A stretch of 64,000 nucleotides of DNA from an uncultured Planctomycetia bacterium. Its GTDB lineage: Bacteria > Omnitrophota > Gorgyraeia > 2-02-FULL-51-18 > JAGOUK01. The notes below the pieces were generated by a model that was given only the letters and a program-made list of their open reading frames with translations, was not told the origin of the DNA and did not search any database. Positions 1 to 64,000 of this stretch are shown here, one piece after another. Numbering within the stretch: position 1 is the first letter of the stretch; each line of letters begins with the position of its first letter. The translations under genes were made by a program, and so were the position numbers. The stretch lies in the NCBI GenBank assembly GCA_964430735.1, contig CAYSFB010000002.1, positions 222,027-286,026 of the forward strand, in the 5' to 3' direction.

Positions 1-307
1 CCGTAGGGTCGGCAAGCATCGGGTATTTGATTTTCTTGATCGTGTCGGAGGCCGTATGCCAGGCCTTGTGGGTGAAGTGCGTGTCCGTGCTGACCGAGTA
101 GACTTCGACGCCCATTTTCTGGAATTCGGCGTATTTGTCCGCCATGTCGCCGAGCTCCGTCGGACAGACAAAGGTGAAGTCCGCCGGGTAGAAGAAGAAA
201 ACGGACCACTTCCCCTTGAGGTCCGCGTTCGTCACCGTGACAAACTTGTCGTTGTGATAAGCCTGAACCTTGAAGTCGGGGATGGTCGTATTGATGATCG
301 TCTGCAT
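1..307 (-). CDS. ahpC: Peroxiredoxin AhpC (alkyl hydroperoxide reductase C), 5' part only; the gene continues past the window start
   Basis: Minus-strand translation reads [75 protein letters not shown]..., carrying the AhpC FTFVCPTE peroxidatic-Cys motif. A GGAGG RBS sits 7 nt upstream of the ATG (complement of 305-307). Confidence 0.85.
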
Positions 308-410
308 GGTCGTCGTTGCCTCCTGTTGTGATGAAAAAGTAAATCCGTCCAACGACACCCATCCTACCGGAAGCGGTGCATTAGTTGAAATTGATTGTTG
401 TTATGTTATT

Positions 411-432
411 GATAGTTAAATACTATTGATAG
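411..432. promoter_or_regulatory. Candidate OxyR-type (LysR-family) operator half-sites ATAG-N7-CTAT-N2-ATAG in the ahpC upstream region
   Basis: The sequence gATAGttaaataCTATtgATAG lies in the AT-rich 308-483 intergenic region upstream of the minus-strand ahpC. ATTGAT is repeated three times (about 391-430). Confidence 0.3.
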
Positions 433-483
433 CTAGGGATGGCGGAACGCGGCGGAATCAAAACAACGGCCGGGCTCGAGAAA

Positions 484-1305
484 TCAACGGGCCAAAATGC
501 GTTCGCACTCCTGAATGAGCTCGGCGGGGTCGTCGGATTCCACGGCGCGGCTGGCGCCGGACTTTTCGCAGATCTGGTCGAGGACGGTGCGGTCGGTTCC
601 GGCGAACTTCGAGTTGTACAGGACGACGGGGATGCTGGAGGTGGCGGCGTAACCGCGGATGCGGCGCGCAACCAGGTCGCCGGACAGGTCGCGAAGCGGG
701 ATTTTGGCCAAAACGAGGTCCGGCACTTCGCGCTTCACGCGCTCGATGCCTGCGGCGCCGGATTTTTCGGCCGACACCGTAAAGCCGGCGGCGGCAAACT
801 GCGCCACGATCGCCGCAAAAGGCTTTTCGGCGTCCTCAATCACAAGAATGTGGCGCGGAGCGCGGGACGAGCCGGAGGCCGGGACGGACCCGGCGACCGC
901 GGCGGATTTGGCAGCTTGGGGGGCGCGGGCCTTTCTCACAAGGATTGCGTCAACTTCTTCAAGAAACTGATCGTTATCGAACGGCTTGGTCATGAAGCCG
1001 TCGACGTCCAGATCGCGAAAAAGCTGTTCGAGTCCCGCCCGCGCCGTCAGAACGAGCACCCGCGGCTCAGGCCTGCCCTTCCCCGACCGGCGGCTGATTT
1101 CGTTGTAGAACTCGACGCCTCCCATCTTCGGCATATTCATGTCGAGCACGATGAGATCAGGCTTCTCAGTCTTAAGAACTTCCAGTCCTTCGAGTCCATT
1201 CGAAGCCGTGAGTGTCCGGTGCCCGCGGCTCTCGACCGCGGCCGACAGAAGCATCGTCAGGTCCGGTTCGTCGTCGATAATGAGAACCAGTTTGGAATCG
1301 CTCAT
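484..1305 (-). CDS. Response regulator with two tandem receiver (REC) domains and no output domain
   Basis: Two REC-like halves (LVLIIDDEPDL...LDMNMP...KP and ILVIEDAEKP...). It overlaps the upstream gene by 4 nt (ATGA). Confidence 0.8.
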   Translation of the reverse strand: MSDSKLVLIIDDEPDLTMLLSAAVESRGHRTLTASNGLEGLEVLKTEKPDLIVLDMNMPKMGGVEFYNEISRRSGKGRPEPRVLVLTARAGLEQLFRDLDVDGFMTKPFDNDQFLEEVDAILVRKARAPQAAKSAAVAGSVPASGSSRAPRHILVIEDAEKPFAAIVAQFAAAGFTVSAEKSGAAGIERVKREVPDLVLAKIPLRDLSGDLVARRIRGYAATSSIPVVLYNSKFAGTDRTVLDQICEKSGASRAVESDDPAELIQECERILAR

Positions 1306-2492
1306 GATTGCGCTCCTTTCGGCGTCGCCTTGACGGGCAGGCGAAAGATGAAGGCGCTCCCCTTACCCATTTCGGATTCGGCCCACAGACGGCCGCCGTG
1401 CTGTTGAACGATCTCGCGGCAAATGGAAAGCCCCAGGCCGGTCCCGCCGACACGGTCTTCCGCGCTGCCGAGCTGGCAGAATTTTTCGAAGATCTTCTCG
1501 AGGCTTTCGGGGGGCATGCCGCGGCCGGTGTCGCGAACGGCGACTTCGACCTGCCCTTCGGCCGGCACATTCCGTGTCTCCACGGTTATGCAGCCCCGTT
1601 CGGTGAATTTGACAGCGTTGTTGAACAGGTTGTTCAGCACCTGCTGGAGCCGGTCGGCGTCCACTTCCGCCTGCGGCAGCGAAGGGTCGGCCTTGACGGC
1701 AAACTCCAGCCCTTTGCCGCGCGCCGCCAGCTCCTGCACTTCGGCCGCCTCGCGGACGATGCGGTTCAGGTCGTCCGGCTTGCGCACCAGCGGATCCGCT
1801 CCCGCCTGCAGTTTGCTCAATCCCAGGATGTCGCTGACGAGGCGTGCCAACCGGTCGACGTTCTTCCGCGCGATCTCGAGGAACTTAGTCGACTGCGCAT
1901 CCGCCGCGGCCGCTGGACGGGCGCCCGCCAGATCGACGGCCATCCGGATCGCGGTGAGCGGCGTTCGCAGTTCGTGCGAAACGGTGGATGAAAAATTCTT
2001 TTCCTTTTCATACGCCTGCCGGATGGCGGCGTTCGCCGACGTCAATTGTTCGTTCTGGAGACGGGTCACCTCGGTGAGCCGGCGGTTTTCGACGACGAGA
2101 TCAAAGTTGCGAATGGCGTCGCGCACCAGAGCCTTGAGCCCCTCGTCGTCCCAAGGCTTGGCGACATACCGGTACACCTCCCCTTTGTTGATCGCATCCT
2201 GCGTGGCCTGGATGTCGGCGTAGCCGGTAAAGAGGATGCGAACGGCATCGGGCCGCACCGCCTTGGACTTCGTGAGCAGCTCCACGCCTGTCACCTGCGG
2301 CATGCGCTGATCGCTCACGATGACCTTGATGTTCTCTGCAGCCATGATCTCGAGCGCGCGCTTGGGATCGGACGTCGTCACGACCGAAAAGGGCTCGTCC
2401 ATAAACAACCGGGTCAGGGACCGCAGGATGTTTTCTTCGTCGTCGATGAAAAGAACGGTCGGTCCGGTGGAAGCGGGTGCGGGGTTCGTCAT
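1302..2492 (-). CDS. Hybrid signalling protein: N-terminal REC domain fused to a HisKA/HATPase_c histidine kinase core
   Basis: REC part: VLFIDDEENILRSL...VSDQRMP...KPW. H-box: STVSHELRTPLTAI. N/G boxes: NLFNNAVKFT, DTGRGMPPE, GGTGLGLSICREIV. It overlaps both neighbouring genes by 4 nt. Confidence 0.85.
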   Translation of the reverse strand: MTNPAPASTGPTVLFIDDEENILRSLTRLFMDEPFSVVTTSDPKRALEIMAAENIKVIVSDQRMPQVTGVELLTKSKAVRPDAVRILFTGYADIQATQDAINKGEVYRYVAKPWDDEGLKALVRDAIRNFDLVVENRRLTEVTRLQNEQLTSANAAIRQAYEKEKNFSSTVSHELRTPLTAIRMAVDLAGARPAAAADAQSTKFLEIARKNVDRLARLVSDILGLSKLQAGADPLVRKPDDLNRIVREAAEVQELAARGKGLEFAVKADPSLPQAEVDADRLQQVLNNLFNNAVKFTERGCITVETRNVPAEGQVEVAVRDTGRGMPPESLEKIFEKFCQLGSAEDRVGGTGLGLSICREIVQQHGGRLWAESEMGKGSAFIFRLPVKATPKGAQS

Positions 2493-3097
2493 TTGGAACC
2501 TTTCCGGCTCAACAGGCGCGTCACGCGCATCTTGAGCTCTTCTTCTTCGAACGGCTTGGGCAGGAAGTCGTCGGCGCCCTGGGCGATCGTCCGCTCGCGC
2601 TCCGCCGCCGGTATCAGCGCCGACATCACGAGAACCTGGATGTGTCGGGTGTCGGGATTTTGCCGGATCTTGGCCAGCACGCCGAATCCGTCGAGCTTGG
2701 GCATGAGAACGTCGAGCAGGATAAGGTCGGGTTTGAACGCGGCGATCTTGTTGCCGGCGTCAAATCCATCTTCGGCAAACTCAAAGTCATATGCGTCGGC
2801 CGGATACGCCAGCGCCCGGCGGATGGAACGGCTGATGGAGGGTTCGTCGTCGACGATGAGGATACGGGGGCGGGTCAGGTGCCGGTGCTCTTCGGCCAAC
2901 GGAATCTTGTGCGCCCGGAGAAATGTCAAAAAGTCTTCTATGCAAACGCGCTTGAAGCCCGTCACCGGCAGCTCATAGGCTTTGAGGATGCCCTCGTCGA
3001 TCCAGCGATTCACCGTCCGCGGATCAACCCGGCAAATTTTGGCAATCTGCCCAGTCGTGAGAATCTCGGCTACACTATTTTTTTGCTTGTCTAACAT
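2489..3097 (-). CDS. Response regulator with an N-terminal excisionase/MerR-type HTH (HTH_17-like) followed by a REC domain
   Basis: HTH: LTTGQIAKICRVDPRTVNRWIDEGILKAYELP. REC: ILIVDDEPSISRSIRRAL...LILLDVLMPKLDG...KPF. Confidence 0.75.
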   Translation of the reverse strand: MLDKQKNSVAEILTTGQIAKICRVDPRTVNRWIDEGILKAYELPVTGFKRVCIEDFLTFLRAHKIPLAEEHRHLTRPRILIVDDEPSISRSIRRALAYPADAYDFEFAEDGFDAGNKIAAFKPDLILLDVLMPKLDGFGVLAKIRQNPDTRHIQVLVMSALIPAAERERTIAQGADDFLPKPFEEEELKMRVTRLLSRKGSK

Positions 3098-3211
3098 CGT
3101 TTTTCCTCAAACTACGCATTCTGCGCATACTCCACATCTAAGGGATGTATGGCATGCCAAACCGCAAAATTCAAGAGCCTGAGAAGATTGTTGGAGATGG
3201 GAAAGGGATTT

Positions 3212-6200
3212 TTAGGAGATCGAGCAGTACGAGATAGGGAGAAAAACCGTGAACTTGGTACCCTGGCCAACTTGGGTGGAAACTTCGATGCGGCCATTGT
3301 GCTTTTTGACGATATCGTAACTGATGCCCAGGCCAAGGCCCGTCCCCTTGCCCACCTCCTTGGTGGTGAAGAACGGGTCAAAGATATGGTCAATCACGTG
3401 GGCAGGAATACCTTCGCCGGTATCCTCGATTTCGACCTCCACCGCGTCTTGGGTCGCCCGGGTCCGGACCGTGATGGTTCCCCGTTCCGGGATCGCTTGG
3501 GCCGCGTTCACCAGCATATTGATAAAAACCTGACCGATCTGTTGCGGGTTGCAATTGATCTTGGGGAGGGGCTGAAGCTCTTTGACGATCTCCGCCTTGT
3601 ATTTGAGTTCGTTCCAGACAATGCCGACGGCGGATTCCAAGATCTGGTTCAGATCCGCAAGATCCATTCCTTCTTTGCTGTCGGCGCGAACAAAAGTCTT
3701 GAGGTCGATGATGATTTTTTTGACGCGGTCGAGGCCCGACTGCGATTCCTGAATTAGCGGCGCGATGTCAGTGAAGATGTAATCCACCTTGAGCCGCTCC
3801 CCGAGCGCGGTCACCTCGTCCGCGAGCCGGAGAACTTCGCCCGCCGCCGCGCCGGCGCGTATGCCGTCGAGCAGCTTTTGAACCGCCTCACGGTATGACG
3901 CCAGCGCCGTTCCGTACTTGCCGAGTGTCGAAAGGTTGCTGTTCACGAAGCCGATGGGGTTGTTGATCTCGTGCGCGATGCCGGCGGCCAGCTGACCGAT
4001 CGCGGACAACCGATCGGCTTGAATGAGCTGCGTCTGGGTGCGCTTGAGCTCCTCGTTGGCGACGCGGGCCTGGTCCAACGCGCCCTTCAACTGGGCTTCA
4101 GCCGCCTTGCGGTCGGAGATGTCGTGAATGAACGCACTGAAGATCACGCTCGGCCCCTGGCGGACAGGCCAAATCGTAAGCTCAATCGGAAACTCTCCCT
4201 TCGTCCGATGGAGAGCCGAGATTTCGATACGCTTGTTCAGCACCGGGCCCGCCCCGGTCTGCATAAATTTGAGCATGCCGGCCCGGTGCGCGTCCCGGAA
4301 CTGATGCGGAACGATCGTATTGGCAAGGCTCTTGCCGATCAATTCGCTCCGAGGCCATCCGAACAACACCTCGGCGTTGTGATTGATGTCGAGGATGTCG
4401 CCCTTCGAATCGATGGTGATGAAGGCGTCGTTGGCCGTTTCGACAATGGATCGGCTGCGCTCGGCGAGCTGCTCGTACCTCGCGGTGTGCCGCAACAGCA
4501 TCCACAGATAAGCCGCCAGCCCCAGCGTCAGGAAGAACCCCGAGGCAAACGTGATCCAGGCGTTCGTATCTCTCCAGGGATCGGGCATGTCAACCGGCGT
4601 CACGGTCAACTCCCAGCTCCGGTCGCAGAACCTGAACCGCTCGGTGATTTGCCACGCGCCGCCGGCCCTTCTGCCCGCGGGCAGCGGAAGACCGGAGTTC
4701 TTCTCGCCGGAATCTTGGGTCGACAGGATGGGGAACGCAAGCCGGGTCGTGACGTCGCTCAGGTCGAACCTCATATTCGCGGGATCGAAGCCCTGAAGCG
4801 AAGTTTGTAGAAGATCGTCGATATTAAAAACGCCGGTCAGGATCCCGGTAAATTCGCGTCCGGGACCGCTAAAAAACGGCTTCAGGATAAGGACGTCGGA
4901 CTGCGCGACCTTTCGCCCGTTCTCAAAGAAAATGCCCGGCGTCACCACCTCCGCACCGGTCTCGCGCGCCTTGAGGATGGCCGCACGCCGCACCGGGTCG
5001 GCCCCGTGGTCGTACCCGATCAGGATGCGGTTTTTCTCCACCGGCTCGGTGTAGATGACGGGATAGTAATCCGGCCGCGCAGCCGCTGGAACGAGCCGTC
5101 CGCCGGCGTCGAGCTCCTTGATTTCAAATCCCTCATAGCCCTCGGTTCGCAACTCGGCTTCTAGGGATGCGCGGTCCGCGGCATCGACCCGGGGAACCCA
5201 TTGGAGGCTCTTGATTTCCTGATCCTTTTCGAGAAACGTCCGGGTGAAGGTTTTAAACCCGTCCCTGTCGACGGCCGGCGACGACGCGTAGAAGGATTCG
5301 ACGGTGGTGAGGATTTGGAGGTGCTCCTTGAGCGTCGCCATGAACCAGTTGATCCGTTCGGTTGCCTTGAGCCGGAAGGCCTGCTCGCGGGACTGGTCCT
5401 CCCGCACGTGGACCCTCCAGGCGGCGAACGACGAGAGCGCCATCCCGAAGACCAGCACGAGCACGAGCGACGAATACCGCTTGAGCGTGATGGAAAAAAG
5501 GGCGATGAGCAGAATAACCAGCGTGAGGCCGGCCACACCGAGGCGCTTTTCGAGAACCGCGGCCTGCATCCGCGAGGCGTCGTAATCGACCCCCAGAACC
5601 CCGATGACGCTGCCGTCCTCGCCGCGCAGAGGATGAAACGCACTGACCCAGGTTCCCCACGGGTCGGTGTAAGGCACGCCGTCGAACACGCTCCGGCCCT
5701 CGAAGGCCTTGAGCATGGCCGGACTGGCCTCGTACGGTTCACCAATCGGAGTCCGGCCCTCGCGCTCGCCAGCGAAGCTGCCGTCGCGGTCGTAATCCGT
5801 CTCGGAATCGATGAGCAGCACGACTGAGCCATCCGGCTTACGCATGAAGGTATAGATATCATTGACGGCGGGGTTGAGTTCGAGCCACTGTTTCTGGAGT
5901 TCGATGAGGCGTAGATAAAGGAAATCGTCGGCGGAAGTCTGGAGCGAGATTTTTTCGATGCCTTCGGAGACCATCATGCGCGCGTAGCTGGGTGCGTAGC
6001 CGGAAAGGGACTCGCGGATGCGTGTGTTTTCCGTCTTCCCGTTGAGCTCCATGAGCACGCCCGTCAGAGCGGCGATCACTAGCCAGGCCCCGGCGATCCG
6101 GGCGCCGATGCGCTTGCGCTCCTCGGGCTTCCGGCTCCAAAAAAGAGCCGCGCCCAATGCCGCTACAATCACGGCAAAGAGAAGCAGGTCCAACCGCCAG

Positions 6201-6220
6201 GCCAAAACTAAGCTCAACAT
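3212..6220 (-). CDS. Multi-domain sensor histidine kinase: TM-Cache-TM-TM-CHASE-TM-PAS-HisKA-HATPase_c, with two separate periplasmic sensor domains
   Basis: Cache-like segment: [20 protein letters not shown]...[15 protein letters not shown]...[15 protein letters not shown] hallmark: LQWVPRV...[24 protein letters not shown]: [20 protein letters not shown]-box: [15 protein letters not shown]. ATPase: [16 protein letters not shown]. Four predicted TM helices. Confidence 0.85.
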
Positions 6221-6253
6221 AGAATACTATTGTACGTCTTTTTAGGAGAGAAA

Positions 6254-6327
6254 TGGTTGGGGAACTAGGGCTCGAACCTAGACTAAGTGATTCAGAGTCA
6301 CTCGTGCTACCATTACACTATTCCCCA
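6254..6327 (-). tRNA. tRNA-Gln (anticodon CUG)
   Basis: Folded by hand: acceptor UGGGGAA/UUCCCCA with the U1:A72 pair typical of bacterial tRNA-Gln. U8 is present. D-stem GUGU/GCAC. Anticodon stem AGUGA/UCACU with loop CUCUGAA (anticodon CUG). T-arm CUAGG-UUCGAGC-CCUAG. Discriminator A followed by an encoded CCA. Confidence 0.85.
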
Positions 6328-6368
6328 ATGAAGGCAGGAAATTTTTCCGGCGGCGGCCGGTGCGTCGG

Positions 6369-7679
6369 CTAGACGGCGGCGGACTTGAGCTTTTCGGCGG
6401 CGGCGCGGAGGCGTTTGACGACGCGGTCCTTGCCCACCAGCGAAACGGTCTCGAAAAATCCGGGGCTCACCATCCGGCCCGTCACCGCGATGCGGCACGG
6501 GTGGATGAACTGCTTGCCGGATACTCCGATCGAGGTCATGAACTCGCGCGAAGCTTTTTCGACGGATTCGTGTCCGAAGTCCGAAAGGCCTGCCAGACAG
6601 TCCGCGTATTTTACAAAAATTTCGGGCAATTTGGCATCTTTCTTCAGAACCGCGTCCCCTTCCTCGCCCCAGGGAGCATCGTCCTGGAAGAAGAAGGTCG
6701 TGTCCGCCGGCAGGTCCTTCATTACGAACACGCGCTCACGATAGAGGGCCGTAAACCGGTCCATCCACTCCGCGGCCGGCTCCTCCTGGATCAGACCCGC
6801 CGTCTTGAGCGCTTCGACGAAGAGGCGCTTGAGCTCCGCGGGCGCAAACGCCCGGATGTACTCGCCGTTCACCCAATCCATCTTCTTGATGTTGAAGATC
6901 GCGCCCGTCGACTGCACGCGCTCGAGCGTGAACTTTTCGACCATCTCCTGAAGTCCGATGATCTCCTGGTTGTTCCCGGGCGACCAGCCGAGCAGGGCCA
7001 GATAGTTCACGATCGCCTGCGGCAGGTAGCCGGCGAGCTTGTAATCGCGCACGCTCGTCGCGCCGTGGCGCTTGGACAACCGTGAGCGGTCTTCGCCCAG
7101 GATCAGCGGAATATGCGCGAACTTGGGCATTTCGAAGCCCAGCGCCGCGTAGAGCGGAATCTGTTTGGGGGTGTTCGAGATATGGTCCTCGCCGCGGATG
7201 ACGTGCGTGATGCCCATCTCGTGGTCGTCGACGACCACCGCGAAGTTGTACGTCGGCGTGCCGTCGGACTTCATGAGGACGAGGTCACCCAGAAGCTTGC
7301 CGTCAAACTCGATGCGGCCGCGGATCACGTCGTCCCAGCCGATCGTCACTTGAGGGCTCTTGAACCGCACTGCCTGGCCTTCGCCTTCGCGCACGGCCTT
7401 GCCTTCCGCGATCAGCTTTTCCGCGTACTGCTTGTACACGTCCAGCCGGCTCATCTGGTGCACGAGCGGCGCGTCCCAATTCATGCCGAGCCACTTGAGC
7501 GACTCGATAATCTCCTCTTCAAACTCCTTTTTGGAGCGCTCGCGGTCGGTGTCCTCGATGCGCAGGATGAACTCGCCGCCGTGATGGCGCGCGAACAACC
7601 AGTTAAAAAGCGCCGTCCGGGCGGATCCCATGTGAAGGTAACCGGTCGGGCTGGGGGCAAAACGCGTTTTGACTTTCAT
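6369..7679 (-). CDS. gltX: Glutamyl-tRNA synthetase (glutamate--tRNA ligase)
   Basis: RFAPSPTGYLHMGSARTALFNWLFAR (HIGH region), IEDTD and KLSKRHG (KMSKS-type motif). Overall GluRS length and order. Confidence 0.9.
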   Translation of the reverse strand: MKVKTRFAPSPTGYLHMGSARTALFNWLFARHHGGEFILRIEDTDRERSKKEFEEEIIESLKWLGMNWDAPLVHQMSRLDVYKQYAEKLIAEGKAVREGEGQAVRFKSPQVTIGWDDVIRGRIEFDGKLLGDLVLMKSDGTPTYNFAVVVDDHEMGITHVIRGEDHISNTPKQIPLYAALGFEMPKFAHIPLILGEDRSRLSKRHGATSVRDYKLAGYLPQAIVNYLALLGWSPGNNQEIIGLQEMVEKFTLERVQSTGAIFNIKKMDWVNGEYIRAFAPAELKRLFVEALKTAGLIQEEPAAEWMDRFTALYRERVFVMKDLPADTTFFFQDDAPWGEEGDAVLKKDAKLPEIFVKYADCLAGLSDFGHESVEKASREFMTSIGVSGKQFIHPCRIAVTGRMVSPGFFETVSLVGKDRVVKRLRAAAEKLKSAAV

Positions 7680-7711
7680 GATGGGCCTTATTTAAGGAAA
7701 AGGTTACAGGG

Positions 7712-10700
7712 TTAGCCGAGTTCGCAGTCGATCCGGCGGATCTGGCCGTCGCGCAGCGCTTTGGCATGAACCGGGCCGAGCGTGTTGCCGTCGACGATGA
7801 CCTGCTTTTTCTGGGCGTCCAGGAACACCATGCGCTTGACGACCGCGCGGCGCGGGCCGAACGTGCTCGCGTGCTTGGGGTTCATGTACGTGATGAGCGT
7901 CTGGCTCATGAAGACGAAGGCGTAGGCGTTTTTCGGCAGCGTGATCGTCTGCGTCGAGCCGTCGCGCAGCTGGATCCGGCGCGGCGTCTCCTCCTTGGTG
8001 AACATCCAATCCGGGAGGACGGGGTTCAGACTGAATTCGAGCTGGCCCTTGGCGTCCAGGCGGAACGGCTCATGCCCCAGGTTCATCCGCAGCCACATGT
8101 CGAGGAATTCGGCCGTCGAGCCCGAAAGGCGCGCGACGAAGCCGGTTCCGTGAACCTTGCGGTTGGAGAACGCGGAGCTGGCGATGAACGAGCTGTTCTC
8201 GAAGATGCTGCGGCCGTAGACCTTGGGGTCCTGGAACGGCACGAGCGCCGCCTGCAGGTCCGTGAAGAACTCGCTGGTGAGCCCGCGCTTCAGCGTCTCG
8301 AGCAGCCATTTGTATTCCATGTGAAGGAAGACGGACTGGTTCTCGAGCCAGCCGGGGCTGAAGATGCGCGCGCGGCCGATCTCGGGCGATTCCTTCTCGA
8401 GGTTGGACGTGACCGTGTACATGCTGAGCTTGCGATCGAAGAGGTCGGAGCTGCGCACGTGATCGTAGATCTGTTTGGCGCGGACCGGATCCTTCTCGAC
8501 GCGCAGCGCGTGCATCGGACCCTCGAGGAAGGCCGCCAAACGACGCTGGCGGAACTTCTTCGGCACGATGACCTCGCGGCCGCCCTTCTTGCCCGGAACG
8601 GTCTTGTACTCGACCATCTCGTTTTCAAAATACGTGGGGCAGGTTTCTTTGGCCGGGTCGTACGCGCGGCCGATGCCCTCTTCGAGCTTGGCCGAGAACG
8701 CGGCGAGCATTTTCTTGAGCGCCTTGAACGGGATCTTGACCTCGCGTCCCTGGAAGCCCAGTCGCGTCGCGGCCCAGTATTTTTCCTTCGCAGTGTGCGT
8801 CGCGTCCCAGAAGTCCTGATGTTTGGACGGCGCCTTGGAGGCCAGGCAGCGGCGCGCGAGAAGTTCGTTCTTGCGCAGCAGCTCGGCGAGTTCCGCCGGG
8901 ACCGCCACCCTGGCTTCGCGCGCCTTGACGCGCGAGCGCCGAAGAGCGCTCTCGAGGAAACGCACCCAGCGGAGCAATTCGTACGTTTCCGACAGCGAGG
9001 AGCCGAGCAGGCCCGGAAGACCGTTCAGCGCGTCGTACCAGTCGGGCTTGTCCGATTCCATTTCGACACCGGCGCCGAACGGATCGAGCGACGCGAACTT
9101 GTTGGCGATGACGCAGAGCATCTTGGCGGCGAGCGTCGAGTGAGCGACCTTGCCCTTGCCGCGGTTCAGCCGAACCTTGTGCGGCTCCGACGCGCGCGAA
9201 CGGATGAGCTCGGCTTTTTCGGCGTCGCGGGCCGTCGCGCCGAACTGGCGGATCTTGTCCCCGGCGATTTTGACGTATTTCTGGCTACGGGGCCGGACGA
9301 TGTGGTCACTCTCGTAATAGGTGTAGCTCGCATCGCGCCAGAGCGCGTTGTCGAGTTCTTCCGGATAAACGGCCAGATAGCTTTCGAGAAGATCCAGGTT
9401 GTAGGTCCAGTGGTCGATCCAGAACCCTTCGCCGTGGCGGGCGGTGTCGAGGCGCTTGAGCGACCCGAAGATCACGGGCAGCGCCGCGTCGCGGGACTTG
9501 GCGACGGACGGAAGCTTTTCGGCGAACTTGGCAATCTCGCCGGGCGTGCGCGGCTTGGCGAGGAAGGCCTCGAGCTCCGCAAGTTCGGCTGCGGCGAGGA
9601 TCTTACCGGCGGCCTTGCGGAAGTCGCGCGGAGATTCGAGCGTCAGCACGAGCTGTTCGACGACGAGCGGATTGTACCCGTCCGGCTGGATCAGGTTGAA
9701 AAAGGTGCGGACGTTCAAGTCCTTGACCTTGGGCTCGAACCACACGTCGCTGCGGCGGTTCTGGTTCACGTCGCGGAAGTTGCCCTCTCCTTGAGAGAAG
9801 TAGGTCGGCTGCACGACGAAGCGGTTGTAATCGCGTTCGAGGTCACCGTGCTTGCGCGAATAAATGTGGAACACGAAGTCGCCCGACGGTCCCGTCATCC
9901 GGTGCGGGAAGCCGCCGCGCAACACGTTGTCCAAAAAGGTCTGACGGCAGTAATCGTCGAAGCGGCTCGATCCGCTGACCGTGGTGATCGGGTCCTGCAG
10001 GCGCTGCACGACCTCGCGCGCCTCGCGCTCCTTGGCGGCGAAGAACTTGGGATCGCGCACGCGGGCGATGCCCTTGGAGAACTTCGTCCCTTCGGCGGCC
10101 TCGCCGATCAGCGTGTACAGGGTGACGGTCTCTTCGGGCTCGAGGGTGAGCTTGTAGAAGCTGAACGCGCACGGCGTCTTGTTTTCGAGCACCTGCGCGT
10201 CAGGCGCGAACGGCGTGCGGCCGATGAATTCCTGCGGTTCGGTGAAGTCCAGGCGCGTGCCGAACAGCACCTCCGGATCGACGATGATGGACGGCTGGAA
10301 CAGCTTGCCGCGGTGCTTGAGCGACGAGCTCTCGCCGAACGAGGTGTAGAAGTGCGTGCCGTCGACGGCCTGATATTCGGGGCGGTCTTCGGGGTCGGCC
10401 TTGAGCTTGAAGTGCGCGACGGGATCCTTGCCGGGCGTGATCTCGCATTTCATCCACGCTTCGACGGTGCGGCTCATGTCCTTGAGGAACCATTCTTTGA
10501 GGCCAAACGGCACGACGGCCGGCAGACCGTCGGCGATCTCGATCTCGGTCGGAACGACGAGCTTGTTCTGGATCACGACTTTGCGCGCGAGGGCCGCGAA
10601 CGGCTCGCCGGGCACGCCGAAATAGCTGACCTTGATGTCGAGGCCCAGCGACTGGTTGCTCTCTTCGATCGAGAACCCCTGCGCCTGGACGCGCATGGCC

Positions 10701-11047
10701 TGGCGCGTGTCGTACTTTTGCTGCGGGATCGTGTTCTGGAACGGCTCGTAGTAATGCGTCTCTTTGCGCTGATTCACTTTGAGGAAGGTGCGGAAGCCGC
10801 GCAGCGACGTCATCTCGTAAGAACGGTTGGCGGGATAAAACTGCAGGATCGCGTGGTCCTTGTCCGAAACGCCGAAGCTCGCGATACCCTGGCCGCGATT
10901 CACATAAAACGCCCACAGCGGAATTCCGAACGGACCGGCGACGCCGGGCAAAAAGTTCGAAAACGGCTTCGCCTCGTTGTAATTTTCGATGACAAACGAG
11001 CCGTTCGGTTCGGACGCGTACTGGGGTTTCTTGTCTCGGGGGTTCAT
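7712..11047 (-). CDS. Large cytoplasmic protein, 1111 aa; candidate GH94-superfamily (GH94/GH149/GH161-like) glycoside phosphorylase or six-hairpin glycosidase
   Basis: Long unbroken ORF with no signal peptide. The DWYDALNGLPGLLG segment resembles the catalytic DWND(A/G)LN region of GH94 phosphorylases. The size matches ~1100-aa GH149/GH161 enzymes. The family assignment is tentative. Confidence 0.4.
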   Translation of the reverse strand: MNPRDKKPQYASEPNGSFVIENYNEAKPFSNFLPGVAGPFGIPLWAFYVNRGQGIASFGVSDKDHAILQFYPANRSYEMTSLRGFRTFLKVNQRKETHYYEPFQNTIPQQKYDTRQAMRVQAQGFSIEESNQSLGLDIKVSYFGVPGEPFAALARKVVIQNKLVVPTEIEIADGLPAVVPFGLKEWFLKDMSRTVEAWMKCEITPGKDPVAHFKLKADPEDRPEYQAVDGTHFYTSFGESSSLKHRGKLFQPSIIVDPEVLFGTRLDFTEPQEFIGRTPFAPDAQVLENKTPCAFSFYKLTLEPEETVTLYTLIGEAAEGTKFSKGIARVRDPKFFAAKEREAREVVQRLQDPITTVSGSSRFDDYCRQTFLDNVLRGGFPHRMTGPSGDFVFHIYSRKHGDLERDYNRFVVQPTYFSQGEGNFRDVNQNRRSDVWFEPKVKDLNVRTFFNLIQPDGYNPLVVEQLVLTLESPRDFRKAAGKILAAAELAELEAFLAKPRTPGEIAKFAEKLPSVAKSRDAALPVIFGSLKRLDTARHGEGFWIDHWTYNLDLLESYLAVYPEELDNALWRDASYTYYESDHIVRPRSQKYVKIAGDKIRQFGATARDAEKAELIRSRASEPHKVRLNRGKGKVAHSTLAAKMLCVIANKFASLDPFGAGVEMESDKPDWYDALNGLPGLLGSSLSETYELLRWVRFLESALRRSRVKAREARVAVPAELAELLRKNELLARRCLASKAPSKHQDFWDATHTAKEKYWAATRLGFQGREVKIPFKALKKMLAAFSAKLEEGIGRAYDPAKETCPTYFENEMVEYKTVPGKKGGREVIVPKKFRQRRLAAFLEGPMHALRVEKDPVRAKQIYDHVRSSDLFDRKLSMYTVTSNLEKESPEIGRARIFSPGWLENQSVFLHMEYKWLLETLKRGLTSEFFTDLQAALVPFQDPKVYGRSIFENSSFIASSAFSNRKVHGTGFVARLSGSTAEFLDMWLRMNLGHEPFRLDAKGQLEFSLNPVLPDWMFTKEETPRRIQLRDGSTQTITLPKNAYAFVFMSQTLITYMNPKHASTFGPRRAVVKRMVFLDAQKKQVIVDGNTLGPVHAKALRDGQIRRIDCELG

Positions 11048-11252
11048 TGGGGTTCTCCCTAAAGTCCCCTATTATACGGAAAAAGTTCGTAATTTCTACG
11101 ACAAAAAGCGCTCATAAGTCATTCAAAATCAAGCAGATAAGTCATTATTTGTTATTTTTTCATGTGATTATTGAATCTTTGATAATCTTGATGTATGGTT
11201 CATGTTGTTAGATACAGGAGTAAACGATTGATAACTAAGGATGGGTTGAGCA

Positions 11253-11762
11253 ATGAAGAAACTAAATATTGCAGCATTAACAACTCTCGCCCTTTTCCTG
11301 ACGGTGCCGGCCCTGGCCAATAACACCACCGTCAGCGTCAACGTCTCCTGCACGATCCTCCCCTTATTTGAGATGGAAGTGATCAGCCCCGTCAACGGGA
11401 TCGAATTCGGCGCGATCCAAAAGAATCCGGACGCCAACGTAGATGTCAGCGCGCCGGAAATCACCATCCGCGCCAAGACCAATATGGGCCAACCCTATAT
11501 CATCAAGCACGAACTTCTGACGCCCCTCGCCAGCGATAACGGCGCAATCCTTCCGGACGGCTCCATGAGCGTTGATGCCACCAGCGGCAACGGCTCAACG
11601 GCGCAAGGCCAGGCGGTCGGCACCGACCCGGAGGTTTTGTACCAATCCGACGCCAACGGCCAAAGCGATACGATTACGGCACGCTACAACCTGAACGTGC
11701 ATCCCGATCAGGACGCCGGTCAGTACCAGTCCAAACTGCTCTATACGATTGTGACGGCCTAG
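11253..11762 (+). CDS. Secreted spore-coat-protein-U (SCPU)/Csu-pilin-like subunit, 169 aa
   Basis: Signal peptide MKKLNIAALTTLALFLTVPALA. N-terminal TVSVNVSCTILP matches the SCPU V-x-a-x-V-x-x-C-x-i motif. C-terminal GQYQSKLLYTIVTA matches the SCPU G-x-Y-x-(S/D)-x-x-T-(Y/F)-x-I motif. RBS AAGGATGGG. Confidence 0.6.
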   Translation: MKKLNIAALTTLALFLTVPALANNTTVSVNVSCTILPLFEMEVISPVNGIEFGAIQKNPDANVDVSAPEITIRAKTNMGQPYIIKHELLTPLASDNGAILPDGSMSVDATSGNGSTAQGQAVGTDPEVLYQSDANGQSDTITARYNLNVHPDQDAGQYQSKLLYTIVTA

Positions 11763-11775
11763 CGGACGCTAGGTT

Positions 11776-12570
11776 TTAAGCGGAGACGGGCTCGAGACGA
11801 ACCGAACTTCCCTCGCGGAAGCTTCGGGCATCGCCCTCGAGGATGGAAGCGGTCGAGATACGCTCGTACAATGTTCCGATTTGAACCCTGCCGATCTTGC
11901 GATCCCCTGCAAATAAGTCGAATTTGGAATCCTGCTTGAGGCCGTTCTGCGAGCCCTGGCTCAGCACCACAAAACGGTGCTGTTCGTTCACGGTCAGGAC
12001 CTGGGCGCCGCTCTCTTTGAGTGAATCGAAGAATTTGGTCGGAGCGGGCGTCGCCACCGGCGCGGCCGCAATCGCGGCCTGCTGCATGACGGCCGGCATC
12101 GCCTGCTGTTCCACCTGAACCTGCCGAAGACCGGCGGCCGGGGCCTTCATCATGGCTGCGGCGGAACCGGCGCTCATCGGGCTTTGGGCCGTGATGTTGC
12201 GCAATTCGTTCTGAACCCCGTCCCAGGCGCCCGGCTGCTGGGTCCGAACCATCACCTCGCCCAGATCAACCGAACCCGAACCCGAAAGAAGTTTGATCAT
12301 CTCGGCCAGCAGACGGCGGATATGCTCGTCGCGCTCGCCCATCTGCTGGATCAGGAAACGCTTTTCGTTATTGGCCGCTTCGGCTTCCTGTTTCGCTTCG
12401 GCGAGGTCAGCCTGGCTCTTCACGAGCTGTTCGGAGACGGTTTTTAATCTTTTTTCAGCCTGGAGACGGATCTGTTTTTCGTATTTCCAGAAGAAGCCGG
12501 CGGAAAGAATGAGGACGATCGGAAGGATGCGGGCGATCATGAGGTAGGACGACCGATTCATCAATGACAT
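11776..12570 (-). CDS. Membrane-anchored coiled-coil protein with a small C-terminal beta domain; pilus-locus accessory protein of unknown function
   Basis: N-terminal TM helix ILPIVLILSAGFFW. Coiled coil QIRLQAEKRLKTVSEQLVKSQADLAEAKQEAEAANNEKRF. Ala/Gln-rich linker. It ends 31 nt downstream of the 12602..15526 outer-membrane protein gene on the same strand. Confidence 0.55.
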   Translation of the reverse strand: MSLMNRSSYLMIARILPIVLILSAGFFWKYEKQIRLQAEKRLKTVSEQLVKSQADLAEAKQEAEAANNEKRFLIQQMGERDEHIRRLLAEMIKLLSGSGSVDLGEVMVRTQQPGAWDGVQNELRNITAQSPMSAGSAAAMMKAPAAGLRQVQVEQQAMPAVMQQAAIAAAPVATPAPTKFFDSLKESGAQVLTVNEQHRFVVLSQGSQNGLKQDSKFDLFAGDRKIGRVQIGTLYERISTASILEGDARSFREGSSVRLEPVSA

Positions 12571-12601
12571 GCTCCTTTATATCACCCGCTCAGGCCTGTG
12601 G

Positions 12602-15526
12602 TCAAGAAACGGTGACCGGCAAGTCCTCGGAGCGCTGCGCCGGCGCAGCCGTAAACGTGAGATCCTTTGCAAAATCCGTCGTATAACCCGGCGCGGATCC
12701 GGGAACCAGCGTGAGCGTGTGCGTTCCGGCGGGAACGCGTTCGAACAAATAATATCCCTCGTCGTCCGCTTCAGCCTCCAGCGCGCCCAGTCGCACCTTC
12801 GCCTTCGCGACACCGGCCTCTTCCTTTTCCGCGTGGTTATTGCCGTTCGCGTCGACAAAGACGCGGCCGTTCACCGTGCGTTCGGCGGTCACCGCAAAGT
12901 CGAACCGGTACTGGACGCCCTCGCTCAACTCCAGCTGCTTGCGGATGGAGCCGACCGGCAGGTACCCGATGGGCAGCGACTTCAAGTCCAGTGTCATCGC
13001 GTGCGGGCCGGTCGCGACTTCGTCGAACCGGAAACGCCCGGACGCGTCAGAAACGCGCTGTTCCTTGCCGTCGAGGATGACTTTGACGCGGCCGACGGCC
13101 GTGTCGGTCGGATCGTACTTGCCGTTGCCGTTCAGGTCGTTGAACACAAGGCCCGCGATCGACGAACGCGACACGAGGCCAAAGTCCACGGACTTTCCGG
13201 CTTCGGCCAGTTCGACGTCGCGGCGCAGCGACCCGGTGACGGTATGTCCGTACGGAATTTTGTTGGGATCCAGGATGATCGTGGCGCGCTTGCCCCCGAT
13301 CGACGGCGTCTGGTAATTGCCCTGGGCGTCCGTCGTCACCTCCGTCCCGTTCGCGCGCACGATGAGGCCCGGCACGCCCGCTTCTTCCGGCTGGCGGCGT
13401 CCGTCGCCGTTCTTGTCCAGGTACACCGCGCCGAAGAATTTGGCCTGCGGCTCCCACCGGATCCCGGTGTCGTAGAGATACCGGACGCCGGTGACGATTT
13501 CGGCTTCGGCGCGCGCCTCGTTGATGCGGTTTTCGCCGCGCATGGCCGCGTACCGGCCGTCCAGGAAGAACTCCATATTCTCGAGCGTGTACGTCACCGA
13601 CCCCTGAAGCTCGAAGCGGTCTTCGCCGATCATGAAGCTGCGAAGGGATTCCGTCTCTTCCTCGTCGGTGTAACGCGCCGTGAGATCGGTCGTGAACGGC
13701 GTGTCCGCCAGCCGCGACCGGCGCGAAATCGCATACACCATCGACCGCGGGTGCGACACATCGTGGTTCAGGGTTTCTTCGAGCAGACTGATGTTGTGCT
13801 GATACGAAAAATACGTGTCCTTGAACAGCAGCGTCTGCATGCCGAGTCCGAGCGTGTTGCGGCGGTAGTTTGACTCCGGGTTCGACAGACTCTCGGTGTC
13901 GTCGTTCGAGAACCGGCTGTACAGCGAAACGCGGCGGTCGCCGATCGGGATGCCCTGCGTGTACGTGAGCGCCTGGCTCTTGGTGCGGTACGGGGAGATG
14001 AGGGCCGTTTCCTCATAATCCTTGAGGTCCGCCTGCAGCGACGACAAAGACGAAATCCGCCACTGGAGACTCGCGTCCTGCCGGGTGTTGAACCGGTCGT
14101 ACTCCGACGGCAGGAAAAACTGCCGGTCGCGGTACACGTCGAGCGCGAACCGCGCGTTGACCGAATCCGAAATATTCCACAAGAGGTCCGAGTTGATGCC
14201 CTGCTCGCCCTGGCCGCCGGGGTTGCCGACGACGGTGAAAAAACGCTTGGATGTGTCGCGCAGCTCGGACTTGAACTGCAGCCCCGGATAACGCCACGTC
14301 CCCGCGACGCGGTTCGAAAAATGGTCGCTGTCGTATCCCGTGTGGGTCGTCACGCCGAAATGGTCCGTCACCTTGTAGGCCTGGTCAAATTCAAAAGCCA
14401 TGTCGTTCAAGTCCTCCACCCGCGACTGGCCGTGCGCCTGCACGTAACCGAAGCGGTACTTGGCCGCCGGGTTGAGTTCGTAATCCACGAACCCGCCGCC
14501 CGCGTACGAATCGAGCGTCTCCTGCCCTCCGCCGAGACCGGTCGTCCCGAGCGTTCCCAGAATGCTGGTGAGTTCACGGCCGTAAAACGCGGTGTAGATA
14601 AACGGCTTTTTTTTGGGACGGTGATCCCATTGGACGCCGCGGAACCGGTACTGGGGCAAAATGAGCATGTCGGTCCTCATCTGCGTGTCGATCATCGACA
14701 GATCCGCGTCCTCGATCGCACCGTAATGAAAATCACTGATCCGCGCGGAGATCTGGCTGAGCTCGGGCTTGTTGTCGATCTCGCGGATTTCGGCATTGCC
14801 CGAAAATGCGCCGACCGGCGTGTCGCCGGTGACCTTGAAGCCCTGGCTGTAAGCAAGCGAGCTCTGGGCCAGCGTTTCGAAGTCGTTGCCCTGATAGTAC
14901 TGGGAACGGTTGTTGGTGTATTCGACCTTGAAGCTGTCGGCGCGTTCGATACGCTCTTCACGGCGTTTGACATACTGGGCGATGGATTTTTGCGGGATGA
15001 CGCGGATTTGGAGCGTCACGCGTCCTTCGACTTCCCAGATATGGACCACGGTGGTTCCGATCGCGGTGGCCTTCATCTGAAGCGCGCCCGGATTGATCAG
15101 GAAAAATTCGACTTTGTCTTCCGTCGTCGCGAGATAACGCTGAATGCCCCGGCCTTCGACCGTGGCGACCTGACCCAGCTCGAGGTCCAGCGGCCGCGTC
15201 ACGTTGCGAAGCTCGTCCATCGAGACCGTCACCGGATCCGGAACGCGGATGACCATTTCGTCCTGGTCGGCTTCGGTGGGCTCGAAGTATTTGGCGATGG
15301 GTCCGGAGGACTTCGTCTTGGTGCCTTCAAGAAACCCTTGAGGCCGAGTTTCGGCGGCTTCTTCGGGACCGCCGGAAGAGAACCGGTCGTTCCAGACGCT
15401 GTCCATTTTAAAAAACCGGGTGTTGGAGTCGGCAAAAGCGGGCCTTGCGGCGGCCAGAACCAAAAGGAACAGGAACGCAGCCGTTGAAGGAAGAAACAGC
15501 CGGAGGGGCCGGTGTTGCTGGATCAC
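12602..15526 (-). CDS. Large outer-membrane protein (usher-like candidate) with three C-terminal Cna-B/CarboxypepD_reg-like repeats
   Basis: The likely start is a GTG whose TG overlaps the chaperone TGA stop (GAGTGATCC), immediately before the signal peptide RPLRLFLPSTAAFLFLLVLAAARPAFA. The track's ATG at 15625 would overlap the chaperone gene by 100 nt. The middle region is beta-rich. The C-terminus has repeats GLVFNDLNGNGKYDPTD...GRVKVIL, GRVFVDANGNNHAEKEE...AKVRL, and YLDKNGDGRRQPEE. Confidence 0.6.
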   Translation of the reverse strand: MIQQHRPLRLFLPSTAAFLFLLVLAAARPAFADSNTRFFKMDSVWNDRFSSGGPEEAAETRPQGFLEGTKTKSSGPIAKYFEPTEADQDEMVIRVPDPVTVSMDELRNVTRPLDLELGQVATVEGRGIQRYLATTEDKVEFFLINPGALQMKATAIGTTVVHIWEVEGRVTLQIRVIPQKSIAQYVKRREERIERADSFKVEYTNNRSQYYQGNDFETLAQSSLAYSQGFKVTGDTPVGAFSGNAEIREIDNKPELSQISARISDFHYGAIEDADLSMIDTQMRTDMLILPQYRFRGVQWDHRPKKKPFIYTAFYGRELTSILGTLGTTGLGGGQETLDSYAGGGFVDYELNPAAKYRFGYVQAHGQSRVEDLNDMAFEFDQAYKVTDHFGVTTHTGYDSDHFSNRVAGTWRYPGLQFKSELRDTSKRFFTVVGNPGGQGEQGINSDLLWNISDSVNARFALDVYRDRQFFLPSEYDRFNTRQDASLQWRISSLSSLQADLKDYEETALISPYRTKSQALTYTQGIPIGDRRVSLYSRFSNDDTESLSNPESNYRRNTLGLGMQTLLFKDTYFSYQHNISLLEETLNHDVSHPRSMVYAISRRSRLADTPFTTDLTARYTDEEETESLRSFMIGEDRFELQGSVTYTLENMEFFLDGRYAAMRGENRINEARAEAEIVTGVRYLYDTGIRWEPQAKFFGAVYLDKNGDGRRQPEEAGVPGLIVRANGTEVTTDAQGNYQTPSIGGKRATIILDPNKIPYGHTVTGSLRRDVELAEAGKSVDFGLVSRSSIAGLVFNDLNGNGKYDPTDTAVGRVKVILDGKEQRVSDASGRFRFDEVATGPHAMTLDLKSLPIGYLPVGSIRKQLELSEGVQYRFDFAVTAERTVNGRVFVDANGNNHAEKEEAGVAKAKVRLGALEAEADDEGYYLFERVPAGTHTLTLVPGSAPGYTTDFAKDLTFTAAPAQRSEDLPVTVS

Positions 15527-16329
15527 TCGATCGTAATCTTTTTTTCCTCGACCAGCAGCGCGCCTTCGCCCATGTCGAAGGTGAACACGCCGTCGTAAAC
15601 TCCGGGAGCGAGGCGGCCGGCCCATTCGGTTTCTTGCGAGACGACGGCTCCGGCGCGGGCGTAGATCGTGGTGAGTTTGCCGCGGGCTTTCACGCCGCCC
15701 TCGAAGTCCATCAGGACGAATTCACCTTCCAGAGCGACCGCCGTGTTGCCGGTGTTGTGAAAAACGGTCTTGATCACCGCGGGACGGTTGCCTTTTCCGG
15801 GTGTGAGGGTCAATTCCTTGATTTTTCCTTCGCGCCGGATCGAGCCGGCGATGTCGACGTAAAAGAGCGATCCGATGCGTCCCGCGACCGTGACGCTTGC
15901 GCCCTCTTCGTTCTGCCCCATGCCGAGCGACGTCTCGAAAAACAGGATCGAGTACCGGGTGCCCGTCGAAGCGTCCGCGTCCGCCGGAACCGCGACGGTG
16001 TAATCGACGGTCTGCCGGCCGAAGGGTTCGATGGTCAGCTGACTGGGGTTGTAGGTGATCCAGGGCGAGGCGCTGTTCGGAAGCGTGCCGGCCGGAAAAA
16101 AGTCCTTGTCGCCGTTTCCGGTGTCGAGATATTCCCAGTCTTCGGTATAAACCTTCACGGTCACCGTGCCGTCGGTCGGATTCGAAATATGGATCTGTCC
16201 GGTTTTGGTTTCTCCGGCGGCGGCCTCGATCCGCACGCGCGCCTCGTCGATCCGGATCGTCGCCGCTTGCGCGGACGAAGCAGCCCACAGCAGGACCGCA
16301 AAAACCGCAAATATCCGATGTCGCATCAT
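15523..16329 (-). CDS. PapD-like periplasmic pilus-assembly chaperone
   Basis: Start chosen at ATGATG after a GGAG RBS, giving signal peptide MMRHRIFAVFAVLLWAASSAQA. The track's longer ORF starts at 16428. N-domain pattern RIDEARVRIEAAAGETKTGQIHISNPTDGTVTVKVYTEDW and IGSLFYV resembles PapD/FimC (..RVIF...L.I.N......L.Q.W...KLFYRP). It has two Ig-like halves. Confidence 0.55.
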   Translation of the reverse strand: MMRHRIFAVFAVLLWAASSAQAATIRIDEARVRIEAAAGETKTGQIHISNPTDGTVTVKVYTEDWEYLDTGNGDKDFFPAGTLPNSASPWITYNPSQLTIEPFGRQTVDYTVAVPADADASTGTRYSILFFETSLGMGQNEEGASVTVAGRIGSLFYVDIAGSIRREGKIKELTLTPGKGNRPAVIKTVFHNTGNTAVALEGEFVLMDFEGGVKARGKLTTIYARAGAVVSQETEWAGRLAPGVYDGVFTFDMGEGALLVEEKKITIE

Positions 16330-16408
16330 GATGAATCTCCTTATAAAACTTAAGTGCATTTTAGCAAAAATACACCGGTCATACACGGAGCAAATCGGGT
16401 CCAAAAGG

Positions 16409-16443
16409 AGAAGCGCCCCCCGGACCATTCCGGGAGGCGCTTC
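16409..16443 (-). terminator. Strong near-palindromic hairpin followed by a short U-run after subunit gene A1; candidate attenuating terminator ahead of the chaperone gene
   Basis: GAAGCGCCCCCCGGA-CCAT-TCCGGGAGGCGCTTC forms a 15-bp stem with one mismatch. On the minus strand it is followed by CCTTTTGG. It lies 52 nt after the A1 stop and 80 nt before the chaperone start. Confidence 0.4.
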
Positions 16444-16494
16444 TGGGTTACCCCCAGGGCCGCGGTTGCGGCCGAAGGAGAGAGTGGAGTTGCG

Positions 16495-17094
16495 TTAGGC
16501 CAGTGCGATCGTGTAGGTCGCCGAGGCGCTGTAGCTGCCCTGAGCCTGATCGAGCAGGATGGGCTGCCAACCGGTGAACGGAGGAGTGACACCGCCGCCG
16601 CTGATACCGTAAACGAGCTGGATCGTGGCCGCAGTACCCGCCGTGTTGGAGGTGTAGATCGTGGTGTTGTTCATCACCGCGTTCTGACCGCCGGCCGGGA
16701 ACACGTCACCCGTGATGTCGTTGTTGCCCGACTTGGCCGAAACCACCGTGCAGACCATCGCATGAGGAAGGGTCTGGGCGCCATTGGTCAGAGCCGGCAT
16801 CGTCGCCTTCACCGTGTAGGCACGGCTGGACGTGTTCGTGGACAGGTACACCGTGTAAGGATCCGCACCGCGCATGACACCGTTGACCGTATCACGGACC
16901 AGCTGGCCGAAGGGCATCGACGAACCGAGATTCGCACCGGTGGGAACACCGTTCGCATCCAGCTTATAGGTGGCCATCGTGATGTCGAGGACCTGATCCA
17001 CGCTCGCCGCAGCCGTCACCGTCTGGGAAGTGGCCGCCAGAGCGGGCATCGAGATCGCAAGAGACGTCGCAAGAATCGCAATTACCTTCTTCAT
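16495..17094 (-). CDS. SCPU/Csu-like secreted fibre subunit, type A (copy A1)
   Basis: Signal peptide MKKVIAILATSLAISMPALA. C-terminal GSYSASATYTIALA. About 50% identical to 18179..18781. GGAGG RBS. Confidence 0.6.
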   Translation of the reverse strand: MKKVIAILATSLAISMPALAATSQTVTAAASVDQVLDITMATYKLDANGVPTGANLGSSMPFGQLVRDTVNGVMRGADPYTVYLSTNTSSRAYTVKATMPALTNGAQTLPHAMVCTVVSAKSGNNDITGDVFPAGGQNAVMNNTTIYTSNTAGTAATIQLVYGISGGGVTPPFTGWQPILLDQAQGSYSASATYTIALA

Positions 17095-17146
17095 ATGAAC
17101 CTCCGTTATTCTTTAATGCCTGATTTTTTAACCGCTTAAATTGGGT

Positions 17147-17194
17147 ATAAAAAACCGGGCTGCCTAACCGTTTGATTGGCCTTGGCAGCCCGGC
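17147..17194 (-). terminator. Hairpin plus U6 (intrinsic-terminator-like) 53 nt upstream of the A1 start; candidate leader attenuator, or a terminator for B1
   Basis: Minus strand reads CCGGGCUGCC-N20-GGCAGCCCGG-UUUUUU. A putative sigma70-like promoter (TTGATA-N17-TATACA) lies further upstream at about 17380-17420, immediately after the B1 stop. That promoter would put this hairpin inside a ~250-nt 5' leader. Confidence 0.4.
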
Positions 17195-17421
17195 TGACCT
17201 TGAACACCTCAAGGTTCCTGGAGCTTTGCGTCCCACCCTTACGGATGGTTTGCCTTTTCAGTCCCGTATTCGTCTTTTGAATGAACCGCTTTGCTTACGA
17301 ACCGGACGAATATCTGTTTGAAGTCTACCCTACGCGATACGAGATTTCAAGAGTCTACAGAAACTTTTTTTATATGTTATATGATAAATGTTTGTATAAA
17401 TGTCGATTAACACGATATCAA

Positions 17422-18027
17422 TTAAGCGGTCAATTCGATCTGAAAGGTAATGGTCGAAGAGTAGGTGCCGCCGGCCTGGTCAAAAGGGACGAATTCCGTG
17501 GCGCCGGCATTAGGATCGTTGGTGATGGCGTAGGTAAAAGCGACCGGGGTATAGCTGCCGGCCGGTTCACTCTGATAGATGATTTTGTTGTTGGCGATGA
17601 AGCTTCCGCGGGTACCAATGGAAGCGCCGGCAGGATAAGCTTGGCCGTCCTTATTGACGGGCCAAGGAGTCACGATGCAGGATCCGGCCGGAAGGGTCTT
17701 GGTGCCGTTGCTGAGGGCCGTCGCGGACTGGGTGAGGCGGAAGGGGCGGCCGGAAGAATTGGGATGTAGATAAACGTCGAAGTAATTCTCCCCTCTCATC
17801 GGGCCCTGGCCGGCGTCGGCCTTAAGGGTGCCGAAATTCATGGCGCTGGCGCCCCAGTTCGTCACAACCCCATCCTTATACTGGCGGATTTCGACGCCCA
17901 ATTCCAACACCGACTGGACCGTTGCCGAAAGCGGCACGGTGACCGAGCCTCCCGCCGCGTGGGCGGAAGCAGCCAGGAACAGCGAGGCTGCGAAGAGTTG
18001 GAGGGTTTTGAGCGTCTGCTTCATCAT
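17422..18027 (-). CDS. SCPU/Csu-like secreted fibre subunit, type B (copy B1)
   Basis: Signal peptide MMKQTLKTLQLFAASLFLAASAHA. C-terminal GGTYSSTITFQIELTA. About 60% identical to 18848..19480. Confidence 0.6.
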   Translation of the reverse strand: MMKQTLKTLQLFAASLFLAASAHAAGGSVTVPLSATVQSVLELGVEIRQYKDGVVTNWGASAMNFGTLKADAGQGPMRGENYFDVYLHPNSSGRPFRLTQSATALSNGTKTLPAGSCIVTPWPVNKDGQAYPAGASIGTRGSFIANNKIIYQSEPAGSYTPVAFTYAITNDPNAGATEFVPFDQAGGTYSSTITFQIELTA

Positions 18028-18098
18028 GACTTCCTTGGTTGAAGATAAATCCTAACGGAAATCTACATGACGCAGGGACCTGTTTCAAGACCGTCCCA

Positions 18099-18136
18099 AA
18101 ATAAAAACACCCCCGGGGTCGCCCCCGAGGGTGTTT
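18099..18136 (-). terminator. Rho-independent terminator after subunit gene A2
   Basis: Minus strand reads AAACACCCUCGGGGGCGACCCCGGGGGUGUUUUUAUUUUGGG: a GC-rich stem followed by a U-rich tract. It lies 43 nt after the A2 stop. Confidence 0.65.
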
Positions 18137-18178
18137 AAAGTTCCGGAGTTTTTCCGAAGAAAACCCCGAATCGACCGT

Positions 18179-18781
18179 TTAGAGGGTCGCGATCGTGTAA
18201 GTGATCGTGGACGAGTAGCTGCCAGCGGCCTGATCCGGCTGCACGGGCTGGAAACCCGAGAACGGAGCGGCGCCGCCCGCGGCGAAGCCCGCGATACCGT
18301 ACCACATTTCGATCGTGGCGCCGGTGCCGGAAGTGTTCGAGCGGTAGATTTCGACGCTGCTCATGATCGCGTTGCGAAGCGAGATCATGGTGTCGCCGGT
18401 GATATCGTTGCCGAGAGAGTCCTTCGCCGAAACGATCGACGCACCCATCGCCGGAGGCAGGGTGTTCGCGCCGCTGGTGAGGGCCGACATCGAGGAAACG
18501 ATGTTGTACGGACGGCTGGACGTGTTGGCGCCCAGGTACACGGCGTAGTTCTTCGGGCTCACAAGGGCGCTGAAGCCGTTGTTCACGAGCTGACCGAAGG
18601 CCATGGAAGCCGCCGGGGTGGTCAAGGGCAGGTCGGTGCCGACAGCGCGCTCGAACACACCCATCGTCAGGTCAAGGGTCTGACCGACGCTGGCTGAAAC
18701 GGCAACGCTTTGGGTGGTGGCCGCGAACGCCGGCATCGTCATCGATACCGCCGCTGCAAGCGCGATAAGGGTCTTCTTCAT
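18179..18781 (-). CDS. SCPU/Csu-like secreted fibre subunit, type A (copy A2)
   Basis: Signal peptide MKKTLIALAAAVSMTMPAFA. C-terminal GSYSSTITYTIATL. Paralogue of A1. Confidence 0.6.
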   Translation of the reverse strand: MKKTLIALAAAVSMTMPAFAATTQSVAVSASVGQTLDLTMGVFERAVGTDLPLTTPAASMAFGQLVNNGFSALVSPKNYAVYLGANTSSRPYNIVSSMSALTSGANTLPPAMGASIVSAKDSLGNDITGDTMISLRNAIMSSVEIYRSNTSGTGATIEMWYGIAGFAAGGAAPFSGFQPVQPDQAAGSYSSTITYTIATL

Positions 18782-18847
18782 TTCATTCCTCCTGGTGTAC
18801 TGACTAAGGTCCGTGACTGTTTAAAACAAACTTTTCCGAAACGGCCG

Positions 18848-19480
18848 TTACGATGCCAGCTCGATCTGGAACGTGATCGAGGACAGATAATTGCCCCCCG
18901 CCTGGTCCGCAGGGACGATCTGCGTCGATCCCAGCCCGCTGTCGCTCGTCACCGCGTAGGTCATCGCCACCGGTGCATAAAGCCCTGACGGGCCGCTCTC
19001 GTACAGAACTTTTCGCGTCGAAACAAAACTTCCTCGGCTGCCGATCGTCGCGCCGGACGGATACGCGGCGCCGTTCTTGTCCACCGGCCACGGCGTCACG
19101 ACACAGGCGCCGGCAGGGATCGTCGTCGTCCCGTTGCTGAGAGCCGCGGCGGCCTGGGTCAGCCGGTAAGGCCGCTGGGACGAATTCGGGTGCAAATAAA
19201 CGTCAAAGTAATACTCGCCGCGCATAGGGCCGTTCGTGACGTCGCTTTTCAGCAGGCCGAAGGCGATCTGCGATGCGCCGTAGTTGATCACGGTTCCGTC
19301 TTTGATCTGACGAATCTCGATCCCCAGCTCCAGCTGGGACTGAATGCTGGCCGACATCGGAACCGTGACGGTATCCGCTGCCAAAACGCATGCGCTGCTG
19401 TTCAGAAATAAGCTGAAGGCAGCAATTCCGGAACAGATTAAAAAAGCTCGATTAAAAGGGGTCAACATTAGCTTCATCAT
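18848..19480 (-). CDS. SCPU/Csu-like secreted fibre subunit, type B (copy B2)
   Basis: Signal-peptide-like N-terminus. C-terminal GGNYLSSITFQIELAS. Shares the internal motifs MRGE(N/Y)YFDVYLHPNSS and TPWPV(N/D)K(D/N)G with B1. An AT-rich promoter-like region lies upstream at 19481..19612. Confidence 0.6.
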   Translation of the reverse strand: MMKLMLTPFNRAFLICSGIAAFSLFLNSSACVLAADTVTVPMSASIQSQLELGIEIRQIKDGTVINYGASQIAFGLLKSDVTNGPMRGEYYFDVYLHPNSSQRPYRLTQAAAALSNGTTTIPAGACVVTPWPVDKNGAAYPSGATIGSRGSFVSTRKVLYESGPSGLYAPVAMTYAVTSDSGLGSTQIVPADQAGGNYLSSITFQIELAS

Positions 19481-19612
19481 TCAATTTGGAGATAGGGCAT
19501 TCTACTGCTTCGCCCCAAAAATAACAAGAAAATCTATTTTCTAAATAGTCATGTTATTTGGATAAATACTAAACTCGGTCGGAGGGATATTGGGGGTCAA
19601 ACAGGCTGCGAA

Positions 19613-20998
19613 CTACGAGAGAGAAGAGAGGGAGTACGTGGTCTCGGAGGTGTACTCGCCGCCGCTGGTGTCGCGGGGAAGCGTGAGGGTGTAATCGATC
19701 ATAAAATCGTCCGAACTGCCTTCCGAATCGGAAGTAAAGATGGCGGTGTCCCCTGCCTGAACGGGCTTCACGCTCATGACGGCCATTTCGCCCGTCCGGG
19801 CGCCGCTCATCACCAGCGTGAAGTTGTCCGGCGGCAGAATGCGGCCGCTTTCGTTGGTGAAGAGGCGCGACACTCGCTGAATCACCTGGTAGCGCTGCCC
19901 CGTATTGTTGTGGGCCTGAATATGCACCCGCCGAGTCTGCGCATCCCCTTCGTTCTTGAATTTGCCGAAGTTGAGGCCGCCGGCTGATTCATGCTCCACG
20001 TCGAGATAAAACAGGGTTTCGATTTCGAGGTCCAACGGCACCGTCACCGGCACGGCGAAGTCGGCCGATGCGTCGGATTCGACAAAGAATTCGATCGTGG
20101 ACCGGTACGGCCCGGCCGTAGCGGAAGCCACTTCTTCGCCGGTCCGGTACGCCACAGTAAAGGAGGCGGCGGAACCAGCGTCATCCGATTCATAAACCAG
20201 CGTCTGAGTTGTCGACAGCGGCTGCTCCTGTGCGACCACCTGCCCGGCATCCGCACGGGAGGCCAGCGCCAGGATGCCGCCCTCATTCATAGCTTGGCCC
20301 ATGGGACCGGACAGGCGGTCCGTCAGCCGCTGATACACCCGGTAACGGCCGCCGAGTCCGGCTCCGATGCGCACTTCGAGAGCGCCCGTGCCTTCCGGCC
20401 GCTGGCGCGTGATCCGGCCGAGACTCAAGGAGGATCCGCCGTTGACATTTTTGACGTCGAGGAAAAAGTCGGGACGAACTTCGGCGGTCACCTGAAGCAC
20501 CCGCGTCACCGTGGAGGCGCCTCCGTCGACGGGCTCCATCTGATACACGAGCTCGGAGCGGTAAACGCCCGCGGCATCCGTGGGTTGGGATTCGAGCGCG
20601 AAGACGAGCGCAAATGTCTCGGCCGAACCGCCGTTGTCGGAATCGAAGATCACCGTCTGACCGGGTTCCAACGCCGTCGGAAAAATGATCCCGAGACGCC
20701 CCCCGACCGAGCTGGGGCTGAACACCTTGACCGCTCCCGGAGACAGGGTCTGGCCGCGCTCATTGAGGAAAGGGCTCATCTGCTGCTGGACGATCCGGTA
20801 GCGCCGGCCCTCGTCGTTGGCGACCGTCAGTGTCACTTCTTCGTTGCGGGTGGGCTGGCCGGGTTTGGCCGGGGTAAAACGGACATCGCGTCCCCCGCGG
20901 TCGGGAAGGACCGAAAAGTCGAACTGCGCCCATGCCGTCTGGGCAAAGCCCGCGCAGGCGCACAGCAGAAGCAGGAGGGATTTGAAAGGAAGCTTCAT
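19613..20998 (-). CDS. Secreted protein built from three tandem SCPU-like domains; candidate tip adhesin or pre-polymerised subunit
   Basis: Start at MKLPFKSLLLLLCACAGFAQTAWA after an AAGG RBS; the track ORF starts 12 codons earlier. There are three ~150-aa repeats. Each carries an RYR(I/V)(V/Y)Q motif and ends in an SCPU-like G-x-Y-x-S motif (AGVYRSELVYQME, AGPYRSTIEFFVE, GGEYTSETTYSLS). Confidence 0.55.
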   Translation of the reverse strand: MKLPFKSLLLLLCACAGFAQTAWAQFDFSVLPDRGGRDVRFTPAKPGQPTRNEEVTLTVANDEGRRYRIVQQQMSPFLNERGQTLSPGAVKVFSPSSVGGRLGIIFPTALEPGQTVIFDSDNGGSAETFALVFALESQPTDAAGVYRSELVYQMEPVDGGASTVTRVLQVTAEVRPDFFLDVKNVNGGSSLSLGRITRQRPEGTGALEVRIGAGLGGRYRVYQRLTDRLSGPMGQAMNEGGILALASRADAGQVVAQEQPLSTTQTLVYESDDAGSAASFTVAYRTGEEVASATAGPYRSTIEFFVESDASADFAVPVTVPLDLEIETLFYLDVEHESAGGLNFGKFKNEGDAQTRRVHIQAHNNTGQRYQVIQRVSRLFTNESGRILPPDNFTLVMSGARTGEMAVMSVKPVQAGDTAIFTSDSEGSSDDFMIDYTLTLPRDTSGGEYTSETTYSLSSLS

Positions 20999-21041
20999 GA
21001 CTACAACCTTACCTTGTAAAAGGCCGGCTTGCAAGGGAGGA

Positions 21042-23897
21042 CTAGAATTCTCCGTCGAGGCTGAAGCGGAACAGATGCTCCGTGTCGACCGTGGGAAGCG
21101 AGAAGGTAGTGACGGAATAGGCGGACACCGGAAGCGCGTCGGAGCCTTCGTAGAAGGTCTGGCCGAACACGCCGTACTCCATGGTCAGACGCGTGTTGGT
21201 GTTGATCCGATAACGCAGACGCGTGTAAATGTTGTGGTTGTCCTCGAATTCAAGCTCGGTGTAACCGGACGCGATCAGCTTGGGGATATCCCCCAGATGG
21301 CTGTGGGTGTAATCGAAGAAAGCCGACCACCGGTCGTCGATCTGCCAATCGATGCTGATTCCCTGATGTTCGACGTTATCGTCGATCGGACCCCAGAGCG
21401 TGTACGTGTTCTGCGCCGCGTGGAAGATGAACTGCAGGTCTTCGGTATGGCGGTACGTGATGCGCTCCTTGACGATCGAGAAGTAGTCGTAGGGAGGCAG
21501 GTCAAAAATGTCCTGACGGTACAAAAACGCCTGGTTGCGGTACAGCCACCAGCTGGGCGTGTTCGGGTCCTGGAACATCGTGGTCGCGTACACGTTGTTG
21601 AGCAGGCCGCGCGGAAAGTCCGGAATGTCATTGGTGTATTCGAAGGTTCCGGAGAGCGTCCACTGATGGGTCGGCTCCCACTGGAGCCCCTGGCCGAAGG
21701 AACGGCGGTTCGCGTTGAGACCCGGATCGATCATGCTGTTCTCGTAGTAGATCCCCTCCTTGAGCGCAGGGTCGTTCAGCGCCGGCGAGTTGAAGCCGGA
21801 GATAAAAGGCTCGCGGTCGCTGAGCGTCTTGGGAAGGATGTGGAAACGCATGAAGTTCTTGAACGTCCAGTCCTGCGCGAACTTCCAAGTGGTCTCGTCG
21901 CGGATGACGTTTTCGATGAAGCTGTTGGAATCGGTGTCGCGGACGTGGCGCAAGTCGAACAGGTTGTCCACGCCTTTGTCCGGGCTCGACGTCGCCAGAT
22001 TCAACCGCGCGACATAACGGCCGTAATCGACGCCGGTTCCGATCTTAAACGGTTCGACGTCGGGCGGAATCTTCGCCCAGGTGATGTGCGTCCCCCAGAA
22101 TTCGTCGTCCCGGAGCGAAGTGTAATTGGACAGCGTTTCTTTGAACTCCGTGTCCACCCACGTGAAGTCGCCGTTGACACGGGTGATGCCGGATTTGGAA
22201 TCGCCGACGTGCGAAACGAATCCGCCCACATAAGCCTGGCCTTCGTAAGCCGTCTGGAACGAGCTCAAGCGGTCGAGGTCGTCGCGCGAACCGGCCATCT
22301 GGCCGTACATGTAATCGGTTTCGTTGGTGTAATACTTGGTGTCGATCGAAATCACCTGGTTGTACGCGTCCGGTTCCCGGTCGATCAATCCCACCCGGTA
22401 GGTGTAGGTCGATCCGAGCATCCACTGCTCGGTGACCTGATGCTTCAGCCGCACCACGCCCGGAATGTTATCGAATTCCTGATAATCGTCCCACAGGCCG
22501 TACCGGGACGCGATCATCATTCCCAGATAAGTTCTGCCGAAATCGGCTTCGACCGCACCGCCGCGGAGCAGCGTCAGGTAATTGCCCTCGGAATCCTTGG
22601 CATAAAACGCTTCTTCGTCGCTGTAATAGCCGCGGCGGATCACCGGAGACCGGGCGATCGGCACGCCGATCGGGTTGAACTTTTGAAGCGGCTCCCACTG
22701 TTCCAACCACGCCGAGTGCTCCCAGAAGTCTTTGCGGTTCGACAGCTGCAGCGGATCGTCCGTCGTCATCACCTGGTTCTGATCCGCCAGCGCGAAGAGC
22801 CGCACATGCCAGATGTCGCCCTCGTGATCCCACCAGGCCTTGCGCAGCGGACGGAACTCGTAGTCGATATCCTGGGCCGGCACGTTGTACGTGTTGAAGT
22901 TGCTGCCGATCCCGAACGCGTCGTAAATACCGTGGACGGTGTAGGGCTGAGTGGCGCCGTTTTCGGCCTCGAGCTCCGGCGTCGCCATGGAATTACCGGC
23001 ACGGCTCTTGACGATCGTGGGGATCGTGGAGTTGTTGGGGCCCCAGTATTTCTGTTTGATGCGGAAGGAATCGGCTCCGCCGACGCTGGGGACTTCGATT
23101 TCGCTGGTCTGACCCACATACGACCAGGGATCGGCGACGATCTGGACAAAAACGGAATCCTGCTTCGTCACCTGCGAGTCGATGTCGAGACGGTACTGGC
23201 TGTAAATCGCCGGATCGAAGGTGTTGTACTGGCGGTCGCCGAACAGGTAGTGGAAGTCGCGGTCCTGAAGGTCGGAGTTGGAATCGTTGAGCGAAAAGTT
23301 CCGGTTGCGGCCCGCGCCGAACGCCGCGCGGTAAGTTCCCGAAACGCGCGTGCGGGAAGCGATTTCGCGGTCGATCGCGTCCATGTCTTCATAGTTCTGG
23401 TCGATCACTTGCTTGGGATCGGGCGCAGGCACGGCGGCGGCAGGCTTGGCGGCGACAGGATTGACTGCGGCCGGCCTGACTGCGGCCGGGGCCTGGACGT
23501 TGCGGACCGGAGCGGATTCCGTCGCCGGACTCTTGGCCGGCGTTATATTAGAGGAGGAGGTGGCGGCTGTCGACTTGGGCGCAACCGCGGGCGATGCTGA
23601 TTTGACCGAAACCGGCGTACCTTGGCTTGCAGCCGGCGCGGAAGCGGTTACCGCGGGCTTGCCAGGCTGTGCCGCGGTGTGTTCGGGCTTCCAAAATGCG
23701 GCTTCACGCGCGCGCTTGAGATGATCCTGAATTTTGGAATCGAGGTCGTTGAGCTCTTTATCGAATTCTTCGAACTCGGCGTTGGATTGAGCCGCTGAGA
23801 CGGGAGCGGCACCGACTGCCTGCCACAGGAAACAGGCCGCCAGCAAGAAGCTGAAAGATTTGAGCGGACGAATGGAAAAAGAAGTTCCGGAGTTCAT
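21042..23897 (-). CDS. Large outer-membrane beta-barrel protein, ~951 aa, with an N-terminal coiled coil and an Ala/Pro/Ser-rich linker
   Basis: Start chosen at MNSGTSFSIRPLKSFSFLLAACFLWQAVGAAPVSAAQS (signal peptide). The track's 23941..24071 extension would overlap the upstream gene. The C-terminus ...FRFSLDGEF ends in Phe, as outer-membrane barrels usually do. The protein is rich in aromatic/Gly beta-strand patterns. Confidence 0.55.
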   Translation of the reverse strand: MNSGTSFSIRPLKSFSFLLAACFLWQAVGAAPVSAAQSNAEFEEFDKELNDLDSKIQDHLKRAREAAFWKPEHTAAQPGKPAVTASAPAASQGTPVSVKSASPAVAPKSTAATSSSNITPAKSPATESAPVRNVQAPAAVRPAAVNPVAAKPAAAVPAPDPKQVIDQNYEDMDAIDREIASRTRVSGTYRAAFGAGRNRNFSLNDSNSDLQDRDFHYLFGDRQYNTFDPAIYSQYRLDIDSQVTKQDSVFVQIVADPWSYVGQTSEIEVPSVGGADSFRIKQKYWGPNNSTIPTIVKSRAGNSMATPELEAENGATQPYTVHGIYDAFGIGSNFNTYNVPAQDIDYEFRPLRKAWWDHEGDIWHVRLFALADQNQVMTTDDPLQLSNRKDFWEHSAWLEQWEPLQKFNPIGVPIARSPVIRRGYYSDEEAFYAKDSEGNYLTLLRGGAVEADFGRTYLGMMIASRYGLWDDYQEFDNIPGVVRLKHQVTEQWMLGSTYTYRVGLIDREPDAYNQVISIDTKYYTNETDYMYGQMAGSRDDLDRLSSFQTAYEGQAYVGGFVSHVGDSKSGITRVNGDFTWVDTEFKETLSNYTSLRDDEFWGTHITWAKIPPDVEPFKIGTGVDYGRYVARLNLATSSPDKGVDNLFDLRHVRDTDSNSFIENVIRDETTWKFAQDWTFKNFMRFHILPKTLSDREPFISGFNSPALNDPALKEGIYYENSMIDPGLNANRRSFGQGLQWEPTHQWTLSGTFEYTNDIPDFPRGLLNNVYATTMFQDPNTPSWWLYRNQAFLYRQDIFDLPPYDYFSIVKERITYRHTEDLQFIFHAAQNTYTLWGPIDDNVEHQGISIDWQIDDRWSAFFDYTHSHLGDIPKLIASGYTELEFEDNHNIYTRLRYRINTNTRLTMEYGVFGQTFYEGSDALPVSAYSVTTFSLPTVDTEHLFRFSLDGEF

Positions 23898-23940
23898 GGA
23901 TATTGAGAATTTTACAACAGTGTTCGGAATAATGCGATAA

Positions 23941-25890
23941 CTATCTATCGTCAAAAGGGTTAAAACCCTTCCACGCAAAAATGCCGTACGCCGTGCCCGC
24001 GACGGAACCGGTGCGGTTGCCGGCCGGCGTACGCCAGCCGTGGCCCGTTTCGACGTCTCCGGCAGTGGCATATGGCAGACATCCGCGGCCCTGGCCGACG
24101 CGCGACAGGCTCGAGATGATCATTTTTTGCAATTCGTTGAGATAGAAGTTGATTTTGTCCCGGTAATACGCCGCTTTTTCCGCGTTGCCCGCCGCTTCAA
24201 AATATTTTTCCAGAATCCGGAACGTGACGACGGCCTGCGCCGTCCACTCGGACGACACGACGCCGCCGCGGCCCTGGTTCTGCGGCTTGGCGAAGTCGAA
24301 TCCCGTGACGCGCACCGAGCGTCCGTCAGGCCGGTCAAAGTTGACCTCGACGCGGCAATGCTCTTCCGCGAATTCCATGATCCCTTCCGGGTCGAACTGC
24401 GCTTCGGCCAGCCGCGCCGGGCCGATCGCAGCGATCGACCAGCTGAACGTGTCAGTCGCAATGGTTGCGTCCCCTTTACCGCGCTTGAACGCGCCGCTCG
24501 TGCGGTCGGCCGCATGCTTCATCAGCCACGCGAACAATTCCTCCTGCGCCTTGAGATAACGCGCGTCCTGCGTGAGCCGGTGCAGCATCCCGAAAAACGC
24601 GTACGCGTCCAGGTTGTGCTCGGTGCTGAACCACTCGGTCTTCGGCCCGCCGCGCAGTCCGCGCTCCGGGTCGCGCGCCTGCAGCTCAAGCAGCCAATTC
24701 CCGATCGACTGCGCCAAGCCCTGAAACGCGGTGTCGCCCGTCATCCGCTGGTATTGCAGAGCGGCGATGCCGATCCAGACGTTGGGACCGACGTGCACAT
24801 TCCACTCGACCGGCTCGCCCGAGGGAGCGTCGTACGACGAGATATAAGCTCCCTCGGATTTCTTGGCGCGATCCCGGTAAAACGTCAGAATGCGACGCGC
24901 GTTGTCATTTTTTTGAAAAAGTGTGAACGCGATCGCCGCGACGGCCTGGTCATAGGTGTACGCGATCCCCTCGAGCTTCGGATCCCCTTCGTAGCTGGGC
25001 AAAAGACCTGTCTGCGTGTTCGCGTGGCGCTCAAGCCAGGAAACAAGCTGGGTGAGAACGGCTTCCTCTTTAAGACCCGAGGATTCGGACGCGGAATGGA
25101 GCGTGACGCGTCGGTCGGCGCTTTCTTTCTGGATCAGCGTGAGCTGGTTGCGCAGATCACTCTCGCGCTTGAGCGCCGCTTCGAGTTCCTGGTGAAAAAA
25201 TTCCGCCTGGTCTTCCGTCACGCCCTCCGCCGACATCGCCTGCGTGCTGCGCGCCTGCTGTTCCTTGGCCGCCTTGAGATCGAGCGCGAGTTTGCGCTGG
25301 CGCGACGCCATTTCTTCGAGCCCGCGGATGAGATCGTCGCGCCCTTCGGCCGACGTGACGATCGAAGAGACGAGGCGGCGGTTTTCCATCAGCAGATGAA
25401 TCTGGTTGAACGCCTGTCCGACGACGACCGCGCACAGGAACAGCACCGTGCCGATGAAAAACCGCGGGATGAAGCGGCGGATGCGCGCGTAACGAAAGAT
25501 TTTTTGGGCGACCCAGGATTCGGCGGTTTCGTACTGGACGCCGACCAGGTGGACGGAGCGGCCGTCTTCGTCTTTGCGGGAGAGCCATGCGACATGCGAA
25601 GTGACGGCGATGGGTTTGGGCCGGAACGGGGCGTGAACCAGGAGATCGAGCGTTGCCTGCCGCGATTCGAGGTCGGCGGCTTCGGTCGGCGGAAGCGAAC
25701 GGAATTCGAGCATCATGCCGCCAAGACTGACGTTGCGCGTAAAGCCCTGAAGCGAAACGGACGGCGCGGACTGACGGGGATGCCGGAGAACCATCTCGAC
25801 GGGAAAAACGGTGTCCATCCGGACATACCGGCGGCGCTCGGGTCCGGAGGCGTTGGGGTCGATCGCGCGCGGCTCGTCGGAGGTCGGCAT
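23941..25890 (-). CDS. PilZ-domain (c-di-GMP receptor) protein fused through one TM helix and a coiled coil to an (alpha/alpha)6 glycoside-hydrolase-like periplasmic domain
   Basis: PilZ motifs RRYVRMDT and NVSLGGMMLEF (RxxxR ... D/NxSxGG). TM helix FFIGTVLFLCAVVVGQAF. Coiled coil at residues ~180-260. The C-terminal 380 aa have a six-hairpin glycosidase-like pattern (GIAYTYDQAVAAIAF, WIGIAALQY, NLDAYAFFGM). The exact GH family is unresolved. Confidence 0.6.
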   Translation of the reverse strand: MPTSDEPRAIDPNASGPERRRYVRMDTVFPVEMVLRHPRQSAPSVSLQGFTRNVSLGGMMLEFRSLPPTEAADLESRQATLDLLVHAPFRPKPIAVTSHVAWLSRKDEDGRSVHLVGVQYETAESWVAQKIFRYARIRRFIPRFFIGTVLFLCAVVVGQAFNQIHLLMENRRLVSSIVTSAEGRDDLIRGLEEMASRQRKLALDLKAAKEQQARSTQAMSAEGVTEDQAEFFHQELEAALKRESDLRNQLTLIQKESADRRVTLHSASESSGLKEEAVLTQLVSWLERHANTQTGLLPSYEGDPKLEGIAYTYDQAVAAIAFTLFQKNDNARRILTFYRDRAKKSEGAYISSYDAPSGEPVEWNVHVGPNVWIGIAALQYQRMTGDTAFQGLAQSIGNWLLELQARDPERGLRGGPKTEWFSTEHNLDAYAFFGMLHRLTQDARYLKAQEELFAWLMKHAADRTSGAFKRGKGDATIATDTFSWSIAAIGPARLAEAQFDPEGIMEFAEEHCRVEVNFDRPDGRSVRVTGFDFAKPQNQGRGGVVSSEWTAQAVVTFRILEKYFEAAGNAEKAAYYRDKINFYLNELQKMIISSLSRVGQGRGCLPYATAGDVETGHGWRTPAGNRTGSVAGTAYGIFAWKGFNPFDDR

Positions 25891-25906
25891 GCGTTTATCT
25901 TAACAT

Positions 25907-25924
25907 TGGTATAATGCGGCCATG
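25907..25924 (+). promoter_or_regulatory. Extended -10 promoter (TGgTATAAT) only 6 nt upstream of the ATG of the DUF481 gene; predicted leaderless mRNA
   Basis: ttGGTATAATgcggccATG. There is no Shine-Dalgarno sequence. The spacing from the -10 element to the ATG fits a transcription start at or next to the start codon. Confidence 0.4.
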
Positions 25925-26905
25925 CAAATCATTTTGATCCAAAAAATCCGCCGCGCGGCGCTGGCGGCGGCATGCTCCGCACTCCTCTGTTCCGGAGCGG
26001 ACGCGGACGAGATTTTTCTTCAAAACGGTGATCGGATCACCGGCGAAGTGGTCGAAGCGACCGACACGACGGTGACGCTCCGGACCGAAAGCCTGGGGAC
26101 CGTGGTGATCGACCGGGCTTTTGTCCGCGAAGAGCTGCCGGCCGCGGAACACGAGATCCCCGACCCGCCGGCGGACCCCGCTCCCGAACCGGAACCTCCC
26201 GCTCCCGCCGCACCGTCAGCCGAGACGCCCGAAGTCGTCGTCGAAAAGCCCTGGCACGGCAGCGTGTCCGCGGGCATCAACGCGCGCAAGGGCAACACGT
26301 CCAGCGAATCCGCGTCGGGCCGCTTCAACCTGAGTCGCCGCAAAGGGCCGGACGAGCTTTTTCTCAACGGTGACACTTACTTCGCGTCGTCCGAGCGCCG
26401 GATGACCGCGCTCAAGATGCTGGGCGGCGTGCGGTATGACCACTATTTTGAACCGGGCAACCGCGGCTGGTACGGGCTGGGCCGGTTCGAAGCGGACCAG
26501 GACCGCTTCGCGGACATCAACCAGCGTCTCATTCCGGGCGTGGGGCCGGGCTACGCTTTTTTCAACAGCGAGGACTTCAAGATCAAGTTCGAGACGGCGG
26601 CGGGTTTTTCGCAGACCAATTTCCGCGACACGACGGACAACCGGTTCGAGGCGATCCTGATCCCGCGGTTTTTCTTCGAATCCCGGATCTACGGCCAGTC
26701 GCGGTTCACGCAGGACGTGAACGTCTATGCGCCGCTCAACGAGGCCAACGGCTACCGCGTCCGGTCCGAAAGCACCGTGGAGGCGCCGTTCTTCGACCGG
26801 CTCAAGATACGCCTCTCGCTCATCGACGACTACAATTCCAACCCCTCCGCCGGCGCCGAAAAAAACGACATCCGCCTCATCTCCTCCGTCGCCTACTACC
26901 TCTAG
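25922..26905 (+). CDS. DUF481-family (YdiY-like) outer-membrane beta-barrel protein
   Basis: Signal peptide; Pro-rich linker PDPPADPAPEPEPPAPAAP; an acidic/aromatic beta-strand-rich C-terminal 230 aa typical of DUF481. Confidence 0.55.
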   Translation: MQIILIQKIRRAALAAACSALLCSGADADEIFLQNGDRITGEVVEATDTTVTLRTESLGTVVIDRAFVREELPAAEHEIPDPPADPAPEPEPPAPAAPSAETPEVVVEKPWHGSVSAGINARKGNTSSESASGRFNLSRRKGPDELFLNGDTYFASSERRMTALKMLGGVRYDHYFEPGNRGWYGLGRFEADQDRFADINQRLIPGVGPGYAFFNSEDFKIKFETAAGFSQTNFRDTTDNRFEAILIPRFFFESRIYGQSRFTQDVNVYAPLNEANGYRVRSESTVEAPFFDRLKIRLSLIDDYNSNPSAGAEKNDIRLISSVAYYL

Positions 26906-26958
26906 AATAAATAGGGACACGTACTATTTAAATTAAATAGTACGTGTCCCTATTTATT
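26906..26958. terminator. 53-nt perfect AT-rich palindrome (26-bp arms) starting right after the DUF481 stop codon; bidirectional terminator and/or operator
   Basis: AATAAATAGGGACACGTACTATTTAA-A-TTAAATAGTACGTGTCCCTATTTATT. Every position pairs. It is followed by TATAAT at 26963-26968 and the helicase ATG at 26974. Confidence 0.5.
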
Positions 26959-26962
26959 TGGC

Positions 26963-26976
26963 TATAATTTTGCATG
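26963..26976 (+). promoter_or_regulatory. -10 element TATAAT 5 nt upstream of the helicase ATG; predicted leaderless start
   Basis: ggcTATAATtttgcATG with no Shine-Dalgarno sequence. Confidence 0.4.
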
Positions 26977-28992
26977 CCCCCTACCTTTAAATACGATCCG
27001 TTCCAGCAGCAGGCCATCGACGCGGTCAACCAGAACATCTCCGTTCTCGTTTCCGCGCCGACCGGCTCGGGCAAAACCGCCATCGCCGAACACGCGATCG
27101 AGCGGTCGTTCCGCCGCGGCGAGCAGGTCGTGTACACCGCGCCGATCAAGGCGATCTCGAACCAGAAGTTTCGCGAATTCAACGCGATGTTCCCGGGACA
27201 AGTCGGCATCCTGACCGGCGACGTGGCGATCGAGCCCAACGCGCCGCTGCTCATCATGACGACCGAGATCTACCGGAACCAGCTTTTCGAAAATCCCGAG
27301 ATGCACGACAAGACGGCATGGGTCATCTTCGACGAAGTTCACTACCTCGACGATTACGAGCGCGGCACGGTCTGGGAAGAGGCGATCATGTTCACCCGCC
27401 CCAACACGCGCTTCCTCGCGCTGTCGGCGACCGCGCCCAACATCCAGGAACTCGCCGACTGGATCAAGTCGATCCACACGCACCCCGTCACGGTCATCCT
27501 CGAGAACCACCGGCCGGTACAGCTGACACAGCTTTTTCAATGCCAGAACGAGGTCTACACGGACCTGCGCGACCTCAAGAAGCACGGTTATCACAACCTG
27601 AACATCTGGTCGACTCCCCGAGGAATGCGCGGCGGCCATCACCAGAGCGGACATGCGTCCGGCGGCCGCCACGCGCGCCAGCACAACCGCGGTCCGCGCA
27701 ACTGGCAGCAGGAATTGCGCGCGAAGCCCAACTCGACGCGCGACCTCATGGTGCACCTCATCCAGTCCGACCGCATGCCGTGCCTGTACTTCGCCTTCGG
27801 CCGCAAGCGCGTCGAAGAGCTCGCGCAGGAACACACCGGCCTGCGTCTTCTGTCCAAGGAAGACCAGGTCGAGAACCTGAGGATTTACGACGAACTCATC
27901 GCGCAATTTGACCTGGGCAAGGAGCAGTCGGCCATCCAGATGGGCGAGCTCGTCGAGCACGGCATCGCGTACCACCACGCGGGCCTCCTGCCGACGCTCA
28001 AGGAAGTCGTCGAGCGGATGTTCACGATGAAAAAAATCCAGCTCATCTTCACGACCGAAACGTTCGCGCTCGGGATCAACATGCCGGCGCGCACCGTCGT
28101 GTTCGACGAGCTGCGCAAGTTCTACGGATTCGGGTTCGACTTTTTGACCAACCGAGACTACTTCCAGATGGCCGGACGCGCGGGCCGCCGCGGCATCGAC
28201 ACGGTCGGCTTCGTGTACGCGCGCACCAACCCGCACCTCATCCGCTTCGACGTGATCGAACGGATCATGTCCGGCAAGATGGAACCGATCATGAGCCAGT
28301 TCAACGCGTCGTACGCGACGCTGCTCAACCTCTACAAGAAGCTGGGAAAAAAGCTCATCGACATTTATCCGCGCTCCTTCCACTACTTCCAGTCCGGACA
28401 GAAGAAGCACAAGCGCGCCGTCGCTCTCATCGAGCGCAAGATCGACCTCCTGCGCGAAATGGGCTACCTGAACGACGACGGCCTCACGGAAAAGGGCGAA
28501 TTCGCGTCCTGGATGTACGGATATGAGCTGATGCTCTCGGAATTATGGGAGGCGGGCGATCTGGACCGGCTGAACCCGATGGAGCTCTGCGTGCTGCTCA
28601 TGGCGCTCGTCTACGAACCGCGCAAGAACGACACGATGACGTCGGTGCCGAAGAATTACAAGTATCTGGAAAAGAAGTGCCGCGAACTGCACCATCACAT
28701 TTATCAGCGCGAGGAACACCACCACGTGTTCCCCTTTGTAAAAAAGCCTTACTTCAACCTGTCGGAAGCCACCGAGGCCTGGGTCGGCGGCGCGCAATTT
28801 CATGAACTGTTCCGCCACACCGACGTGGACGAAGGCATCATCATCCGGTATTTCCGCATGGTGATCCAGCTCCTGCGCCAGCTCAAGACCGATCCGGGTC
28901 TCCCGCCCCAGCTCAAAGCCACGATCTCGAAGACGATCCCGCTCATCGACCGCGACATCGTCGACGCCGAACGCCTGCTCCGCGCCGCTTAA
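26974..28992 (+). CDS. Ski2-like (HelY/Mtr4-family) DExH-box RNA helicase
   Basis: Walker A APTGSGKT, DEVH box (FDEVHYL), SAT motif, HAGL, QMAGRAGRRG, and a C-terminal Ski2-type extension. Confidence 0.8.
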   Translation: MPPTFKYDPFQQQAIDAVNQNISVLVSAPTGSGKTAIAEHAIERSFRRGEQVVYTAPIKAISNQKFREFNAMFPGQVGILTGDVAIEPNAPLLIMTTEIYRNQLFENPEMHDKTAWVIFDEVHYLDDYERGTVWEEAIMFTRPNTRFLALSATAPNIQELADWIKSIHTHPVTVILENHRPVQLTQLFQCQNEVYTDLRDLKKHGYHNLNIWSTPRGMRGGHHQSGHASGGRHARQHNRGPRNWQQELRAKPNSTRDLMVHLIQSDRMPCLYFAFGRKRVEELAQEHTGLRLLSKEDQVENLRIYDELIAQFDLGKEQSAIQMGELVEHGIAYHHAGLLPTLKEVVERMFTMKKIQLIFTTETFALGINMPARTVVFDELRKFYGFGFDFLTNRDYFQMAGRAGRRGIDTVGFVYARTNPHLIRFDVIERIMSGKMEPIMSQFNASYATLLNLYKKLGKKLIDIYPRSFHYFQSGQKKHKRAVALIERKIDLLREMGYLNDDGLTEKGEFASWMYGYELMLSELWEAGDLDRLNPMELCVLLMALVYEPRKNDTMTSVPKNYKYLEKKCRELHHHIYQREEHHHVFPFVKKPYFNLSEATEAWVGGAQFHELFRHTDVDEGIIIRYFRMVIQLLRQLKTDPGLPPQLKATISKTIPLIDRDIVDAERLLRAA

Positions 28993-29013
28993 AATCTAAA
29001 AAAATCGAACCGG

Positions 29014-30066
29014 TCAGTCTTCTCGGCAATTCGAAGGCGAATCGCCGCAGCTGTCGGGAAGGAAGCCGTCGCCGCCGTCTTCGGAGACGTGGCGGGACGC
29101 GTGGGTGTGGAAGGTGTGGATGAGGTCGAACAGTTCGGCCGGAGTCGTGGCCAGGTTCACGCGGCTGCGCAGCTCGGCCGCTCCCGGAAAGCCCTTGAAA
29201 TACCAGCACGCGATCTTGCGGCACTTGAGGACGCCGAGCATCGGGCCTTCGTTCGCGATTTCGAGTTCCGCATGCTGGATGAAGGCCTGCTTGCGCTCGG
29301 TCAGCGTCGGCGCGTCCGGCGCCGGGCGGCCGTCGAGCACCGCCTGCACTTCGCGATAGATCCAGGGGTTGCCGAGCGCGCCGCGGCCCAGCATCACGCC
29401 GTCGCAGCCGGTGATGTCGAGCATCCGCTGCGCGTCCGCGCCCGAATTCACGTCGCCGTTGCCGAAGACCGGGATCTTGACCGCACGCTTCACGCGGCCG
29501 ATCGCCTCCCAGTTGGCCTTGCCCGTGTACGCCTGCTCGCGCGTGCGGCCGTGCACGCTCACCGCGGCCAAACCCTCGTCTTCGGCGATCTTCGCCATCC
29601 GGATCGCCTCGTCCCCCGAAGGATCGGCGAAGCCGAGACGCATCTTGGCCGTGAACGGCAAACGCTTCAGGTTTTTTTGGATCGCTTTAAAAATCTCGCG
29701 CGCCGTGTCCGGTTCCTTCAAGAGCGCCGAGCCGCCGCCGGGGCCGGTGATCTTGGGGACGGGGCAGCCGATGTTGATGTCGATGAGGTCGTAGCCCATG
29801 CCCTCGGCGATCGCGGCCGCCTCGCCCATCGCGTCCGCGCGGCAGCCGACGAGCTGGCAGCCCAGCGGCCTGTCCTTCTCGACGGTCTTCATGAGCTCGA
29901 GCGCTTTTTTATTGTTCCGCACCAGCGACTCGCACGAAATCATTTCCATGAACGCCATTTCCATCCCGTGCTCGCGCGCGACCAGGCGGAACGCCAAATC
30001 GGTGCAGCCGGCCATCGGCGACTGGATGATATTCGTCTTGAGTTGGAGGTCTTTGAGCTGGAGCAC
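29014..30066 (-). CDS. tRNA-dihydrouridine synthase (Dus family, DusB-like)
   Basis: SPMAGCTDLAFR, IDINIGCPVPK, and an FMN-binding TIM-barrel pattern. It is translationally coupled to nadA upstream, with a 3-nt gap. Confidence 0.8.
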   Translation of the reverse strand: MLQLKDLQLKTNIIQSPMAGCTDLAFRLVAREHGMEMAFMEMISCESLVRNNKKALELMKTVEKDRPLGCQLVGCRADAMGEAAAIAEGMGYDLIDINIGCPVPKITGPGGGSALLKEPDTAREIFKAIQKNLKRLPFTAKMRLGFADPSGDEAIRMAKIAEDEGLAAVSVHGRTREQAYTGKANWEAIGRVKRAVKIPVFGNGDVNSGADAQRMLDITGCDGVMLGRGALGNPWIYREVQAVLDGRPAPDAPTLTERKQAFIQHAELEIANEGPMLGVLKCRKIACWYFKGFPGAAELRSRVNLATTPAELFDLIHTFHTHASRHVSEDGGDGFLPDSCGDSPSNCRED

Positions 30067-30069
30067 GGA

Positions 30070-30996
30070 CTAGCCGATGGCGATCATGCGCTCGATGGAC
30101 AGACGGGCGCGGTCGGCGATTTCCTTGGGGACTTTGACTTCGGTGCGCATCGTTTCGAGGGAGCGGGCGATCTTCTCGAGCGTGTTCATCTTCATGTACT
30201 CGCAGGTCGCGCGGTCGCCGACCGGGCGGAAGATTTTTTCGGGATTGTGGGCGGCGAGCTGCTCGACGAGGCCCGTTTCGGTCGCGATGAGGAATTCTTT
30301 TTTCGGCGACTGCTCGACGTGCTTCACCATGCCGCCGGTCGAGAGGATCTTGTCGGCCAAGTGCATCGACTTCGTGAGACAGCCGCACTCGGGGTGCATG
30401 AGCAGCTCCGCGTCGGGATACTGCTTCTTCACCTGCTCGATATGCTCGCTGTTGATGCGCGCGTGGACGTGGCAGAAGCCGGGCCAGAGATGGAGCTTGC
30501 GGCCGGTCTGCCGCTGGGCGTAAAGGCCGAGGAAAAAATCCGGGATGAACAGGATGTCCTTGTCCGCCGGCAGCGACGAAACGACCTGCACCGCGTTGGC
30601 CGACGTGCAGGCGTAGTCACTCTCGGCCTTCACTTCGGCGGAGGTGTTCACGTAACAGACGACGAGTCCGCCGGGGTGTTCGTTCTTCCATTTGCGCACG
30701 TCCGGCGCCTGGACCATGCTCGCGAGCGAACAGCCCGCGTCCGGATCCGGCATGAGGACGGTTTTTTCGGGTGCGAGGATGCTGACCGTTTCGGCCATGA
30801 AGTGGACGCCGGAGAACAAAACGACCCGATTCGGGAGCTTGGCGGCGACGCGGGCCAGGTACAGGGAATCCCCGACGTGGTCGGCGACGCGCTGGATGTC
30901 CATCGTCTGGTAGTTGTGGGCCAGAATGACCGCGTCACGCTGCTTTTTGAGCGCGGCGATTTCTTCTTCGATGGTGTTGTAGAGGCGTTTTTCCAT
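30070..30996 (-). CDS. nadA: Quinolinate synthase A
   Basis: NadA pattern: ILAHNYQ, FMAETV, MPDPDAGCSL, CYVNTSAEVKA, HPECGC. Confidence 0.85.
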   Translation of the reverse strand: MEKRLYNTIEEEIAALKKQRDAVILAHNYQTMDIQRVADHVGDSLYLARVAAKLPNRVVLFSGVHFMAETVSILAPEKTVLMPDPDAGCSLASMVQAPDVRKWKNEHPGGLVVCYVNTSAEVKAESDYACTSANAVQVVSSLPADKDILFIPDFFLGLYAQRQTGRKLHLWPGFCHVHARINSEHIEQVKKQYPDAELLMHPECGCLTKSMHLADKILSTGGMVKHVEQSPKKEFLIATETGLVEQLAAHNPEKIFRPVGDRATCEYMKMNTLEKIARSLETMRTEVKVPKEIADRARLSIERMIAIG

Positions 30997-31002
30997 CGGA
31001 AG

Positions 31003-31040
31003 AGTATAGCAAAAAATCCATTGCGGTTCCGCCGGAACCG
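31003..31040 (-). promoter_or_regulatory. nadA promoter region: extended -10 TGcTATACT 6 nt from the ATG (leaderless), overlapped upstream by a perfect 8-1-8 palindrome CGGTTCCG-C-CGGAACCG that could be an operator
   Basis: Minus strand reads ...CATACGGTTCCGGCGGAACCGCAATGGATTTTTTGCTATACTCTTCCGATG. The palindrome covers the -35 region. No Shine-Dalgarno sequence. Confidence 0.4.
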
Positions 31041-31096
31041 TATGATAATATTGTTATAAAGTACTTAGTTTTTACTAATAAAGAGGAACGCGTATT

Positions 31097-31915
31097 ATGA
31101 AAATCTGGTCCAAAACTTTGGCCGTCCTGGCGGCCTTCCTCATCGGCGGCTCCCCCTGCGTCCTGGCCGAGAACGAAGGCGCCGACCTGCGCATCCTGAA
31201 CGCCAAAAAAATCTTCAACGAGATCGTTTCCTCGAACAAGCCCATTCCCAAAGAGATCCTGGCCGACTCCAACGTCATCATCATCTTCCCCCGGCTGGGC
31301 AAGGGCGGCTTCCTGTACGCGGGCCGGTTCGGCCTCGGCGTCGTCATGGTGCGCAACGCCGACAGCGGCCAGTGGAGCGCTCCGGCCTTCGTGCGGATCT
31401 CGGGCGGCAGCTTCGGCTTCCAGGCGGGCGCGCAGTTCACCGAACTCATCCTCGTCGGCAAGTCCAAATACAAGTTCGACAAATTCAACGGCGGGCCGGC
31501 GCTCAGCACCTCGATGTCGGCGACGGCCGGCTGGTGGGGACTGCATTCCGAAGTCGGCACCGGCTGGGAAGCGCCGAACAACATGCACTGGTACTCCCGC
31601 AACCAGGGGCTGTTCGGCTCCCTCTCGCTCGACGGCAACATCATGTCCTATGACCAGGGCGCCACGTCGGCCTACTACGGCCAGGGCGTGATCGCGCAGG
31701 ACGTGCTCTTCGGCAACGAAGTCCGTCCGTCCCCGACCGGCCAGATGCTGATCGACGACGTCAGCAAATACGAGGGCAAAACGACCGCCCAGGGTCAGTT
31801 CGGCAAAATGATGCAGATGGTTCCCAAGATCAGCTTCGCCCAACCCACCGAAGACCAAAAGCAAAAAGCCCAGCTCCGAGTCCCCAGCTGGATGCCCAAG
31901 TTCGGCAAAAAGTAA
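31097..31915 (+). CDS. Secreted SYLF (Ysc84/DUF500) lipid-binding-domain protein
   Basis: Signal peptide MKIWSKTLAVLAAFLIGGSPCVLA. SYLF-like pattern: IIIFPRLGKGGFLYAGRFGLGVVMVR...SGGSFGFQAGAQ...GKSKYKFDK. RBS AAAGAGGAA. Confidence 0.6.
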   Translation: MKIWSKTLAVLAAFLIGGSPCVLAENEGADLRILNAKKIFNEIVSSNKPIPKEILADSNVIIIFPRLGKGGFLYAGRFGLGVVMVRNADSGQWSAPAFVRISGGSFGFQAGAQFTELILVGKSKYKFDKFNGGPALSTSMSATAGWWGLHSEVGTGWEAPNNMHWYSRNQGLFGSLSLDGNIMSYDQGATSAYYGQGVIAQDVLFGNEVRPSPTGQMLIDDVSKYEGKTTAQGQFGKMMQMVPKISFAQPTEDQKQKAQLRVPSWMPKFGKK

Positions 31916-31946
31916 CACCGGCCGCAGCCGTCCGGAGGCAGGAGAA

Positions 31947-31968
31947 CCCTGTCTTCGCAGGGCTTTTT
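31947..31968 (+). terminator. Short hairpin plus T-run after the SYLF gene
   Basis: CCCTG-tcttcg-CAGGG followed by CTTTTTGT. Confidence 0.4.
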
Positions 31969-32112
31969 GTCCGAGGAGGCGTCCCCGCCGACGAGGACAA
32001 ATGGAGAAGGCGCGCCTCGTCTTAGACAGCGCGCCTTCGGCTATGCCCATTTCCGCACGCGAAGCGTGCAGGCGGCAGGATTTTTCCTGCCTCCGGACCG
32101 ATCGTATGCGGG

Positions 32113-33132
32113 TTATTTATTCAGAACGTAGCTGAAGATCAGCGGTGCGACGATGGACGCGTCGGACTCGATGATGAACTTCGGCGTGTCGACGTCCAGC
32201 TTGCCCCAGGTGATCTTCTCGTTGGGAACGGCGCCCGAATAGGAACCGTACGAGGTCGTGGAGTCGGAGATCTGACAGAAGTAGCCCCAGAGCTTGCAGC
32301 CTTCCTTCAAATCCTGCTGGATCATCGGAACGACGCAGATCGGGAAGTCACCGGCGATGCCGCCGCCGATCTGGAAGAACCCGATCGTGCCGTTCGCCGT
32401 CGTCTTGCGGTAATAGTCCGCCAGATAATGCATGTAGAAGAGGCCGCTCTTCACGGTGTTGAGCGACTTCACGTTGCCCTTCATGTGCTGGGCGACGAAG
32501 ACGTTTCCGATCGTGGAATCTTCCCAGCCGGGGACGATGATCGGGAGCTTTTTCTCGTACGCCGCGAGCATCCACGAATCCTTGGGATCGATGTCGTAGA
32601 ACTCCTTGAGCACACCGCTCTCGATGAGCTGGTACATGTACTCGTGCGGGAAATAGGCTTTTCCCTCCGCTTCAGCCTTCTGCCACAACGGCAGCAGGCG
32701 GTGTTCGATGCGGCGCATCGCTTCGTGTTCGGGGATGCAGGTGTCGGTCACGCGGTTGAAGCCCTGGCCGCAAAGGTCCATTTCTTCCTGCGCGGTGAGG
32801 TGACGGTAATTGGGGACACGGCGGTAATGCGTGTGCGCGACGAGATTGAAGATGTCCTCTTCGAGGTTGGCGCCGGTGCAGCAGATCGCGTGGACCTTGT
32901 CCTGGCGGATCATCTCGGCGAGCGAAATGCCGAGTTCGGCGGTCGACATGGCGCCGGCCAGCGTGACGAGCATTTTGTCCCCGTTCTCCAGGTGCTTGAT
33001 CCAGCCTTCGGCGGCGTCGATCACGACGGCGGCGTTGAAGTGCTTGTAGTTGCGCTGGATGAACTGCTTCACCGGGCCGTCGGCCTTCGAAAGTGAAGCG
33101 GTGCGGGTCAAAGTCTCTTGCTTGGTTGCCAT
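32113..33132 (-). CDS. Deoxyhypusine synthase-like (DHS/homospermidine-synthase family) protein
   Basis: 339 aa with the Rossmann-like, NAD-binding layout of DHS-family proteins: ICCTGANLEEDIF, GGGIAGDFPICVVPMIQQD, SYGSYSGAVPNEKITWGK. Confidence 0.6.
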   Translation of the reverse strand: MATKQETLTRTASLSKADGPVKQFIQRNYKHFNAAVVIDAAEGWIKHLENGDKMLVTLAGAMSTAELGISLAEMIRQDKVHAICCTGANLEEDIFNLVAHTHYRRVPNYRHLTAQEEMDLCGQGFNRVTDTCIPEHEAMRRIEHRLLPLWQKAEAEGKAYFPHEYMYQLIESGVLKEFYDIDPKDSWMLAAYEKKLPIIVPGWEDSTIGNVFVAQHMKGNVKSLNTVKSGLFYMHYLADYYRKTTANGTIGFFQIGGGIAGDFPICVVPMIQQDLKEGCKLWGYFCQISDSTTSYGSYSGAVPNEKITWGKLDVDTPKFIIESDASIVAPLIFSYVLNK

Positions 33133-33241
33133 CGTTACCTCTTTTTAATTCTGCGGACGATTGATGTCACGAGGATTTTAAAATATGATGGCCGTAGTGT
33201 AAAGCACGAATCGCCCAAAAAACGCCAAGGCGCCCCTCATT

Positions 33242-33712
33242 ATGAAAACCGTCCAGATCCTCTCGATCCGCAAGAACACCGATCCGCATATCGCCGCGCT
33301 CGAAGCGGATTACTTGAAGCGTCTCAAACCATTTTGCGGGATCGAACTGGCCGATATCCGCGCGACGTACGCGGACACGACGCCGGTTCCGCAGATCCTC
33401 GCCAAAGAGACCGAACTTTTTCAGAAAAAAATTCCGGCGCGGTCCGTCGTCGTCGCGCTGCACGAGACCGGAAAAGCCTATTCGAGCCGGGAATTCTCGG
33501 AATGGTTCGGACGCACCCTCGGAAACGCCGACGGACCGCTCGTGTTCGTGATCGGAAGCGCTTACGGGCTGTCGGACGAGCTTCTGAAGGGCGCCCGGGA
33601 GCGGGTTTCGCTGTCGCGGATGACGTTTACACACGAATTTGCACGGCTCATCCTGCTGGAACAGCTCTACCGGGCTGTCCAGATTACCCGGGGCACGGAC
33701 TACCACAAATAG
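33242..33712 (+). CDS. rlmH: 23S rRNA (pseudouridine1915-N3)-methyltransferase RlmH (SPOUT family)
   Basis: 156 aa. GSAYGLSDELLKGARERVSLSRMTFTHEFARLILLEQLYRA matches the RlmH C-terminal signature. Confidence 0.8.
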   Translation: MKTVQILSIRKNTDPHIAALEADYLKRLKPFCGIELADIRATYADTTPVPQILAKETELFQKKIPARSVVVALHETGKAYSSREFSEWFGRTLGNADGPLVFVIGSAYGLSDELLKGARERVSLSRMTFTHEFARLILLEQLYRAVQITRGTDYHK

Positions 33713-33839
33713 TTGTCCCCTTCGGTCCAAAACGCTTCAAATAGTGCCTTTCGTCCTATTGCAAAAATAAAAAGGTGTGGTAGTGTAGGGGTTCAAATTT
33801 TGGAATTTGTCCGGAATTATCAGTAAAAGGAGTACCCAC

Positions 33840-34088
33840 ATGGTCAAAGGTCACGTCAAATGGTTTTCGAACCCCAAGGGCTACGGATTCATCCTCATGG
33901 ACGACGGATCTGAAGTGTTCGTCCATCATTCCCTCATCCAGGGCGAAGGCTACAAGACGCTCAAAGAAGGCGAAGAGGTCGAATTCGAACTGATCGAGAC
34001 CGAAAAGGGTAAACAGGCACACAAAGTGACCCGCATGGCCGGCGCCGCCGAAGAAGCCCCCGTCCGCGAGGCCTCGCTCCAGCGCTAA
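33840..34088 (+). CDS. Cold-shock protein (CspA family) with a short C-terminal extension
   Basis: MVKGHVKWFSNPKGYGFILMDDGSEVFVHHSLIQGEGYKTLKEGEEVEFE, carrying RNP-1/RNP-2-like motifs. Start chosen after the AAAGGAG RBS; the track ORF begins 11 codons upstream. Confidence 0.85.
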   Translation: MVKGHVKWFSNPKGYGFILMDDGSEVFVHHSLIQGEGYKTLKEGEEVEFELIETEKGKQAHKVTRMAGAAEEAPVREASLQR

Positions 34089-34109
34089 CCGCGCTCTTTC
34101 CCCGAACTT

Positions 34110-34153
34110 AAAAAACAAAACCCCGCTCGGCTTGCGCCGGGCGGGGTTTTTTT
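34110..34153. terminator. Bidirectional Rho-independent terminator between convergent csp and the YD-repeat gene
   Basis: AAAAAACAAAA-CCCCGCTCGGC-ttgc-GCCGGGCGGGG-TTTTTTT. The GC-rich stem is flanked by A and T tracts. Confidence 0.7.
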
Positions 34154-34165
34154 AATTCCGGAAAC

Positions 34166-35539
34166 TTAGTTGGCCGTGTTGTTCTGGCCGGCGATCGAGA
34201 AGCTTTGGCCGACAGACTGGCTGCCCGAGAACTGGATGTTCTGCTGCGGCTGGCTGGACGTCTGTTGGACCTGGATCACGGCGTTGCGCTCCGTCACCCA
34301 CGACAAGTCGCCGCCGATCGGCGCCGAAAAAGATTGACCGAGAGTGATGGGCCCGAAGGATCCGCCCACAACGACGTGCGAGGCGCTGTCCATGAGAAGC
34401 GTCGCGTCCGGAGAGATGCCGATGTTCCCGCTGACGTAGAGCTTGAGGCCCTTCAGGTCCATCGTCCCCTTCGTGAGCTGCAGGTCGCCGGTCACGTAGA
34501 TGTCGTAGCCGTTGGGTTCGGATCCGACGGTGAGCGATCCCGAAACCTGCAGATTGAACTTGGAAAAATCCCAGGTCTTGGCCGAGCTGAAAACCACGTC
34601 GCCCTGAATGTTCAGGTACGCCGGGGCCAGGAGGTCTTTGAGGTCGTCGAGGATCTGAGTGGCGTCCCTGAAGCCGGCGCCGCTCAGCTCGGGGATGTCG
34701 ACCGGGACATACGCTCCTTCTTCCGCGGCATATGTGTGCGTGTATGTGACGTTTCCGGATGCGTTCAGATCATAGCTGACCGAATATTTACGGGTCACGG
34801 CACCGTCGACGACGGTCAGGTCGGCGGTCTTGGTGCGCAACTTGCCTGAGAGCTCGTACACGTCGTGCGTCTGGATGACGTCGCCGGTCAGGCGGTACGT
34901 GTACACATCCACCACGCGGCCGGACGCATCATTGATCACTTTTCCATCGGCGCCGGTGGTCCGGTAATTCCGCTCCTTGCGCGCCAGGGTGCCGTTCGTG
35001 TTGTAGGCGAATGTCTGGGAGTCCGTCATCCGCTGCACGATGCGGAACAAGTCGTAGGTCGTGTAAGTGGTGTTCTCGCTCTTCTTCCGCGATTTGGCGT
35101 CGTACTGGAAGGTCGAGGTGTAAGTCATGTGGGTCTTGCCTTTGGCGGGACGGCCGTTGGAGTCGTAGTAGAACGTGGTCCCCACGGCGTTCGTGAGAAT
35201 CCCGTTCCGGTCGTACCGCTTGGCGGTGGTGGTAGTCTGCGCGAGGCGGCCGTTGAACGTCCAGTAAAAGGGCTGATAGGTCATCACGACGGTCTGACCA
35301 AAACCCGACACCGTCAGGGTTTCGAGCTTGCCCGGCTGGAAAAGGTCGATGACGATGCCGCTCGTGAGCGAGTTCAGATTAATCTGAGATCCGACCGCGT
35401 TCAGCGGATTCAGGAGCGAGCTGTTCGAATTGTTGATCGTGATGGTGCCGGAAGAGGTCGGCGCGAGCGTGTCGATGGCGAGCGCGTTCCCGCCCATAAG
35501 AGAGAACGCCGTAAGAAGTGCCAAGATGCGCTGTTTCAT
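34166..35539 (-). CDS. Secreted YD/RHS-repeat-containing protein, ~457 aa, with a C-terminal beta-helix-like repeat region
   Basis: Start at MKQRILALLTAFSLMGGNALA after a GGAG RBS. YD-type repeats: FYYDSNGR, TFQYDAKSRK, YTYRLTGDV, YSVSYDLNASGNV. The C-terminus has V-x-G-x-L repeats. Confidence 0.55.
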   Translation of the reverse strand: MKQRILALLTAFSLMGGNALAIDTLAPTSSGTITINNSNSSLLNPLNAVGSQINLNSLTSGIVIDLFQPGKLETLTVSGFGQTVVMTYQPFYWTFNGRLAQTTTTAKRYDRNGILTNAVGTTFYYDSNGRPAKGKTHMTYTSTFQYDAKSRKKSENTTYTTYDLFRIVQRMTDSQTFAYNTNGTLARKERNYRTTGADGKVINDASGRVVDVYTYRLTGDVIQTHDVYELSGKLRTKTADLTVVDGAVTRKYSVSYDLNASGNVTYTHTYAAEEGAYVPVDIPELSGAGFRDATQILDDLKDLLAPAYLNIQGDVVFSSAKTWDFSKFNLQVSGSLTVGSEPNGYDIYVTGDLQLTKGTMDLKGLKLYVSGNIGISPDATLLMDSASHVVVGGSFGPITLGQSFSAPIGGDLSWVTERNAVIQVQQTSSQPQQNIQFSGSQSVGQSFSIAGQNNTAN

Positions 35540-35651
35540 GTTTGCTCCAATTTGGATGAATAGAAGAAGACGCAATTATACATGATAAATAAACATTTTT
35601 CTAGATCCAGCAACAGAGGGATCCAGCGCTGGAAAATGCGGTAGGACGGGA

Positions 35652-37100
35652 TTAAACGGAGAGGAGAGAGGACTGGCCGACCAGATAGAGGTCGACGCAG
35701 CGGGCGGCCTTGCGGCCTTCCTGGATGGCCCAGACGACCAGGGATTGGCCGCGAGTCATGTCGCCGGCGACAAAGACGCCGGGGACGGAAGTCATTTTGT
35801 TGGCGTCGGCCTTGACGTTGCCGCGCTCATCGAGCGCGACGCCGAGTTCTTCCAGCATGCCGTTCTTCACGGGTCCGAGGAAGCCCATCGCCAAGAGGAC
35901 CAGGTCGCATTCCAGCTCGAATTCGGAACCCGGAACTTCCTTCATCGCGGAGCGGCCGGTGGCCGGGTCCTTGGGTCCGAATTCGAGCTTTACGGCGTGG
36001 AGCTTCTTGAGCTTGCCGTTTTCGCCGGAGAACTTCTTGGTCGAGACAGAATAGAATTGTTCGACACCTTCCTCGTGGGAAGTCGACGTGCGCTTGATGA
36101 AGGCCCACTGGGGCCAGGGGTTGTCGGCCGCGCGTTCCTTGGGCGGTTCGGGCATGAGCTCGAACTGCTTCACGGAAACGGCGCCCTGACGGTTCGACGT
36201 ACCGAGGCAGTCGGAGCCGGTGTCGCCGCCGCCGAGAATGATGACCTTCTTCCCCTTCGCGGAGATCTGCTTGGTCGGGTCCTGCTTAAAGCCGCGGTTC
36301 GAAAGATTCTGCTGCGGAAGGAACTGCATCGCCTGGTAAATGCCTTCGAGTTCGCGGCCCGGGATCGGAAGATCGCGCGCCTGTTCGGCTCCGCCGCAAA
36401 GCACGACCGCGTCGTTCTGGCGGCGCAGATCCTGCGCGCTCATCGTGACGCCGATGTGGACGCCGGTCTTGAAGATCACGCCTTCGGCGCGCATCCGGTC
36501 CAGACGCCGTTCGACGACGGTCTTTTCCAGTTTGAAGTCGGGAATGCCGAGCGCCAGCAGGCCGCCGAGGACGGCGTTCTTTTCGTAAACGGTAACGGTG
36601 TGGCCGGCTTTGTTCAGCTGGTCGGCGCAGGCGAGGCCTGAGGGGCCGGAACCGACGACCGCGACCTTCTTGCCGGTGCGGTGCTTGGGCGGGTTGGGCT
36701 TGATCCAGCCCTGGCCGTACGCGTGTTCGACGATCGAGACTTCGATGTTCTTGATCGTGACGGCCGGCGCGTTGATGCCGAGCACGCAGGAGTTCTCGCA
36801 CGGAGCCGGACAAACGCGGCCGGTGAATTCGGGAAAATTATTGGTGCGGTGCAGGCGCTCGATCGCCTCTTCCCAGCGGTTGTTGAACACGAGGTCGTTC
36901 CAATCGGGAATCACGTTTCCGATCGGGCAGCCGGACATGCAGAACGGCACGCCGCAATCCATGCAGCGGGCTCCCTGCTTCTTCAACTCTTCTTCAGGCA
37001 GGAATTGCGTGAATTCGCGGTAATGCTTCACGCGCTCAAGCGGCTTCTCCTTGGAGAAGTCGACGCGGGTGAACTTCATGAACCCTTTGACGTCACCCAT
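35652..37100 (-). CDS. gltD: Glutamate synthase (NADPH) small subunit
   Basis: Fe-S Cys cluster CMDCGVPFCMSGCP...CPAPCENSC, and two dinucleotide-binding GxGxxG motifs (VAVVGSGPSGLACA, VIILGGGDTGSDC). Confidence 0.9.
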   Translation of the reverse strand: MGDVKGFMKFTRVDFSKEKPLERVKHYREFTQFLPEEELKKQGARCMDCGVPFCMSGCPIGNVIPDWNDLVFNNRWEEAIERLHRTNNFPEFTGRVCPAPCENSCVLGINAPAVTIKNIEVSIVEHAYGQGWIKPNPPKHRTGKKVAVVGSGPSGLACADQLNKAGHTVTVYEKNAVLGGLLALGIPDFKLEKTVVERRLDRMRAEGVIFKTGVHIGVTMSAQDLRRQNDAVVLCGGAEQARDLPIPGRELEGIYQAMQFLPQQNLSNRGFKQDPTKQISAKGKKVIILGGGDTGSDCLGTSNRQGAVSVKQFELMPEPPKERAADNPWPQWAFIKRTSTSHEEGVEQFYSVSTKKFSGENGKLKKLHAVKLEFGPKDPATGRSAMKEVPGSEFELECDLVLLAMGFLGPVKNGMLEELGVALDERGNVKADANKMTSVPGVFVAGDMTRGQSLVVWAIQEGRKAARCVDLYLVGQSSLLSV

Positions 37101-40100
37101 GGACGGGCTCCTTCGCTGACTGGCCGGCAGGCGCGTGGGCGGCCTTGGCGGCCTCTTCGAGCACGCGCTTGTAGTCGGTCGGATAAACCTTGGTGAATTC
37201 CTTGGCGGCGGCGGGCCAGCGGCTCAGGATCCCCTGCGCGACCGTGCTGCCGGTGAGCTGGGCGTGCTTTTCGATCAGGCCTTTGAGCTTGTTCAGGTCC
37301 GCCGCTTCGACGACGGGAACGAGCTCGACCATGCCCTTGTTGCAGCGCTTCTCAAAAGACTTGTCCTTGTCCCAGATGTACGCGATGCCGCCCGACATGC
37401 CGGCCGCGAAGTTGCGGCCCGTGGGACCGATGACGACAACGGTGCCGCCGGTCATGTATTCGCAGCCGTGGTCGCCCACGCCCTCGACGACCGTTTCGAC
37501 GCCCGAGTTGCGGACCGCGAAGCGTTCGCCGGCAAGGCCGCGCGCGAACAACTCGCCCTGAATGCCGCCGTAAAGAACGACGTTGCCGACGATCATGTTG
37601 TTTTCGGGGATGTACCGGGCGTTGCGGTCCGGGGCGACGACGATGCGTCCGCCGGAAAGGCCCTTGCCCACGTAATCGTTGGCGTCACCTTCGAGCTTGA
37701 GCGTCACGCCGCGCGACAAAAACGCGCCGAAGCTCTGACCGGCCGAACCGCGGAACTGGATCTCGATCGTGCCTTCCGGCAGGCCCTTCATCCCGTATTT
37801 CTTGGCGATGTCGGAGCTTAGGATCGTGCCGACGGTGCGGTTCGTGTTCTGAATCTTAAATTCGGCTTTGACCGGCTTCTGATGCTCGATCGCATCCTTG
37901 CAGGCTTCGAGCAGCTGCATGTCGAGCGCCTTGTCGAGCCCATGGTCCTGGCGGCCGGTGTGGCGGATCGCGACGGTCGCAGGGACGTCGGGGCGGTGCA
38001 GGATCTTGGAAAGGTCGAGGTGCTTGGCCTTCCAATGATCGACGTCGTCGCGCTGCTCGAGCCAGTCGACGCGGCCGACCAGGTCTTCAAATTTGCGGAC
38101 GCCGAGCTCGGCCATGATCTCGCGGACTTCTTCGGCGAGGTACATGAAGTAATTGACGACGTGTTCGGGTTTGCCGGTGAACTTCTTGCGGAGTTCCGGG
38201 TCCTGGGTCGCGATACCGACCGAGCAGGTGTTCAAATGGCATTTGCGGAGCAGGATGCAGCCCGACACGACCAGTGCCGAGGTCGAAAAGCCGAATTCGT
38301 CCGCGCCGAGCATGGCGGCGACCACAATGTCGCGGCCGGTCTTGAGCTGGCCGTCGGTCTGCACGCGGATGCGGCCGCGCAGGTCGTTGAGCACGAGCAC
38401 CTGCTGGGCTTCGGCGATGCCGAGCTCCATCGGAAGGCCCGCGTGCTTGATCGACGTCTGGGGCGAAGCACCCGTGCCACCTTCGAAGCCCGAGATGAGT
38501 ACGTGGTCGGACTTGCCCTTGGACACGCCCGCGGCGATGGTGCCGACGCCGATCTCGGACACGAGCTTCACCGACACGTCGGCGTGGCGGTTGGAATTCT
38601 TGAGGTCGTGGATGAGCTGCGCCAGATCTTCGATCGAATAAATGTCATGGTGCGGCGGGGGCGAAATGAGGCCGACACCCGGAGTCGTGAGACGGGTTCC
38701 GGCGATTTCTTTGGAGACCTTGTGGCCGGGCAGCTGACCGCCTTCGCCGGGCTTGGCGCCCTGCGCCATCTTGATCTGCAGCTGGTCGGCGTTGACGAGG
38801 TATTCGATCGTCACGCCGAAACGGCCTTGCGCGACCTGCTTGATGCGGCTGCGGCGCCAGTCTCCGTTGGCGTCTTTTTGATAACGCGCCGGATCTTCGC
38901 CGCCCTCGCCCGTGTTCGAGAAGCCGCCGAGGCGGTTCATCGCGATCGCGAGCGTTTCGTGCATTTCTTTGGAGATGGAGCCGTAGGACATGGCGCCCGT
39001 GGCGAAGCGCTTCACGATCTCCTTGGCCGGCTCGACCTGGTCGATGGCGATCGGCTCGCCCTTCTTGAAACGCAGGAGGCCGCGGATCGTCGCGATGTTC
39101 TGGGAATAGTTGTTCAGGACGGCGGTGTACTTTTTGAACGTCTTGTATTCGCCCGAGCGCACGGCGTGCTGGAGCAGCGCGATCGACTCGGGGTTGTACA
39201 TGTGGTGTTCGCCGTCGCGGCGCCAATGGTAGCTGCCGCCTTCTTCGAGTTCGGTCGGTCCGCCCTGCGTGTGCGGGTAGGCGCGTTCGTGCTTCAGGAG
39301 CGCTTCGCGCGCGACTTCCTCGATGCCGATGCCGCCGATGCGGGTCGGGGTCGCGGTAAAGTATTTTTCGATGAGCTTTTCGCTCAATCCCACGGCTTCG
39401 AAGATCTGCGCGCCGCAATAGGATTGGATGGTCGAGATGCCCATCTTGGACGTGATCTTGAAGAGACCTTTGCGCGCGGCCTTGACGAAGTTTTTCTTGG
39501 CGTGGGCGTAGTCGAGTTCCTTGCCGTAGTGGCCGACCTTGATCTCGTGCTCGATCGTCTCGAGCGCGAGGTAGGGGTTCACGGCGTTGGCGCCGTAACC
39601 GATGAGCGTCGCGAAATGGTGCATTTCGCGCGCTTCGCCGGTCTCGACGACGAGCGACACGCGGGTGCGGGTCCCCTTGCGGATGAAGTGGTGGTGCAGG
39701 CCGGCGGTCGCCAGGAGCGACGGGATCGCGGCGTGGCGCGCGTCGACTCCGCGGTCGGACAGGATGAGGATGGTCGCGCCGCGGCGTACGGCGTCGTCCG
39801 CGTCCTTAAAAAGCTTTTCCATCGCCGGCTCGAGGCCCTTGGTCCCCTGGTCGGCGCGGAACACGGTCTCGAGGGTCGCGGACTTGAGGCCCGGCGCTTC
39901 GAATTCGCGGATTTGCTCGAGCTCTTCGCTCGTCACGACCGGCAGCGGCAGGCGCAGGCGCCGCGCGTGCTCGGCCGTTTCGTCGAGCGTGTTCTGCTCG
40001 GCGCCGAGCATGACGTCCGAACCCATGATGATTTCTTCGCGGATCGCGTCGACGGGCGGATTCGTGACCTGGGCAAAAAGTTGCTTGAAGTAGTTGAACA

Positions 40101-41646
40101 GCGGCTGCGGCAGCTTCGAGAGCACCGCCAGCGGCGTGTCGTGGCCCATGGAACCGGTGGCTTCTTCGCCCTCGGCCATGGGCTTGAGGATGATCTTCAG
40201 GTCCTCGAGCGTGTAGCCAAACGCCATCTGCTTGGCGGACAGGTCGGCGGGCGCCGTGTGGCGCAGGTGCTTGGGCTTCGGAAGGTTCTGGAGGTCGGTG
40301 ATGTTTTTCTCGACCCACTGCTTGTAGGGCTTGCGGGTCGCAACCTCGTGCTTGATCTCGGCGTCTTCGACGATGCGGCCTTCATGCGTGTCGACGAGGA
40401 ACATCTTGCCCGGCTGCAGACGGCCGCGCGACAGGACGCGCGTCGGTTCGATGGGCAGCACGCCCGATTCGGACGCCATGACGACGAGGTCGTCGTCGGT
40501 CACGAGCCAGCGCGAGGGTCTGAGGCCGTTGCGGTCCAGGATGGCGCCGATGTAGCGGCCGTCCGTGAACGCGATCGCCGCGGGACCGTCCCACGGCTCC
40601 ATGAGGCAGGAATGGTATTCGTAAAACGCCTTCTTGTCGGCGTCCATCGACTCGTGTCCGCTCCAGGCTTCGGGCACCATCATCATGACGGCGTGCGGCA
40701 GCGAACGGCCCGAAAGGACGAGCAGCTCCAGCGCGTTGTCGAAGATCGCCGAGTCGGAACCGGCGAGGTTGAGCGTCGGGATGACTTTTTTGAGATCGTC
40801 GCCGAACTTGTCGCTGACGAACTGCTTTTCGCGGGCGCGCATCCAGTTGATGTTGCCGCGGAGCGTGTTGATTTCGCCGTTGTGCGCGATCATCCGGTAG
40901 GGATGCGCGAGCGACCAGCTCGGGAAGGTGTTCGTGCTGTAACGCGAGTGGACGAGCGCGATCGCCGAGACCATGTCCTCGTCGGACAGGTCCGGGAAGA
41001 AGCGGTCGACCTGCGGCGAGGTCAACTGCCCCTTGTAAATGAGCGTCCGGGCCGAAAGGGAGCATATATAGAAGTAGTCCCGCTGGCCGAGATTGGACTC
41101 GAGCACCTTGAGCTCGACGCGGCGGCGGATGACGTAGAGCTTGCGCTCGAATTCGAGGTCGTCACGGACGTCTTTGCCGCGGCCGATGAAGATCTGGCGG
41201 AATTCGGGTTCGACGGAGTGGGCCACATAACCGATCTGCTTGGAATCGTGCGGCACTTCGCGCCAGCCGAGGAAGCGCTGGCCTTCTTCGTGGATGACTT
41301 CTTCGAGCCACTCTTCGATGAGGTTCTTCTCGTCCTGGCGGGTCGGCAGGAACACAAGGCCGACGCCGTACTGGCCTTCTTTGGGAAGTTCGATGTGAAG
41401 CTTGGCGGCTTCGCGGCGGAGGAACTTGTCGGGCATCTGGATGAGGATGCCGGCGCCGTCGCCGGTGTTCGGATCGCAGCCGCAGGCGCCGCGATGCTCG
41501 AGATTTTCGAGGATCTGCAGACCGGACCGGACGATGCTGTGCGACTTCTTGCCCTTCAAATGCGCGACAAAGCCGACGCCGCAAGCGTCGTGCTCGTAGT
41601 AGGGATCGTAAAGGCCTTGTTTGGGGGGAAGTCCTGCGCCGGTCAT
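37093..41646 (-). CDS. gltB: Glutamate synthase large subunit
   Basis: Start at MTGAGLPPKQGLYDPYYEHDACGVGF (Ntn amidotransferase Cys). The track ORF adds 17 upstream codons. FMN and 3Fe-4S domain motifs are present. It overlaps gltD by 8 nt. Confidence 0.9.
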   Translation of the reverse strand: MTGAGLPPKQGLYDPYYEHDACGVGFVAHLKGKKSHSIVRSGLQILENLEHRGACGCDPNTGDGAGILIQMPDKFLRREAAKLHIELPKEGQYGVGLVFLPTRQDEKNLIEEWLEEVIHEEGQRFLGWREVPHDSKQIGYVAHSVEPEFRQIFIGRGKDVRDDLEFERKLYVIRRRVELKVLESNLGQRDYFYICSLSARTLIYKGQLTSPQVDRFFPDLSDEDMVSAIALVHSRYSTNTFPSWSLAHPYRMIAHNGEINTLRGNINWMRAREKQFVSDKFGDDLKKVIPTLNLAGSDSAIFDNALELLVLSGRSLPHAVMMMVPEAWSGHESMDADKKAFYEYHSCLMEPWDGPAAIAFTDGRYIGAILDRNGLRPSRWLVTDDDLVVMASESGVLPIEPTRVLSRGRLQPGKMFLVDTHEGRIVEDAEIKHEVATRKPYKQWVEKNITDLQNLPKPKHLRHTAPADLSAKQMAFGYTLEDLKIILKPMAEGEEATGSMGHDTPLAVLSKLPQPLFNYFKQLFAQVTNPPVDAIREEIIMGSDVMLGAEQNTLDETAEHARRLRLPLPVVTSEELEQIREFEAPGLKSATLETVFRADQGTKGLEPAMEKLFKDADDAVRRGATILILSDRGVDARHAAIPSLLATAGLHHHFIRKGTRTRVSLVVETGEAREMHHFATLIGYGANAVNPYLALETIEHEIKVGHYGKELDYAHAKKNFVKAARKGLFKITSKMGISTIQSYCGAQIFEAVGLSEKLIEKYFTATPTRIGGIGIEEVAREALLKHERAYPHTQGGPTELEEGGSYHWRRDGEHHMYNPESIALLQHAVRSGEYKTFKKYTAVLNNYSQNIATIRGLLRFKKGEPIAIDQVEPAKEIVKRFATGAMSYGSISKEMHETLAIAMNRLGGFSNTGEGGEDPARYQKDANGDWRRSRIKQVAQGRFGVTIEYLVNADQLQIKMAQGAKPGEGGQLPGHKVSKEIAGTRLTTPGVGLISPPPHHDIYSIEDLAQLIHDLKNSNRHADVSVKLVSEIGVGTIAAGVSKGKSDHVLISGFEGGTGASPQTSIKHAGLPMELGIAEAQQVLVLNDLRGRIRVQTDGQLKTGRDIVVAAMLGADEFGFSTSALVVSGCILLRKCHLNTCSVGIATQDPELRKKFTGKPEHVVNYFMYLAEEVREIMAELGVRKFEDLVGRVDWLEQRDDVDHWKAKHLDLSKILHRPDVPATVAIRHTGRQDHGLDKALDMQLLEACKDAIEHQKPVKAEFKIQNTNRTVGTILSSDIAKKYGMKGLPEGTIEIQFRGSAGQSFGAFLSRGVTLKLEGDANDYVGKGLSGGRIVVAPDRNARYIPENNMIVGNVVLYGGIQGELFARGLAGERFAVRNSGVETVVEGVGDHGCEYMTGGTVVVIGPTGRNFAAGMSGGIAYIWDKDKSFEKRCNKGMVELVPVVEAADLNKLKGLIEKHAQLTGSTVAQGILSRWPAAAKEFTKVYPTDYKRVLEEAAKAAHAPAGQSAKEPVHG

Positions 41647-41756
41647 AGATAGTTTAAGTCTGTCATTACTCCTGAAAAAGCAGGCATGAAAAACCAATTT
41701 GATATGAGCGGGTTATTCTACACATCCCCGAGCCGCCGACGCAAGCAAAAAGCTCG

Positions 41757-41938
41757 TTAAAACCCCTGAACGATGCCCAGCAGCTCTTCGAGATCGACCG
41801 GCTTCATCAGAATGGACGAAGCCCCGAGCTGGCGGAACCGGTCGTTCATCCGGTCGTCCCGGTAAGCCGTCATCAGGATGTACCGCGCATCCGGCCGGAG
41901 CGCCGCCGCGCGTTCCAAAAAGGCGTCCACATGTGGTT
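41757..41938 (-). pseudogene. 3' remnant of a response-regulator receiver-domain gene, truncated at the boundary of the low-GC patch
   Basis: It translates to ...AALRPDARYILMTAYRDDRMNDRFRQLGASSILMKPVDLEELLGIVQGF*, the alpha3-beta4-alpha4-beta5-alpha5 half of a REC domain ending KP...eL. There is no N-terminal half. Upstream sequence from ~41940 abruptly turns AT-rich. Confidence 0.6.
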
Positions 41939-41977
41939 GTAGTAGATATGATTCTTTTTAAAAATTGAGATCTGGGG

Positions 41978-42427
41978 CTAGGATGATGGCTGGGTCGCGA
42001 GCCTTTGACGGAGAGAATCGGCCTTAGATTTGAGAGCCTTTTGGCGATCTTCGTTCATTGTGGCAATCGAGGCGTATTCGTAATTGTCAGCGGCGTTATT
42101 TAGATCGCCCATCTCTTCGTAGGTTTGGGCGATGTAATCGAGAGCAATGGCCTGCGCAGGTCTGATTAGTGCATATTTTTTAAGGGCTTCTGTGTAAGCG
42201 CTAATCGCCATTTCATATTCACCAGTCTTTCGATAAGCATCACCCTGATGTTTTAACTCCAGGAAGCGGTCGGCTTGTTCATAATTATTTCTAAAATGAC
42301 TGGTCTTTTGATTTAAGCCGGTCGGTAGATTGGATTTTTTGTCGTTAGTCTGACTTCCGCTTGTGTTGCACCCAGCAAGAGCGCATAACTGAATCAGAAG
42401 TAGTCCGTGTATCAACCGATTTTTCAT
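41978..42427 (-). CDS. TPR-repeat lipoprotein, 149 aa
   Basis: Lipobox LCALAGC. TPR-like helices (YRKTGEYEMAISAYTEALKKYA...). Low-GC codon usage. Confidence 0.6.
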   Translation of the reverse strand: MKNRLIHGLLLIQLCALAGCNTSGSQTNDKKSNLPTGLNQKTSHFRNNYEQADRFLELKHQGDAYRKTGEYEMAISAYTEALKKYALIRPAQAIALDYIAQTYEEMGDLNNAADNYEYASIATMNEDRQKALKSKADSLRQRLATQPSS

Positions 42428-42440
42428 ACTGCCCTCTTGA

Positions 42441-42650
42441 AACCGGACACCCTCCCCTCCTAGCTAAAAAGGGAGGGATTACTGGGGAAAGTACCCGGTT
42501 TATACTTGCGGGCCATGAGGAACTCTTTTCATTATTTATATCACAGTTCATGGGCCGCGAAGGCGGGAGCTGTCACAAAATACTGTTAAGACTAGGGCCT
42601 GACTGCTGACCGCTCCCTTTTTGGGTTACTGGGGAGGGCGCCTAGTTTAC
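42441..42650. repeat. ~210-bp direct repeat, copy 1, immediately upstream of TPR lipoprotein gene 1
   Basis: About 96% identical to 43311..43520. It contains the hairpin CCCTCCC-N14-GGGAGGG and an identical 24-codon ORF (MRNSFHYLYHSSWAAKAGAVTKYC) on the plus strand. Confidence 0.8.
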
Positions 42651-42755
42651 AGTATCCATTAATTATCAAATAATTTTCAATACTTAACTTTAGCTACAAT
42701 CTATTACTTGTGGTACTTGAGTCTTTGGCTACAAGATGTGGAATCAAGCCCAATT

Positions 42756-43253
42756 TTAAATTTGGTTTGACTCTTGAGCCGATACAGAAGATCTAGATTG
42801 GCTGATGGCTTTGATTTTAAGGGCAGAAATTTTTGATTCGTACTCGGGGCGGGCGTAATCTTTTGGAGGGGAGGACTCTAAATGTTCAATAGCCTTTCCA
42901 TAATCACCAATGGCTTCATAGGAGGCCGCCAATCCTCGATGCGCTTCCCAGGCAACTCCAGGAAAAGCAAGTAAGGTTTTATAGTGCTCAATTGCCTCGA
43001 ACCATCTTTCTTGCTGCTCAAGCTCCCTGCCCTTCCGAAGTGGGGCATTCTCTTCATGAGCGGCTTGGACTAACTGAGTGAGATTGGTGGCCTGCTTTTC
43101 CGACGCGCCGCCCACGATTAAATGACTTCCTTCACCTGTGCGAGCCACATTATTTCCAGAACCAACTGACTCGCGCATATTTTCTTCTGGCAGATGCAAT
43201 GTGCACCCCGACAAAATCGACACTAAAATTATGAACGTAAGTATTTGTCGCAT
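42756..43253 (-). CDS. TPR-like lipoprotein, 165 aa
   Basis: Lipobox ILSGC. TPR-like helices (WFEAIEHYKTLLAF, AASYEAIGDYGKAIEHL). Low-GC codon usage. Confidence 0.55.
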   Translation of the reverse strand: MRQILTFIILVSILSGCTLHLPEENMRESVGSGNNVARTGEGSHLIVGGASEKQATNLTQLVQAAHEENAPLRKGRELEQQERWFEAIEHYKTLLAFPGVAWEAHRGLAASYEAIGDYGKAIEHLESSPPKDYARPEYESKISALKIKAISQSRSSVSAQESNQI

Positions 43254-43310
43254 AGCTCATTGCACCTTATCGGGATCAAGAATATACCGTTTTGATTCAC
43301 TGTCGTAAGA

Positions 43311-43520
43311 AACGGGACGCCCTCCCCTTCTAGCTAAAAAGGGAGGGATTGCTGGGGAAAGTACCCGGTTTATACTTGCTGGCCATGAGGAACTCTTTTC
43401 ATTATTTATATCACAGTTCATGGGCCGCGAAGGCGGGAGCTGTCACAAAATACTGTTAAGACTAGGGCCTGACTGCTGACCGCTCCCTTTTTGGGTTACT
43501 GGGGAGGGCGTCTGGTTTAC
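43311..43520. repeat. ~210-bp direct repeat, copy 2, immediately upstream of TPR lipoprotein gene 2 and 4 nt downstream of the TolB-like gene
   Basis: Near-identical to 42441..42650. Confidence 0.8.
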
Positions 43521-43523
43521 GGC

Positions 43524-44558
43524 TTACTCGCTCCAGTGCGGGGTCTCGTCAGTAGCCCAGCCGCGGCCAGGATCTTTAGCGTGGCTCGGGAGCTTCTTGG
43601 CGGGAGTAATTTGGACTTCTTCGCCGGTTTCAAGGTTCAGGGCATAGAGCTCAGCCCCTGCATAGGGATAGATATGTCGATAGGATACATAGCAAATCCA
43701 TTTGCCATCCGGAGAAAAAACGGCATCCTGATCACTCCAGGGACCAAAAGTGACTTGTCTAGCGTCGCCTGATTCAAAATCATAGATGAATATTTTTGAC
43801 TGCTCATGTATACGCTCGCCTTGTTGGTTTAGGGGTGAGGCGTAGGCGAGTTTCTTGCCGTCCGGAGAGAATGCACCTCCATGAGCTGCTCTAGCAATAA
43901 GCCTGTTGTCAGTGCCATTAGATTTAATAGTCCAAACGCTGAACACTCCATATTCTTTCTCGCCCATCATTGCATATGACAATAGTCCTCTCGCATCGTT
44001 GAAGTTGAGCTGTGTAATTTGCCTGCTGCCGGGCATTGGTGTTAGGTTTGATATTTTAGTTAAATTATTGTCTTGTAAGTAATAGATGTTATCGCTTCCG
44101 CCGGCGGGTTCTGACGCATCAAAACGCACGACATACGCACCGCCGCGGGTCAAGATTGCTCTACTCCCATCAAGATAGTAATTTGCCTTCTCCGGCTGTC
44201 TCAAATCAACAACACCGAACTTGCGTCCGGATCTCACCAATACTTCATTGCCCCCTGAAGTCAAACGCGGTTGTTCGTACCCCCCAAATGCTCCGCCGAG
44301 GAAAGATGGGACCCCTTGTGGCATTGGGTTTTCAGAATCACTCTTGGATAAAACCTTCTTGATGGCACCTTTCTCGAAGAGCCACACTTCCCCCCTGCCC
44401 CCATCTCGATTAGAGATAAAAACAATTTTGCCAGAGAGCTCTGCCGCTCTCGAATCCACAGCTTCTTTGGGCAATCCTTTGATCTCGGACTTATCGCTCT
44501 TGGCACATCCCGCTGTAAAAAAAATGGCGACTGCCAAAACTACTCTTAAATAAATCAT
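43524..44558 (-). CDS. TolB-like beta-propeller lipoprotein (PD40/WD40-like repeats)
   Basis: Start at MIYLRVVLAVAIFFTAGC (lipobox), 4 nt after the stop of the giant gene. PD40-like repeats FSPDGKKLAYAS and FSPDGKWICYVS. Confidence 0.65.
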   Translation of the reverse strand: MIYLRVVLAVAIFFTAGCAKSDKSEIKGLPKEAVDSRAAELSGKIVFISNRDGGRGEVWLFEKGAIKKVLSKSDSENPMPQGVPSFLGGAFGGYEQPRLTSGGNEVLVRSGRKFGVVDLRQPEKANYYLDGSRAILTRGGAYVVRFDASEPAGGSDNIYYLQDNNLTKISNLTPMPGSRQITQLNFNDARGLLSYAMMGEKEYGVFSVWTIKSNGTDNRLIARAAHGGAFSPDGKKLAYASPLNQQGERIHEQSKIFIYDFESGDARQVTFGPWSDQDAVFSPDGKWICYVSYRHIYPYAGAELYALNLETGEEVQITPAKKLPSHAKDPGRGWATDETPHWSE

Positions 44559-44562
44559 ATGG

Positions 44563-47500
44563 TTAAGATCTCTCAGTTGACTCGATCCATTTATCAATAG
44601 CATGCTTGAGATCCACAGGACTTAACAACCCATCTTCTGCATAGGCGCTTAAGTCCACCTGAAGACTATCTCTGATTATATCAGTGACAACCTCACTACA
44701 GAATTTACGTAGAGCAGGGTCTCCGAATGCCTTGGTTCTTTCCGATAGGAGGTACGCCCACCAGTACGACTGACCTATGATGGGCTTTGAGGGGTCAGCA
44801 CTCACTAGGGCGCCGGGATAGTCATAGTTAAGAATGGTGTTGGGATGCATTGTTGATTCGTCTATATACGCTTTAGACAGGTGGGATTGTATTGTTCTTG
44901 CACTTTCAATATCGATCGGCAACTCCTGCACCTCAATATCTAAATACTTCCCGTGCCAGTCATCAAATGGCATCACAACAAGATCGGTCTGCAAATCAAC
45001 TCCCATTGACTGATTGACCTGTCTGCCCGTGTTCTGAACCTCAATGATATATGGCTTTCCGTCCGACGCTGCGAATAGCATCGCCGAATGGTTGTAACCC
45101 ACTGCGTCCCGCCCCGGGATCGTCGACCCTTGTCTGATCACAAGACCTGTTGCGTCTGCTCCAACCACATGAATAACGGCCACTTTGCCTTGGGCAGCAA
45201 GAGCCAATGCTTTTTGCACATGATCATTCTTATGCTGCTTGATCTCTGATTCGGTTCTGGCCCCGTATCGGTTCCAGATCTGATTGAATATCCTCTCGTA
45301 TGATTCGGATGCAGAGAGGCCGGCGTCTTTGATTTTTTGATTAACCACGGCTAATTTTGCTGCGGCGATTTCATTTGATGCGCTCAGGTTAAGCTTGATG
45401 CGGTCGCCAAGCTTTTCCCATTCGAGCCGAAGGCCGTCCAGGTCGCTTGCTTTGATATCGGCCTGTTCGATGATTACTTCTTCCGGAGCCACCGCCCTGA
45501 ATAGCGTGTTCTGCTTGGTGATATCGCCATCCGTGATCTTGATGTGAATATCATTGGATTCGATGTCCCAATCAAGCTCGTCTTGAGGCGATTCGCTGAC
45601 AATGCTTCCGTCGGATGACCAGGCTAGATCCGAGCCTGGCGTGAAGCGGACTTCTTGGGCTGCGCCGCCCGGGACTTGGGGTGGATGCTGCATCAGAATG
45701 TGGACGATAATTCCATTTGAGACTTGATAAGTTCTCCGCGTGCCGTCCGGATCCAGATAGACCGCCTCGCCCTCCCAAAGCCGCACTTGCCCGTCAGGAT
45801 CCAGCGTCATGACGCCGCTCAAGAGACGATTGGGGCCACTCAACTCCACGATCTTATCGGTCGCGAGATCGACCAGAATATACTCGTTCGCCGCTGAGTC
45901 CGGATTGATCGAGACTTTGCGGTAGTTCCGGCCTCCGATCTCAACGCGCGTGGCTGGATCGGTCAGCTGGTAATTGATGTAGCTTTTAATGGAGTCATAC
46001 GTCTCAAGAATCCTCTCCATCAATTGCTGGCGGAGAATTGTCGTCGCGTGTTGTTCGAGAACTTCCGCAAGACCCCCTTGGGTCTTAAGTACCAGGTCTG
46101 TGAAGAGCCTAATGCCGCTCAAGCCTTGAAAAGTTTCAGCGAACCGGATCGTGAATTGGGTTACGGAATCTTTAAGACCGTCGAACACCCTTGCAAAAAC
46201 ATTCCGCTGGTCGCCGGACCCGTTTTTTACAAGACCGCTGACGGCACCCAAAAATAGCTCGGAGCCGAGCGCGCTCTCGAAGGGATCAAGGCCTGCCGTC
46301 TCACCGACCTTGTCGAGACTGATTTGAACGAGCTTGGTTGCGATGGTCCGTAATCCGTCTTCGACCGATGCGATGGTGCCGCGGATGAGTCCTGCAGGAT
46401 CGAAGATTCCTCCGAAAACGCCTCCTGCGACTGAACCAACAATGCTCGTGATCCGAGGATCGAGTCCAATGGAGCTGCCGAGCTTGTTGATGCCATAGGC
46501 TGTGAGCTCCTGCGCCAAGAACGGCCGGATCGTCGTGAATATCTCTCCGATCTTCCCCTGCCATGCTCCGCCAGCGAGGGCTCCGGCTGTGACTGAGAGA
46601 ATGTCAGTCAAAGAGGAATCCATACCTGAGGCTGATAAGAGCGTCTTGGCTCCGGCCTGGACTGCACCCCTCAATCCCGCCTGCAGAAAAAGACTCGAGC
46701 TGAACCCCGTAGGCGAGATTCCGCCTAGGAAGCCTCCGGTCAAAAACCCTGTGAGGACGCTCGAGATGCCCGGGTTTACTCCAAGGGCATCCAGTCCCCT
46801 CTGCAGCCCGTAGTTCAACCCCACCGTGATGGCCGACTTAAACAATGACCCTGCGGTCAGACTATTCAAGCTCAGGCCAAAGAACCCGCCTTGAGTGGCC
46901 GGGGCGAAGAGACTGGTCAGCCCTCCTCCGAACAGATGCGTCCCTGCGAACTTAAGGCCCGTAAAAGCCGCCTTAGCGAGAGTCCCGATACCCTGGATCA
47001 CCCCGCCCAGGATCTGCCCCAGAGAGATGATGATGTTTCCGATGATAGCCCCGATCGAGGCGATGATGCCTCCGATGGCGGCAAGGATGCCTCCGATGGC
47101 GGCGGTGATGCTCGTGATGGCTCCGATGATGGCGGGGATGAGGAAGAAAAAGGCGCCTTTGATCTCCTTGGACTCTCGGACAGAGATCTTCTGGTTGGCC
47201 AAGGCCGGCGGCGCATGGGCATCCGGAAGCAGAGAGGTTCCTTGCCAGATCTTGAGGAATTCTTCTTTGGAGAGGACTTTGACTTCCCCGTTATCCAGGA
47301 AGGTGACTTCCGACTGCGTGGCTTTGACGAGATTCACATAGTGCTTGCCGTCGACGTGGAGGACGGGTCTGGCGGAGTCGTTGTTGAGCGAGAAGACCCT
47401 AAGGTCCTCATAAGTCAGCTTGAAGCCCGAAGCGGGCGCGCCGTAGAGAGCGGCGGTGCGGCTCATTGCGAAGAGACTCACGAGCATCTCTTCGCCGGGC

Positions 47501-50500
47501 TTAAGGAACGGGTGGATCTGACCGGTGAGGATGTCGACGAGGATCATCCGGGAAGCCAGCTCCGTGCGGTCGGACTCGGTAAAGGTCTGGCCGCGTGACT
47601 TTAAGAGCTCGATCAAGGGATCGATGGCGCTTTCTGCGAAGTGAAGGGATTGGGATTCCAGAAAGGCCTTGAGCTTGGCGACTTCCGAGGCGGTGAGGCT
47701 CACCGCTTCGGCCGACGTGAGGCCAAGCGATGTTAGAACGGCTTGGCGCTGAGAAGCGTCCAGCAGCGCGTCGAGGCGGCCGAAGATCGACTGAGTGATC
47801 GCGGCCTTGCGTGACGCGCGGCTCGTGCGCTCCGAAGACTGTGTGAGAGAAGTCCTCAGCGCCGAAGGTGCAGCAGCCTGCGTTTGAGCAGCAGCCAGCT
47901 CCGACGCGGACGGATCCCGACCCAGGATCTCGCGGTACACGTGGATCGTCACAGCCTTCTTCTCCTCGGTCCGGATCGAAACCTGGGATTTGGCGAACTC
48001 CGCGTCGAGATGCGCGAAGGCGCGGTCAAAGTCGGATTCGATCTGAAGCTTTTTTTGATCCAGCGCGGCAGAAAGCGCCGCCAGCTGACGGGACCTTTCC
48101 TCTTCGATCGCGGCCTTGGCCTCATCGATTTTGCGGATCACGTCACGGTAAGCGTCGAGCGTGGCGGACTTTTGCTTCTTTCCCGCGGAACCTTTGGCCT
48201 TTTGGCCTTCGAGCTCATTCAGGAGATTCTGATAGTGATTGCGCTGGTTGTTGAGATCCGCCTGCTGGAGATCGACCTGCGCCATAAAGTCCGACGTGAT
48301 GAGGGCCGCCTCCAGCGCCTGATCGGTGAGCGCTTCGAACTTTTGTCGCTCCGCCTGGATCTTCGCGTCAAAAAGCGCCTCGTCCAGCGCCCGGCGCTGG
48401 CCTTCGTTGCGGATCTCGACGAGCGCGTCCGACGCGTCGTAGACGTACTGCGTGAGCGTGTAGCCCTTTAAGTCATACACCGCGTCGATGCGGTCTGTGC
48501 CGGGAATATACGTCAGCACCGTCTTGTCCGCACGCGCGAGCGAAACCATCCGTCCGGCCGCGTCGTATGTCGAGACGATGGGCGTTTCGGCCTTGAGGGC
48601 CGAGCCGACCTGGGACTTCACCGCCTGCCAATTGACCTGACGGAAATTGAGATCGGTGTCATACACCAGCTTCGAACGGTCCAAGGGCGCTGCCCCTGAG
48701 GCGGCGGCATGCGTCTTCGTGAGCGTGAGAGCGGTCGAAGCTTTTTCCGCGCGGAGCTCGAATCCCGACGTGCCCAGGAGCGCTGACCGGCCGGCGGCGG
48801 CTTCGGCGAAGAACACACCCTCGAGCGACTTGGGATGGTTCAGGCGAACGGTCATCCTGTCGGGGCGCGCAGCGCCCTGCGGATAAACATACACTTCCGT
48901 GAAGTCGCCTTTGGCGAAAAATTCCACCGTGTACGGCTTGCCTGCCTCGTAGCGCATTCCGGTGGCGAACCAGCCGCTGCCGCTGTCGGCGCGGACCGTG
49001 CCGTCGGCGTCGAACTGAATGGCGATGCGGTGACTTGAGCCGTTGACAACGGTGAGGTCGTAACCAACAGTGAGACGCGATTGGGCTTCGACCTGGACGT
49101 CCGCCTTGCGCGCGAGCGCGTCAAAGAATGCGAGCTCATCCGCCGAATCTTCGGTAAGCGCCCGAACTCCGGAAGGCGCCTGACCCGGGGCGACGTCGAA
49201 CCGGGCCGTCAATGCCTGCTCGTACTCGTAACGCTTCATGACAGTCAAACGCGATGTCGGGATCACGCCCAGCATTTTGCGGACGCCCGGTTCGCCGATC
49301 ACGGTTTTTTCACCGTTCTTGCGCGCCACGTAATAAAACGGAAGGTCGTGCGAAGCGACGATCGTGCCGCCGCGTTCCATGTACTCGCGGGGGATATTCC
49401 GGGTCGAAATCGACAGCGGGCTCGAAGGATCGTAAACCGTCTCGGGCATCGCGCTCTGCAGCATCATGACCGCGGTCCCCTCTCCGCGCGTCGTGAAGAA
49501 TTCCTTGAGGTCCTGCGCCGAAAGGACCTTGAAGCCCTTCGCCGTGAGAATCTGCTTCATCATCAGAGCGAATCCGCCGCCCGTGCCGCCGTAGTATTCG
49601 GGATCGAAGTAAACGTACCGCTCGGACTCCTCCGCGTGCGAGGCCAGCGCGGCATAATCCGCCAAACGCGAAGGGTCGTTGTAGTAATTGGGGTCGTTTG
49701 CGCCGCCCCAGAGATAAACGAATCCCGAATCCGGATGCGCGGGAGAAAAATTCTTCTTCCATCCCGCCGCACCTCCGTCCGCCGACGCAAAAACCTCGAG
49801 CTCCGGCTCCTCCTCGAACTGGTACGCGGATCTCCATCCCGCGCCCGGAGCGTCCGCAAAATCGTCATAAGCGATCGAACGACCGGCGGCGTCGTAATAA
49901 CGGATGTCGCTCTTCACGTTCGAAAGAATCACGGCGCCTTCGCCGACGCGCTTCAGATCCTCGATGGCGCTGCCGGACATGCCGCCCTTGCGTCCGATCA
50001 TGGCGAAGCTGTCGCGATAACCGATCCCGCGGATCTTGGCGCTGCCCAGACTCTCGATCGCCTTCATAGCGCGCTCCGTCAGGTTCTTCGAACCTTCGTC
50101 CGCGACGGCCAGGGCCACGATATCCCCCGCCGGAACGCCTTCGATGAAGTCCGCCATCCGTTCGGCGTCCTGCGGACCGACGATGTAGGGATCGAACCAG
50201 TCTTTTTTGACCACTTTGCCGGACGCGTCCAGATGGACCAGCGCCCAGCCGCGCGTGAGGGAACGGTTCTGGGTCGACGTCTTTTCGATGTCAAAAGGGA
50301 TCAGGTCCTCGCCGTTCACCGTGATGGAAGCGTTCCATCCGTCCAGATAACCGTACGAGGCGACGCGCACGTCTGACGGGAGCCCGAGTCCCGCAACAGG
50401 CACGCGCTCGCTGTGGACGGAGCGGGTGTGCGTGATATTCCCCTGCGCGTCTTCGCGGAATCCGAAGTCAGTCGTGACACCCCTCGCGGCGTCCGTGATC

Positions 50501-53500
50501 CGCAGAAGACGCCCGGTCTTGTCGTATCGATAAACCTCGACGCCGCGCGTGACGTCGATGAAGGTGACGCGGCCGGCCGCGTCGCGCAGATATTTGGCGC
50601 GCGAGCCGTCGTCATGCGTCACTTCGTCGACAAGCCCTTCCTTGAGAAGCACGTTCTGATAACGGCCCGCGTCGGCCGCGACGTCGATCGACGTTCCGTC
50701 CTTGAGCAGGATCTTTTGGACGGTGTCGTCTTTGTAAAAAAGTGTCATGCCGTCGGCGGTCTTGGCCGAATAGAGCGCATGCTCCTCAAAAACCGCTCCC
50801 GCGTCGCCGGCGAGATCCGACTTCTTGTAGCGCAGCCCTTCAGCCGTCTCGATGAAGATCAGCTTGCCGGAAGGGTCGTAGATCTTGGCGAGTCCGGCCT
50901 CGTCGGTGATGCGCGTTTCGTTCCCCTCGTAGGAATAAGTAAACTTGGAAAGCTGCCGGCCCTTCCACGTCACGGCGGAGTGAGCGATCCGGTCGCCGTG
51001 CTCGGCGGTGTAACCGTAGGTCGTCAGAAGTCCCTCGGCGTCAGCGCTGGTGAGGAGCCGTCCCGCGTCGTATCGCTTCACCTCGTGTGTTTTGGCGTCC
51101 TCGATCACGGTGATCTCGCGGTCTCCCTCAAATTCGTAAGAGTAACGGTAAAGCGCCGCTCCGGTCTCGGACGCGACCTCGCGGATCTTCCCGTATTCGT
51201 ATCGCGTGATCGTGCGCGCTCCGCCCGCGGGACGCGTCGCCGTTTCCTTCACGCGGCCGTCGGCGTCGTAGACATACTCAGTCTCGGTGCCGTCCGCGGA
51301 CATCACACGGCTCGACCGCCCGTTCGCATACGCATAGGCCGACCCGTCCGCGCGCACGGAGCTGACCGCCTCGCCCGCCGTATTCACCGTCATCCGAATA
51401 TCCGCCGAACCCGGTGCGGAGACGCGGTTGAACGCGAGAGCCCTGGCCGGCCATCCGGAACCTCCGGGAAGCCGCGACAAAGACGGTTGACCCAGAACAT
51501 TCGCCGCATCCTGAGGCGTTAGAAAAAGCTCTGACTGATGCGCCTTGGCCTGCGCGGTATCCAGTTCAAAAAATCCCGCCTGCTCGACCTTGATCGTCCA
51601 CGTATCGGCCGCCTTTTGCGGCGGAATGAAGTCGATCGCCATGCTGAAAATGGGTGTCGTGACATCGCGGTCGACCGGAATGAGGACGGTCATGGGACCG
51701 CCAGTCACCTGCACTTCCCGGGCAAGTGCATCGAGCTCTGTGGCAGAACTGCCGAACGTCGGATGAATTCTCACAGTCGAGAGAAGCGGTGCGTTCTCCA
51801 CCCGCAGCTTGACGTAGATGTAACCGCCTTTTTTGACCTTCAAGTCCTGGAAATTGTCGAATTCGAACCGGACACCGGTCCGATCCGCAGCTGCGTTGAT
51901 CATCGTGGAGGAGATGATGATTTTGGATGCGGTATCGTCCTTCGGCTGGTTCAGATAAACTGCCTTGCCGGTCCCGTCGGCCAGCCGCACGCCGCTTTGA
52001 GAGTTGTATCGCGTCAGCAGGTTCCACCCGCCCTGCCCCTTCACCGGCCAATAGCCCGGATTCGCTCGTCCGTTGATCCAATCCACGAAGTCCACGCGCG
52101 CAAATCCGTAGTTGAATGCGGCCGCGCGCGTCACGAGGCCCGACGCGTCCCTGGCGAATTCAAAGGTCGTCAATTTGCCGTTCTCGGTGATGCTCGACAC
52201 CGTTCCGGATACATCGAACCGCACCTCCGTTCCGTCCGGCCGCAGTGTGCGTTCGAGCCGGCCTTCGGTGAGCGTGTGCAAGGTCCCGTCCTCGGTCAGG
52301 ATTTGACCGGAACGGAGCCTCCCCTCCGCATCCAAGACAGGATAAAAATAAGAGATACTGCCGTTCGAGACGGATTCGAGCCCGTTCTCGCCGTATGCGG
52401 CCGTGATCCCCTCGGCTTCGTAGCACACCAACCGCGACTGCGCATCGAAGGTCCGTTTTTCGAGGCCTTGCGCCGCATGCGTCTTGAGAATGCTGCCGTC
52501 GGGCGCAGTCTCATAAGTCAGGAGCGTCACCGTTCCGCCGGCGTCGATGCTCCGGACGAGCCGTCCGTTCTCAAAAAAGGTCTTTTCCCCGGACGCGGAA
52601 GACGCCTCGGTCAGGACTTTGTTCTCGAACCGGAGCTCCCAAGATACGCCCTGAGCGTCCCGCGCAAGCAACCGGTAGTCGTCCAGATCTCCCGACGCAT
52701 CGAACCCAAGTTCCGTGAGCATGTCGCCGTTTTCGCGCGTGATGCGGAACGGTTGTCCGGTCGCAGCGTCCAGTTCGACCATGTCTCCGGAAGCCGTGCG
52801 GTATTGCGTCAACACCATCTCATAACCGCCACTTCCGTTCGCCGCCGCTGCAATCGGATGATAGTCGTATTTGCGGCCGTCGGACATGCGCGTTTGAATG
52901 GGCTTCCCCAAATCGAAGCTCGTCACCGTTCCGTCGGGCTTGCGCTCTTCGACGGGCTGTCCGTCTTGATACCGGCGAACCGAGCCGTCCGGCAACCGCA
53001 CCGAAGCGTTCCGGATCTCCGTTCCGGACGCGCCGCCGAACACGATATTTTCGATGCGCGTGCCGTCGGCTTTTTCGACGCGGACCACTTTTTGGTCCTG
53101 ATAAAAAACCGTCTGCGCTTCCGCCGTGCCGGCGCCCGTCGTCACCGAACGGATCCCGCCCTGCGCGTCGTACGCCGTCTCAAGACCCGCGCGCTTCATC
53201 GTCATTCCGGCCAGATTCCCGTAAGCGCTTTCTTCAAATAAAAAGTCCGTCGTCCCCGACTGCCCGGTCGAGCGTTTGAGCAACCCGTCCTCAAATTCGG
53301 AGATGGAACCGTCCCTCAGGACCGTCCGCAGGATCTGCCCGTCGGCGTCATAGTCGGCGGAAAGAAGCTCGGGCAGACTGACGCCGGACAAGAGGGCGGC
53401 TGACGATGCGGCGGACGCAAGCGCCGTCCGCGCGGCGGCATCGGACGCGAGGACCGGCGCGGTCAAAGTCTTCGGATCGACCGACGCGACGTTCCTGGAT

Positions 53501-55572
53501 GCTTCCGTTCGGGCTGTCGCGTTGGTGAGCGTCGCGGAAATAGCGGCGCTCGACACCAGGACCGCCGACGACATCGTCGCCGCAGCCGGCCGCGCAATGG
53601 CGGCGTCATAAACAAAAAGATTGATCTTCCCGTTCTCGATCCGGAGCTCGGCCGCATAGTCGCGGCCGGCCGAGAGCGCCTGGTTGAACGTGGTCGTCGT
53701 ATTCGTGATCTTGCCGGTCGACGTATTTTTGGACGCCTTCACCAACGTCCAGCGGCCCGAAACCCAGGTGAACGTGTAAGTATTTTGCGTGGTGCCGGAA
53801 GCCGGCTGGACAGCGGTCAGCACGATCTTGTTGGTTGAGCTCGCAGTGTCGAACTTCAAAGTCGTCTTATGAACCGGGTTGCCCGCAAGCTGTGCGGAAG
53901 TTTTTTCCGTGATCTGGACGGTCTTGGCGACGGTTCCGGCGGACGGCGTGAACGACAGGACCGACGCGTTCGTCGCGGTCATATCGAATCGGGGGTTCCA
54001 GTTCTTGGTCGTGATCCGCGCCTGCGGGACGGAAGGGCGGACTTTGCCCTGTTCATACACATAGATGCCGATGCCGGCCGCTTCCCAGCGGATCTCTCCG
54101 GTGTAGGTCTTGGTCCCGTCGAGCGTCAATCCCAGACTCTTGGCTGCAGCGGTTCCGTATTTCCAGGTCGAACCGGAACCGGGAACCAGATCCAGCGCGA
54201 TATTCGCCGCGGCCGTGTTGGCCGCGTTCACCTGCACCCGCCGTCCGGCCGCATTGTCACCGAAACGGATATTAAAAACAGCCGACGGATTGCTGCTGTA
54301 ACCGATCGCGGCCGACGTGGTGTAAGTCGCCACGTCCTGCAACGTCGTCACGGTCTCGCGACGGATCGCCGTCACCTGACCCGCAGTCGTCGCGTAATCG
54401 TACAACGCCGTCACGCCCTGAGCCGAAACGCTCTGGGCCGGATATCCCTTGTAAGTCCCGGCCGTGTGATAGGTCCAGACCGTTCCGTCCGCAGCCGTGC
54501 TCCGCAACGGGTCGCCTGCCAACGAGTACTCCGTAGTCCGCCCCTGAGAAGCCGCGGTGATCCGGTCCGCCGCATAGGTATAAACGGTCTGAATCCCCTG
54601 CGCGTCGGTCGAGCGGATCAATTGAGACGAAAGATAAACGAACACACGGCCGTCGGCAAACCGGACCTCCGCATCGGCAATCGCGCCGGACTGCCAACGG
54701 ATCGCGCGGATCTCCGTTCCGCCGGCAAGACGCACAGCCGTCACGCCCCCTTGAGCGTCCAGCGTCCAACGGTTCCCCGCCGCGTCCGTCACCGACTCCA
54801 GCCGCACCCGGACGCCGGCGCCTTCCGGCGAAGCCGCGTACTGATAGATTTTTCCACTCTCTTCAATGCGGTCCAGACGGCCGGCCGTATAAACGACCTT
54901 TTTCCCCGACGCATATGCCGTTTCGATCAAACGGTTCTGCGCGTCGTATTTGGAAACGCTGTCCGAGGATGCGGCGGTCGTTTGAGTCACGGCTCCAGAC
55001 GCATCGAGCAGGTAGGTGTACACGATCTCTTTGCCGGAAGGCAGGATCGCTTTTTCTGCGCGGCCGGCGGAATTATAAAAGATCTGCGTTCCGTCCGGCA
55101 GACTCGCTGCGATCGCAGCTCCGCCCTGGATCACCTGAATCGTGCCGTCGTTCAGCCGCAGGTTTGCATCGACGATCTTCCCGTCGGCGTCAAATTGCAG
55201 ACCGGTGAGAATGGTTCCATCCGCGCGCGTGATGCCGGTGATCGCGCCATCCTGCAGCGTGAGCAGATCTCCGGCGGATGTCTTGAGCGTCATTTCGGGG
55301 GCGGGGGCGGCCTGGGAGGCGGTCTGGCTATTTTGGGCTTCGAGATCCTGAAGGGCGGTCTGGGAATCGATCACCGCTTCGTTCTGCGATATAAGGGTTT
55401 GCTGCTGTTCGGAAGACGGAGACGGAGCTCCGGCTTGCAACTCGAGGAATTTTTTGGCGTCGTCGAGCAACTTTTGACGGGGATCCAGCGCCCACACCAC
55501 GTCCATCCAGAATACGGACAGCGCCACCGTAAGTGCGATCGCCTTGAACCGAACCGAGAATCGCTTTTTCAT
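44563..55572 (-). CDS. Giant secreted RHS/YD-repeat (teneurin-like) protein, 3669 aa, with an ILEI/PANDER-like domain, a long coiled coil, a Cys-less peptidase-C39-like domain, a glycine-zipper hydrophobic region and a C-terminal domain I cannot assign
   Basis: Signal peptide MKKRFSVRFKAIALTVALSVFWMDVVWA. Dozens of YD repeats (TYEYDADGRV, RYEYGKIREV, VYRYDKTGRLLRITD, TYIPGTDRIDAVYD...). ILEI-like segment DWFDPYIVGPQDAERMADFIEGVPAGDIVALAVADEGSKNLTERAMKAIESLGSAKIRGIGYRDSFAMIGRKG. C39-like segment RPVLHVDGKHYVNLVKATQSEVTFLDNGEVKVLSKEEFLKIWQG, which lacks the catalytic Cys. Glycine-zipper segment IPAIIGAITSITAAIGGILAAIGGIIASIGAIIGNIIISLGQILGGVIQGIG. Confidence 0.75.
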   Translation of the reverse strand: MKKRFSVRFKAIALTVALSVFWMDVVWALDPRQKLLDDAKKFLELQAGAPSPSSEQQQTLISQNEAVIDSQTALQDLEAQNSQTASQAAPAPEMTLKTSAGDLLTLQDGAITGITRADGTILTGLQFDADGKIVDANLRLNDGTIQVIQGGAAIAASLPDGTQIFYNSAGRAEKAILPSGKEIVYTYLLDASGAVTQTTAASSDSVSKYDAQNRLIETAYASGKKVVYTAGRLDRIEESGKIYQYAASPEGAGVRVRLESVTDAAGNRWTLDAQGGVTAVRLAGGTEIRAIRWQSGAIADAEVRFADGRVFVYLSSQLIRSTDAQGIQTVYTYAADRITAASQGRTTEYSLAGDPLRSTAADGTVWTYHTAGTYKGYPAQSVSAQGVTALYDYATTAGQVTAIRRETVTTLQDVATYTTSAAIGYSSNPSAVFNIRFGDNAAGRRVQVNAANTAAANIALDLVPGSGSTWKYGTAAAKSLGLTLDGTKTYTGEIRWEAAGIGIYVYEQGKVRPSVPQARITTKNWNPRFDMTATNASVLSFTPSAGTVAKTVQITEKTSAQLAGNPVHKTTLKFDTASSTNKIVLTAVQPASGTTQNTYTFTWVSGRWTLVKASKNTSTGKITNTTTTFNQALSAGRDYAAELRIENGKINLFVYDAAIARPAAATMSSAVLVSSAAISATLTNATARTEASRNVASVDPKTLTAPVLASDAAARTALASAASSAALLSGVSLPELLSADYDADGQILRTVLRDGSISEFEDGLLKRSTGQSGTTDFLFEESAYGNLAGMTMKRAGLETAYDAQGGIRSVTTGAGTAEAQTVFYQDQKVVRVEKADGTRIENIVFGGASGTEIRNASVRLPDGSVRRYQDGQPVEERKPDGTVTSFDLGKPIQTRMSDGRKYDYHPIAAAANGSGGYEMVLTQYRTASGDMVELDAATGQPFRITRENGDMLTELGFDASGDLDDYRLLARDAQGVSWELRFENKVLTEASSASGEKTFFENGRLVRSIDAGGTVTLLTYETAPDGSILKTHAAQGLEKRTFDAQSRLVCYEAEGITAAYGENGLESVSNGSISYFYPVLDAEGRLRSGQILTEDGTLHTLTEGRLERTLRPDGTEVRFDVSGTVSSITENGKLTTFEFARDASGLVTRAAAFNYGFARVDFVDWINGRANPGYWPVKGQGGWNLLTRYNSQSGVRLADGTGKAVYLNQPKDDTASKIIISSTMINAAADRTGVRFEFDNFQDLKVKKGGYIYVKLRVENAPLLSTVRIHPTFGSSATELDALAREVQVTGGPMTVLIPVDRDVTTPIFSMAIDFIPPQKAADTWTIKVEQAGFFELDTAQAKAHQSELFLTPQDAANVLGQPSLSRLPGGSGWPARALAFNRVSAPGSADIRMTVNTAGEAVSSVRADGSAYAYANGRSSRVMSADGTETEYVYDADGRVKETATRPAGGARTITRYEYGKIREVASETGAALYRYSYEFEGDREITVIEDAKTHEVKRYDAGRLLTSADAEGLLTTYGYTAEHGDRIAHSAVTWKGRQLSKFTYSYEGNETRITDEAGLAKIYDPSGKLIFIETAEGLRYKKSDLAGDAGAVFEEHALYSAKTADGMTLFYKDDTVQKILLKDGTSIDVAADAGRYQNVLLKEGLVDEVTHDDGSRAKYLRDAAGRVTFIDVTRGVEVYRYDKTGRLLRITDAARGVTTDFGFREDAQGNITHTRSVHSERVPVAGLGLPSDVRVASYGYLDGWNASITVNGEDLIPFDIEKTSTQNRSLTRGWALVHLDASGKVVKKDWFDPYIVGPQDAERMADFIEGVPAGDIVALAVADEGSKNLTERAMKAIESLGSAKIRGIGYRDSFAMIGRKGGMSGSAIEDLKRVGEGAVILSNVKSDIRYYDAAGRSIAYDDFADAPGAGWRSAYQFEEEPELEVFASADGGAAGWKKNFSPAHPDSGFVYLWGGANDPNYYNDPSRLADYAALASHAEESERYVYFDPEYYGGTGGGFALMMKQILTAKGFKVLSAQDLKEFFTTRGEGTAVMMLQSAMPETVYDPSSPLSISTRNIPREYMERGGTIVASHDLPFYYVARKNGEKTVIGEPGVRKMLGVIPTSRLTVMKRYEYEQALTARFDVAPGQAPSGVRALTEDSADELAFFDALARKADVQVEAQSRLTVGYDLTVVNGSSHRIAIQFDADGTVRADSGSGWFATGMRYEAGKPYTVEFFAKGDFTEVYVYPQGAARPDRMTVRLNHPKSLEGVFFAEAAAGRSALLGTSGFELRAEKASTALTLTKTHAAASGAAPLDRSKLVYDTDLNFRQVNWQAVKSQVGSALKAETPIVSTYDAAGRMVSLARADKTVLTYIPGTDRIDAVYDLKGYTLTQYVYDASDALVEIRNEGQRRALDEALFDAKIQAERQKFEALTDQALEAALITSDFMAQVDLQQADLNNQRNHYQNLLNELEGQKAKGSAGKKQKSATLDAYRDVIRKIDEAKAAIEEERSRQLAALSAALDQKKLQIESDFDRAFAHLDAEFAKSQVSIRTEEKKAVTIHVYREILGRDPSASELAAAQTQAAAPSALRTSLTQSSERTSRASRKAAITQSIFGRLDALLDASQRQAVLTSLGLTSAEAVSLTASEVAKLKAFLESQSLHFAESAIDPLIELLKSRGQTFTESDRTELASRMILVDILTGQIHPFLKPGEEMLVSLFAMSRTAALYGAPASGFKLTYEDLRVFSLNNDSARPVLHVDGKHYVNLVKATQSEVTFLDNGEVKVLSKEEFLKIWQGTSLLPDAHAPPALANQKISVRESKEIKGAFFFLIPAIIGAITSITAAIGGILAAIGGIIASIGAIIGNIIISLGQILGGVIQGIGTLAKAAFTGLKFAGTHLFGGGLTSLFAPATQGGFFGLSLNSLTAGSLFKSAITVGLNYGLQRGLDALGVNPGISSVLTGFLTGGFLGGISPTGFSSSLFLQAGLRGAVQAGAKTLLSASGMDSSLTDILSVTAGALAGGAWQGKIGEIFTTIRPFLAQELTAYGINKLGSSIGLDPRITSIVGSVAGGVFGGIFDPAGLIRGTIASVEDGLRTIATKLVQISLDKVGETAGLDPFESALGSELFLGAVSGLVKNGSGDQRNVFARVFDGLKDSVTQFTIRFAETFQGLSGIRLFTDLVLKTQGGLAEVLEQHATTILRQQLMERILETYDSIKSYINYQLTDPATRVEIGGRNYRKVSINPDSAANEYILVDLATDKIVELSGPNRLLSGVMTLDPDGQVRLWEGEAVYLDPDGTRRTYQVSNGIIVHILMQHPPQVPGGAAQEVRFTPGSDLAWSSDGSIVSESPQDELDWDIESNDIHIKITDGDITKQNTLFRAVAPEEVIIEQADIKASDLDGLRLEWEKLGDRIKLNLSASNEIAAAKLAVVNQKIKDAGLSASESYERIFNQIWNRYGARTESEIKQHKNDHVQKALALAAQGKVAVIHVVGADATGLVIRQGSTIPGRDAVGYNHSAMLFAASDGKPYIIEVQNTGRQVNQSMGVDLQTDLVVMPFDDWHGKYLDIEVQELPIDIESARTIQSHLSKAYIDESTMHPNTILNYDYPGALVSADPSKPIIGQSYWWAYLLSERTKAFGDPALRKFCSEVVTDIIRDSLQVDLSAYAEDGLLSPVDLKHAIDKWIESTERS

Positions 55573-55827
55573 CCTGCCCCCAATCTTCCGGCCGCTGAAT
55601 CACAAGATGCGGCGCAGAGTGAGTCAAGGTTTACCGGCAGAAGTGAAGAGATTCAAGGGGGCGATTTTTCAAAAGTATTAGAAAGAGCTTGTTAAATCGG
55701 TTCAGGTCAATTTTTGAAGAAAAGCTTAGAAAGGTGCTTGTGCGGAGATGGCGGGATGCTATCGCTGCTTAATCGGGCTTGATTAAGCTAAGAGAAATCA
55801 CGAATTACTCGGTGAGATATTAAAAGT

Positions 55828-56241
55828 TTATTCCCAATCCACTCGCCGGCGGAGGGATTTTTTCTCACCGGTGTGGTGCTTGGAATCGAGCATCTTGTCC
55901 TTGGCGCGGCGGGAACGGCGGCGCTTTTGGCGGCGGATCTTGGACGCTTCCTGCTCGCGGCGGCTGCGCTCGCCCAGGATCTGGGATTCGATTTTGTCGA
56001 CGAGAATTCGGCGGGCGATGAAGCGGTTCATCTCGCGCGAGCGCTCCTGCTGGCATTTGACCGACAGGCCGGTTGGACGATGGACGAGCTGGACGCACGT
56101 CTCGACTTTGTTGACGTTCTGTCCGCCCTTACCGCCGGACCGGGTGAAGCTTTCTTCGAAGTCAGCGGGGCGCAGGCCCAACCGGGCCATCCGCGCTTCG
56201 AGTTCCGCGATCTTCGATGGAGAGATGAGGTAGTGGGACAT
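55828..56241 (-). CDS. arfB: Alternative ribosome-rescue factor ArfB (peptidyl-tRNA hydrolase, YaeJ-like)
   Basis: 137 aa. GGQ motif ([14 protein letters not shown]) and a basic C-terminal tail ([14 protein letters not shown]). Confidence 0.8.
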
Positions 56242-56242
56242 T

Positions 56243-57076
56243 TTATTTTTTCACCGCGCAGGCCTGGAAGGCGGCGTAGAAGAACATGGCTGCGGGGTTC
56301 TTGGCCAGGGCCGACAGGTGCCGGCGCATCACGTCGACCTCGTCCGCGTCGACCTTCCCCTGCCGGCACAGCGTCTCCGCCGGTCCGCAAAAAAGATCGT
56401 GCCAGATCCGCATGAAGCGGCGGCGGGTCGCCGGACTTTTCATCCGGCGGTCCATCATCGGGCCCACGGACTCGAACGCCTCCATCTCGAACCCGGCCTC
56501 GGTCAGCAACGCCGGAAGTTTGACGCCGACGTCCGGGTCGCCTCCGAGCGTGCGTTGCTGCTCATTGAACGCGGCCCAATACTTCTCGACCACGGGGCTG
56601 TGCGGATACAGGTAGACGCCCGAATTGAATACTTCCGTCGCGTACAACCGCCCGCCCTTCTTCAGCACCCGGCGCGCCTCGCGCAGGACTTCCGGCGCGT
56701 TCGGCAGATGCTCGAGCACAAAACAGATGAAGACCGCGTCGAAGGACTCGTCCTTGAACGGCAGCGCGGCCGCGTCGGCCTTTTGCAAAATGCAGCGGCC
56801 GGTGCGCACGGCGACGCGCAACAGCCGCTCGGCGGCGGCCAGCTGCTCGGACGATGCATCGACGCCGGTCACGACGGACTTGGGCCACTTCTTCAACAGG
56901 ATCGCCGTCTGGGCTCCGACGCCGCAGCCGAGGTCCAGCACGCGCGCGCATCCGGCGAGATCTATTTTTTTAAAAATGTTGGGTTCGAGCATCCGGGCCT
57001 GCTCGAGAAGACGCGACTGCTCGGTCGCCGAAAAACCGTGAATGTACCGGGGGTTTTGGGGCTTATTGGGCCGCAC
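56243..57076 (-). CDS. Class I SAM-dependent methyltransferase
   Basis: Motif [13 protein letters not shown], and an acidic post-I residue (GVDAS). Confidence 0.75.
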
Positions 57077-58202
57077 CGGCTGCGGGCCCGTCTTGCGTGA
57101 GCGGCGCGTTGACCGCCTCGCTCATCAGGTTCCACTGCCAGCGCTGAAAAAGCGATTCCGGGCGGACCGACGGGTCCTCGTCCGAAACGATCGCTTCGAG
57201 CACCGCGTTGGTGCAGATGAGCGACGCGTCCATCTTGAGTTCTTCGGAAAGGCGCTTGCGCGCGTCCTTGAGCTTCTGCAAACGCGTTTCCTGTTCGTTG
57301 GTCCAGCGGCGAAAAACACCTTTTTTCTTGGCGCGCTGAAGCGTCGCCGGATCGGTCGCGAACGCGCGGGCGACGGCTTCCTGCAGGGAGACGGGCTTGC
57401 GTTCGCGCACGCCCATCGGCAGAACGCCGCATTCCCAGAGCGGCTGGTCCGGGTGCTGGTCGATCCACAGGGCGATCGGAATGATCTGCTCGGTCGAGAG
57501 GACCTTGAAGCGCGGGCGGTCGCGGCGCTTGGCTTCTTCTTCGCGCCAGTGCCAGATTTCTTTGACGAGCGCGAGCGCGCGGCCGCGCACGTCCTTGGAG
57601 CCCTTGATGCGCCAGAGTTCGTCCGGGTCGCTTTCGCGCGTGCGCGAAGTCTGGGCGACCATCGCTTCGCACATCTCCTGATACCAGGACATGCGGCCGA
57701 GCTCTTCGAGTTGGGCGGTCAGGATTTCTTTGATCTTGAGCAGGTAGCGCGTGTCGTTGACCGCGTAATCGAGCATCGACTGCGTGAGGGGGCGCTTGGA
57801 CCAGTCGGCCTTCTGATTGGCCTTGGAAAGCACGACTCCGAAGTGCTGCTCGACGAGCGCGGCCAGGCTCGGACGCGGATAACCCGCGAACTGGGCGGCG
57901 AGCATTGTGTCGAACACGCGGCCCGGCTCGAATCCGCCGAATTTGCGCAGCATCCGGATGTCGAAGTCCGCACCGTGGCACAGGATTTCGCGCTGGCTGA
58001 GCATCTGCGTGAGCGGCGTGAGGTCGATCCCGGTCAAGGGATCGATCACGAAGTTCTGCTCGGGCGAGCTGATCTGGATGAGGCAGAGCTTTTCGAAGTA
58101 GTGGTGCAAGCTGTCCGCTTCCGTGTCGATGGGGATCGACGGGAAGCGGGTCAGATGCGCGACCGCCGCGTTCAATTCTTCAGCGGTCGCGACGAATTGC
58201 AT
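57063..58202 (-). CDS. rnd: Ribonuclease D (3'-5' exonuclease with an HRDC domain)
   Basis: DEDDy exonuclease motifs (IPIDTEADSL, HGADFDIRML, YAVNDTRYLL) and a C-terminal HRDC-like region. ATG at 58202 overlaps the upstream stop as TAATG. The track's longer ORF starts at a GTG at 58214. Confidence 0.8.
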   Translation of the reverse strand: MQFVATAEELNAAVAHLTRFPSIPIDTEADSLHHYFEKLCLIQISSPEQNFVIDPLTGIDLTPLTQMLSQREILCHGADFDIRMLRKFGGFEPGRVFDTMLAAQFAGYPRPSLAALVEQHFGVVLSKANQKADWSKRPLTQSMLDYAVNDTRYLLKIKEILTAQLEELGRMSWYQEMCEAMVAQTSRTRESDPDELWRIKGSKDVRGRALALVKEIWHWREEEAKRRDRPRFKVLSTEQIIPIALWIDQHPDQPLWECGVLPMGVRERKPVSLQEAVARAFATDPATLQRAKKKGVFRRWTNEQETRLQKLKDARKRLSEELKMDASLICTNAVLEAIVSDEDPSVRPESLFQRWQWNLMSEAVNAPLTQDGPAAGAAQ

Positions 58203-59953
58203 TAGAACGGCCACCAGAAGGGTTTTTTCTTCTGGGGAGCGGCGTTCGGTGCGGGCTTCTGCGCGGGACGCGGACCGGACGACGGGCCACCGCGGTGTTC
58301 GCCGCGCTGCTGACCCTGTTGACCGCCGCGGCCGTGGCCGGACGGACCCTGGCCTTGACCCTGACCGCCGGAACGCGGACCGTCGTGGCGCCGGGGCTGG
58401 CCGCCGCGGTAATCGTTGCGGGGACCTCTCGGACCGCGCGGAGCGCTGTTCGGGTCGCGCGGCCCGTTGAATTCACGGGGCGCGGCCTGCTCGCGCGGAG
58501 CGGGGGCGGAAGACGGCTGACCGCCGGCCGGCGCGGCCGGTTGCTGATCGCGGGGGCCGTCATGCGGATCGCGCGGAGCGCCGCCGGAATGTTCACGGGG
58601 ACCCCGGTAATCGCGGCCGCCGCGGGACGGGCCGGATGAATGGGAGCGAGGGCCTTGGCCTTGCGGGCGCGGGCCGTCGTGACGCGAAGGACCGGAACCC
58701 TGGCCTTGACGCGGGCCCTGACCCTGGCCGCCCTGACGGGGACCGGAGCCCTGACCCTGGCGCGGACCGTCGTGACGCGAAGGACCGCCCTGGGGACGGC
58801 CGCCGCGGTACGAATCCTGGCGCGCCGGACGGGCGGCGACTTCGAATCCGGGGACCACCACACGCGGCACGTCTTTGCCGATGAGCGTTTCGATCGTGTG
58901 CACGCGTTCGGCGTCCTCGTGCGTGATGAAGCTGAGCGCTTCGCCCGACTCCCCTGCGCGCGCGGTGCGGCCGATGCGGTGAACGTAGCTGTCGGGGTCG
59001 GGAGGCATGTCGAAGTTGATGACGTGCGTGATGCCGTCGACGTCGATGCCGCGCGAAGCGACATCGGTCGCGACGAGGACTTTGACCTTGCCGGAGCGGA
59101 AGTCGAGCAGAACCTTGTCGCGCTCGGCCTGTTCGCGGTCGCCGTGGATGACGCCGACCGGAAAGCCGCGCTCCTGGAGCGCGCGGTACAGACGGTCCGC
59201 GCCGATCTTCGTGGAAACGAAGATGATCGACGAGCTCATGTCCTTCTGTTTCATGAGTTCAAGCAGCAGCTTGAGCTTGTCGGCCGAATCCACCGGGTAG
59301 AACACCTGATTGATCGTCGATGGGGGCTTGGCGATGTCGATCTTGATGTGGACGGGCTCGTGCATCACGGTCTTGGCGAGCTCCATGATCGGCTGGGGCA
59401 TCGTCGCCGAGAAGAGCAGCATCTGCTTCTTTTCGGGGAGCTTGGCCAGGATCGCCTGAATGTCGGGCCAGAATCCCATGTCGAGCATGCGGTCGGCTTC
59501 GTCGAGCACGACGGCCGTGATCTCGTCAAAACGCCAGCTGCCGTACTTATGATGATCGAGAAGGCGCCCGGGGGTCGCGACGATGATCGCGGTGCCGTCC
59601 TTGAGCGCCTGTTCCTGCAATTCCATGCGGACGCCGCCGTAGACGCAGGCGGACTTCAGGTGCGTGTGATAGCCGAATCCGAGCGCCTGCTCGTCGATCT
59701 GGCTGGCCAGTTCGCGCGTCGGCGCGAGCACGAGGACGCGGGTCTTGCCTTCCGGAAGGTCGATGATGCGGTGCATCAGGGGCAGAATAAAGGCGGCGGT
59801 TTTGCCGCTGCCGGTCTGCGCGTTGGCGATGACGTCCTTGCCTTCCATGGCCGGGGGGATCGACTGCTGCTGGATCGGAGTCGGGATCTCGTAACGCATG
59901 TCACGGATGCCCTTCATGATGTCGGGGTGAAAATTAAATTCTTCGAATGTCAT
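58202..59953 (-). CDS. DEAD-box ATP-dependent RNA helicase (RhlE/DeaD-like) with a ~200-aa Gly/Arg/Gln/Pro-rich repetitive C-terminal tail
   Basis: Q-motif; AQTGSGKTAAF; DEAD (VLDEADRML); SAT; HRIGRTARAG. The tail has repeats PRQGQGSGP and SRHDGPR, and ends ...KKKPFWWPF. Confidence 0.85.
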   Translation of the reverse strand: MTFEEFNFHPDIMKGIRDMRYEIPTPIQQQSIPPAMEGKDVIANAQTGSGKTAAFILPLMHRIIDLPEGKTRVLVLAPTRELASQIDEQALGFGYHTHLKSACVYGGVRMELQEQALKDGTAIIVATPGRLLDHHKYGSWRFDEITAVVLDEADRMLDMGFWPDIQAILAKLPEKKQMLLFSATMPQPIMELAKTVMHEPVHIKIDIAKPPSTINQVFYPVDSADKLKLLLELMKQKDMSSSIIFVSTKIGADRLYRALQERGFPVGVIHGDREQAERDKVLLDFRSGKVKVLVATDVASRGIDVDGITHVINFDMPPDPDSYVHRIGRTARAGESGEALSFITHEDAERVHTIETLIGKDVPRVVVPGFEVAARPARQDSYRGGRPQGGPSRHDGPRQGQGSGPRQGGQGQGPRQGQGSGPSRHDGPRPQGQGPRSHSSGPSRGGRDYRGPREHSGGAPRDPHDGPRDQQPAAPAGGQPSSAPAPREQAAPREFNGPRDPNSAPRGPRGPRNDYRGGQPRRHDGPRSGGQGQGQGPSGHGRGGQQGQQRGEHRGGPSSGPRPAQKPAPNAAPQKKKPFWWPF

Positions 59954-59992
59954 GTTCTGTTTACTTCTTTGCTTCGCTTCTAGCGAGTTATT

Positions 59993-60436
59993 TTATGATT
60001 GGGACTGAGTAGCAGGTGATGCCGCTTGGCTGGCGGCGATGGAACGTTCCTTGAGGTCTGTAAAGTACAGACCTGCGATGATCGTAAGCAGATAAACCGT
60101 GTTGTCGGCGGCGACGGAGTACTTGCGGGCCACGCTGATTCCGAAAATCAGCACGATCATCTGGATCGAACTGACGATCCAGGCGGTCTTGAGACGGAAG
60201 CCGCTTAAGAGCCACAGGGCCAGAAGCGCTTCGACGAACGGGATCGTGGACGCCGCGAACTCGACCACGGGCAGCGGGAGCCACGATCCGGCAAACACCT
60301 CGCGGAAGATCTTCACGATCTCGTCCATGCCGCCGGCGAACTTGTTGATGGACGCGACGCCGAAGACGACGCCCATGTTCACGCGGAGGAGGAGACAGAT
60401 CCAGCGGAGGGTTTGATTCTTGTTGAATTCTGACAA
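59993..60436 (-). CDS. DoxX-family integral membrane protein
   Basis: 147 aa with four predicted TM helices, the DoxX-like layout. Confidence 0.55.
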   Translation of the reverse strand: MSEFNKNQTLRWICLLLRVNMGVVFGVASINKFAGGMDEIVKIFREVFAGSWLPLPVVEFAASTIPFVEALLALWLLSGFRLKTAWIVSSIQMIVLIFGISVARKYSVAADNTVYLLTIIAGLYFTDLKERSIAASQAASPATQSQS

Positions 60437-60438
60437 GG

Positions 60439-60639
60439 TCAGGCTTTTTTCTTGTTCACAAAGACAAGGTCGCCCTTGTCGTTCTGGCGGATGTCGAGCT
60501 CACCCTTGGCCAGCATTTTTTTGTGAATTTGGCAGAGCAGCACCGGGAACATTTCGTCCCTCACGGGAGTGACGTTGGTCACGGTCTCGATTTCTACTTT
60601 TTCCTTGGTGCCGCAGACATCGCAGGTCTTGTCGAGCAT
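60439..60639 (-). CDS. Small CxxC-containing protein (66 aa), zinc-ribbon-like, unknown function
   Basis: MLDKTCDVCGTKEK...VLLCQIHKK. Its start lies 5 nt after the stop of the upstream small ORF. Confidence 0.4.
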   Translation of the reverse strand: MLDKTCDVCGTKEKVEIETVTNVTPVRDEMFPVLLCQIHKKMLAKGELDIRQNDKGDLVFVNKKKA

Positions 60640-60643
60640 CGGT

Positions 60644-60817
60644 CTAGAGGGTCTTGAGAGCCTCGCGAAGCGCCATGGCGTCGAGCTTGGCCACTTTTTC
60701 CTTCGACCAGCCGGCTTTGACGAGGCGCTGCATCTGAGCCTTCATGCGCTGACGGCGCAGGCCGGGCGACTTGAGAGGGCGGGCTTTAAACTTGGTACCG
60801 TATTTGATGTTTCCCAT
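60644..60817 (-). CDS. Unannotated small basic protein (57 aa; below the ORF-track length cutoff)
   Basis: Minus-strand ORF MGNIKYGTKFKARPLKSPGLRRQRMKAQMQRLVKAGWSKEKVAKLDAMALREALKTL. AAGGAA RBS 8 nt upstream. Tightly coupled to 60439..60639. Confidence 0.4.
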   Translation of the reverse strand: MGNIKYGTKFKARPLKSPGLRRQRMKAQMQRLVKAGWSKEKVAKLDAMALREALKTL

Positions 60818-60874
60818 GAGTGTTCCTTGATTTTCCTTTAAGTTAAGGCCTTTATTCTAACAGACCGGCCGGGG

Positions 60875-61822
60875 TTAGGCCAGCGCGAGCTGGTCGAGGA
60901 AGGCGTCGATCTGGCCGCGGTGCTGGAGGGGTTTGACCGCTTCGAAGCAAGGCGCGTACCGGGGGTCCCCCGCGGCGATCTGCTTCACGAACTGCTTGAG
61001 GCGGCCGACGGTCGGCTCCCCGTCCGGATAATGCCGGTCGCACAGGCCGACGAAGCGGCGCAGCAGAGCCGGCAGGTCGGTGTCCAGAGGGGCCGCTCCC
61101 CCGTTCCGGATACGGGCGAAGATCCAGGGGTCGCGCAGGATGGCGCGGCCGATCATGAAGCTTGAGCAGCCGGTCTCGGAGCGGCAACGGTCGAAGTCGG
61201 CCGGCGTAAAGATGTCGCCGTTGGCGATGAGCGGGGTTGTGAGCGTCTTCTGCAGCAGCGCGAGACGGTTCCAGTGCGCGGGCGGGCGGTACATCTCTTC
61301 CTTGGTGCGCGCGTGAACGGCGATCCAGCGGGGCTTGAGCTCGTCGACCATTCGCGCGATCGCGAACACGTCGTCGGGGTTCTCCCAGCCGAGCCGCATC
61401 TTCACCGAGACCGGAATCTTCACGGCGGCCTGCACTGCCTGAATCACGTCGCGCATGGCCTCGGGTTTTTTGAGCATCGCGGCGCCGCCTTCGTTGCGGT
61501 TCACGGTCTTGGCCGGACAGCCGAAGTTGAGGTCGATGCCGGTCGCGCCCATCCGTTCGAGGGTCTTCGAGGTGAGCGCCATGCGTTCGGGATGACTGCC
61601 GAGCAGCTGCGGAAGGATCGGCGTGCCGGCCGGCGTTTTCCAGCCGTCCTTGGCTTCGGGAACGTATTTGCGGATGACTTTTTCGGGAACGACATGGATG
61701 GAAACGCGAATGAACTCGGACACGCACAGGTCCACGCCGCCGAGCGACGTGATGAGATCGCGGATCACCACATCCGTCACGCCCTCCATGGGGGCGAGCA
61801 TCAAATGCGGCGCGGAACTCAT
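60875..61822 (-). CDS. tRNA-dihydrouridine synthase (Dus family, DusA/DusC-like); second Dus paralogue in the window
   Basis: LAPMEGVTDVVIRDL, IDLNFGCPAKTV, a Lys in the active-site region and the TIM-barrel pattern. Confidence 0.8.
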   Translation of the reverse strand: MSSAPHLMLAPMEGVTDVVIRDLITSLGGVDLCVSEFIRVSIHVVPEKVIRKYVPEAKDGWKTPAGTPILPQLLGSHPERMALTSKTLERMGATGIDLNFGCPAKTVNRNEGGAAMLKKPEAMRDVIQAVQAAVKIPVSVKMRLGWENPDDVFAIARMVDELKPRWIAVHARTKEEMYRPPAHWNRLALLQKTLTTPLIANGDIFTPADFDRCRSETGCSSFMIGRAILRDPWIFARIRNGGAAPLDTDLPALLRRFVGLCDRHYPDGEPTVGRLKQFVKQIAAGDPRYAPCFEAVKPLQHRGQIDAFLDQLALA

Positions 61823-62062
61823 TTATTCGGGTTCGCCGTACATGTCGGCCCAGTCGTTCAGGTGCTTGGCGACCATGCGGATCGCCTCGACCGTGAGCCC
61901 CGGGAATCCGGACTTGGAATAATTGGCGGTGCGGAATTCCCCTTCCTCGGACACGGCGATGAACATCAGATGTGAGAACGGCATCCCCATCTGATCGCCG
62001 AAGTTCTGGATCAGGCTTTCCGCGCTCTCACGGACGGGTTCGTTCAAAATACCTTCCTGCAT
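61823..62062 (-). CDS. Small hypothetical protein (79 aa), immediately upstream of dus
   Basis: An ORF whose stop abuts the dus start. No domain I can recognise. Confidence 0.35.
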   Translation of the reverse strand: MQEGILNEPVRESAESLIQNFGDQMGMPFSHLMFIAVSEEGEFRTANYSKSGFPGLTVEAIRMVAKHLNDWADMYGEPE

Positions 62063-62075
62063 GGACTCTCCTTGG

Positions 62076-62537
62076 TTAGGCGGACGCGAGGTCGTCGTCG
62101 GTGATGTCCTGGCGGATAAAAAACCGCCGGTCGTCGAATTCTTCGATGAGACGCAGCTCTTCTTCGACGGTGAGCGGCGCTTTGCGGAAAACGGCGGCCG
62201 GAGCCGGGACGGCCTGGGTCATGACGGCCGGAATCGAGGCGACCTGGGCGGGCCTGGGCTTTTCCATGACCAGCACCGAGAGCGACGCGATGAGCAGGCA
62301 TGCTAGAGCGCCCGCGCCGATGGAAAGTCCGACCGGCAGCTTGAAGCCCGATGCGAACCAGCGGCCCGGCTTCGGGCGCGCGGCGGCGCGGTCCGCTTCG
62401 ATGCGGCGCATCACGTCGTCTTTGAATCCTTTGAGCACGTCGGCGGGAACCGGCTTCATCCGGGCTTCCTCCAGCATTTTTTCGATCTCCCGTTCGTCGG
62501 GCCCGGGCTCGGGGGTGCGGTCAGACGGCATTTCCAA
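62076..62537 (-). CDS. Putative anti-sigma factor (single-pass membrane protein)
   Basis: Overlaps the ECF sigma gene by 17 nt. One TM helix (LPVGLSIGAGALACLLIASLSVLVM). Small N-terminal cytoplasmic domain. Confidence 0.5.
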   Translation of the reverse strand: MEMPSDRTPEPGPDEREIEKMLEEARMKPVPADVLKGFKDDVMRRIEADRAAARPKPGRWFASGFKLPVGLSIGAGALACLLIASLSVLVMEKPRPAQVASIPAVMTQAVPAPAAVFRKAPLTVEEELRLIEEFDDRRFFIRQDITDDDLASA

Positions 62538-63093
62538 GTCCCTCCCTGTTGCTGAAAAACTTCTTTAAATTCCCGATCGCCTGAAAACACGTCGCCTTCA
62601 CCGTTCCCGACGCGACTTCCATCGACGCGGCCGTGTCCTCGACGGACAGGCCCGCGAAGTACCGCAGCGTGACCGCCTTGCGCTGGTTCGGCGGCAGCTG
62701 ACTCACCGCTTCGGTGAGCGCGGTCTTGAGTTCCTCGTCACGCATCAGCTGCTCCATCGGGACCGACCCGTCCTCGACGGATTCGAAGATGCTCATATCT
62801 TCCTGCGTCGTCTCGCGGCGCCTGCGCACGAAGTCGAGCGCCTGATTCGTCACGATCCGGTACAGCCACGTCGTGAACTTGGACCGGCTCTCAAAACGCG
62901 CGAGCGCGGAGTAGGCCTTCACAAACGCGTCCTGAGCCACGTCGCGCGCGTCGGCGTAATTGCGCGTGATCGTGTAAGCGAGGCCGATCGCTTTTTCCTG
63001 ATGGCGCAGGACCAATTCACCGAACGCGGCCGTATCGCCGGACCGCGCCCGCACCGCCAATGCTTCGTCCGTGACCCGCTTCAGATCGGACAA
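62521..63093 (-). CDS. ECF-family RNA polymerase sigma-70 factor
   Basis: Region 2: FGELVLRHQEKAIGLAYTITRNYADARDVAQDAFVKAY...TWLYRIVTNQALD. Region 4: QRKAVTLRYFAGLSVEDTAASMEVASGTVK. Confidence 0.85.
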   Translation of the reverse strand: MSDLKRVTDEALAVRARSGDTAAFGELVLRHQEKAIGLAYTITRNYADARDVAQDAFVKAYSALARFESRSKFTTWLYRIVTNQALDFVRRRRETTQEDMSIFESVEDGSVPMEQLMRDEELKTALTEAVSQLPPNQRKAVTLRYFAGLSVEDTAASMEVASGTVKATCFQAIGNLKKFFSNREGLGNAV

Positions 63094-63684
63094 CTAACGC
63101 CCGTCCTGCTGCCGGCGCGGTCCGTCCCGTCTCGGGCGCGGCCGATCCTCCGGACGGGGTCCGGGGCGGTAGATCTCCTGCCGGAATTCCTGACGGATCA
63201 TACGCGGCTGCTGCAGATCCGGGTTTGCCGGACCGGAAAAGCGATATTCCGCATGACTGCGGCGCAGCTCGATCTGCTGAAATGACTCGGGGTCATGTTC
63301 GCGCATCCAATTGCGACGCTTCTCGATCAAACTCTCGCGGTGCTGCTGCATCCGCTCGAACGCTTCGGGATTTTCCTCGCGTAAATGCTCGAAGCGGGGT
63401 TTCATGCGCTTTTGGCGCCGCTCCAGCACCCGTTGATAGGTCTCCGGATCCTTCTCCTTGAGCTCATCCAACCGCTTCTGCGCGCTGTTCCGGAGCTCGG
63501 TCACCTTGGCCTTAAACGCCTCCGGATCCTTCTCCTTAAGCTCCATCAGCTCCCGCCGCCGCTCCATATAAGCCGAGCGAGCAGCTTCCCTGTTGCCCCC
63601 ATCGTCAGCTAGAGCTGTAAATGGCATGGAGACAGTTAATAGAAAAAGTATCCAGATTACTGAGGTCTTAAATTTAATCTTCAT
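63094..63684 (-). CDS. Secreted alpha-helical repeat protein, first gene of the ECF sigma operon (Spy/CpxP-like periplasmic stress protein candidate)
   Basis: Signal peptide MKIKFKTSVIWILFLLTVSMPFTALA. Repeated EKDPEAF/EKDPETY/EENPEAF/EHDPESF helical units. Basic Pro/Arg-rich C-terminus. Confidence 0.5.
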   Translation of the reverse strand: MKIKFKTSVIWILFLLTVSMPFTALADDGGNREAARSAYMERRRELMELKEKDPEAFKAKVTELRNSAQKRLDELKEKDPETYQRVLERRQKRMKPRFEHLREENPEAFERMQQHRESLIEKRRNWMREHDPESFQQIELRRSHAEYRFSGPANPDLQQPRMIRQEFRQEIYRPGPRPEDRPRPRRDGPRRQQDGR

Positions 63685-63746
63685 CTCACTAGTTTAGACG
63701 ACTTACCGGTAAAAAAGTTTACCCGCCCCAAAGCCTTATTTTGGAC

Positions 63747-63893
63747 CGCCGTCCGGAGGAAAGAACGTCGTCGAAGGGCTTTTGCTCCGACGAGACGTCC
63801 CCGCCGAGGAGGAGCAAGGAGCGAGCGCGCGTTACCTTAGGCCGCGCGCGAGCGGCTCCGCCCGGAGATGACGTTCTTTCCTCCGGACGGCGG
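63747..63893. repeat. 24-bp perfect inverted repeat (CCGCCGTCCGGAGGAAAGAACGTC) flanking a 99-bp GC-rich spacer; MITE-like or large RNA hairpin
   Basis: The arm at 63747-63770 pairs with its reverse complement at 63870-63893. The spacer holds a further palindrome GGCCGCGCGCGAGCGGC. The two small ORFs the track calls here mirror each other because of the inverted repeat. Confidence 0.6.
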
Positions 63894-63914
63894 CCGATCA
63901 CGAGCTTACGCTCG

Positions 63915-64000
63915 TTAGAGTTTTTTGCCAGTCAGCTGTTCGTACGCGCTCTTGTAGGCTTCTGAGGTCTTAGTCACGACATCCGCAGGCAACTGGGGGG
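63915..64000 (-). CDS. 3' end of a gene running off the window (possibly purC-like SAICAR synthetase)
   Basis: The C-terminal peptide ...QLPADVVTKTSEAYKSAYEQLTGKKL* resembles PurC C-termini (...EAY...LTGK). Only 28 codons are visible. Confidence 0.3.
   Translation of the reverse strand, partial: PQLPADVVTKTSEAYKSAYEQLTGKKL

Follow-up and report, generated by a model that had tools for sequence, protein, structure and literature searches.

To our knowledge, the effectors of c-di-GMP act on cytoplasmic or membrane-embedded targets, and few of them, such as LapD and Alg44, relay the signal outward. Alg44, the Pseudomonas alginate co-polymerase, has an N-terminal cytoplasmic c-di-GMP-binding PilZ domain, a single transmembrane (TM) segment and a periplasmic C-terminal domain, and its partners are AlgE, a barrel of the outer membrane, and an enzyme that acts on polysaccharide in the periplasm. 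The protein considered here, which we call PilZX, resembles Alg44 in this layout and in its setting. The periplasmic part of Alg44, however, is membrane-fusion-protein-like (HlyD-like), whereas PilZX carries an enzyme-like barrel there, on the same chain, and Alg44 activates a glycosyltransferase (Alg8), while no synthase was found at the PilZX locus. The cellulose synthase system offers a second resemblance, as the PilZ domain of BcsA and the GH8 enzyme BcsZ place a PilZ switch and a periplasmic (alpha/alpha)6 glucanase in one glucan pathway. LapD is the paradigm of cytoplasmic c-di-GMP binding relayed via TM helices to alter what a periplasmic domain does (PMC3032545). It senses c-di-GMP by a degenerate EAL domain, has GGDEF and HAMP domains besides, crosses the membrane with two TM helices, and uses its periplasmic domain to sequester a protease; LapD and PilZX are not homologous, and the likeness is functional only.

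The window, the whole 64,000-nucleotide stretch of Omnitrophota DNA that was analysed, contains one gene for PilZX (Table 1), and no second copy of the PilZ or barrel domain was found elsewhere in it. From N to C terminus the parts of the protein are a PilZ domain, one TM helix, a helical stalk of ~105 aa and an (alpha/alpha)6 barrel of ~375 aa. A PilZ domain, one TM segment, a helical region and an (alpha/alpha)6 barrel had already been claimed in the sequence-only reading of this DNA, and Pfam, hydropathy and an AlphaFold2 (AF2) model (pLDDT 89.6, pTM 0.80) agree that the architecture is real. An identical protein is present in public assemblies. A database search gave 720 full-length homologues, a relative occurs in 380 species genomes, and the architecture is phylum-wide in the Omnitrophota. 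Among 81 full-length genes, taken from different species, the whole architecture and both PilZ motifs recur in 80-81, so that they are not a product of chance. The PilZ-TM-stalk-barrel combination is thus conserved across the Omnitrophota, and it has not been described before.

Table 1. Features of PilZX and its surroundings, in coordinates of the window
Feature	Position	Strand	Description and basis
PilZX gene	23941..25890	-	649-aa bitopic inner-membrane protein; end coordinate includes the stop codon; ORF list
PilZ domain, aa 18-125	25516..25839	-	Six-stranded beta-barrel with one inserted helix; Pfam PF07238
RxxxR c-di-GMP-binding motif, R20-R-Y-V-R24	25819..25833	-	Read from sequence
[D/N]xSxxG motif, N53-V-S55-L56-G57-G58	25717..25734	-	Read from sequence
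Single TM helix, aa ~144-165	25396..25461	-	Hydropathy, K/R bias; runs on unbroken from the C-terminal helix of PilZ
Periplasmic helical stalk, aa 166-271	25078..25395	-	AF2 helices to 183, 185-220 and 226-271; pLDDT 85-93
Periplasmic (alpha/alpha)6 barrel, aa 275-649	23944..25068	-	Unclassified six-hairpin family
Divergent intergenic region, 31 bp	25891..25921	.	Coordinates of the two start codons
Divergent DUF481 outer-membrane protein gene	25922..26905	+	Pfam PF04338, E 3.8e-39
N1, 951-aa secreted large outer-membrane beta-barrel	21042..23897	-	43 nt downstream of PilZX, same strand
N2 (461-473 aa) and three ~200-aa paralogues, N3a-c	17422..20998	-	Signal peptides; "fibre" candidates
N5, ~1000-aa surface protein	12602..15625	-	SdrD_B and CarboxypepD_reg Ig-like domains (Pfam)
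N7, cytoplasmic GH161 beta-1,3-glucan phosphorylase	7712..11047	-	Distal end of the cluster; PDB sequence search

The N-terminal domain matches PF07238 with an E value of 3.9e-7 and a score of 30.8 bits (gathering score 22.5), over aa 18-125 of the protein and positions 1-90 of 102 of the profile. In the AF2 model, six strands (30-36, 47-54, 58-64, 80-85, 94-108 and 111-120) lie within aa 30-120, the C-terminal helix begins at aa 125, and pLDDT is ~88-92. A single-sequence phmmer search of the PDB with this domain gave no match, and a family profile was required to reach the c-di-GMP receptor MotI/YpfA (5vx6, E 1.3e-4). The residues R20-R21-Y22-V23-R24-M25-D26-T27 can be read directly in PilZX, their RxxxR aligning with RRQYVR of c-di-GMP-bound MotI, and N53-V-S-L-G-G58 aligns with NISAGG of the same structure. 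The first motif is present in 80 of 81 species-level orthologues, the sole exception being a gene cut by a contig edge; the second, as [DN]x[SGA]xxG, is present in all 81, at a spacing of 33-34 residues from RxxxR, and G58 is invariant (90/90 sequences). The canonical motifs on which the sequence-only reading relied (RRYVRMDT and N-V-S-L-G-G) are therefore present and kept, and the key PilZ residues are not missing on proper alignment. As far as sequence can tell, the cytoplasmic PilZ domain of PilZX bears every determinant for c-di-GMP binding. The window ORFs that were scanned include no GGDEF, EAL or HD-GYP gene; c-di-GMP signalling does exist in the Omnitrophota, for which GGDEF domains and small pilZ genes have been reported near giant genes (10.1101/2023.11.21.568195). 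In about one third of database entries the start codon is placed at the Met just past RxxxR, which hides the c-di-GMP motif.

The C-terminal domain is all-helical over aa 275-641 in the AF2 model. Its conserved pocket residues are S299, Y313-D314, G368-P369-N370, E424, D480, D532, E548 and Y607. Across 161 domain copies, D314 is kept in 136 of 144, E424 in 141 of 144, D480 in 136 of 141, E548 in 135 of 138 and Y607 in 130 of 133; each of these five residues stands at the start of an inner helix in the model, and four carboxylates (kept in 94-98% of copies) and a tyrosine form a family-wide pocket at the N-termini of the inner helices. About 1,000 relatives of the barrel can be detected, some of them inside proteins of 2,000-7,900 aa, and the large databases hold no name for the family. 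The family is undescribed and normally exported, both as signal-peptide proteins and as modules in the extracellular parts of giant proteins. Cellobiose-2-epimerase-like and GH76-like modules have been reported from extracellular segments of giant Omnitrophota proteins, where they were found only by structure prediction (West-Roberts et al., 10.1101/2023.11.21.568195). These modules probably belong to the same domain family as the PilZX barrel, although they sit on secreted giant proteins, and the PilZ-TM-stalk fusion is absent from that preprint, which has only small separate pilZ genes.

The gap between PilZX and N1 contains no terminator-like site, and the two genes are probably co-transcribed. 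The structure of N1 was predicted from database homologues; the protein matches outer-membrane barrels only generically, and it could serve either import or export. The divergent DUF481 gene and the 31-bp gap that separates it from PilZX, both claimed earlier, are borne out by the coordinates and the Pfam match; the gap leaves too little room for each gene to have its own promoter, a search of it for sigma-70-like promoters found none, and in the synteny table none but the closest relatives (L005 and L006) have this arrangement. N2 and N3a-c form one family by iterative HMM search and have no Pfam matches, just a weak below-cut-off match to Pam-pilin-C, while N5 is syntenic in nine loci. N7 matches two PDB entries over its full length (9qqk, E 3.9e-231; 9h8v, E 7.9e-231), with GH149 as its NCBIfam relative, and in nine other loci it comes directly after PilZX, or after N1 or the secreted barrel-domain protein of the same cluster. 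GH158-like, GH116 and ABC importer genes flank PilZX orthologues. A chaperone-usher or Csu-like pilus was considered for N1-N5 and rejected, since there are no usher, chaperone or pilin Pfam matches and the barrel similarity of N1 is generic.

PilZX had also been said to head a surface-fibre locus. This holds in one clade, that is, in ~30 of 82 loci, but elsewhere the neighbours are unrelated housekeeping genes, and we reject the surface-fibre link as a family-wide trait. Even there the genes look like a locus for beta-1,3-glucan utilisation, not a pilus operon: exported GH158-like enzymes and GH116 occur together with the GH161 phosphorylase, an ABC importer for sugar and a large outer-membrane barrel. 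Given the housekeeping neighbours in distant clades, the beta-glucan link may be lineage-specific.

Our reading of the whole, to which we assign a probability of roughly one half, is that c-di-GMP controls a periplasmic glycosidase barrel from inside the cell, with beta-glucan as the substrate in this lineage. In such a mechanism, c-di-GMP would bind the cytoplasmic PilZ domain, binding would alter the conformation or dimerisation of the PilZ-TM-stalk helix, and this change would switch the periplasmic enzyme in its activity, its reach or its contacts with partners; the inside-out direction is a reasonable one to draw from the anatomy of PilZX. The barrel would be a glycoside hydrolase, probably inverting and of the MmpH/GH15 type, with D314 as the putative acid and E548 as the putative base. 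Its likely substrate in this lineage would be beta-glucan, because PilZX lies upstream of the outer-membrane barrel N1, in a locus where sister genomes also have genes for exported GH158-like beta-1,3-glucanases, GH116, a GH161 beta-1,3-glucan phosphorylase and a sugar ABC importer. A bolder version, which we offer tentatively and regard as possible though on balance improbable, is that PilZX is the first case in which a PilZ domain acts directly, through the inner membrane, as the gate of a glycoside hydrolase in the periplasm, that the barrel is a new GH family found also on secreted and giant proteins, and that in these ultra-small, host-dependent bacteria c-di-GMP turns on the periplasmic digestion of captured, possibly prey- or host-derived, beta-glucan.

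A helix that is continuous across the membrane could transmit in either direction, and PilZX might instead be an outside-in or coincidence sensor, in which the barrel binds glycan, its pocket being kept for ligand recognition, and a signal passes inward to shift the c-di-GMP affinity of PilZ or its contact with a cytoplasmic partner. The neighbouring sugar ABC importer could provide this partner in its ATPase, in which case uptake would be tuned to both glycan supply and c-di-GMP. PilZX does stand within a utilisation-type locus without an obvious dedicated regulator in sister genomes, and the ABC importer loci that were inspected lack an ATPase gene of their own. We nevertheless consider this unlikely, as transporters are not adjacent to most family members and the known role of PilZ domains is to receive signals, not to emit them. 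Moreover, the pocket residues are equally kept in secreted stand-alone proteins and in giant-protein modules that have no signalling partner, and therefore catalysis fits better than sensing.

The topology assumed in the inside-out reading agrees with several lines of evidence. The TM segment of PilZX is flanked by six K/R residues on its N-side and two on its C-side; exactly one TM segment is found in 81 of 81 orthologues, with an N-side K/R excess in 67 of them. Stand-alone relatives of the barrel mostly have a signal peptide or lipobox, and a paralogous copy is found on secreted proteins of 1132-1782 aa in the same locus type. The one TM segment, the K/R bias and the exported barrel relatives all support the earlier claim of an N-in/C-out protein with a periplasmic C-domain. 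A C512-C604 disulfide was dropped as proof of the periplasmic site; the two cysteines are invariant in the fused clade, and only there.

The stalk bears on whether a signal crosses the membrane at all. A coiled coil of ~80 aa had been claimed here, of which the helical stalk stands while the length does not (~105 aa by AF2). In the model, one unbroken helix extends over aa 125-183 and includes the TM segment, and the distance from the PilZ motif to the TM segment is 81-97 residues in the 81 orthologues, which we call fixed. The spacing from the TM segment to the start of the barrel is 121-219 residues across the family, the stalk itself being ~20 residues less. Variable stalk length is tolerable for a coiled-coil relay and is equally expected of a passive spacer. 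This last point favours a constitutive enzyme for which the PilZ domain is a tether, only localising or clustering the protein (at a pole, or in an envelope-spanning complex with N1) at high c-di-GMP, with no transmembrane signal. The close linkage of PilZX to N1 in one clade points the same way, and localisation or dimerisation that depends on c-di-GMP is known behaviour for PilZ proteins, the dimers of Alg44 being an example. The chances of such a tether seem to us slight, however, since the rigid single helix and the fixed distance between PilZ motif and TM segment suggest mechanical coupling, and since the main modes of the TM-to-barrel spacing differ by 7 or 11 residues, steps by which helical register would be kept.

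The remaining question is what the barrel does. Its description as a GH-like domain was right as to the (alpha/alpha)6 barrel, but not as to a known GH family, as there is no curated match in Pfam or NCBIfam. The best Foldseek matches are GlcNAc-2-epimerase and cellobiose-2-epimerases, and with an epimerase as the top match, the class of enzyme does not follow from the fold. The barrel might be no hydrolase but a periplasmic sugar epimerase or isomerase, or else a lyase or transglycosylase, by which c-di-GMP controls the remodelling of a glycan that is secreted or part of the envelope. Comparable enzymes of the Alg44 system are AlgG, a periplasmic C5-epimerase of alginate, and the lyase AlgL. 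Distant relatives have sub-threshold Pfam matches to GlcNAc_2-epim and C5-epim_C (and also to GH88 and GH76), and similar modules are labelled cellobiose-2-epimerase-like in the giant-gene preprint (10.1101/2023.11.21.568195). We find a non-hydrolase quite improbable all the same, as the adjoining genes are catabolic (phosphorylase, beta-glucosidase, importer) and the barrel has no family-invariant histidine, H425 being present in 97 of 145 copies and H617 in 79 of 130, against 94-98% for each of the four carboxylates. Enzymes of the AGE/cellobiose-2-epimerase superfamily, which have the (alpha/alpha)6 barrel in common with PilZX, use a conserved histidine pair for catalysis, and as no histidine is invariant in the barrel family this class is not favoured.

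Among glycoside hydrolases, the GH76 alpha-1,6-mannanases share the (alpha/alpha)6 barrel, but where they have the catalytic Asp-Asp (D136/D137 of 6SHM), the alignment puts the conserved pair G368-P369 of PilZX, and the first of these positions, Gly in 136 of 145 covered domain copies, is never Asp or Glu. The Pfam GH76 profile (PF03663) does not match PilZX, relatives give sub-threshold matches only, and a PDB profile search gave an E value of 0.0023. With Gly-Pro in place of the catalytic Asp-Asp and no family profile match, GH76 membership is rejected. The inverting hydrolases of the GH15, GH125 and MmpH type (clan GH-L-like) also have an (alpha/alpha)6 barrel, and one of close structural similarity to that of PilZX, while neither Pfam nor the PDB gave a GH15 or GH125 sequence match at E <= 1. 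In MmpH, the putative acid is D47, in the alphaA-alphaB loop, and the base is a late Glu, E262 (PMC9883506). D314 of PilZX stands at the alphaA-alphaB junction and E548 opens a late inner helix, which would fit the described positions of D47 and E262. MmpH (a methylmannose-polysaccharide endo-alpha-1,4-mannosidase, PDB 7QSJ) nevertheless has only 12% sequence identity to the PilZX barrel, and it is a soluble cytoplasmic actinobacterial enzyme without the PilZ domain, TM helix and stalk.

Least probable, and to our minds very doubtful, is that PilZX is an accessory of a polysaccharide or fibre secretion machine, a c-di-GMP-activated inner-membrane co-factor that combines the roles of Alg44 and a BcsZ- or AlgL-like enzyme and whose periplasmic barrel edits or clears nascent polymer exported via N1: the order of PilZ, TM segment and periplasmic domain is that of Alg44, and secreted paralogous ~200-aa proteins are encoded downstream of N1, but neither the scanned ORFs of the window nor the syntenic loci include a gene for a glycosyltransferase or synthase, and what the locus does encode is catabolic (GH161 phosphorylase and GH116, besides an importer that has a solute-binding protein).

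If the inside-out reading is correct, a PilZ domain and an enzyme-like barrel in the periplasm, joined by one continuous helix, would give second messengers another, simple way to act from the inside out, and the architecture is compact enough for reconstitution. Assigning an activity to the barrel family, with its D/E/D/E/Y pocket, would annotate many proteins together, because the family numbers ~1,000 relatives with a conserved pocket, including the modules of giant proteins. The Omnitrophota are ultra-small bacteria that probably depend on hosts, and the phylum is poorly understood. As the architecture is nearly universal among them, PilZX probably serves a core envelope or glycan function, and it may give the cell a switch, operated from within, for a carbohydrate enzyme in the periplasm.

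The gene that we call PilZX has exactly the coordinates that the sequence-only reading had given it, lies on the minus strand and encodes 649 aa, and our genome scan found relatives encoded in 380 species genomes, almost all labelled Omnitrophota. AlphaFold2, run on a 90-sequence alignment, gave a confident model (mean pLDDT 89.6, pTM 0.80) that places six beta-strands at residues 30-120, one unbroken helix with the transmembrane (TM) segment inside it at 125-183, two more long helices at 185-220 and 226-271, and an all-helical domain at 275-641. As modelled, a single uninterrupted helix leads from a predicted cytoplasmic c-di-GMP receptor domain across the membrane, and a helical stalk then carries the exported barrel, which resembles an enzyme. 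The layout first proposed was accurate apart from the stalk, which had been put at ~80 aa and is about 105 residues in the model.

Features of the window discussed in the text
Feature	Position	Strand	Details
PilZX	23941..25890	-	649 aa
DUF481 gene, divergent from PilZX	25922..26905	+	Pfam E 3.8e-39
N1, mechanical ORF	21042..24071	-	1009 aa; overlaps PilZX 3' end by 131 nt
N2 and three paralogues	17422..21034	-	secreted
GH161 beta-1,3-glucan phosphorylase	7712..11047	-	1111 aa, full length; E 3.9e-231 to PDB 9qqk
Signalling cluster	1302..6220	-	far end of the window
RHS-repeat/ILEI-domain gene	44563..55572		3669 aa
PD40/DPPIV_N gene	43524..44603
Low-GC patch	42000..46000		GC 0.47-0.50 vs ~0.61 elsewhere

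The two motifs originally taken as canonical for PilZ, R20-R-Y-V-R24-M-D-T and N53-V-S-L-G-G58, are both present, and Pfam places a PilZ domain at residues 18-125 with 30.8 bits (gathering score 22.5; E 3.9e-7). The key residues also hold up on alignment: a profile of the family's N-terminal domains matches MotI/YpfA (5vx6), a solved c-di-GMP receptor, at E 1.3e-4, with RRQYVR of 5vx6 paired with the family's RRYVR and NISAGG with D/N-V-S-x-G-G. Among 81 full-length genes, drawn from the species-representative loci of the scan, RxxxR is encoded in 80, the sole exception being truncated at a contig edge, and [D/N]x[S/G/A]xxG follows 33-34 residues later in all 81. From its sequence, the domain looks competent to bind c-di-GMP. 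The RxxxR arginines are absent from 32 of 90 public protein annotations, yet the DNA encodes the motif in 80 of 81 loci; they are missing because the start was called at the Met immediately after the motif, and several absent Pfam PilZ labels have the same origin.

Hydropathy gives a single segment at residues ~144-165, within the modelled helix and flanked by six K/R on the N-side and two on the C-side, in agreement with the one TM helix predicted earlier. Exactly one hydrophobic segment is found in all 81 orthologues, 81-97 residues past the second PilZ motif, with a K/R excess on its N-side in 67 of the 81. To function, the PilZ domain has to be in the cytoplasm, and with one TM segment the barrel should therefore lie outside. 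Exported relatives lend independent support to this predicted periplasmic location: most stand-alone barrel proteins (370-500 aa) have a clear signal peptide or lipobox at the N-terminus, signal-peptide proteins of 1132-1782 aa open with a PilZX-type barrel in four syntenic loci, and further copies of the domain are embedded in proteins of 2,000-7,900 aa. In a preprint on giant Omnitrophota genes, structure prediction placed cellobiose-epimerase-like and GH76-like modules in extracellular segments of proteins of this kind (10.1101/2023.11.21.568195). C512 and C604 are invariant among relatives carrying both PilZ and barrel, and not beyond them.

The C-terminal two thirds of PilZX has no Pfam match, and NCBIfam adds nothing. 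All Foldseek matches in the PDB were (alpha/alpha)6 proteins with 10-16% identity; they included GlcNAc-2-epimerase, 5Z3A (a GH15 isomaltose glucohydrolase), cellobiose-2-epimerases, MmpH, GH76 and GH144. The (alpha/alpha)6 fold proposed for this glycoside-hydrolase-like barrel stands; it matches no curated GH family. The sole detectable sequence-level link is a marginal one to GH76 (profile E 0.0023), and we reject membership because the catalytic Asp-Asp (D136/D137 of 6SHM) falls on G368-P369 in every such alignment; among 161 domain copies from 147 representative proteins, this position is Gly in 136 of the 145 copies covering it and acidic in none. More distant relatives give only sub-threshold Pfam matches, spread over GH88, GH76, GlcNAc-2-epimerase and C5-epimerase, and the database sources searched hold no name for the domain. 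We take the barrel to represent an undescribed family within the six-hairpin superfamily.

The barrel pocket is acidic and strongly conserved. D314 (136/144 covered copies), E424 (141/144), D480 (136/141), E548 (135/138) and Y607 (130/133) are retained, also in copies within giant proteins, and the model puts every conserved motif at the N-terminus of an inner helix, where the active sites of six-hairpin enzymes lie. D314 and E548 occupy places in the chain that may be analogous to the acid and base of MmpH, which uses an Asp in the alphaA-alphaB loop and a late Glu in an inverting GH15/GH125-like mechanism (PMC9883506). The barrel could be a non-hydrolytic enzyme, epimerases being among the structural matches; the AGE-type histidine pair is probably not conserved, since no histidine is invariant in the family (H425 in 97/145 copies, H617 in 79/130). 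Most probably it is a glycoside hydrolase.

Synteny was compared across 82 loci with iterative profiles. In a clade of at least 43% identity (about 30 loci), the genes lie on one strand with tiny gaps in a stable order: SBP, two permeases, GH2C-like, x204, GH2C-like and PilZX, followed sometimes by GH116, then by N1 (a secreted outer-membrane beta-barrel protein) and either the N2/N3 to N5 series or GH161. The 413-aa GH2C-like enzyme is nearest to GH158, an endo-beta-1,3-glucanase family (E 7.8e-12); signal peptides are present on GH2C-like enzymes and x204 and absent on GH116, and no glycosyltransferase was seen in this locus type. Its make-up points to a locus for capturing and using beta-1,3-glucan more than to a pilus operon. 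The GH2C-like enzymes, to which both our analysis and Omnitrophota papers give the label "GH2 catalytic domain", lie upstream of PilZX in ~28 loci (L001:5896-9939 and equivalents), interleaved with the ~200-aa secreted x204 proteins.

The window's sub-clade (with L005 and L006) has the upstream half replaced by the divergent DUF481 gene, across the 31-bp gap already noted from sequence. Clades further removed (37-41% identity) have unrelated genes around PilZX, among them HypD/HypF, a TPR-transglutaminase protein, endonuclease III, M20 peptidase, PFK and divergent type-IV-pilin-like genes. The claim that PilZX heads a surface-fibre locus therefore holds in one clade only; the link is lineage-specific, and PilZX probably functions independently of the "fibre" cluster.

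Within the window, N1 almost certainly starts with the Met at 23897: this start is followed by a signal peptide, agrees with a 951-aa public gene call and leaves a 43-nt gap to PilZX. There follow a 461-473-aa secreted protein (N2) and three ~200-aa secreted paralogues, a family of 35 ORFs in 13 loci with no Pfam match and only a weak Pam-pilin-C hit, under cut-off, then a ~300-aa protein and a ~1000-aa protein with SdrD_B and CarboxypepD_reg domains. The GH161 gene, missed by Pfam, ends the cluster that PilZX begins; in nine other loci GH161 lies in the same cluster, directly after PilZX, N1 or a secreted barrel-domain protein. The gene after N1 in L009:8707-12108, L013:12806-16702, L023:12782-18130 and L028:14919-18314 encodes a secreted protein (1132-1782 aa) whose N-terminal ~400 aa are a PilZX-type (alpha/alpha)6 domain. 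Elsewhere, the low-GC patch spans the 3' end of the RHS-repeat gene and the next gene, and resembles a polymorphic-toxin tip that was exchanged, with cargo downstream of it. The signalling cluster encodes a CHASE-PAS histidine kinase (1002 aa), an HTH_17 response regulator and a receiver-HisKA-HATPase hybrid kinase, none with a GGDEF or EAL domain.

Binding of c-di-GMP reorders the RxxxR loop and C-terminal helix of PilZ domains. In PilZX it would be expected to do the same and, because the PilZ C-terminal helix continues as the TM helix, might shift how the stalk packs or dimerises; the periplasmic enzyme could then differ in activity, in reach or in its contacts with partners. Such inside-out control is the best-supported reading, in which we infer both the regulatory mechanism and the enzymatic activity. 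It resembles LapD in logic, although PilZX lacks the GGDEF-EAL-HAMP module. None of the window's ORFs that were scanned is a GGDEF or EAL gene; for the phylum, there are reports of both GGDEF domains and small pilZ genes. The TM-to-barrel spacing ranges over 121-219 residues, and its main modes (151, 162, 169, 176-178 and 184) lie 7 or 11 residues apart. A coiled coil that keeps its register would fit this pattern, and a spacer would fit it just as well. PilZX might also be a constitutive enzyme with the PilZ domain only a localisation tether. The same topology could instead carry signals inward, as an outside-in glycan sensor. An Alg44/BcsZ-like accessory subunit of an export machine fits least: the layout is that of Alg44 (PilZ, TM helix, periplasmic domain), but PilZX has neither the MFP domain nor a synthase partner.

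A non-exhaustive literature search turned up no earlier account of a PilZ domain joined to a six-hairpin domain in the periplasm. We regard PilZX as a PilZ receptor whose output across the membrane is new and belongs to an unclassified enzyme family, not as something categorically new; its architecture is unusual, phylum-wide and directly testable.

What the first reader, a model, noticed from the sequence alone, without database searches (positions are those of the whole stretch)
41940..47300. Sharp GC-content break inside the giant gene, extending through three downstream lipoprotein genes and ending by truncating a response-regulator gene
From about 47.1-47.5 kb (near the C39-like and glycine-zipper region) down to 41.94 kb, GC content drops from ~65% to roughly 42-55%. 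This stretch covers the C-terminal ~850 codons of the giant protein, the TolB-like lipoprotein and both TPR lipoprotein genes. At 41.94 kb the AT-rich segment abuts the 3' half of a REC-domain gene, a pseudogene remnant. This is the signature of horizontal replacement of a C-terminal effector module together with its accessory or immunity genes, as in Rhs and CDI toxin loci. The small lipoproteins are immunity or chaperone candidates.
Basis: seen in the sequence. Interest (0 to 1): 0.8.

Follow-up and report, generated by a model that had tools for sequence, protein, structure and literature searches.

The report
Swappable toxin tip on giant protein
The AT-rich stretch is real and marks the exchangeable tail of a giant secreted protein plus its likely protection genes. 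This looks like a bacterial "polymorphic toxin" locus of an unusual build, found in an uncultured bacterium related to Planctomycetes and Omnitrophota.

Summary
The GC drop is real. Background GC is 0.61±0.04, against 0.47 over 41.93-45.0 kb. Third-codon-position GC (GC3) falls from 0.76 to 0.63 to 0.50, and codon adaptation from 0.56 to 0.29.

Inside the giant gene the drop is graded, not sharp. It has two steps, at about 46.8 and 45.4 kb, and it starts in the glycine zipper, not at the C39-like domain. The left edge at about 41,930 is abrupt and cuts a receiver (REC) domain in half.

The closest orthologue, from a Planctomycetia metagenome-assembled genome (MAG), is 51-56% identical up to aa 3191. 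Beyond that it has an unrelated tail and mostly different downstream genes, with the same GC collapse. Relatives carry orphan tail cassettes and paralogues with swapped tails.

The tail of the window protein folds as a permuted NlpC/P60 (YiiX-like) cysteine hydrolase, the fold of the T6SS toxin TseH. Only five homologues exist among 1.8 billion representative proteins. A TolB-like propeller gene follows this tail type in seven loci, so it is the likely cognate immunity gene. TPR149 looks like an orphan immunity gene.

The protein has no Rhs core and no CdiA hallmarks. This is a new variant of a known kind. Toxicity and immunity are untested.

The parts
44563..55572 (-). Giant gene, 3669 aa. 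It has a Sec signal peptide, scattered YD/RHS repeats, an ILEI domain (aa 1774-1864), a C39-like domain, a glycine zipper and a variable tail.
   Evidence: ORF listing. Pfam RHS_repeat 2.2e-20, ILEI 7.6e-22, Peptidase_C39 1.1e-3. TIGR01643 3e-10. The identical protein is on record in two Logan assemblies.
47221..47652 (-). C39-like domain (aa ~2641-2784) that lacks the catalytic cysteine. Conserved residues are Q2641, S2648 and H2744.
   Evidence: All 7 family members match PF03412 only at profile positions ~45-129, at 21-32 bits against a cut-off of 22. The alignment shows conserved QxLHFGxSA and HxxGxHY, and the protein has only two Cys, at aa 1050 and 3625.
47152..47187 (-). Conserved double-glycine-leader-like motif, I2796-A2807 (ISVRESKEIKGA), directly before F2808. 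This is a putative processing or recognition site.
   Evidence: The motif [IL][SN]xx[ES]x[KRQ]x[ILV][KQR]G[AG] followed by FF/FL is conserved in Planctomycetia and Omnitrophota members. Cleavage is inferred only. No Pfam GG-leader family matched.
46003..47151 (-). Glycine-zipper / hydrophobic domain (aa 2808-3190), the most conserved part of the family. It serves as the homology region for tail exchange and contains the invariant YGIxxLGxxxGLDPRI motif (aa ~3024-3042, around window 46,467).
   Evidence: 15.5% Gly, 16 GxxxG motifs, and a 60-aa hydrophobic run from aa ~2804 to 2865. Alignment A3. Identity to L004 is 0.6-0.84 up to aa ~3050 and 0.2-0.3 after. The first GC3 step is at 46,797.
44566..46002 (-). 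Variable C-terminal region (aa 3191-3669) with no counterpart in the closest orthologue.
   Evidence: tblastn homology to L001/L004 ends at aa 3191. GC3 0.565 and CAI 0.29-0.40.
44566..45255 (-). Terminal permuted NlpC/P60 (YaeF/YiiX, peptidase C92-like) cysteine-hydrolase domain (aa 3440-3669). Invariant residues are H3468, H3495 and C3625. This is the putative toxin.
43524..44603 (-). TolB-like PD40 beta-propeller lipoprotein (359 aa, or 344 aa from the ATG at 44558, which lies 5 nt after the giant gene's stop). This is the candidate cognate immunity protein.
   Evidence: PD40 6.2e-13. TolB model only 41 bits against a cut-off of 343. Homologues lie directly after C92-like tails in L005, L012, L013 and L014, and after the distantly similar tails of L006/L007. 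GC3 0.47.
43309..43520 (+). MITE-like (miniature inverted-repeat transposable element) repeat, copy 2: 212 nt with ~36-nt imperfect terminal inverted repeats.
   Evidence: 97% identical to copy 1. Logan contigs of this genome end here.
42756..43253 (-). TPR lipoprotein, 165 aa, bracketed by the two MITE-like copies. Candidate orphan immunity or accessory gene.
   Evidence: TPR Pfam hits and an LSGC lipobox. No homologue in any fetched locus. GC3 0.43.
42439..42650 (+). MITE-like repeat, copy 1.
   Evidence: Folds through its terminal repeats, z -3.9. No Rfam match.
41978..42427 (-). TPR lipoprotein, 149 aa. Probable orphan immunity gene.
   Evidence: 52.6% identical to the L004 TPR gene that directly follows an orphan tail cassette. 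LAGC lipobox. GC3 0.46.
41757..41930 (-). Response-regulator receiver-domain remnant (3' half only). The AT-rich segment ends at its truncation point.
   Evidence: Response_reg profile positions 62-110 of 111, E 2.5e-5. Stop codon 10 codons upstream in frame. GC3 0.81.
37093..41697 (-). gltB (glutamate synthase large subunit), the host flank on the low-coordinate side.
   Evidence: Translation. Homologues carry GATase_2 and Glu_syn_central. GC3 0.85.
55828..56241 (-). arfB-like RF-1-domain gene, the host flank on the high-coordinate side. In the nearest relative it sits directly next to gltB.
   Evidence: Pfam RF-1 8.7e-25. 56% identical to the gene 181 bp upstream of gltB in L015.

Best explanation
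The AT-rich segment (about 41,930-46,800) is the exchangeable end of a polymorphic-toxin-like locus.

What is shown:
- The giant Sec-exported YD-repeat protein has a conserved body and a conserved C39-like plus glycine-zipper region. Its last ~480-620 residues differ between orthologues and paralogues.
- In this genome the tail ends in a permuted NlpC/P60 (YiiX-like) Cys-His hydrolase fold.
- The gene right after it, effectively coupled to its stop codon, encodes a periplasmic TolB-like propeller lipoprotein. That gene accompanies this tail type across distant genomes.

What is inferred:
- The tail and its partner genes were acquired by recombination within the conserved glycine-zipper region (around the GLDPRI motif) from an AT-richer pool of cassettes shared among PVC-group bacteria (Planctomycetes-Verrucomicrobia-Chlamydiae).
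- The far end of the replacement deleted the 5' half of a response-regulator gene.
- The hydrolase attacks envelope lipids or another acyl/amide bond in the periplasm of target cells.
- The glycine zipper inserts into membranes and carries the hydrolase across.
- The propeller lipoprotein protects the producer.
- TPR149, and perhaps TPR165, are immunity genes left over from earlier cassettes.
For: Composition: GC, GC3 and codon-adaptation shifts with a permutation-tested change point. The left junction is abrupt and lies inside a half REC domain.

Orthologue L001/L004: 51-56% identical over aa 1-3191, then an unrelated tail and different neighbours.

GC pattern: it recurs in every locus of the family and is strongest in GC-rich hosts.

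Orphan and duplicate modules:
- L005 has three tandem modules with identical glycine zippers and different tails and partners.
- L004 has an orphan 32% identical to the main gene's post-GLDPRI region, with an in-frame stop.
- L009 has a second tail copy beside Y1-type transposase-like ORFs.
- L006 and L008 are 83% identical for 232 aa and then unrelated.

Partner gene: TolB-like genes directly follow the homologous tails in L005, L012, L013 and L014, at 28-37% identity. They also follow the distantly similar tails of L006/L007 (hhalign E 2.9e-4, with His and Cys aligned). Loci with clearly different tails (L004, L008, L009) lack them.

Literature: permuted NlpC/P60 effectors TseH and Tox-Act1 are periplasm-acting, lipid-targeting antibacterial toxins (PMC12994826). 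YiiX binds a fatty acid (PMC3142127).
Against: - No toxicity, immunity or cleavage has been measured.
- A 344-359-aa propeller is large for an immunity protein, and I know of no characterised precedent.
- Two loci with homologous tails have other partners: a 109-aa membrane protein in L011 and a 228-aa protein beside P0008.
- The window itself has no orphan tail cassette.
- The nearest orthologue is distant (about 53% identity), and synonymous sites are saturated. The replacement cannot be dated or a donor named.
- The GC decline begins inside sequence that is still homologous to the orthologue.
- TPR149 is about as diverged from its L004 homologue as the gene body is. Part of the AT-rich tract may therefore be old rather than a recent import.
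- No secretion machinery for crossing the outer membrane was found next to the gene.
Confidence: 0.7

Rival explanations
1. The tail is not a weapon against competitors. The giant protein is a surface adhesin or enzyme platform anchored by the C-terminal hydrophobic region. Its tail is a lipid- or envelope-remodelling enzyme that works together with the periplasmic TolB-like protein, for example in attachment to or feeding on host or prey cells, as proposed for Omnitrophota giant proteins. Tail variation would then reflect adaptation to different partners rather than toxin and immunity diversification.
For: Giant Omnitrophota proteins with ILEI domains, C-terminal C39-like domains and C-terminal transmembrane anchors have been described and read this way (bioRxiv 10.1101/2023.11.21.568195). 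The family occurs in Omnitrophota MAGs. The partner is a large propeller, unlike typical small immunity proteins. No dedicated toxin-export system lies nearby.
Against: Orphan tail fragments that lack a 5' end, one with a premature stop. Tandem modules with identical upstream homology. Strict pairing of tail type with the following gene. These are the signatures of toxin and immunity cassette exchange, and a housekeeping enzyme would not be expected to show them. The closest structural relatives with a known role in conflict are toxins.
Confidence: 0.15
2. There was no recent tail replacement. The whole 14.1-kb block between arfB and gltB (giant gene, lipoprotein genes, REC remnant) is one old genomic island. 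Its 3' end stays AT-rich for intrinsic reasons, such as weak expression, relaxed codon selection, or mutational bias in a hypervariable region.
For: In the nearest relative (L015) arfB-like and gltB are 181 bp apart, so the whole block is an insertion relative to it. The body of the giant gene has slightly lower GC3 (0.755) than the host genes (0.78-0.87). The AT-rich tract includes TPR149, which is conserved in L004 at body-like divergence. GC3 already falls within the homologous glycine zipper in both genomes.
Against: The tail beyond aa 3191 is not homologous between orthologues, and the partner genes differ. A three-tier codon-adaptation pattern with an abrupt edge inside a truncated gene is hard to obtain without recombination. 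This account is also compatible with later tail swapping, so it complements the main explanation rather than replacing it.
Confidence: 0.1
3. The AT-rich block was brought in or reshaped by a transposable element. On this reading the two MITE-like repeats and the truncated REC gene mark transposition events, not homologous cassette exchange.
For: Two 97%-identical 212-nt elements with terminal inverted repeats fill the intergenic spacers and bracket TPR165. Y1-type transposase genes sit next to tail modules in L009 and L011.
Against: The MITE-like copies lie inside the AT-rich block, not at its borders. No target-site duplication was seen. There is no transposase in the block. The right-hand border is a graded transition inside conserved coding sequence, which fits homologous recombination.
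Confidence: 0.05

Closest known systems
Rhs / YD-repeat polymorphic toxins (e.g. E. coli Rhs elements; Sec-exported 'T2SS-type' RHS toxins in the classification of Zhang et al. 2012, PMC3482391)
   Same: Large secreted protein with YD/RHS repeats. Conserved GC-rich body joined to an AT-rich variable C-terminal tip. Partner gene immediately downstream. Orphan tips in relatives. Exchange by recombination at a conserved junction.
   Different: There is no Rhs-associated core domain and no PxxxxDPxGL self-cleavage motif. There are only about nine scattered YDxxG motifs. No PAAR, VgrG or Tc partners were seen. The junction module is a Cys-less C39-like domain plus a ~380-aa glycine zipper with a GLDPRI motif.
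CdiA-CT/CdiI contact-dependent inhibition systems
   Same: Modular tail and immunity pairs. Orphan modules downstream. A conserved motif demarcates the variable region. A pre-toxin region probably serves membrane translocation.
   Different: There is no TPS domain, FHA repeats, CdiB partner or VENN motif. Export appears to depend on a Sec signal peptide.
TseH (Vibrio cholerae) and Tox-Act1 (Salmonella): permuted NlpC/P60 T6SS effectors. YaeF/YiiX family (peptidase C92).
   Different: Sequence identity is 11-20%, and the window domain has no Pfam match of its own. It has a ~20-residue insertion before the Cys. It is delivered as the tip of a 3669-aa protein, not by a T6SS. The candidate immunity protein is a beta-propeller.
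Cdz glycine-zipper bacteriocins and class II bacteriocins processed by C39-peptidase ABC exporters (PMC5380434)
   Same: A G[G/A]-ended leader-like motif directly precedes an extended, almost purely hydrophobic glycine zipper. A C39-type domain is associated with it.
   Different: Here all three elements are fused in one polypeptide, in the order C39-like, motif, zipper. The C39-like domain has no cysteine. There is no ABC transporter. The zipper carries a ~480-aa enzymatic tail. Cleavage is unproven.
Omnitrophota 'Dockerin-type' and C39-cluster giant proteins (bioRxiv 10.1101/2023.11.21.568195 and 10.64898/2026.06.07.730766)
   Same: ILEI domain, C-terminal C39-like domain, transmembrane segments near the C-terminus, PVC-group hosts. 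True homologues of the window protein occur in Omnitrophota MAGs (L006-L009).
   Different: The passages I searched in those papers (keyword searches) interpret the proteins as surface-polymer-processing or predation machinery. They do not mention tail polymorphism, orphan cassettes or immunity-like partners.

Membership tests
Polymorphic toxin system (sensu Zhang et al. 2012) | Conserved N-terminal trafficking/repeat region joined to C-terminal domains that differ between homologues | tested here: met
   Window vs L004: 51-56% identity to aa 3191, unrelated after. L006 vs L008: 83% identity, then unrelated. Three different tails on identical zippers in L005.
Polymorphic toxin system (sensu Zhang et al. 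2012) | Partner (immunity) gene immediately downstream that co-varies with the tail type | tested here: met
   A TolB-like gene follows the C92-like tail in the window, L005, L012, L013 and L014, and follows the distantly similar tails of L006/L007. Other tails have other partners. Exceptions are L011 and the P0008 contig. Only co-occurrence was tested, not neutralisation.
Polymorphic toxin system (sensu Zhang et al. 2012) | Stand-alone or orphan tail cassettes near the main gene | tested here: inconclusive
   Present in relatives (L005, L004, L009). No orphan tail is present in the window, which has only candidate orphan immunity genes (TPR149, TPR165).
Polymorphic toxin system (sensu Zhang et al. 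2012) | The tail is toxic and is neutralised by the cognate partner | not testable with these tools
   Needs expression and rescue experiments.
Rhs toxins | YD/RHS repeats | tested here: met
   PF05593 2.2e-20. TIGR01643 3e-10. Nine YDxxG motifs.
Rhs toxins | Rhs-associated core domain with the PxxxxDPxGL aspartyl self-cleavage motif before the tail | tested here: not met
   No NCBIfam core-domain hit. No PxxxxDPxG match, and a single unrelated DPAGL at aa 3058.
CdiA (CDI) | TPS/FHA architecture with a VENN (or equivalent) pre-toxin motif and a CdiB partner | tested here: not met
   No haemagglutinin or TPS Pfam hits. No VENN or [VL]ENN. Flanking genes are housekeeping genes.
Peptidase C39 (bacteriocin-processing) | Sequence match to PF03412 | tested here: inconclusive
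   23 bits against a cut-off of 22 when scanned as a fragment, but only profile positions 46-129 of 133 match. This holds for all 7 family members.
Peptidase C39 (bacteriocin-processing) | Catalytic cysteine near the N-terminus of the domain | tested here: not met
   The whole protein has Cys only at aa 1050 and 3625. The expected region reads QSLHFAESA, with an invariant Ser.
Peptidase C39 (bacteriocin-processing) | Cleavage after a double-glycine-type leader | not testable with these tools
   A conserved leader-like motif ending in G[AG] sits 20 residues after the domain. No leader-family HMM matched. Cleavage needs protein chemistry.
Permuted NlpC/P60, YaeF/YiiX family (peptidase C92) | Papain-like fold with circular permutation, catalytic His preceding Cys | tested here: met
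Permuted NlpC/P60, YaeF/YiiX family (peptidase C92) | Sequence match to PF05708 | tested here: inconclusive
   The window domain has no hit. The L002 homologue hits at E 4.9e-4.
TolB (Tol-Pal system) | Full-length match including the N-terminal TolA-binding domain | tested here: not met
   TIGR02800 scores 41 bits against a cut-off of 343, and only propeller blades aa 240-332 match. It is a TolB-like PD40 propeller, not TolB.
MITE (miniature inverted-repeat transposable element) | Short non-coding element with terminal inverted repeats, several copies and target-site duplications | tested here: inconclusive
   212 nt. Terminal inverted repeats of 36 nt at 72-78% complementarity. Two copies at 97% identity. 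No clear target duplication. No further copies in the window or in JGI metagenomes.

The most novel reading that the evidence does not exclude
This could be a previously unrecognised delivery design for polymorphic toxins in PVC-group bacteria. On this reading a Sec-exported giant carrier contains, in cis, a cysteine-less C39-like domain. That domain recognises, and perhaps cuts with Ser2648/His2744, an internal double-glycine-type motif. This releases a ~860-aa glycine-zipper translocator fused to interchangeable enzymatic tips. Periplasmic beta-propeller lipoproteins would serve as a new class of immunity protein. It would amount to a bacteriocin leader/C39 processing system fused into one polypeptide. 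It would also re-read part of the 'giant proteins' of Omnitrophota and Planctomycetes as toxin carriers.
Probability: 0.2. Interest if true: 0.75.

Novelty: new variant of a known kind. Interest (0 to 1): 0.55.

Why it matters
Polymorphic toxins are well studied in Proteobacteria and Firmicutes but hardly at all in Planctomycetes and Omnitrophota. In those groups giant surface proteins are abundant and their roles are debated.

This locus gives a concrete, testable case with four parts:
- a defined exchange junction,
- a very rare permuted NlpC/P60 tip (five relatives among 1.8 billion representative proteins),
- a candidate propeller-type immunity protein,
- a C39-like domain, GG motif and glycine-zipper module that may explain how the tip is released and crosses membranes.

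It also shows that a compositional break inside a gene can locate such cassettes in uncultured lineages.

Tried and rejected
Searches and computations that gave nothing usable:
- A homology search with the full 3669-aa protein timed out.
- A single-sequence AF2 model of the last 440 aa was unusable, pLDDT 37. It was replaced by an alignment-based model of the last 230 aa.
- A profile search of the word-indexed protein database with the tail alignment found nothing.
- JGI metagenome scans found no family member and no MITE copy.
- Rfam found nothing in 41.5-45 kb.
- Sequence searches of the PDB with the tail profile and with the C39-like region gave only noise.
- The AFDB Foldseek library was unavailable.
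- The AT-rich block has no DNA match in plasmid or phage collections.
- Pfam scans of the motif and zipper region found no bacteriocin-leader family, only sub-threshold hits to hydrophobic regions.

Ideas I rejected:
- Membership in Rhs or CdiA proper, because defining features are absent.
- The REC remnant being orthologous to the response regulator downstream of the L001 locus. Identity is only 29% over 51 aa.
- Recent exchange of the glycine zipper between the window and L004. Third-position identity is at saturation.
- TPR165 and TPR149 being recent duplicates. They share 26% identity over 43 aa.
- The other low-GC spots in the window (10.8-11.3 kb and 17.0-17.3 kb) being related. They are intergenic spacers among small secreted-protein genes.

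Full report
**Observation**

The window averages 60% GC. 500-bp windows outside 41.7-47.5 kb have a mean of 0.609 (sd 0.039). Windows in 41,930-45,000 have a mean of 0.472 and never exceed 0.514.

The shift is carried by third codon positions (GC3). Eleven host genes have GC3 of 0.78-0.87. Giant-gene codons 1-2900 have 0.755, codons 2901-3190 have 0.628, and codons 3191-3669 have 0.565. The TolB-like gene has 0.47, TPR165 0.43 and TPR149 0.46. Codon adaptation to the window's own genes falls in three tiers: 0.56, then 0.40, then 0.28-0.30.

A likelihood change-point scan places the single best break at codon 2959 (window 46,695). Its log-likelihood ratio is 42, against a maximum of 10.8 in 200 permutations. 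A two-step model places breaks at codons 2925 (46,797) and 3395 (45,387). So the decline inside the gene is graded.

The other border is abrupt, at 41,930-41,940.

**Gene content**

- The giant ORF (55572 to 44563, minus strand) encodes 3669 aa. It has a signal peptide, RHS/YD repeats, an ILEI domain and a weak C39 match.
- Three lipoprotein genes follow. These are a PD40 propeller that resembles TolB only in its blades, and two TPR proteins.
- The two spacers between these genes are almost entirely filled by two 97%-identical 212-nt elements with imperfect terminal inverted repeats. Short-read assemblies of the same genome break exactly there.
- The 57-codon ORF at 41757-41930 matches only the second half of the receiver-domain profile. 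It has host-like GC3 (0.81) and is preceded in frame by a stop and unrelated AT-rich sequence.
- gltB follows.

**Comparative test**

The word-indexed search with the last 870 aa found two relatives. Both align only over the glycine zipper and then diverge.

The first relative, L001/L004, is from an uncultured Planctomycetia MAG with about 65% GC. It is the orthologue: 51% identical over aa 1-2165 and 56% over aa 2182-3191, and unrelated thereafter. Apart from one TPR gene, discussed under the partner genes below, its downstream genes differ. Sliding-window identity drops from 0.6-0.84 to 0.2-0.3 just after an invariant YGIxxLGxxxGLDPRI motif at about aa 3040. That genome shows the same GC3 collapse, 0.82 to 0.55 to 0.51 to 0.38.

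The second relative (L002/L005 plus L010) is from a Planctomycetia MAG with about 46% GC. Its main gene is broken across contig ends. Its tail is homologous to the window's, 23% identical over aa 3067-3666, and is followed by a TolB-like gene. Two further modules follow. They have near-identical glycine zippers but different tails and different partner genes.

Further evidence from other loci:
- Omnitrophota MAGs carry true homologues.
- Within one of those MAGs, paralogues are 83% identical for 232 residues and then unrelated.
- L004 has an orphan tail lacking its 5' part and carrying an in-frame stop.
- L009 has a second tail copy beside Y1-type transposase-like ORFs.
- In every locus the tail and the following gene are AT-richer than the gene body.

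**The tail**

An exhaustive HMMER scan of 1.84 billion representative proteins found only five homologues, at 29-34% identity. They share a domain of about 190 aa with invariant His (VNHS) and, further on, Cys (FCSE).

This is the permuted NlpC/P60 group, whose members bind or cleave lipid acyl chains (PMC3142127). Its conflict-system members, TseH and Tox-Act1, are periplasm-acting phospholipid-degrading toxins (PMC12994826). Only the L002 homologue reaches Pfam PF05708 (E 4.9e-4).

**Partner genes**

TolB-like genes sit directly after the homologous tails in L005 (28% identity), L012 (37.5%), L013 (partial) and L014 (32%). They also sit after the L006/L007 tails. Those tails align to the tail profile with His and Cys in register (hhalign E 2.9e-4, probability 41%).

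Loci with other tails have other partners. Two loci with homologous tails also have other partners. All the propellers carry signal peptides or anchors, which is consistent with a periplasmic site of action.

TPR149 is 52.6% identical to the L004 TPR gene that directly follows the orphan tail there. It is best read as an orphan immunity gene. TPR165 has no detectable relative.

**The junction module**

All seven family members match the C39 profile only from position ~45 onward. The protein has no cysteine in this region. The conserved residues are Q2641, S2648 and H2744.

Twenty residues after the domain, a motif conserved from Planctomycetia to Omnitrophota fits six of the seven consensus positions of double-glycine leaders (LSxxELxxIxGG, consensus from my own knowledge). 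The motif is [IL][SN]xx[ES]x[KRQ]x[ILV][KQR]G[AG]. It is immediately followed by a 60-residue hydrophobic glycine zipper.

This parallels leader-processed glycine-zipper bacteriocins such as Cdz (PMC5380434). It also parallels the role of glycine zippers in toxin translocation (PMC10240207). Processing here is inference only. No leader-family model matched.

**Wider context**

The nearest GltB relative (76% identity) has an arfB-like gene 181 bp upstream of gltB. The window's arfB-like gene is 56% identical to it and lies just upstream of the giant gene. The whole 14.1-kb block therefore looks like an insertion relative to that genome. The AT-rich end would be its most recently or most frequently exchanged part. 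No close relative (above 80% identity) of this organism was found, so events cannot be dated and no donor can be named.

**Verdict**

- The system works like Rhs and CDI loci but is not a member of either family. The Rhs core and the VENN/TPS features were tested and are absent.
- I rate it a new variant of a known kind, of moderate interest. The C39-like/GG-motif/glycine-zipper junction and the propeller immunity candidate are the parts most worth experiments.

Noticed in passing
window 42439-42650 and 43309-43520: Two 97%-identical 212-nt MITE-like elements with ~36-nt imperfect terminal inverted repeats, in direct orientation, bracket the TPR165 gene and fill both intergenic spacers. They fold as long hairpins (z -3.9). 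They have no Rfam match and no copies elsewhere in the window or in JGI metagenomes. Short-read assemblies of this genome break at them.
   Followed up: partly
window 55828-56241 and 37093-41697; locus L015 2-394 and 575-2392: In the nearest relative found (GltB 76% identical), the arfB-like RF-1-domain gene and gltB are 181 bp apart. In the window they are separated by the 14.1-kb block holding the giant gene, the lipoprotein genes and the REC remnant. The whole locus therefore looks like an insertion.
   Followed up: partly
window 16495-19480 (minus strand), 11253-11762 (+), 19613-21034 (-): A cluster of four paralogous ~200-aa secreted proteins, plus a 169-aa and a 473-aa secreted protein. 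None has a Pfam match. They are separated by low-GC spacers, which account for the other GC dips in the window at 10.8-11.3 and 17.0-17.3 kb.
   Followed up: partly
L009 9137-9721, 9725-11059, 12043-12714; L011 8183-8800: REP/IS200-type (Y1) transposase-like genes sit beside tail modules in two relatives. In L009 they flank a second copy of the tail, 30% identical to the main one.
   Followed up: no
L002/L005 8298-9845: The third tail in the Planctomycetia MAG gives a sub-threshold match to the Pre-toxin TG domain (PF14449, E 0.014), a domain typical of polymorphic toxins.
   Followed up: no
L001 21175-23268: In the orthologous locus the AT-rich tract runs for about 10 kb and ends inside a histidine-kinase gene that precedes a response regulator. 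This resembles the window, where the tract ends inside a response-regulator remnant. However, the two receiver domains are only 29% identical.
   Followed up: partly
window 47800-47950 and the equivalent region in L006-L008: A DUF4214-type segment (YR.ILGRDP...E) precedes the C39-like domain in all family members. It reaches Pfam significance only in the Omnitrophota copies.
   Followed up: no

Follow-up and report, generated by a model that had tools for sequence, protein, structure and literature searches.

REPINs are inverted doublets of REP sequences with a spacer between them, and they form hairpins in single-stranded DNA or in mRNA (PMC3116915). The Correia elements of Neisseria (CREE/NEMIS) carry promoters at their ends and are bound and cleaved by RNase III (PMC2649163). 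Like bacterial MITEs, they are miniature elements with terminal inverted repeats that insert into intergenic regions (PMC2649163, PMC2229807, PMC10969869). Integron attC sites are imperfect palindromes arranged as direct repeats on either side of single small genes; members of an array may resemble one another closely, an integrase need not be near, and integrase-less clusters of at least two sites (CALIN) are common (PMC4889954). Finally, Rhs and polymorphic-toxin loci combine a large RHS-repeat protein with orphan modules, which are small genes of different base composition. The handles at Rhs loci are fragments of rhs coding sequence, homologous to the 3' core-coding region of the main rhs gene. 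The sequence analyzed here, referred to as the window, is a 64-kb stretch of DNA from an uncultured member of the Omnitrophota and contains a pair of foldback repeats that can be compared with each of these systems. The anatomy of the repeated element is that of a MITE/REPIN-type miniature element, and a REP/MITE-type element, known here from two copies within 64 kb, is the reading that fits this anatomy best. The copying of a MITE/REPIN-like element into two operon spacers is also the best reading of the locus as a whole and is put forward tentatively.

Copy A of the repeat occupies positions 42439-42652 and copy B positions 43309-43522, with 206 of 214 positions identical by direct alignment count. 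A repeat search of the window pairs 42439-42650 with 43309-43520 (212 nt, 97% identity), in agreement with the initial annotation, which described two near-identical elements of ~210 bp at about 96% identity. No second long family of this type is returned from the window, in which the 214-bp repeat has only these two copies, and a 25-mer from the repeat core occurs exactly twice where no occurrence is expected. The copies share one orientation, are spaced 870 bp apart and occupy equivalent positions in an operon. Independent Logan assemblies recover the outer portions of both copies at 100% identity, which excludes an assembly artefact. The Logan contigs end at 42540 and 43481, ~30 nt into the stretch common to both copies, as expected of k=31 unitigs; the repeat pair thus explains why short-read assemblies break exactly at the element.

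Each copy is bounded by an imperfect terminal inverted repeat of 36 nt at 72% complementarity, which extends to 38 nt. The arms are located at 42439-42476 and, as the inverted counterpart, 42613-42650 in copy A, and at 43309-43346 and 43483-43520 in copy B. The boundaries of the repeat match those of the foldback structure to within 2 nt: similarity between the copies runs from 42439 to 42652 in copy A and ends no more than 2 nt from the ends of the inverted repeat, which identifies a discrete foldback element rather than an arbitrary duplication. The flanking sequences on both sides are unrelated between the copies. All four arms share the motif AAAC..CCCTCCCC-N8-AAAAAGGGAG, which has four matches in the window compared with 0.01 expected. 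Each arm is also a CCCTCCC(C)/GGGAG(GG) palindrome in its own right, and the two arms of a copy are mutually inverted, as in the hairpin doublets of REPINs. The CCCTCCC...GGGAGGG hairpin that had been noted earlier in each element is found at 42450-42477, local to the left arm of copy A, and at 43320-43347, compared with 0.02 expected. An invariant core of 130 nt (42511-42640) is 100% identical in both copies and is associated with an inner inverted repeat (42508-42518 and 42548-42558) around an AT-rich loop. The ends of the element read TGAAAC/GTTTACA, or GTAAAC/GTTTCAA on the other strand. Copy A is flanked by CCCTCTT and AGTATCC and copy B by GTCGTAA and GGCTTAC, and the flanks of either copy contain no direct target-site duplication in any register. 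The whole element folds into one long hairpin on either strand, with an energy below that of shuffled sequences (z = -2.6 to -3.9) that is attributable to the terminal inverted repeat.

The element resembles REPINs in that the whole unit can form a hairpin in single-stranded DNA or mRNA, is extragenic and non-coding, and lacks a target-site duplication. It differs from them in size (214 bp with a 136-nt spacer, compared with ~70-110 bp between REPs) and in number, with two copies known from the 64-kb window where REPINs reach hundreds per genome. REPs, singlets included, are over-represented in extragenic space at tens to hundreds of copies. REPINs are furthermore accompanied by a single-copy RAYT gene flanked by the same REPs, whereas the window contains no RAYT, and the element has no sequence similarity to any described REP. 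At 214 bp, non-coding and bounded by inverted repeats, it has the size (below ~500 bp) and structure of a MITE; MITEs also occur as multiple copies dispersed over unrelated contexts and have a parent IS or transposase with matching ends. The element shares with Correia elements the prospect that a long hairpin, if co-transcribed as seems probable here, can bring in promoters or RNase III sites with an effect on neighboring genes. Correia elements are shorter (~100-155 bp), number hundreds of copies and are unrelated in sequence to the present two. They also have a TA target duplication, which is missing from the element.

Under the favored MITE/REPIN-like reading, the element would have been copied into two spacers of a once-compact operon, encoding a giant protein, a PD40 protein and TPR proteins, on a 14-kb island. 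The missing target-site duplication makes a copying mode of the HUH/Y1 type (REP/RAYT, IS200/IS605), or a recombinational one, preferable to classic DDE cut-and-paste. The same feature counts against a mobile element, as does the result that no transposase, RAYT, integrase or tyrosine recombinase is found among the scanned ORFs of the window; a tblastn search of the window with an Omnitrophota Y1 transposase also finds nothing. A second point against mobility is that only two copies are known, within the 64-kb window and ~90 kb of other loci. Neither low-stringency blastn nor a four-arm covariance model with filters off detects further copies or single arms in the window or in the ~90 kb of other loci, which come mostly from sister and other Omnitrophota. 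The last point against is that no homologue is obtained from any of the larger collections. In the 185,579 species genomes of GTDB, the arm motif CCCTCCCC-N8-AAAAAGGGAG yields 28 single chance matches in unrelated taxa, none extending past the motif. A search of JGI metagenome contigs with a 21-mer from the core gives three chance matches of 21-23 nt and no homologue, scans of IMG/VR give 0 matches, and blastn against PLSDB plasmids and INPHARED phages gives none. If the reading is true, this would be the first miniature foldback repeat to be described from the Omnitrophota, which are known almost exclusively from metagenomes. The finding is genuine but of a fairly ordinary kind: the repeats resemble a small DNA element that is mobile or has been copied, and not a known RNA or a toxin-cassette handle, and nothing here overturns current understanding.

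The neighboring genes are all encoded on the minus strand, in the order 3669-aa RHS/C39 protein, PD40 lipoprotein, copy B, TPR lipoprotein 2 (TPR2), copy A and TPR lipoprotein 1 (TPR1). The first gene (44563-55572) encodes a protein with RHS/YD repeats, an ILEI domain, a C39-peptidase-like domain and a Gly-rich transmembrane region, and the element lies within a large surface-protein operon, of a type under discussion as predation or attachment machinery. The second gene (43524-44603) encodes a PD40/TolB-like beta-propeller lipoprotein, for which a 344-aa form that would start at 44558 is the cluster representative in NCBI and Logan. TPR2 (42756-43253, 165 aa, lipobox LSGC) is bracketed by both copies, and TPR1 (41978-42427, 149 aa, lipobox LAGC) lies downstream of copy A; both products have TPR Pfam matches in addition to the lipobox. 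Copy B begins 1-3 nt past the PD40 stop codon (43524-43526), with 55 nt between its other end and the TPR2 ATG (43253), and copy A lies in the spacer between the TPR2 stop (42756) and the TPR1 ATG (42427), ending 11 nt before the latter. Read on the minus strand, the two elements therefore do stand directly upstream of two different TPR lipoprotein genes, as originally stated. The initial annotation added that these genes share architecture but not sequence; similarity between the two proteins is limited to 26% identity over 43 residues. An old tandem duplication of the element together with its gene does not fit the disparity between this value and the 96-97% identity of the copies. Nor is the pair explained by a single TPR gene split by insertion, since each TPR protein has a lipoprotein signal peptide to itself, and the two align to one and the same N-terminal TPR stretch in a 315-aa homologue.

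Within the operon in the window, long junctions (270 and 328 nt) occur only where a copy of the element is present, and the junction from the giant gene to the PD40 gene is tight. A homologous giant/PD40/TPR operon is present in a distant Omnitrophota metagenome-assembled genome (L041), where the genes abut or overlap with no spacer element; the giant proteins of the two operons share 28% identity over 700 residues (E = 1e-54). The tightness of the L041 operon and the restriction of long junctions in the window to those with an element argue for element insertion. An IS200-like Y1 transposase gene (Pfam PF01797, E = 1.2e-14) adjoins the homologous operon in L041, which offers weak, circumstantial support for mobility. 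With a position between same-strand genes and no recognizable terminator, the element is probably co-transcribed and would form a long, imperfectly paired hairpin shortly before each TPR lipoprotein gene. Such a hairpin could influence mRNA processing or stability and translation, as Correia and REP/BIME elements do. The two copies are also 214-bp direct repeats around TPR2 and are therefore potential substrates for homologous recombination, which could lead to loss or amplification of TPR2 and to gene conversion between the copies. If the reading is true, TPR2 is thereby marked as open to loss or amplification through recombination of the repeats.

The distribution of differences between the copies adds a requirement to the favored reading. 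The eight differences (42444, 42449, 42459, 42481, 42510, 42641, 42644 and 42651; four A>G, two C>T, one C>G and one G>T) are concentrated at the ends of the element, where the edges are ~9% diverged, and randomly placed differences would give an identical core of 130 nt with P = 0.004. Two simple recent insertions do not predict end-clustered differences around an invariant core, and the MITE/REPIN-like reading needs either gene conversion, which would explain the perfectly identical core, or selection on the core. A diversity-generating retroelement with a TR/VR pair was also considered and rejected: the differences show no restriction to adenines, each copy lies between genes rather than inside a coding region, and the scanned ORFs of the window include no reverse transcriptase.

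Selection also enters a different and rather doubtful explanation, in which the element is a functional cis-acting intercistronic RNA module, such as an RNase III/E processing site, an mRNA-stabilizing site or a translational control element, with near-identity kept by selection and gene conversion rather than by mobility. The contrast between core and edges agrees with this explanation, as does the placement of both copies in sense orientation between co-directional genes, immediately 5' of lipoprotein genes of the same class. In addition, the differences at 42449, 42459 and 42641 fall within helices predicted for the sense RNA and keep the pairing as G.U versus G-C or A-U, and the 3' end of the element can pair with either the 5' end or an internal repeat (I1 versus I2), which allows alternative folds. 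The G.U argument depends on three sites only, however, and an attempt to deduce the RNA strand from counts of G.U versus A.C was rejected because the arm hairpins are symmetric by construction, leaving only two or three informative sites. The distances to the start codons are unequal (11 versus 55 nt), TPR1 and TPR2 each have their own Shine-Dalgarno sequence outside the element, the local fold differs between copy A and copy B, the homologous L041 operon manages without such a spacer, and any MITE within an operon would look alike. The initial annotation had proposed a small structured RNA and suggested an Rfam scan. No Rfam family matches the element at the gathering threshold, and the sole overlapping match at E<=10 is a eukaryotic snoRNA model with 17.4 bits compared with a gathering score of 85, which is treated as noise. 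This result counts against an RNA module.

A duplicated promoter and leader, through which the small lipoprotein genes would be expressed independently of the 11-kb giant gene, is an unlikely explanation. Inspection by eye identifies an extended -10-like sequence, TGATATAAA, on the gene strand of the invariant core, ~100 nt upstream of the start codon for copy A and ~150 nt for copy B, and Correia-type elements are known to create promoters (PMC2649163). The sequence has no -35 element at proper spacing, however, and a scan with the sigma-70 consensus finds no minus-strand promoter within the element and four promoter-like sites in the region compared with 4.0 expected from shuffles, a result to be read with the caution that a promoter consensus is not established for Omnitrophota.

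The element has no convincing coding potential. An identical 24-codon ORF on the opposite strand had been reported for each copy, and residues 1-23 are indeed identical (MNCDINNEKSSSWPASINRVLSP), but codon 24 differs between the copies (V versus A). The frame lies on the minus strand, which is the strand of the genes and not the one opposite to them, and it is not closed, continuing for 68 and 54 codons where the flanks are unrelated. It lacks a Shine-Dalgarno sequence, and its ends differ between the copies. A search for spurious gene calls on other copies, using the 57-aa plus-frame translation of the element, finds no called protein in a set of 5.8 billion protein sequences. An upstream ORF coupled to TPR1 (GTG...TGA overlapping the ATG) was dismissed because it is present in copy A only, copy B having GCG in place of GTG.

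Direct repeats around exactly one small gene also recall a cassette boundary or recombination site, in which recombination of an incoming with a resident copy, attC-like or homologous, would have brought in an 870-bp unit (element plus TPR2) and left direct repeats behind. The imperfect palindrome with AAC...GTT at its ends and the common occurrence of CALIN arrays agree with such a site, which nevertheless seems quite improbable. Typical attC sites measure 57-141 bp, well below the 214 bp observed. Their core sites are R'' RYYYAAC and R' GTTRRRY, which the ends of the element match in the AAC and GTT triplets only, and the architecture does not fit either: attC sites have R and L boxes set apart by an unpaired central spacer, with extrahelical bases, but in the element no such spacer interrupts the helix, which shows single mismatches instead. 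The element is located within an operon that starts with an 11-kb gene. Integron arrays carry one site after every cassette ORF, but the interval after the last gene, TPR1 (41931-41977), holds no copy or remnant of the element. Tyrosine recombinases are missing from the scanned ORFs of the window. An integron was rejected on the misfit of the attC features and the lack of an integrase in the same ORFs. Low probability is also assigned to the broader proposal that the element is a dedicated module of Omnitrophota giant-protein operons rather than selfish DNA. It would then be either an intercistronic RNA switch or processing signal of a type not described before, or a recombination site of a new kind. 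As such it would delimit exchangeable small-lipoprotein cassettes downstream of the giant surface protein, so that the cell could vary its accessory lipoproteins or tune them separately.

The initial annotation had further suggested recombination handles as at the orphan modules of Rhs loci, that is, homologous sequences for swapping orphan toxin/immunity modules. The similarity to such loci is that the upstream gene carries RHS repeats and that GC3 falls to 0.43-0.47 toward the 3' end of the giant gene and in the three downstream genes, compared with ~0.8 in the flanking genes. The element, however, is not a fragment of rhs coding sequence and has no similarity to the giant gene (44563-55572) or to anything else in the window. 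The C-terminal 400 residues of the giant protein give no toxin-domain match in Pfam at a meaningful E-value and no PDB match. Because PD40 and TPR genes also follow the homologous giant protein in the distant L041 operon, they are conserved operon partners and not obvious orphan toxin/immunity modules. This explanation is very improbable and is already contradicted by these results.

The elements and all of the operon genes are located on an island of 14,082 bp (41752-55833). Two sister genomes lack the island and have in its place a spacer of ~73 nt between the RF-1 and gltB genes. At the gltB-side edge, the island carries a 57-aa C-terminal fragment of a response-regulator receiver domain (41757-41930, minus strand, 63% GC). 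The island is a mosaic, in which genes of low GC adjoin a truncated response-regulator gene of high GC, and this speaks for the cassette explanation. The comparison with the sister genomes cleanly delimits this 14-kb island and the large RHS/C39 protein gene within it.

The element is a real, discrete and previously undescribed repeat of a familiar kind, present as copy A (42439-42652) and copy B (43309-43522). A repeat search of the 64-kb window groups 42439-42650 and 43309-43520 into a 212-nt family with 97% identity, the sole long repeat of its kind there, and pairwise alignment concurs, with 206 of 214 positions identical between the copies. A 25-mer from the core, the invariant inner stretch, occurs exactly twice in the window (0 expected). 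The outer parts of both copies are recovered at 100% identity in independent Logan assemblies from four SRA runs, whose contigs stop at 42540 and 43481, ~30 nt inside the sequence common to both copies. Such breaks are the behaviour expected of k=31 unitigs at a two-copy repeat, so the duplication is not an assembly artefact. The pair of ~210-bp, ~96% identical segments described in the initial annotation is therefore genuine and far beyond chance.

All genes around the repeats are on the minus strand. The first is that of a 3669-aa giant protein (44563-55572) with RHS repeats, an ILEI domain and a weak Peptidase_C39 match; across its C-terminal 400 residues neither a Pfam hit with a meaningful E-value nor a PDB sequence match was obtained. 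It is followed by a PD40/TolB-like lipoprotein gene (43524-44603), for which a 344-aa form with a putative start at 44558 is recorded in NCBI and Logan. In the direction of transcription, copy B begins 1-3 nt past the PD40 stop and is separated by 55 nt from TPR lipoprotein 2 (TPR2; 165 aa, 42756-43253), after which an AT-rich spacer of ~105 nt leads to copy A, 11 nt from TPR lipoprotein 1 (TPR1; 149 aa, 41978-42427). Downstream lie a 57-aa response-regulator fragment (41757-41930) comprising the C-terminal part of a receiver domain, gltB (37093-41697) and gltD (35652-37100). As first reported, the two TPR proteins are unlike in sequence (26% identity over only 43 residues). Each carries a separate lipoprotein signal peptide, and the N-terminal TPR region of a 315-aa homologue in a distant Omnitrophota genome is where both of them align, which excludes them as halves of one split gene.

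An imperfect terminal inverted repeat delimits each copy (42440-42475 and 42613-42648 in copy A); it is 36 nt long, has 72% complementarity and can be lengthened by 1-2 pairs. The four arms, i.e. the inverted-repeat segments of the two copies, align as AAAC..G.C.CCCTCCCC-N8-AAAAAGGGAG with 28 of 47 columns invariant, and the motif CCCTCCCC-N8-AAAAAGGGAG has four matches in the window where 0.01 are expected. The CCCTCCC...GGGAGGG hairpin noted earlier in each element is present, every arm being itself a short palindrome (CCCTCCC/GGGAGGG or CTCCC/GGGAG). Between the arms, an 11-nt inner inverted repeat (42508-42518/42548-42558) encloses an AT-rich loop. The 5' end of the element also recurs internally, so that the 3' end can pair with either of two partners (I1 and I2). 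On both strands the entire unit is predicted to fold into a single long hairpin (z = -2.6 to -3.9). Similarity between the copies runs from 42439 to 42652 and gives way to unrelated flanks at most 2 nt from where the inverted repeat ends; this coincidence marks the repeated unit as a structural entity in its own right rather than an arbitrary part of a larger duplication. Short additional inverted repeats of differing sequence lie just outside the copies, ATACTG/CAGTAT at copy A (42427-42432/42650-42655) and GTAAG/CTTAC at copy B (43304-43308/43523-43527). They lengthen the predicted hairpin in both contexts, and could be due to chance or hint at insertion into palindromic targets.

This anatomy fits the definition of a REPIN, two inverted REP palindromes with a spacer that form a hairpin in single-stranded DNA or mRNA (PMC3116915). 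It likewise matches Correia elements, intergenic MITEs that are transcribed along with their neighbours and can provide promoters as well as RNase III sites (PMC2649163; MITEs are reviewed in PMC2229807 and PMC10969869). The reading with the best support, though still tentative, is a miniature foldback element of the MITE/REPIN type that occupies two spacers in an operon whose genes are otherwise closely packed. No target-site duplication was found in any register at either copy, a lack more in keeping with copying of the HUH/Y1 type or by recombination than with DDE transposition. Confidence in the MITE/REPIN reading is held low by three points that count against a simple mobile element: the known copies number only two, which are neighbours with a shared orientation; neither a mobilising enzyme nor extra copies are within reach; and the differences between the copies are clustered.

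The second point reflects several searches. Neither low-stringency blastn nor a four-arm covariance model with filters off detected another copy or an isolated arm, either within the window or across ~90 kb from other loci, most of them from sister and other Omnitrophota genomes, and no integrase, transposase or RAYT was found among the ORFs scanned across the window. Plasmid and phage collections gave no match to the element, IMG/VR gave none to three element patterns, and a core 21-mer had only chance matches of 21-23 nt in JGI metagenomes. Among GTDB species representatives the arm motif returned 28 single unrelated hits, none longer than the motif, against a rough chance expectation of ~17. 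The only genome with two of these is the Turneriellaceae MAG JBNLDQ01 (L007 2049-2080 and L021 2592-2622), where one ~31-nt hairpin, CCACCCTCCCTTTTTTTGGGCGGGGGGAGGG, is present on two contigs. It resembles one element arm (CTCCC-T run-GGG...GGGGAGGG) and may be either a small REP-like repeat in JBNLDQ01 or a chance product of the pattern searched for.

The third point concerns eight differences, at 42444, 42449, 42459, 42481, 42510, 42641, 42644 and 42651, which leave a 130-nt core wholly identical (P = 0.004 for a run this long under random placement of eight differences). Such clustering is not what two simple recent insertions would give; it suggests gene conversion between the adjacent direct repeats or constraint acting on the core. 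Constraint would suit a selected intercistronic RNA module, a somewhat unlikely explanation that is compatible with a MITE origin. Three differences lie within predicted helices and retain pairing in the sense-strand RNA (G.U versus G-C or A-U), but these are too few to carry weight, and the arm hairpins, symmetric by construction, are uninformative on strand. The small structured RNA proposed at the outset was sought in Rfam, where no family matches the element. Regardless of where the element came from, a continuous operon transcript would include a long hairpin a short distance upstream of each TPR gene, and the 214-bp direct repeats on either side of TPR2 offer homologous recombination a substrate.

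The invariant core also holds an extended -10-like sequence, TGATATAAA, as a promoter-bearing leader might, but a consensus scan finds no promoter there and this explanation is unlikely. Coding capacity was considered as well. Of the 24-codon ORF described initially, 23 residues are identical between copies, but the frame extends 68 and 54 codons into the unrelated flanks and lies on the same (minus) strand as the genes, not the opposite one. No Shine-Dalgarno sequence was found for it, and a translated plus-frame stretch of the element matches no called protein among 5.8 billion sequences.

Comparison with other Omnitrophota bears on the recombination-based explanations. In a distant, lower-GC Omnitrophota MAG (L041, GCA_028710465.1; 7449-9483), a giant protein (at least 2479 aa, weakly matching C39) is homologous to that of the window (28% over 700 residues, E = 1e-54) and is followed by a PD40 protein (27% identical across 89% of the query) and the 315-aa TPR protein. 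These genes abut or overlap with no spacer; the giant-to-PD40 junction in the window is as tight, and its only long junctions are the two that hold the element. The giant/PD40/TPR order is repeated on a Logan contig (L042), and giant-to-PD40 in L040. PD40 and TPR proteins are thus regular partners of such giant proteins, and the recurrence suggests a functional module of giant C39-like, PD40 beta-propeller and TPR proteins tied to large Omnitrophota surface proteins. This argues against orphan Rhs immunity cassettes, and the Rhs-type recombination handle first suggested is very improbable. A cassette or recombination site of another type is also improbable, since attC features are lacking (the unit is 214 bp long, only AAC/GTT fit the core sites and there is no central spacer), no site follows TPR1 and no integrase was found among the scanned ORFs (for the CALIN definition, see PMC4889954). 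It is equally doubtful that the element is a dedicated RNA or recombination module delimiting lipoprotein cassettes in these operons. Directly after the L041 TPR gene is a 122-aa IS200-like Y1 transposase ORF (9491-9859; PF01797, E = 1.2e-14) with the HUH-like motif NHIH, which shows such genes in the phylum; its tie to the element is circumstantial. A ~115-125-bp stretch spanning the TPR-gene end and Y1-ORF start recurs ~380 bp downstream at the contig end, as either a tandem duplication or an assembly loop.

The setting of the repeats is itself of interest, being a 14-kb island of an uncultured Omnitrophota bacterium, with an operon for a large RHS/C39 protein. Named gltD homologues are all from Candidatus Omnitrophica/Omnitrophota. 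Two sister genomes (L043 from JGI and L044 from ENA; gltD 92% identical) are collinear with the window on both sides at 77-87% nucleotide identity. In them gltB comes directly after the RF-1-domain gene at a distance of about 150 nt, with only about 73 nt of spacer at the site of the block. The adjacency of these genes defines 41752-55833 (14,082 bp) as an island missing there, containing the giant gene, PD40, both repeats, both TPR genes and the response-regulator fragment. Base composition within it is contrasting, which makes the island a mosaic: the three small genes have GC3 of 0.43-0.47 versus ~0.8 in surrounding genes, giant-gene GC3 declines gradually across the final 800 codons (44563-47000), from ~0.76 (residues 2700-2900) to 0.47 (residues 3550-3650) with no sharp breakpoint, and the response-regulator fragment is host-like at 63% GC. 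The fragment matches receiver-domain positions 62-110 only, ends 6 nt before the island boundary and resembles what remains of a gene truncated in a replacement event beside the low-GC lipoprotein genes. A second indel relative to the sister genomes (34152-35652), between gltD and the cold-shock gene region, contains a 469-aa ORF without a significant Pfam hit (34166-35575). The equivalent position is empty in loci L043 and L045, holds a 213-aa ORF in L044 and L046 and a His_Phos_1 gene in L048 and L049, and is a variable hotspot.

Several other features were noted. One is a ~95-nt GC-rich motif without relation to the 214-bp element. It occupies intergenic positions just downstream of genes, at 63771-63868 (-) and 31976-32042 (-) in the window and at 13641-13738 (+) and 15652-15747 (+) in L043, following a deoxyhypusine-synthase-like gene in both genomes and also nadA in L043. 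It has no Rfam hit; RNAalifold predicts two hairpins, with compensatory changes in 9 of 27 pairs among the four copies, and the motif is a candidate lineage-specific element, either REP-like or a 3'-UTR RNA. At 17181-17264 (-) a c-di-GMP-I riboswitch (Rfam RF01051, 57.4 bits) lies upstream of an ORF on the minus strand (16495-17094) without a Pfam family, and a PilZ-domain protein is encoded at 23941-25890.
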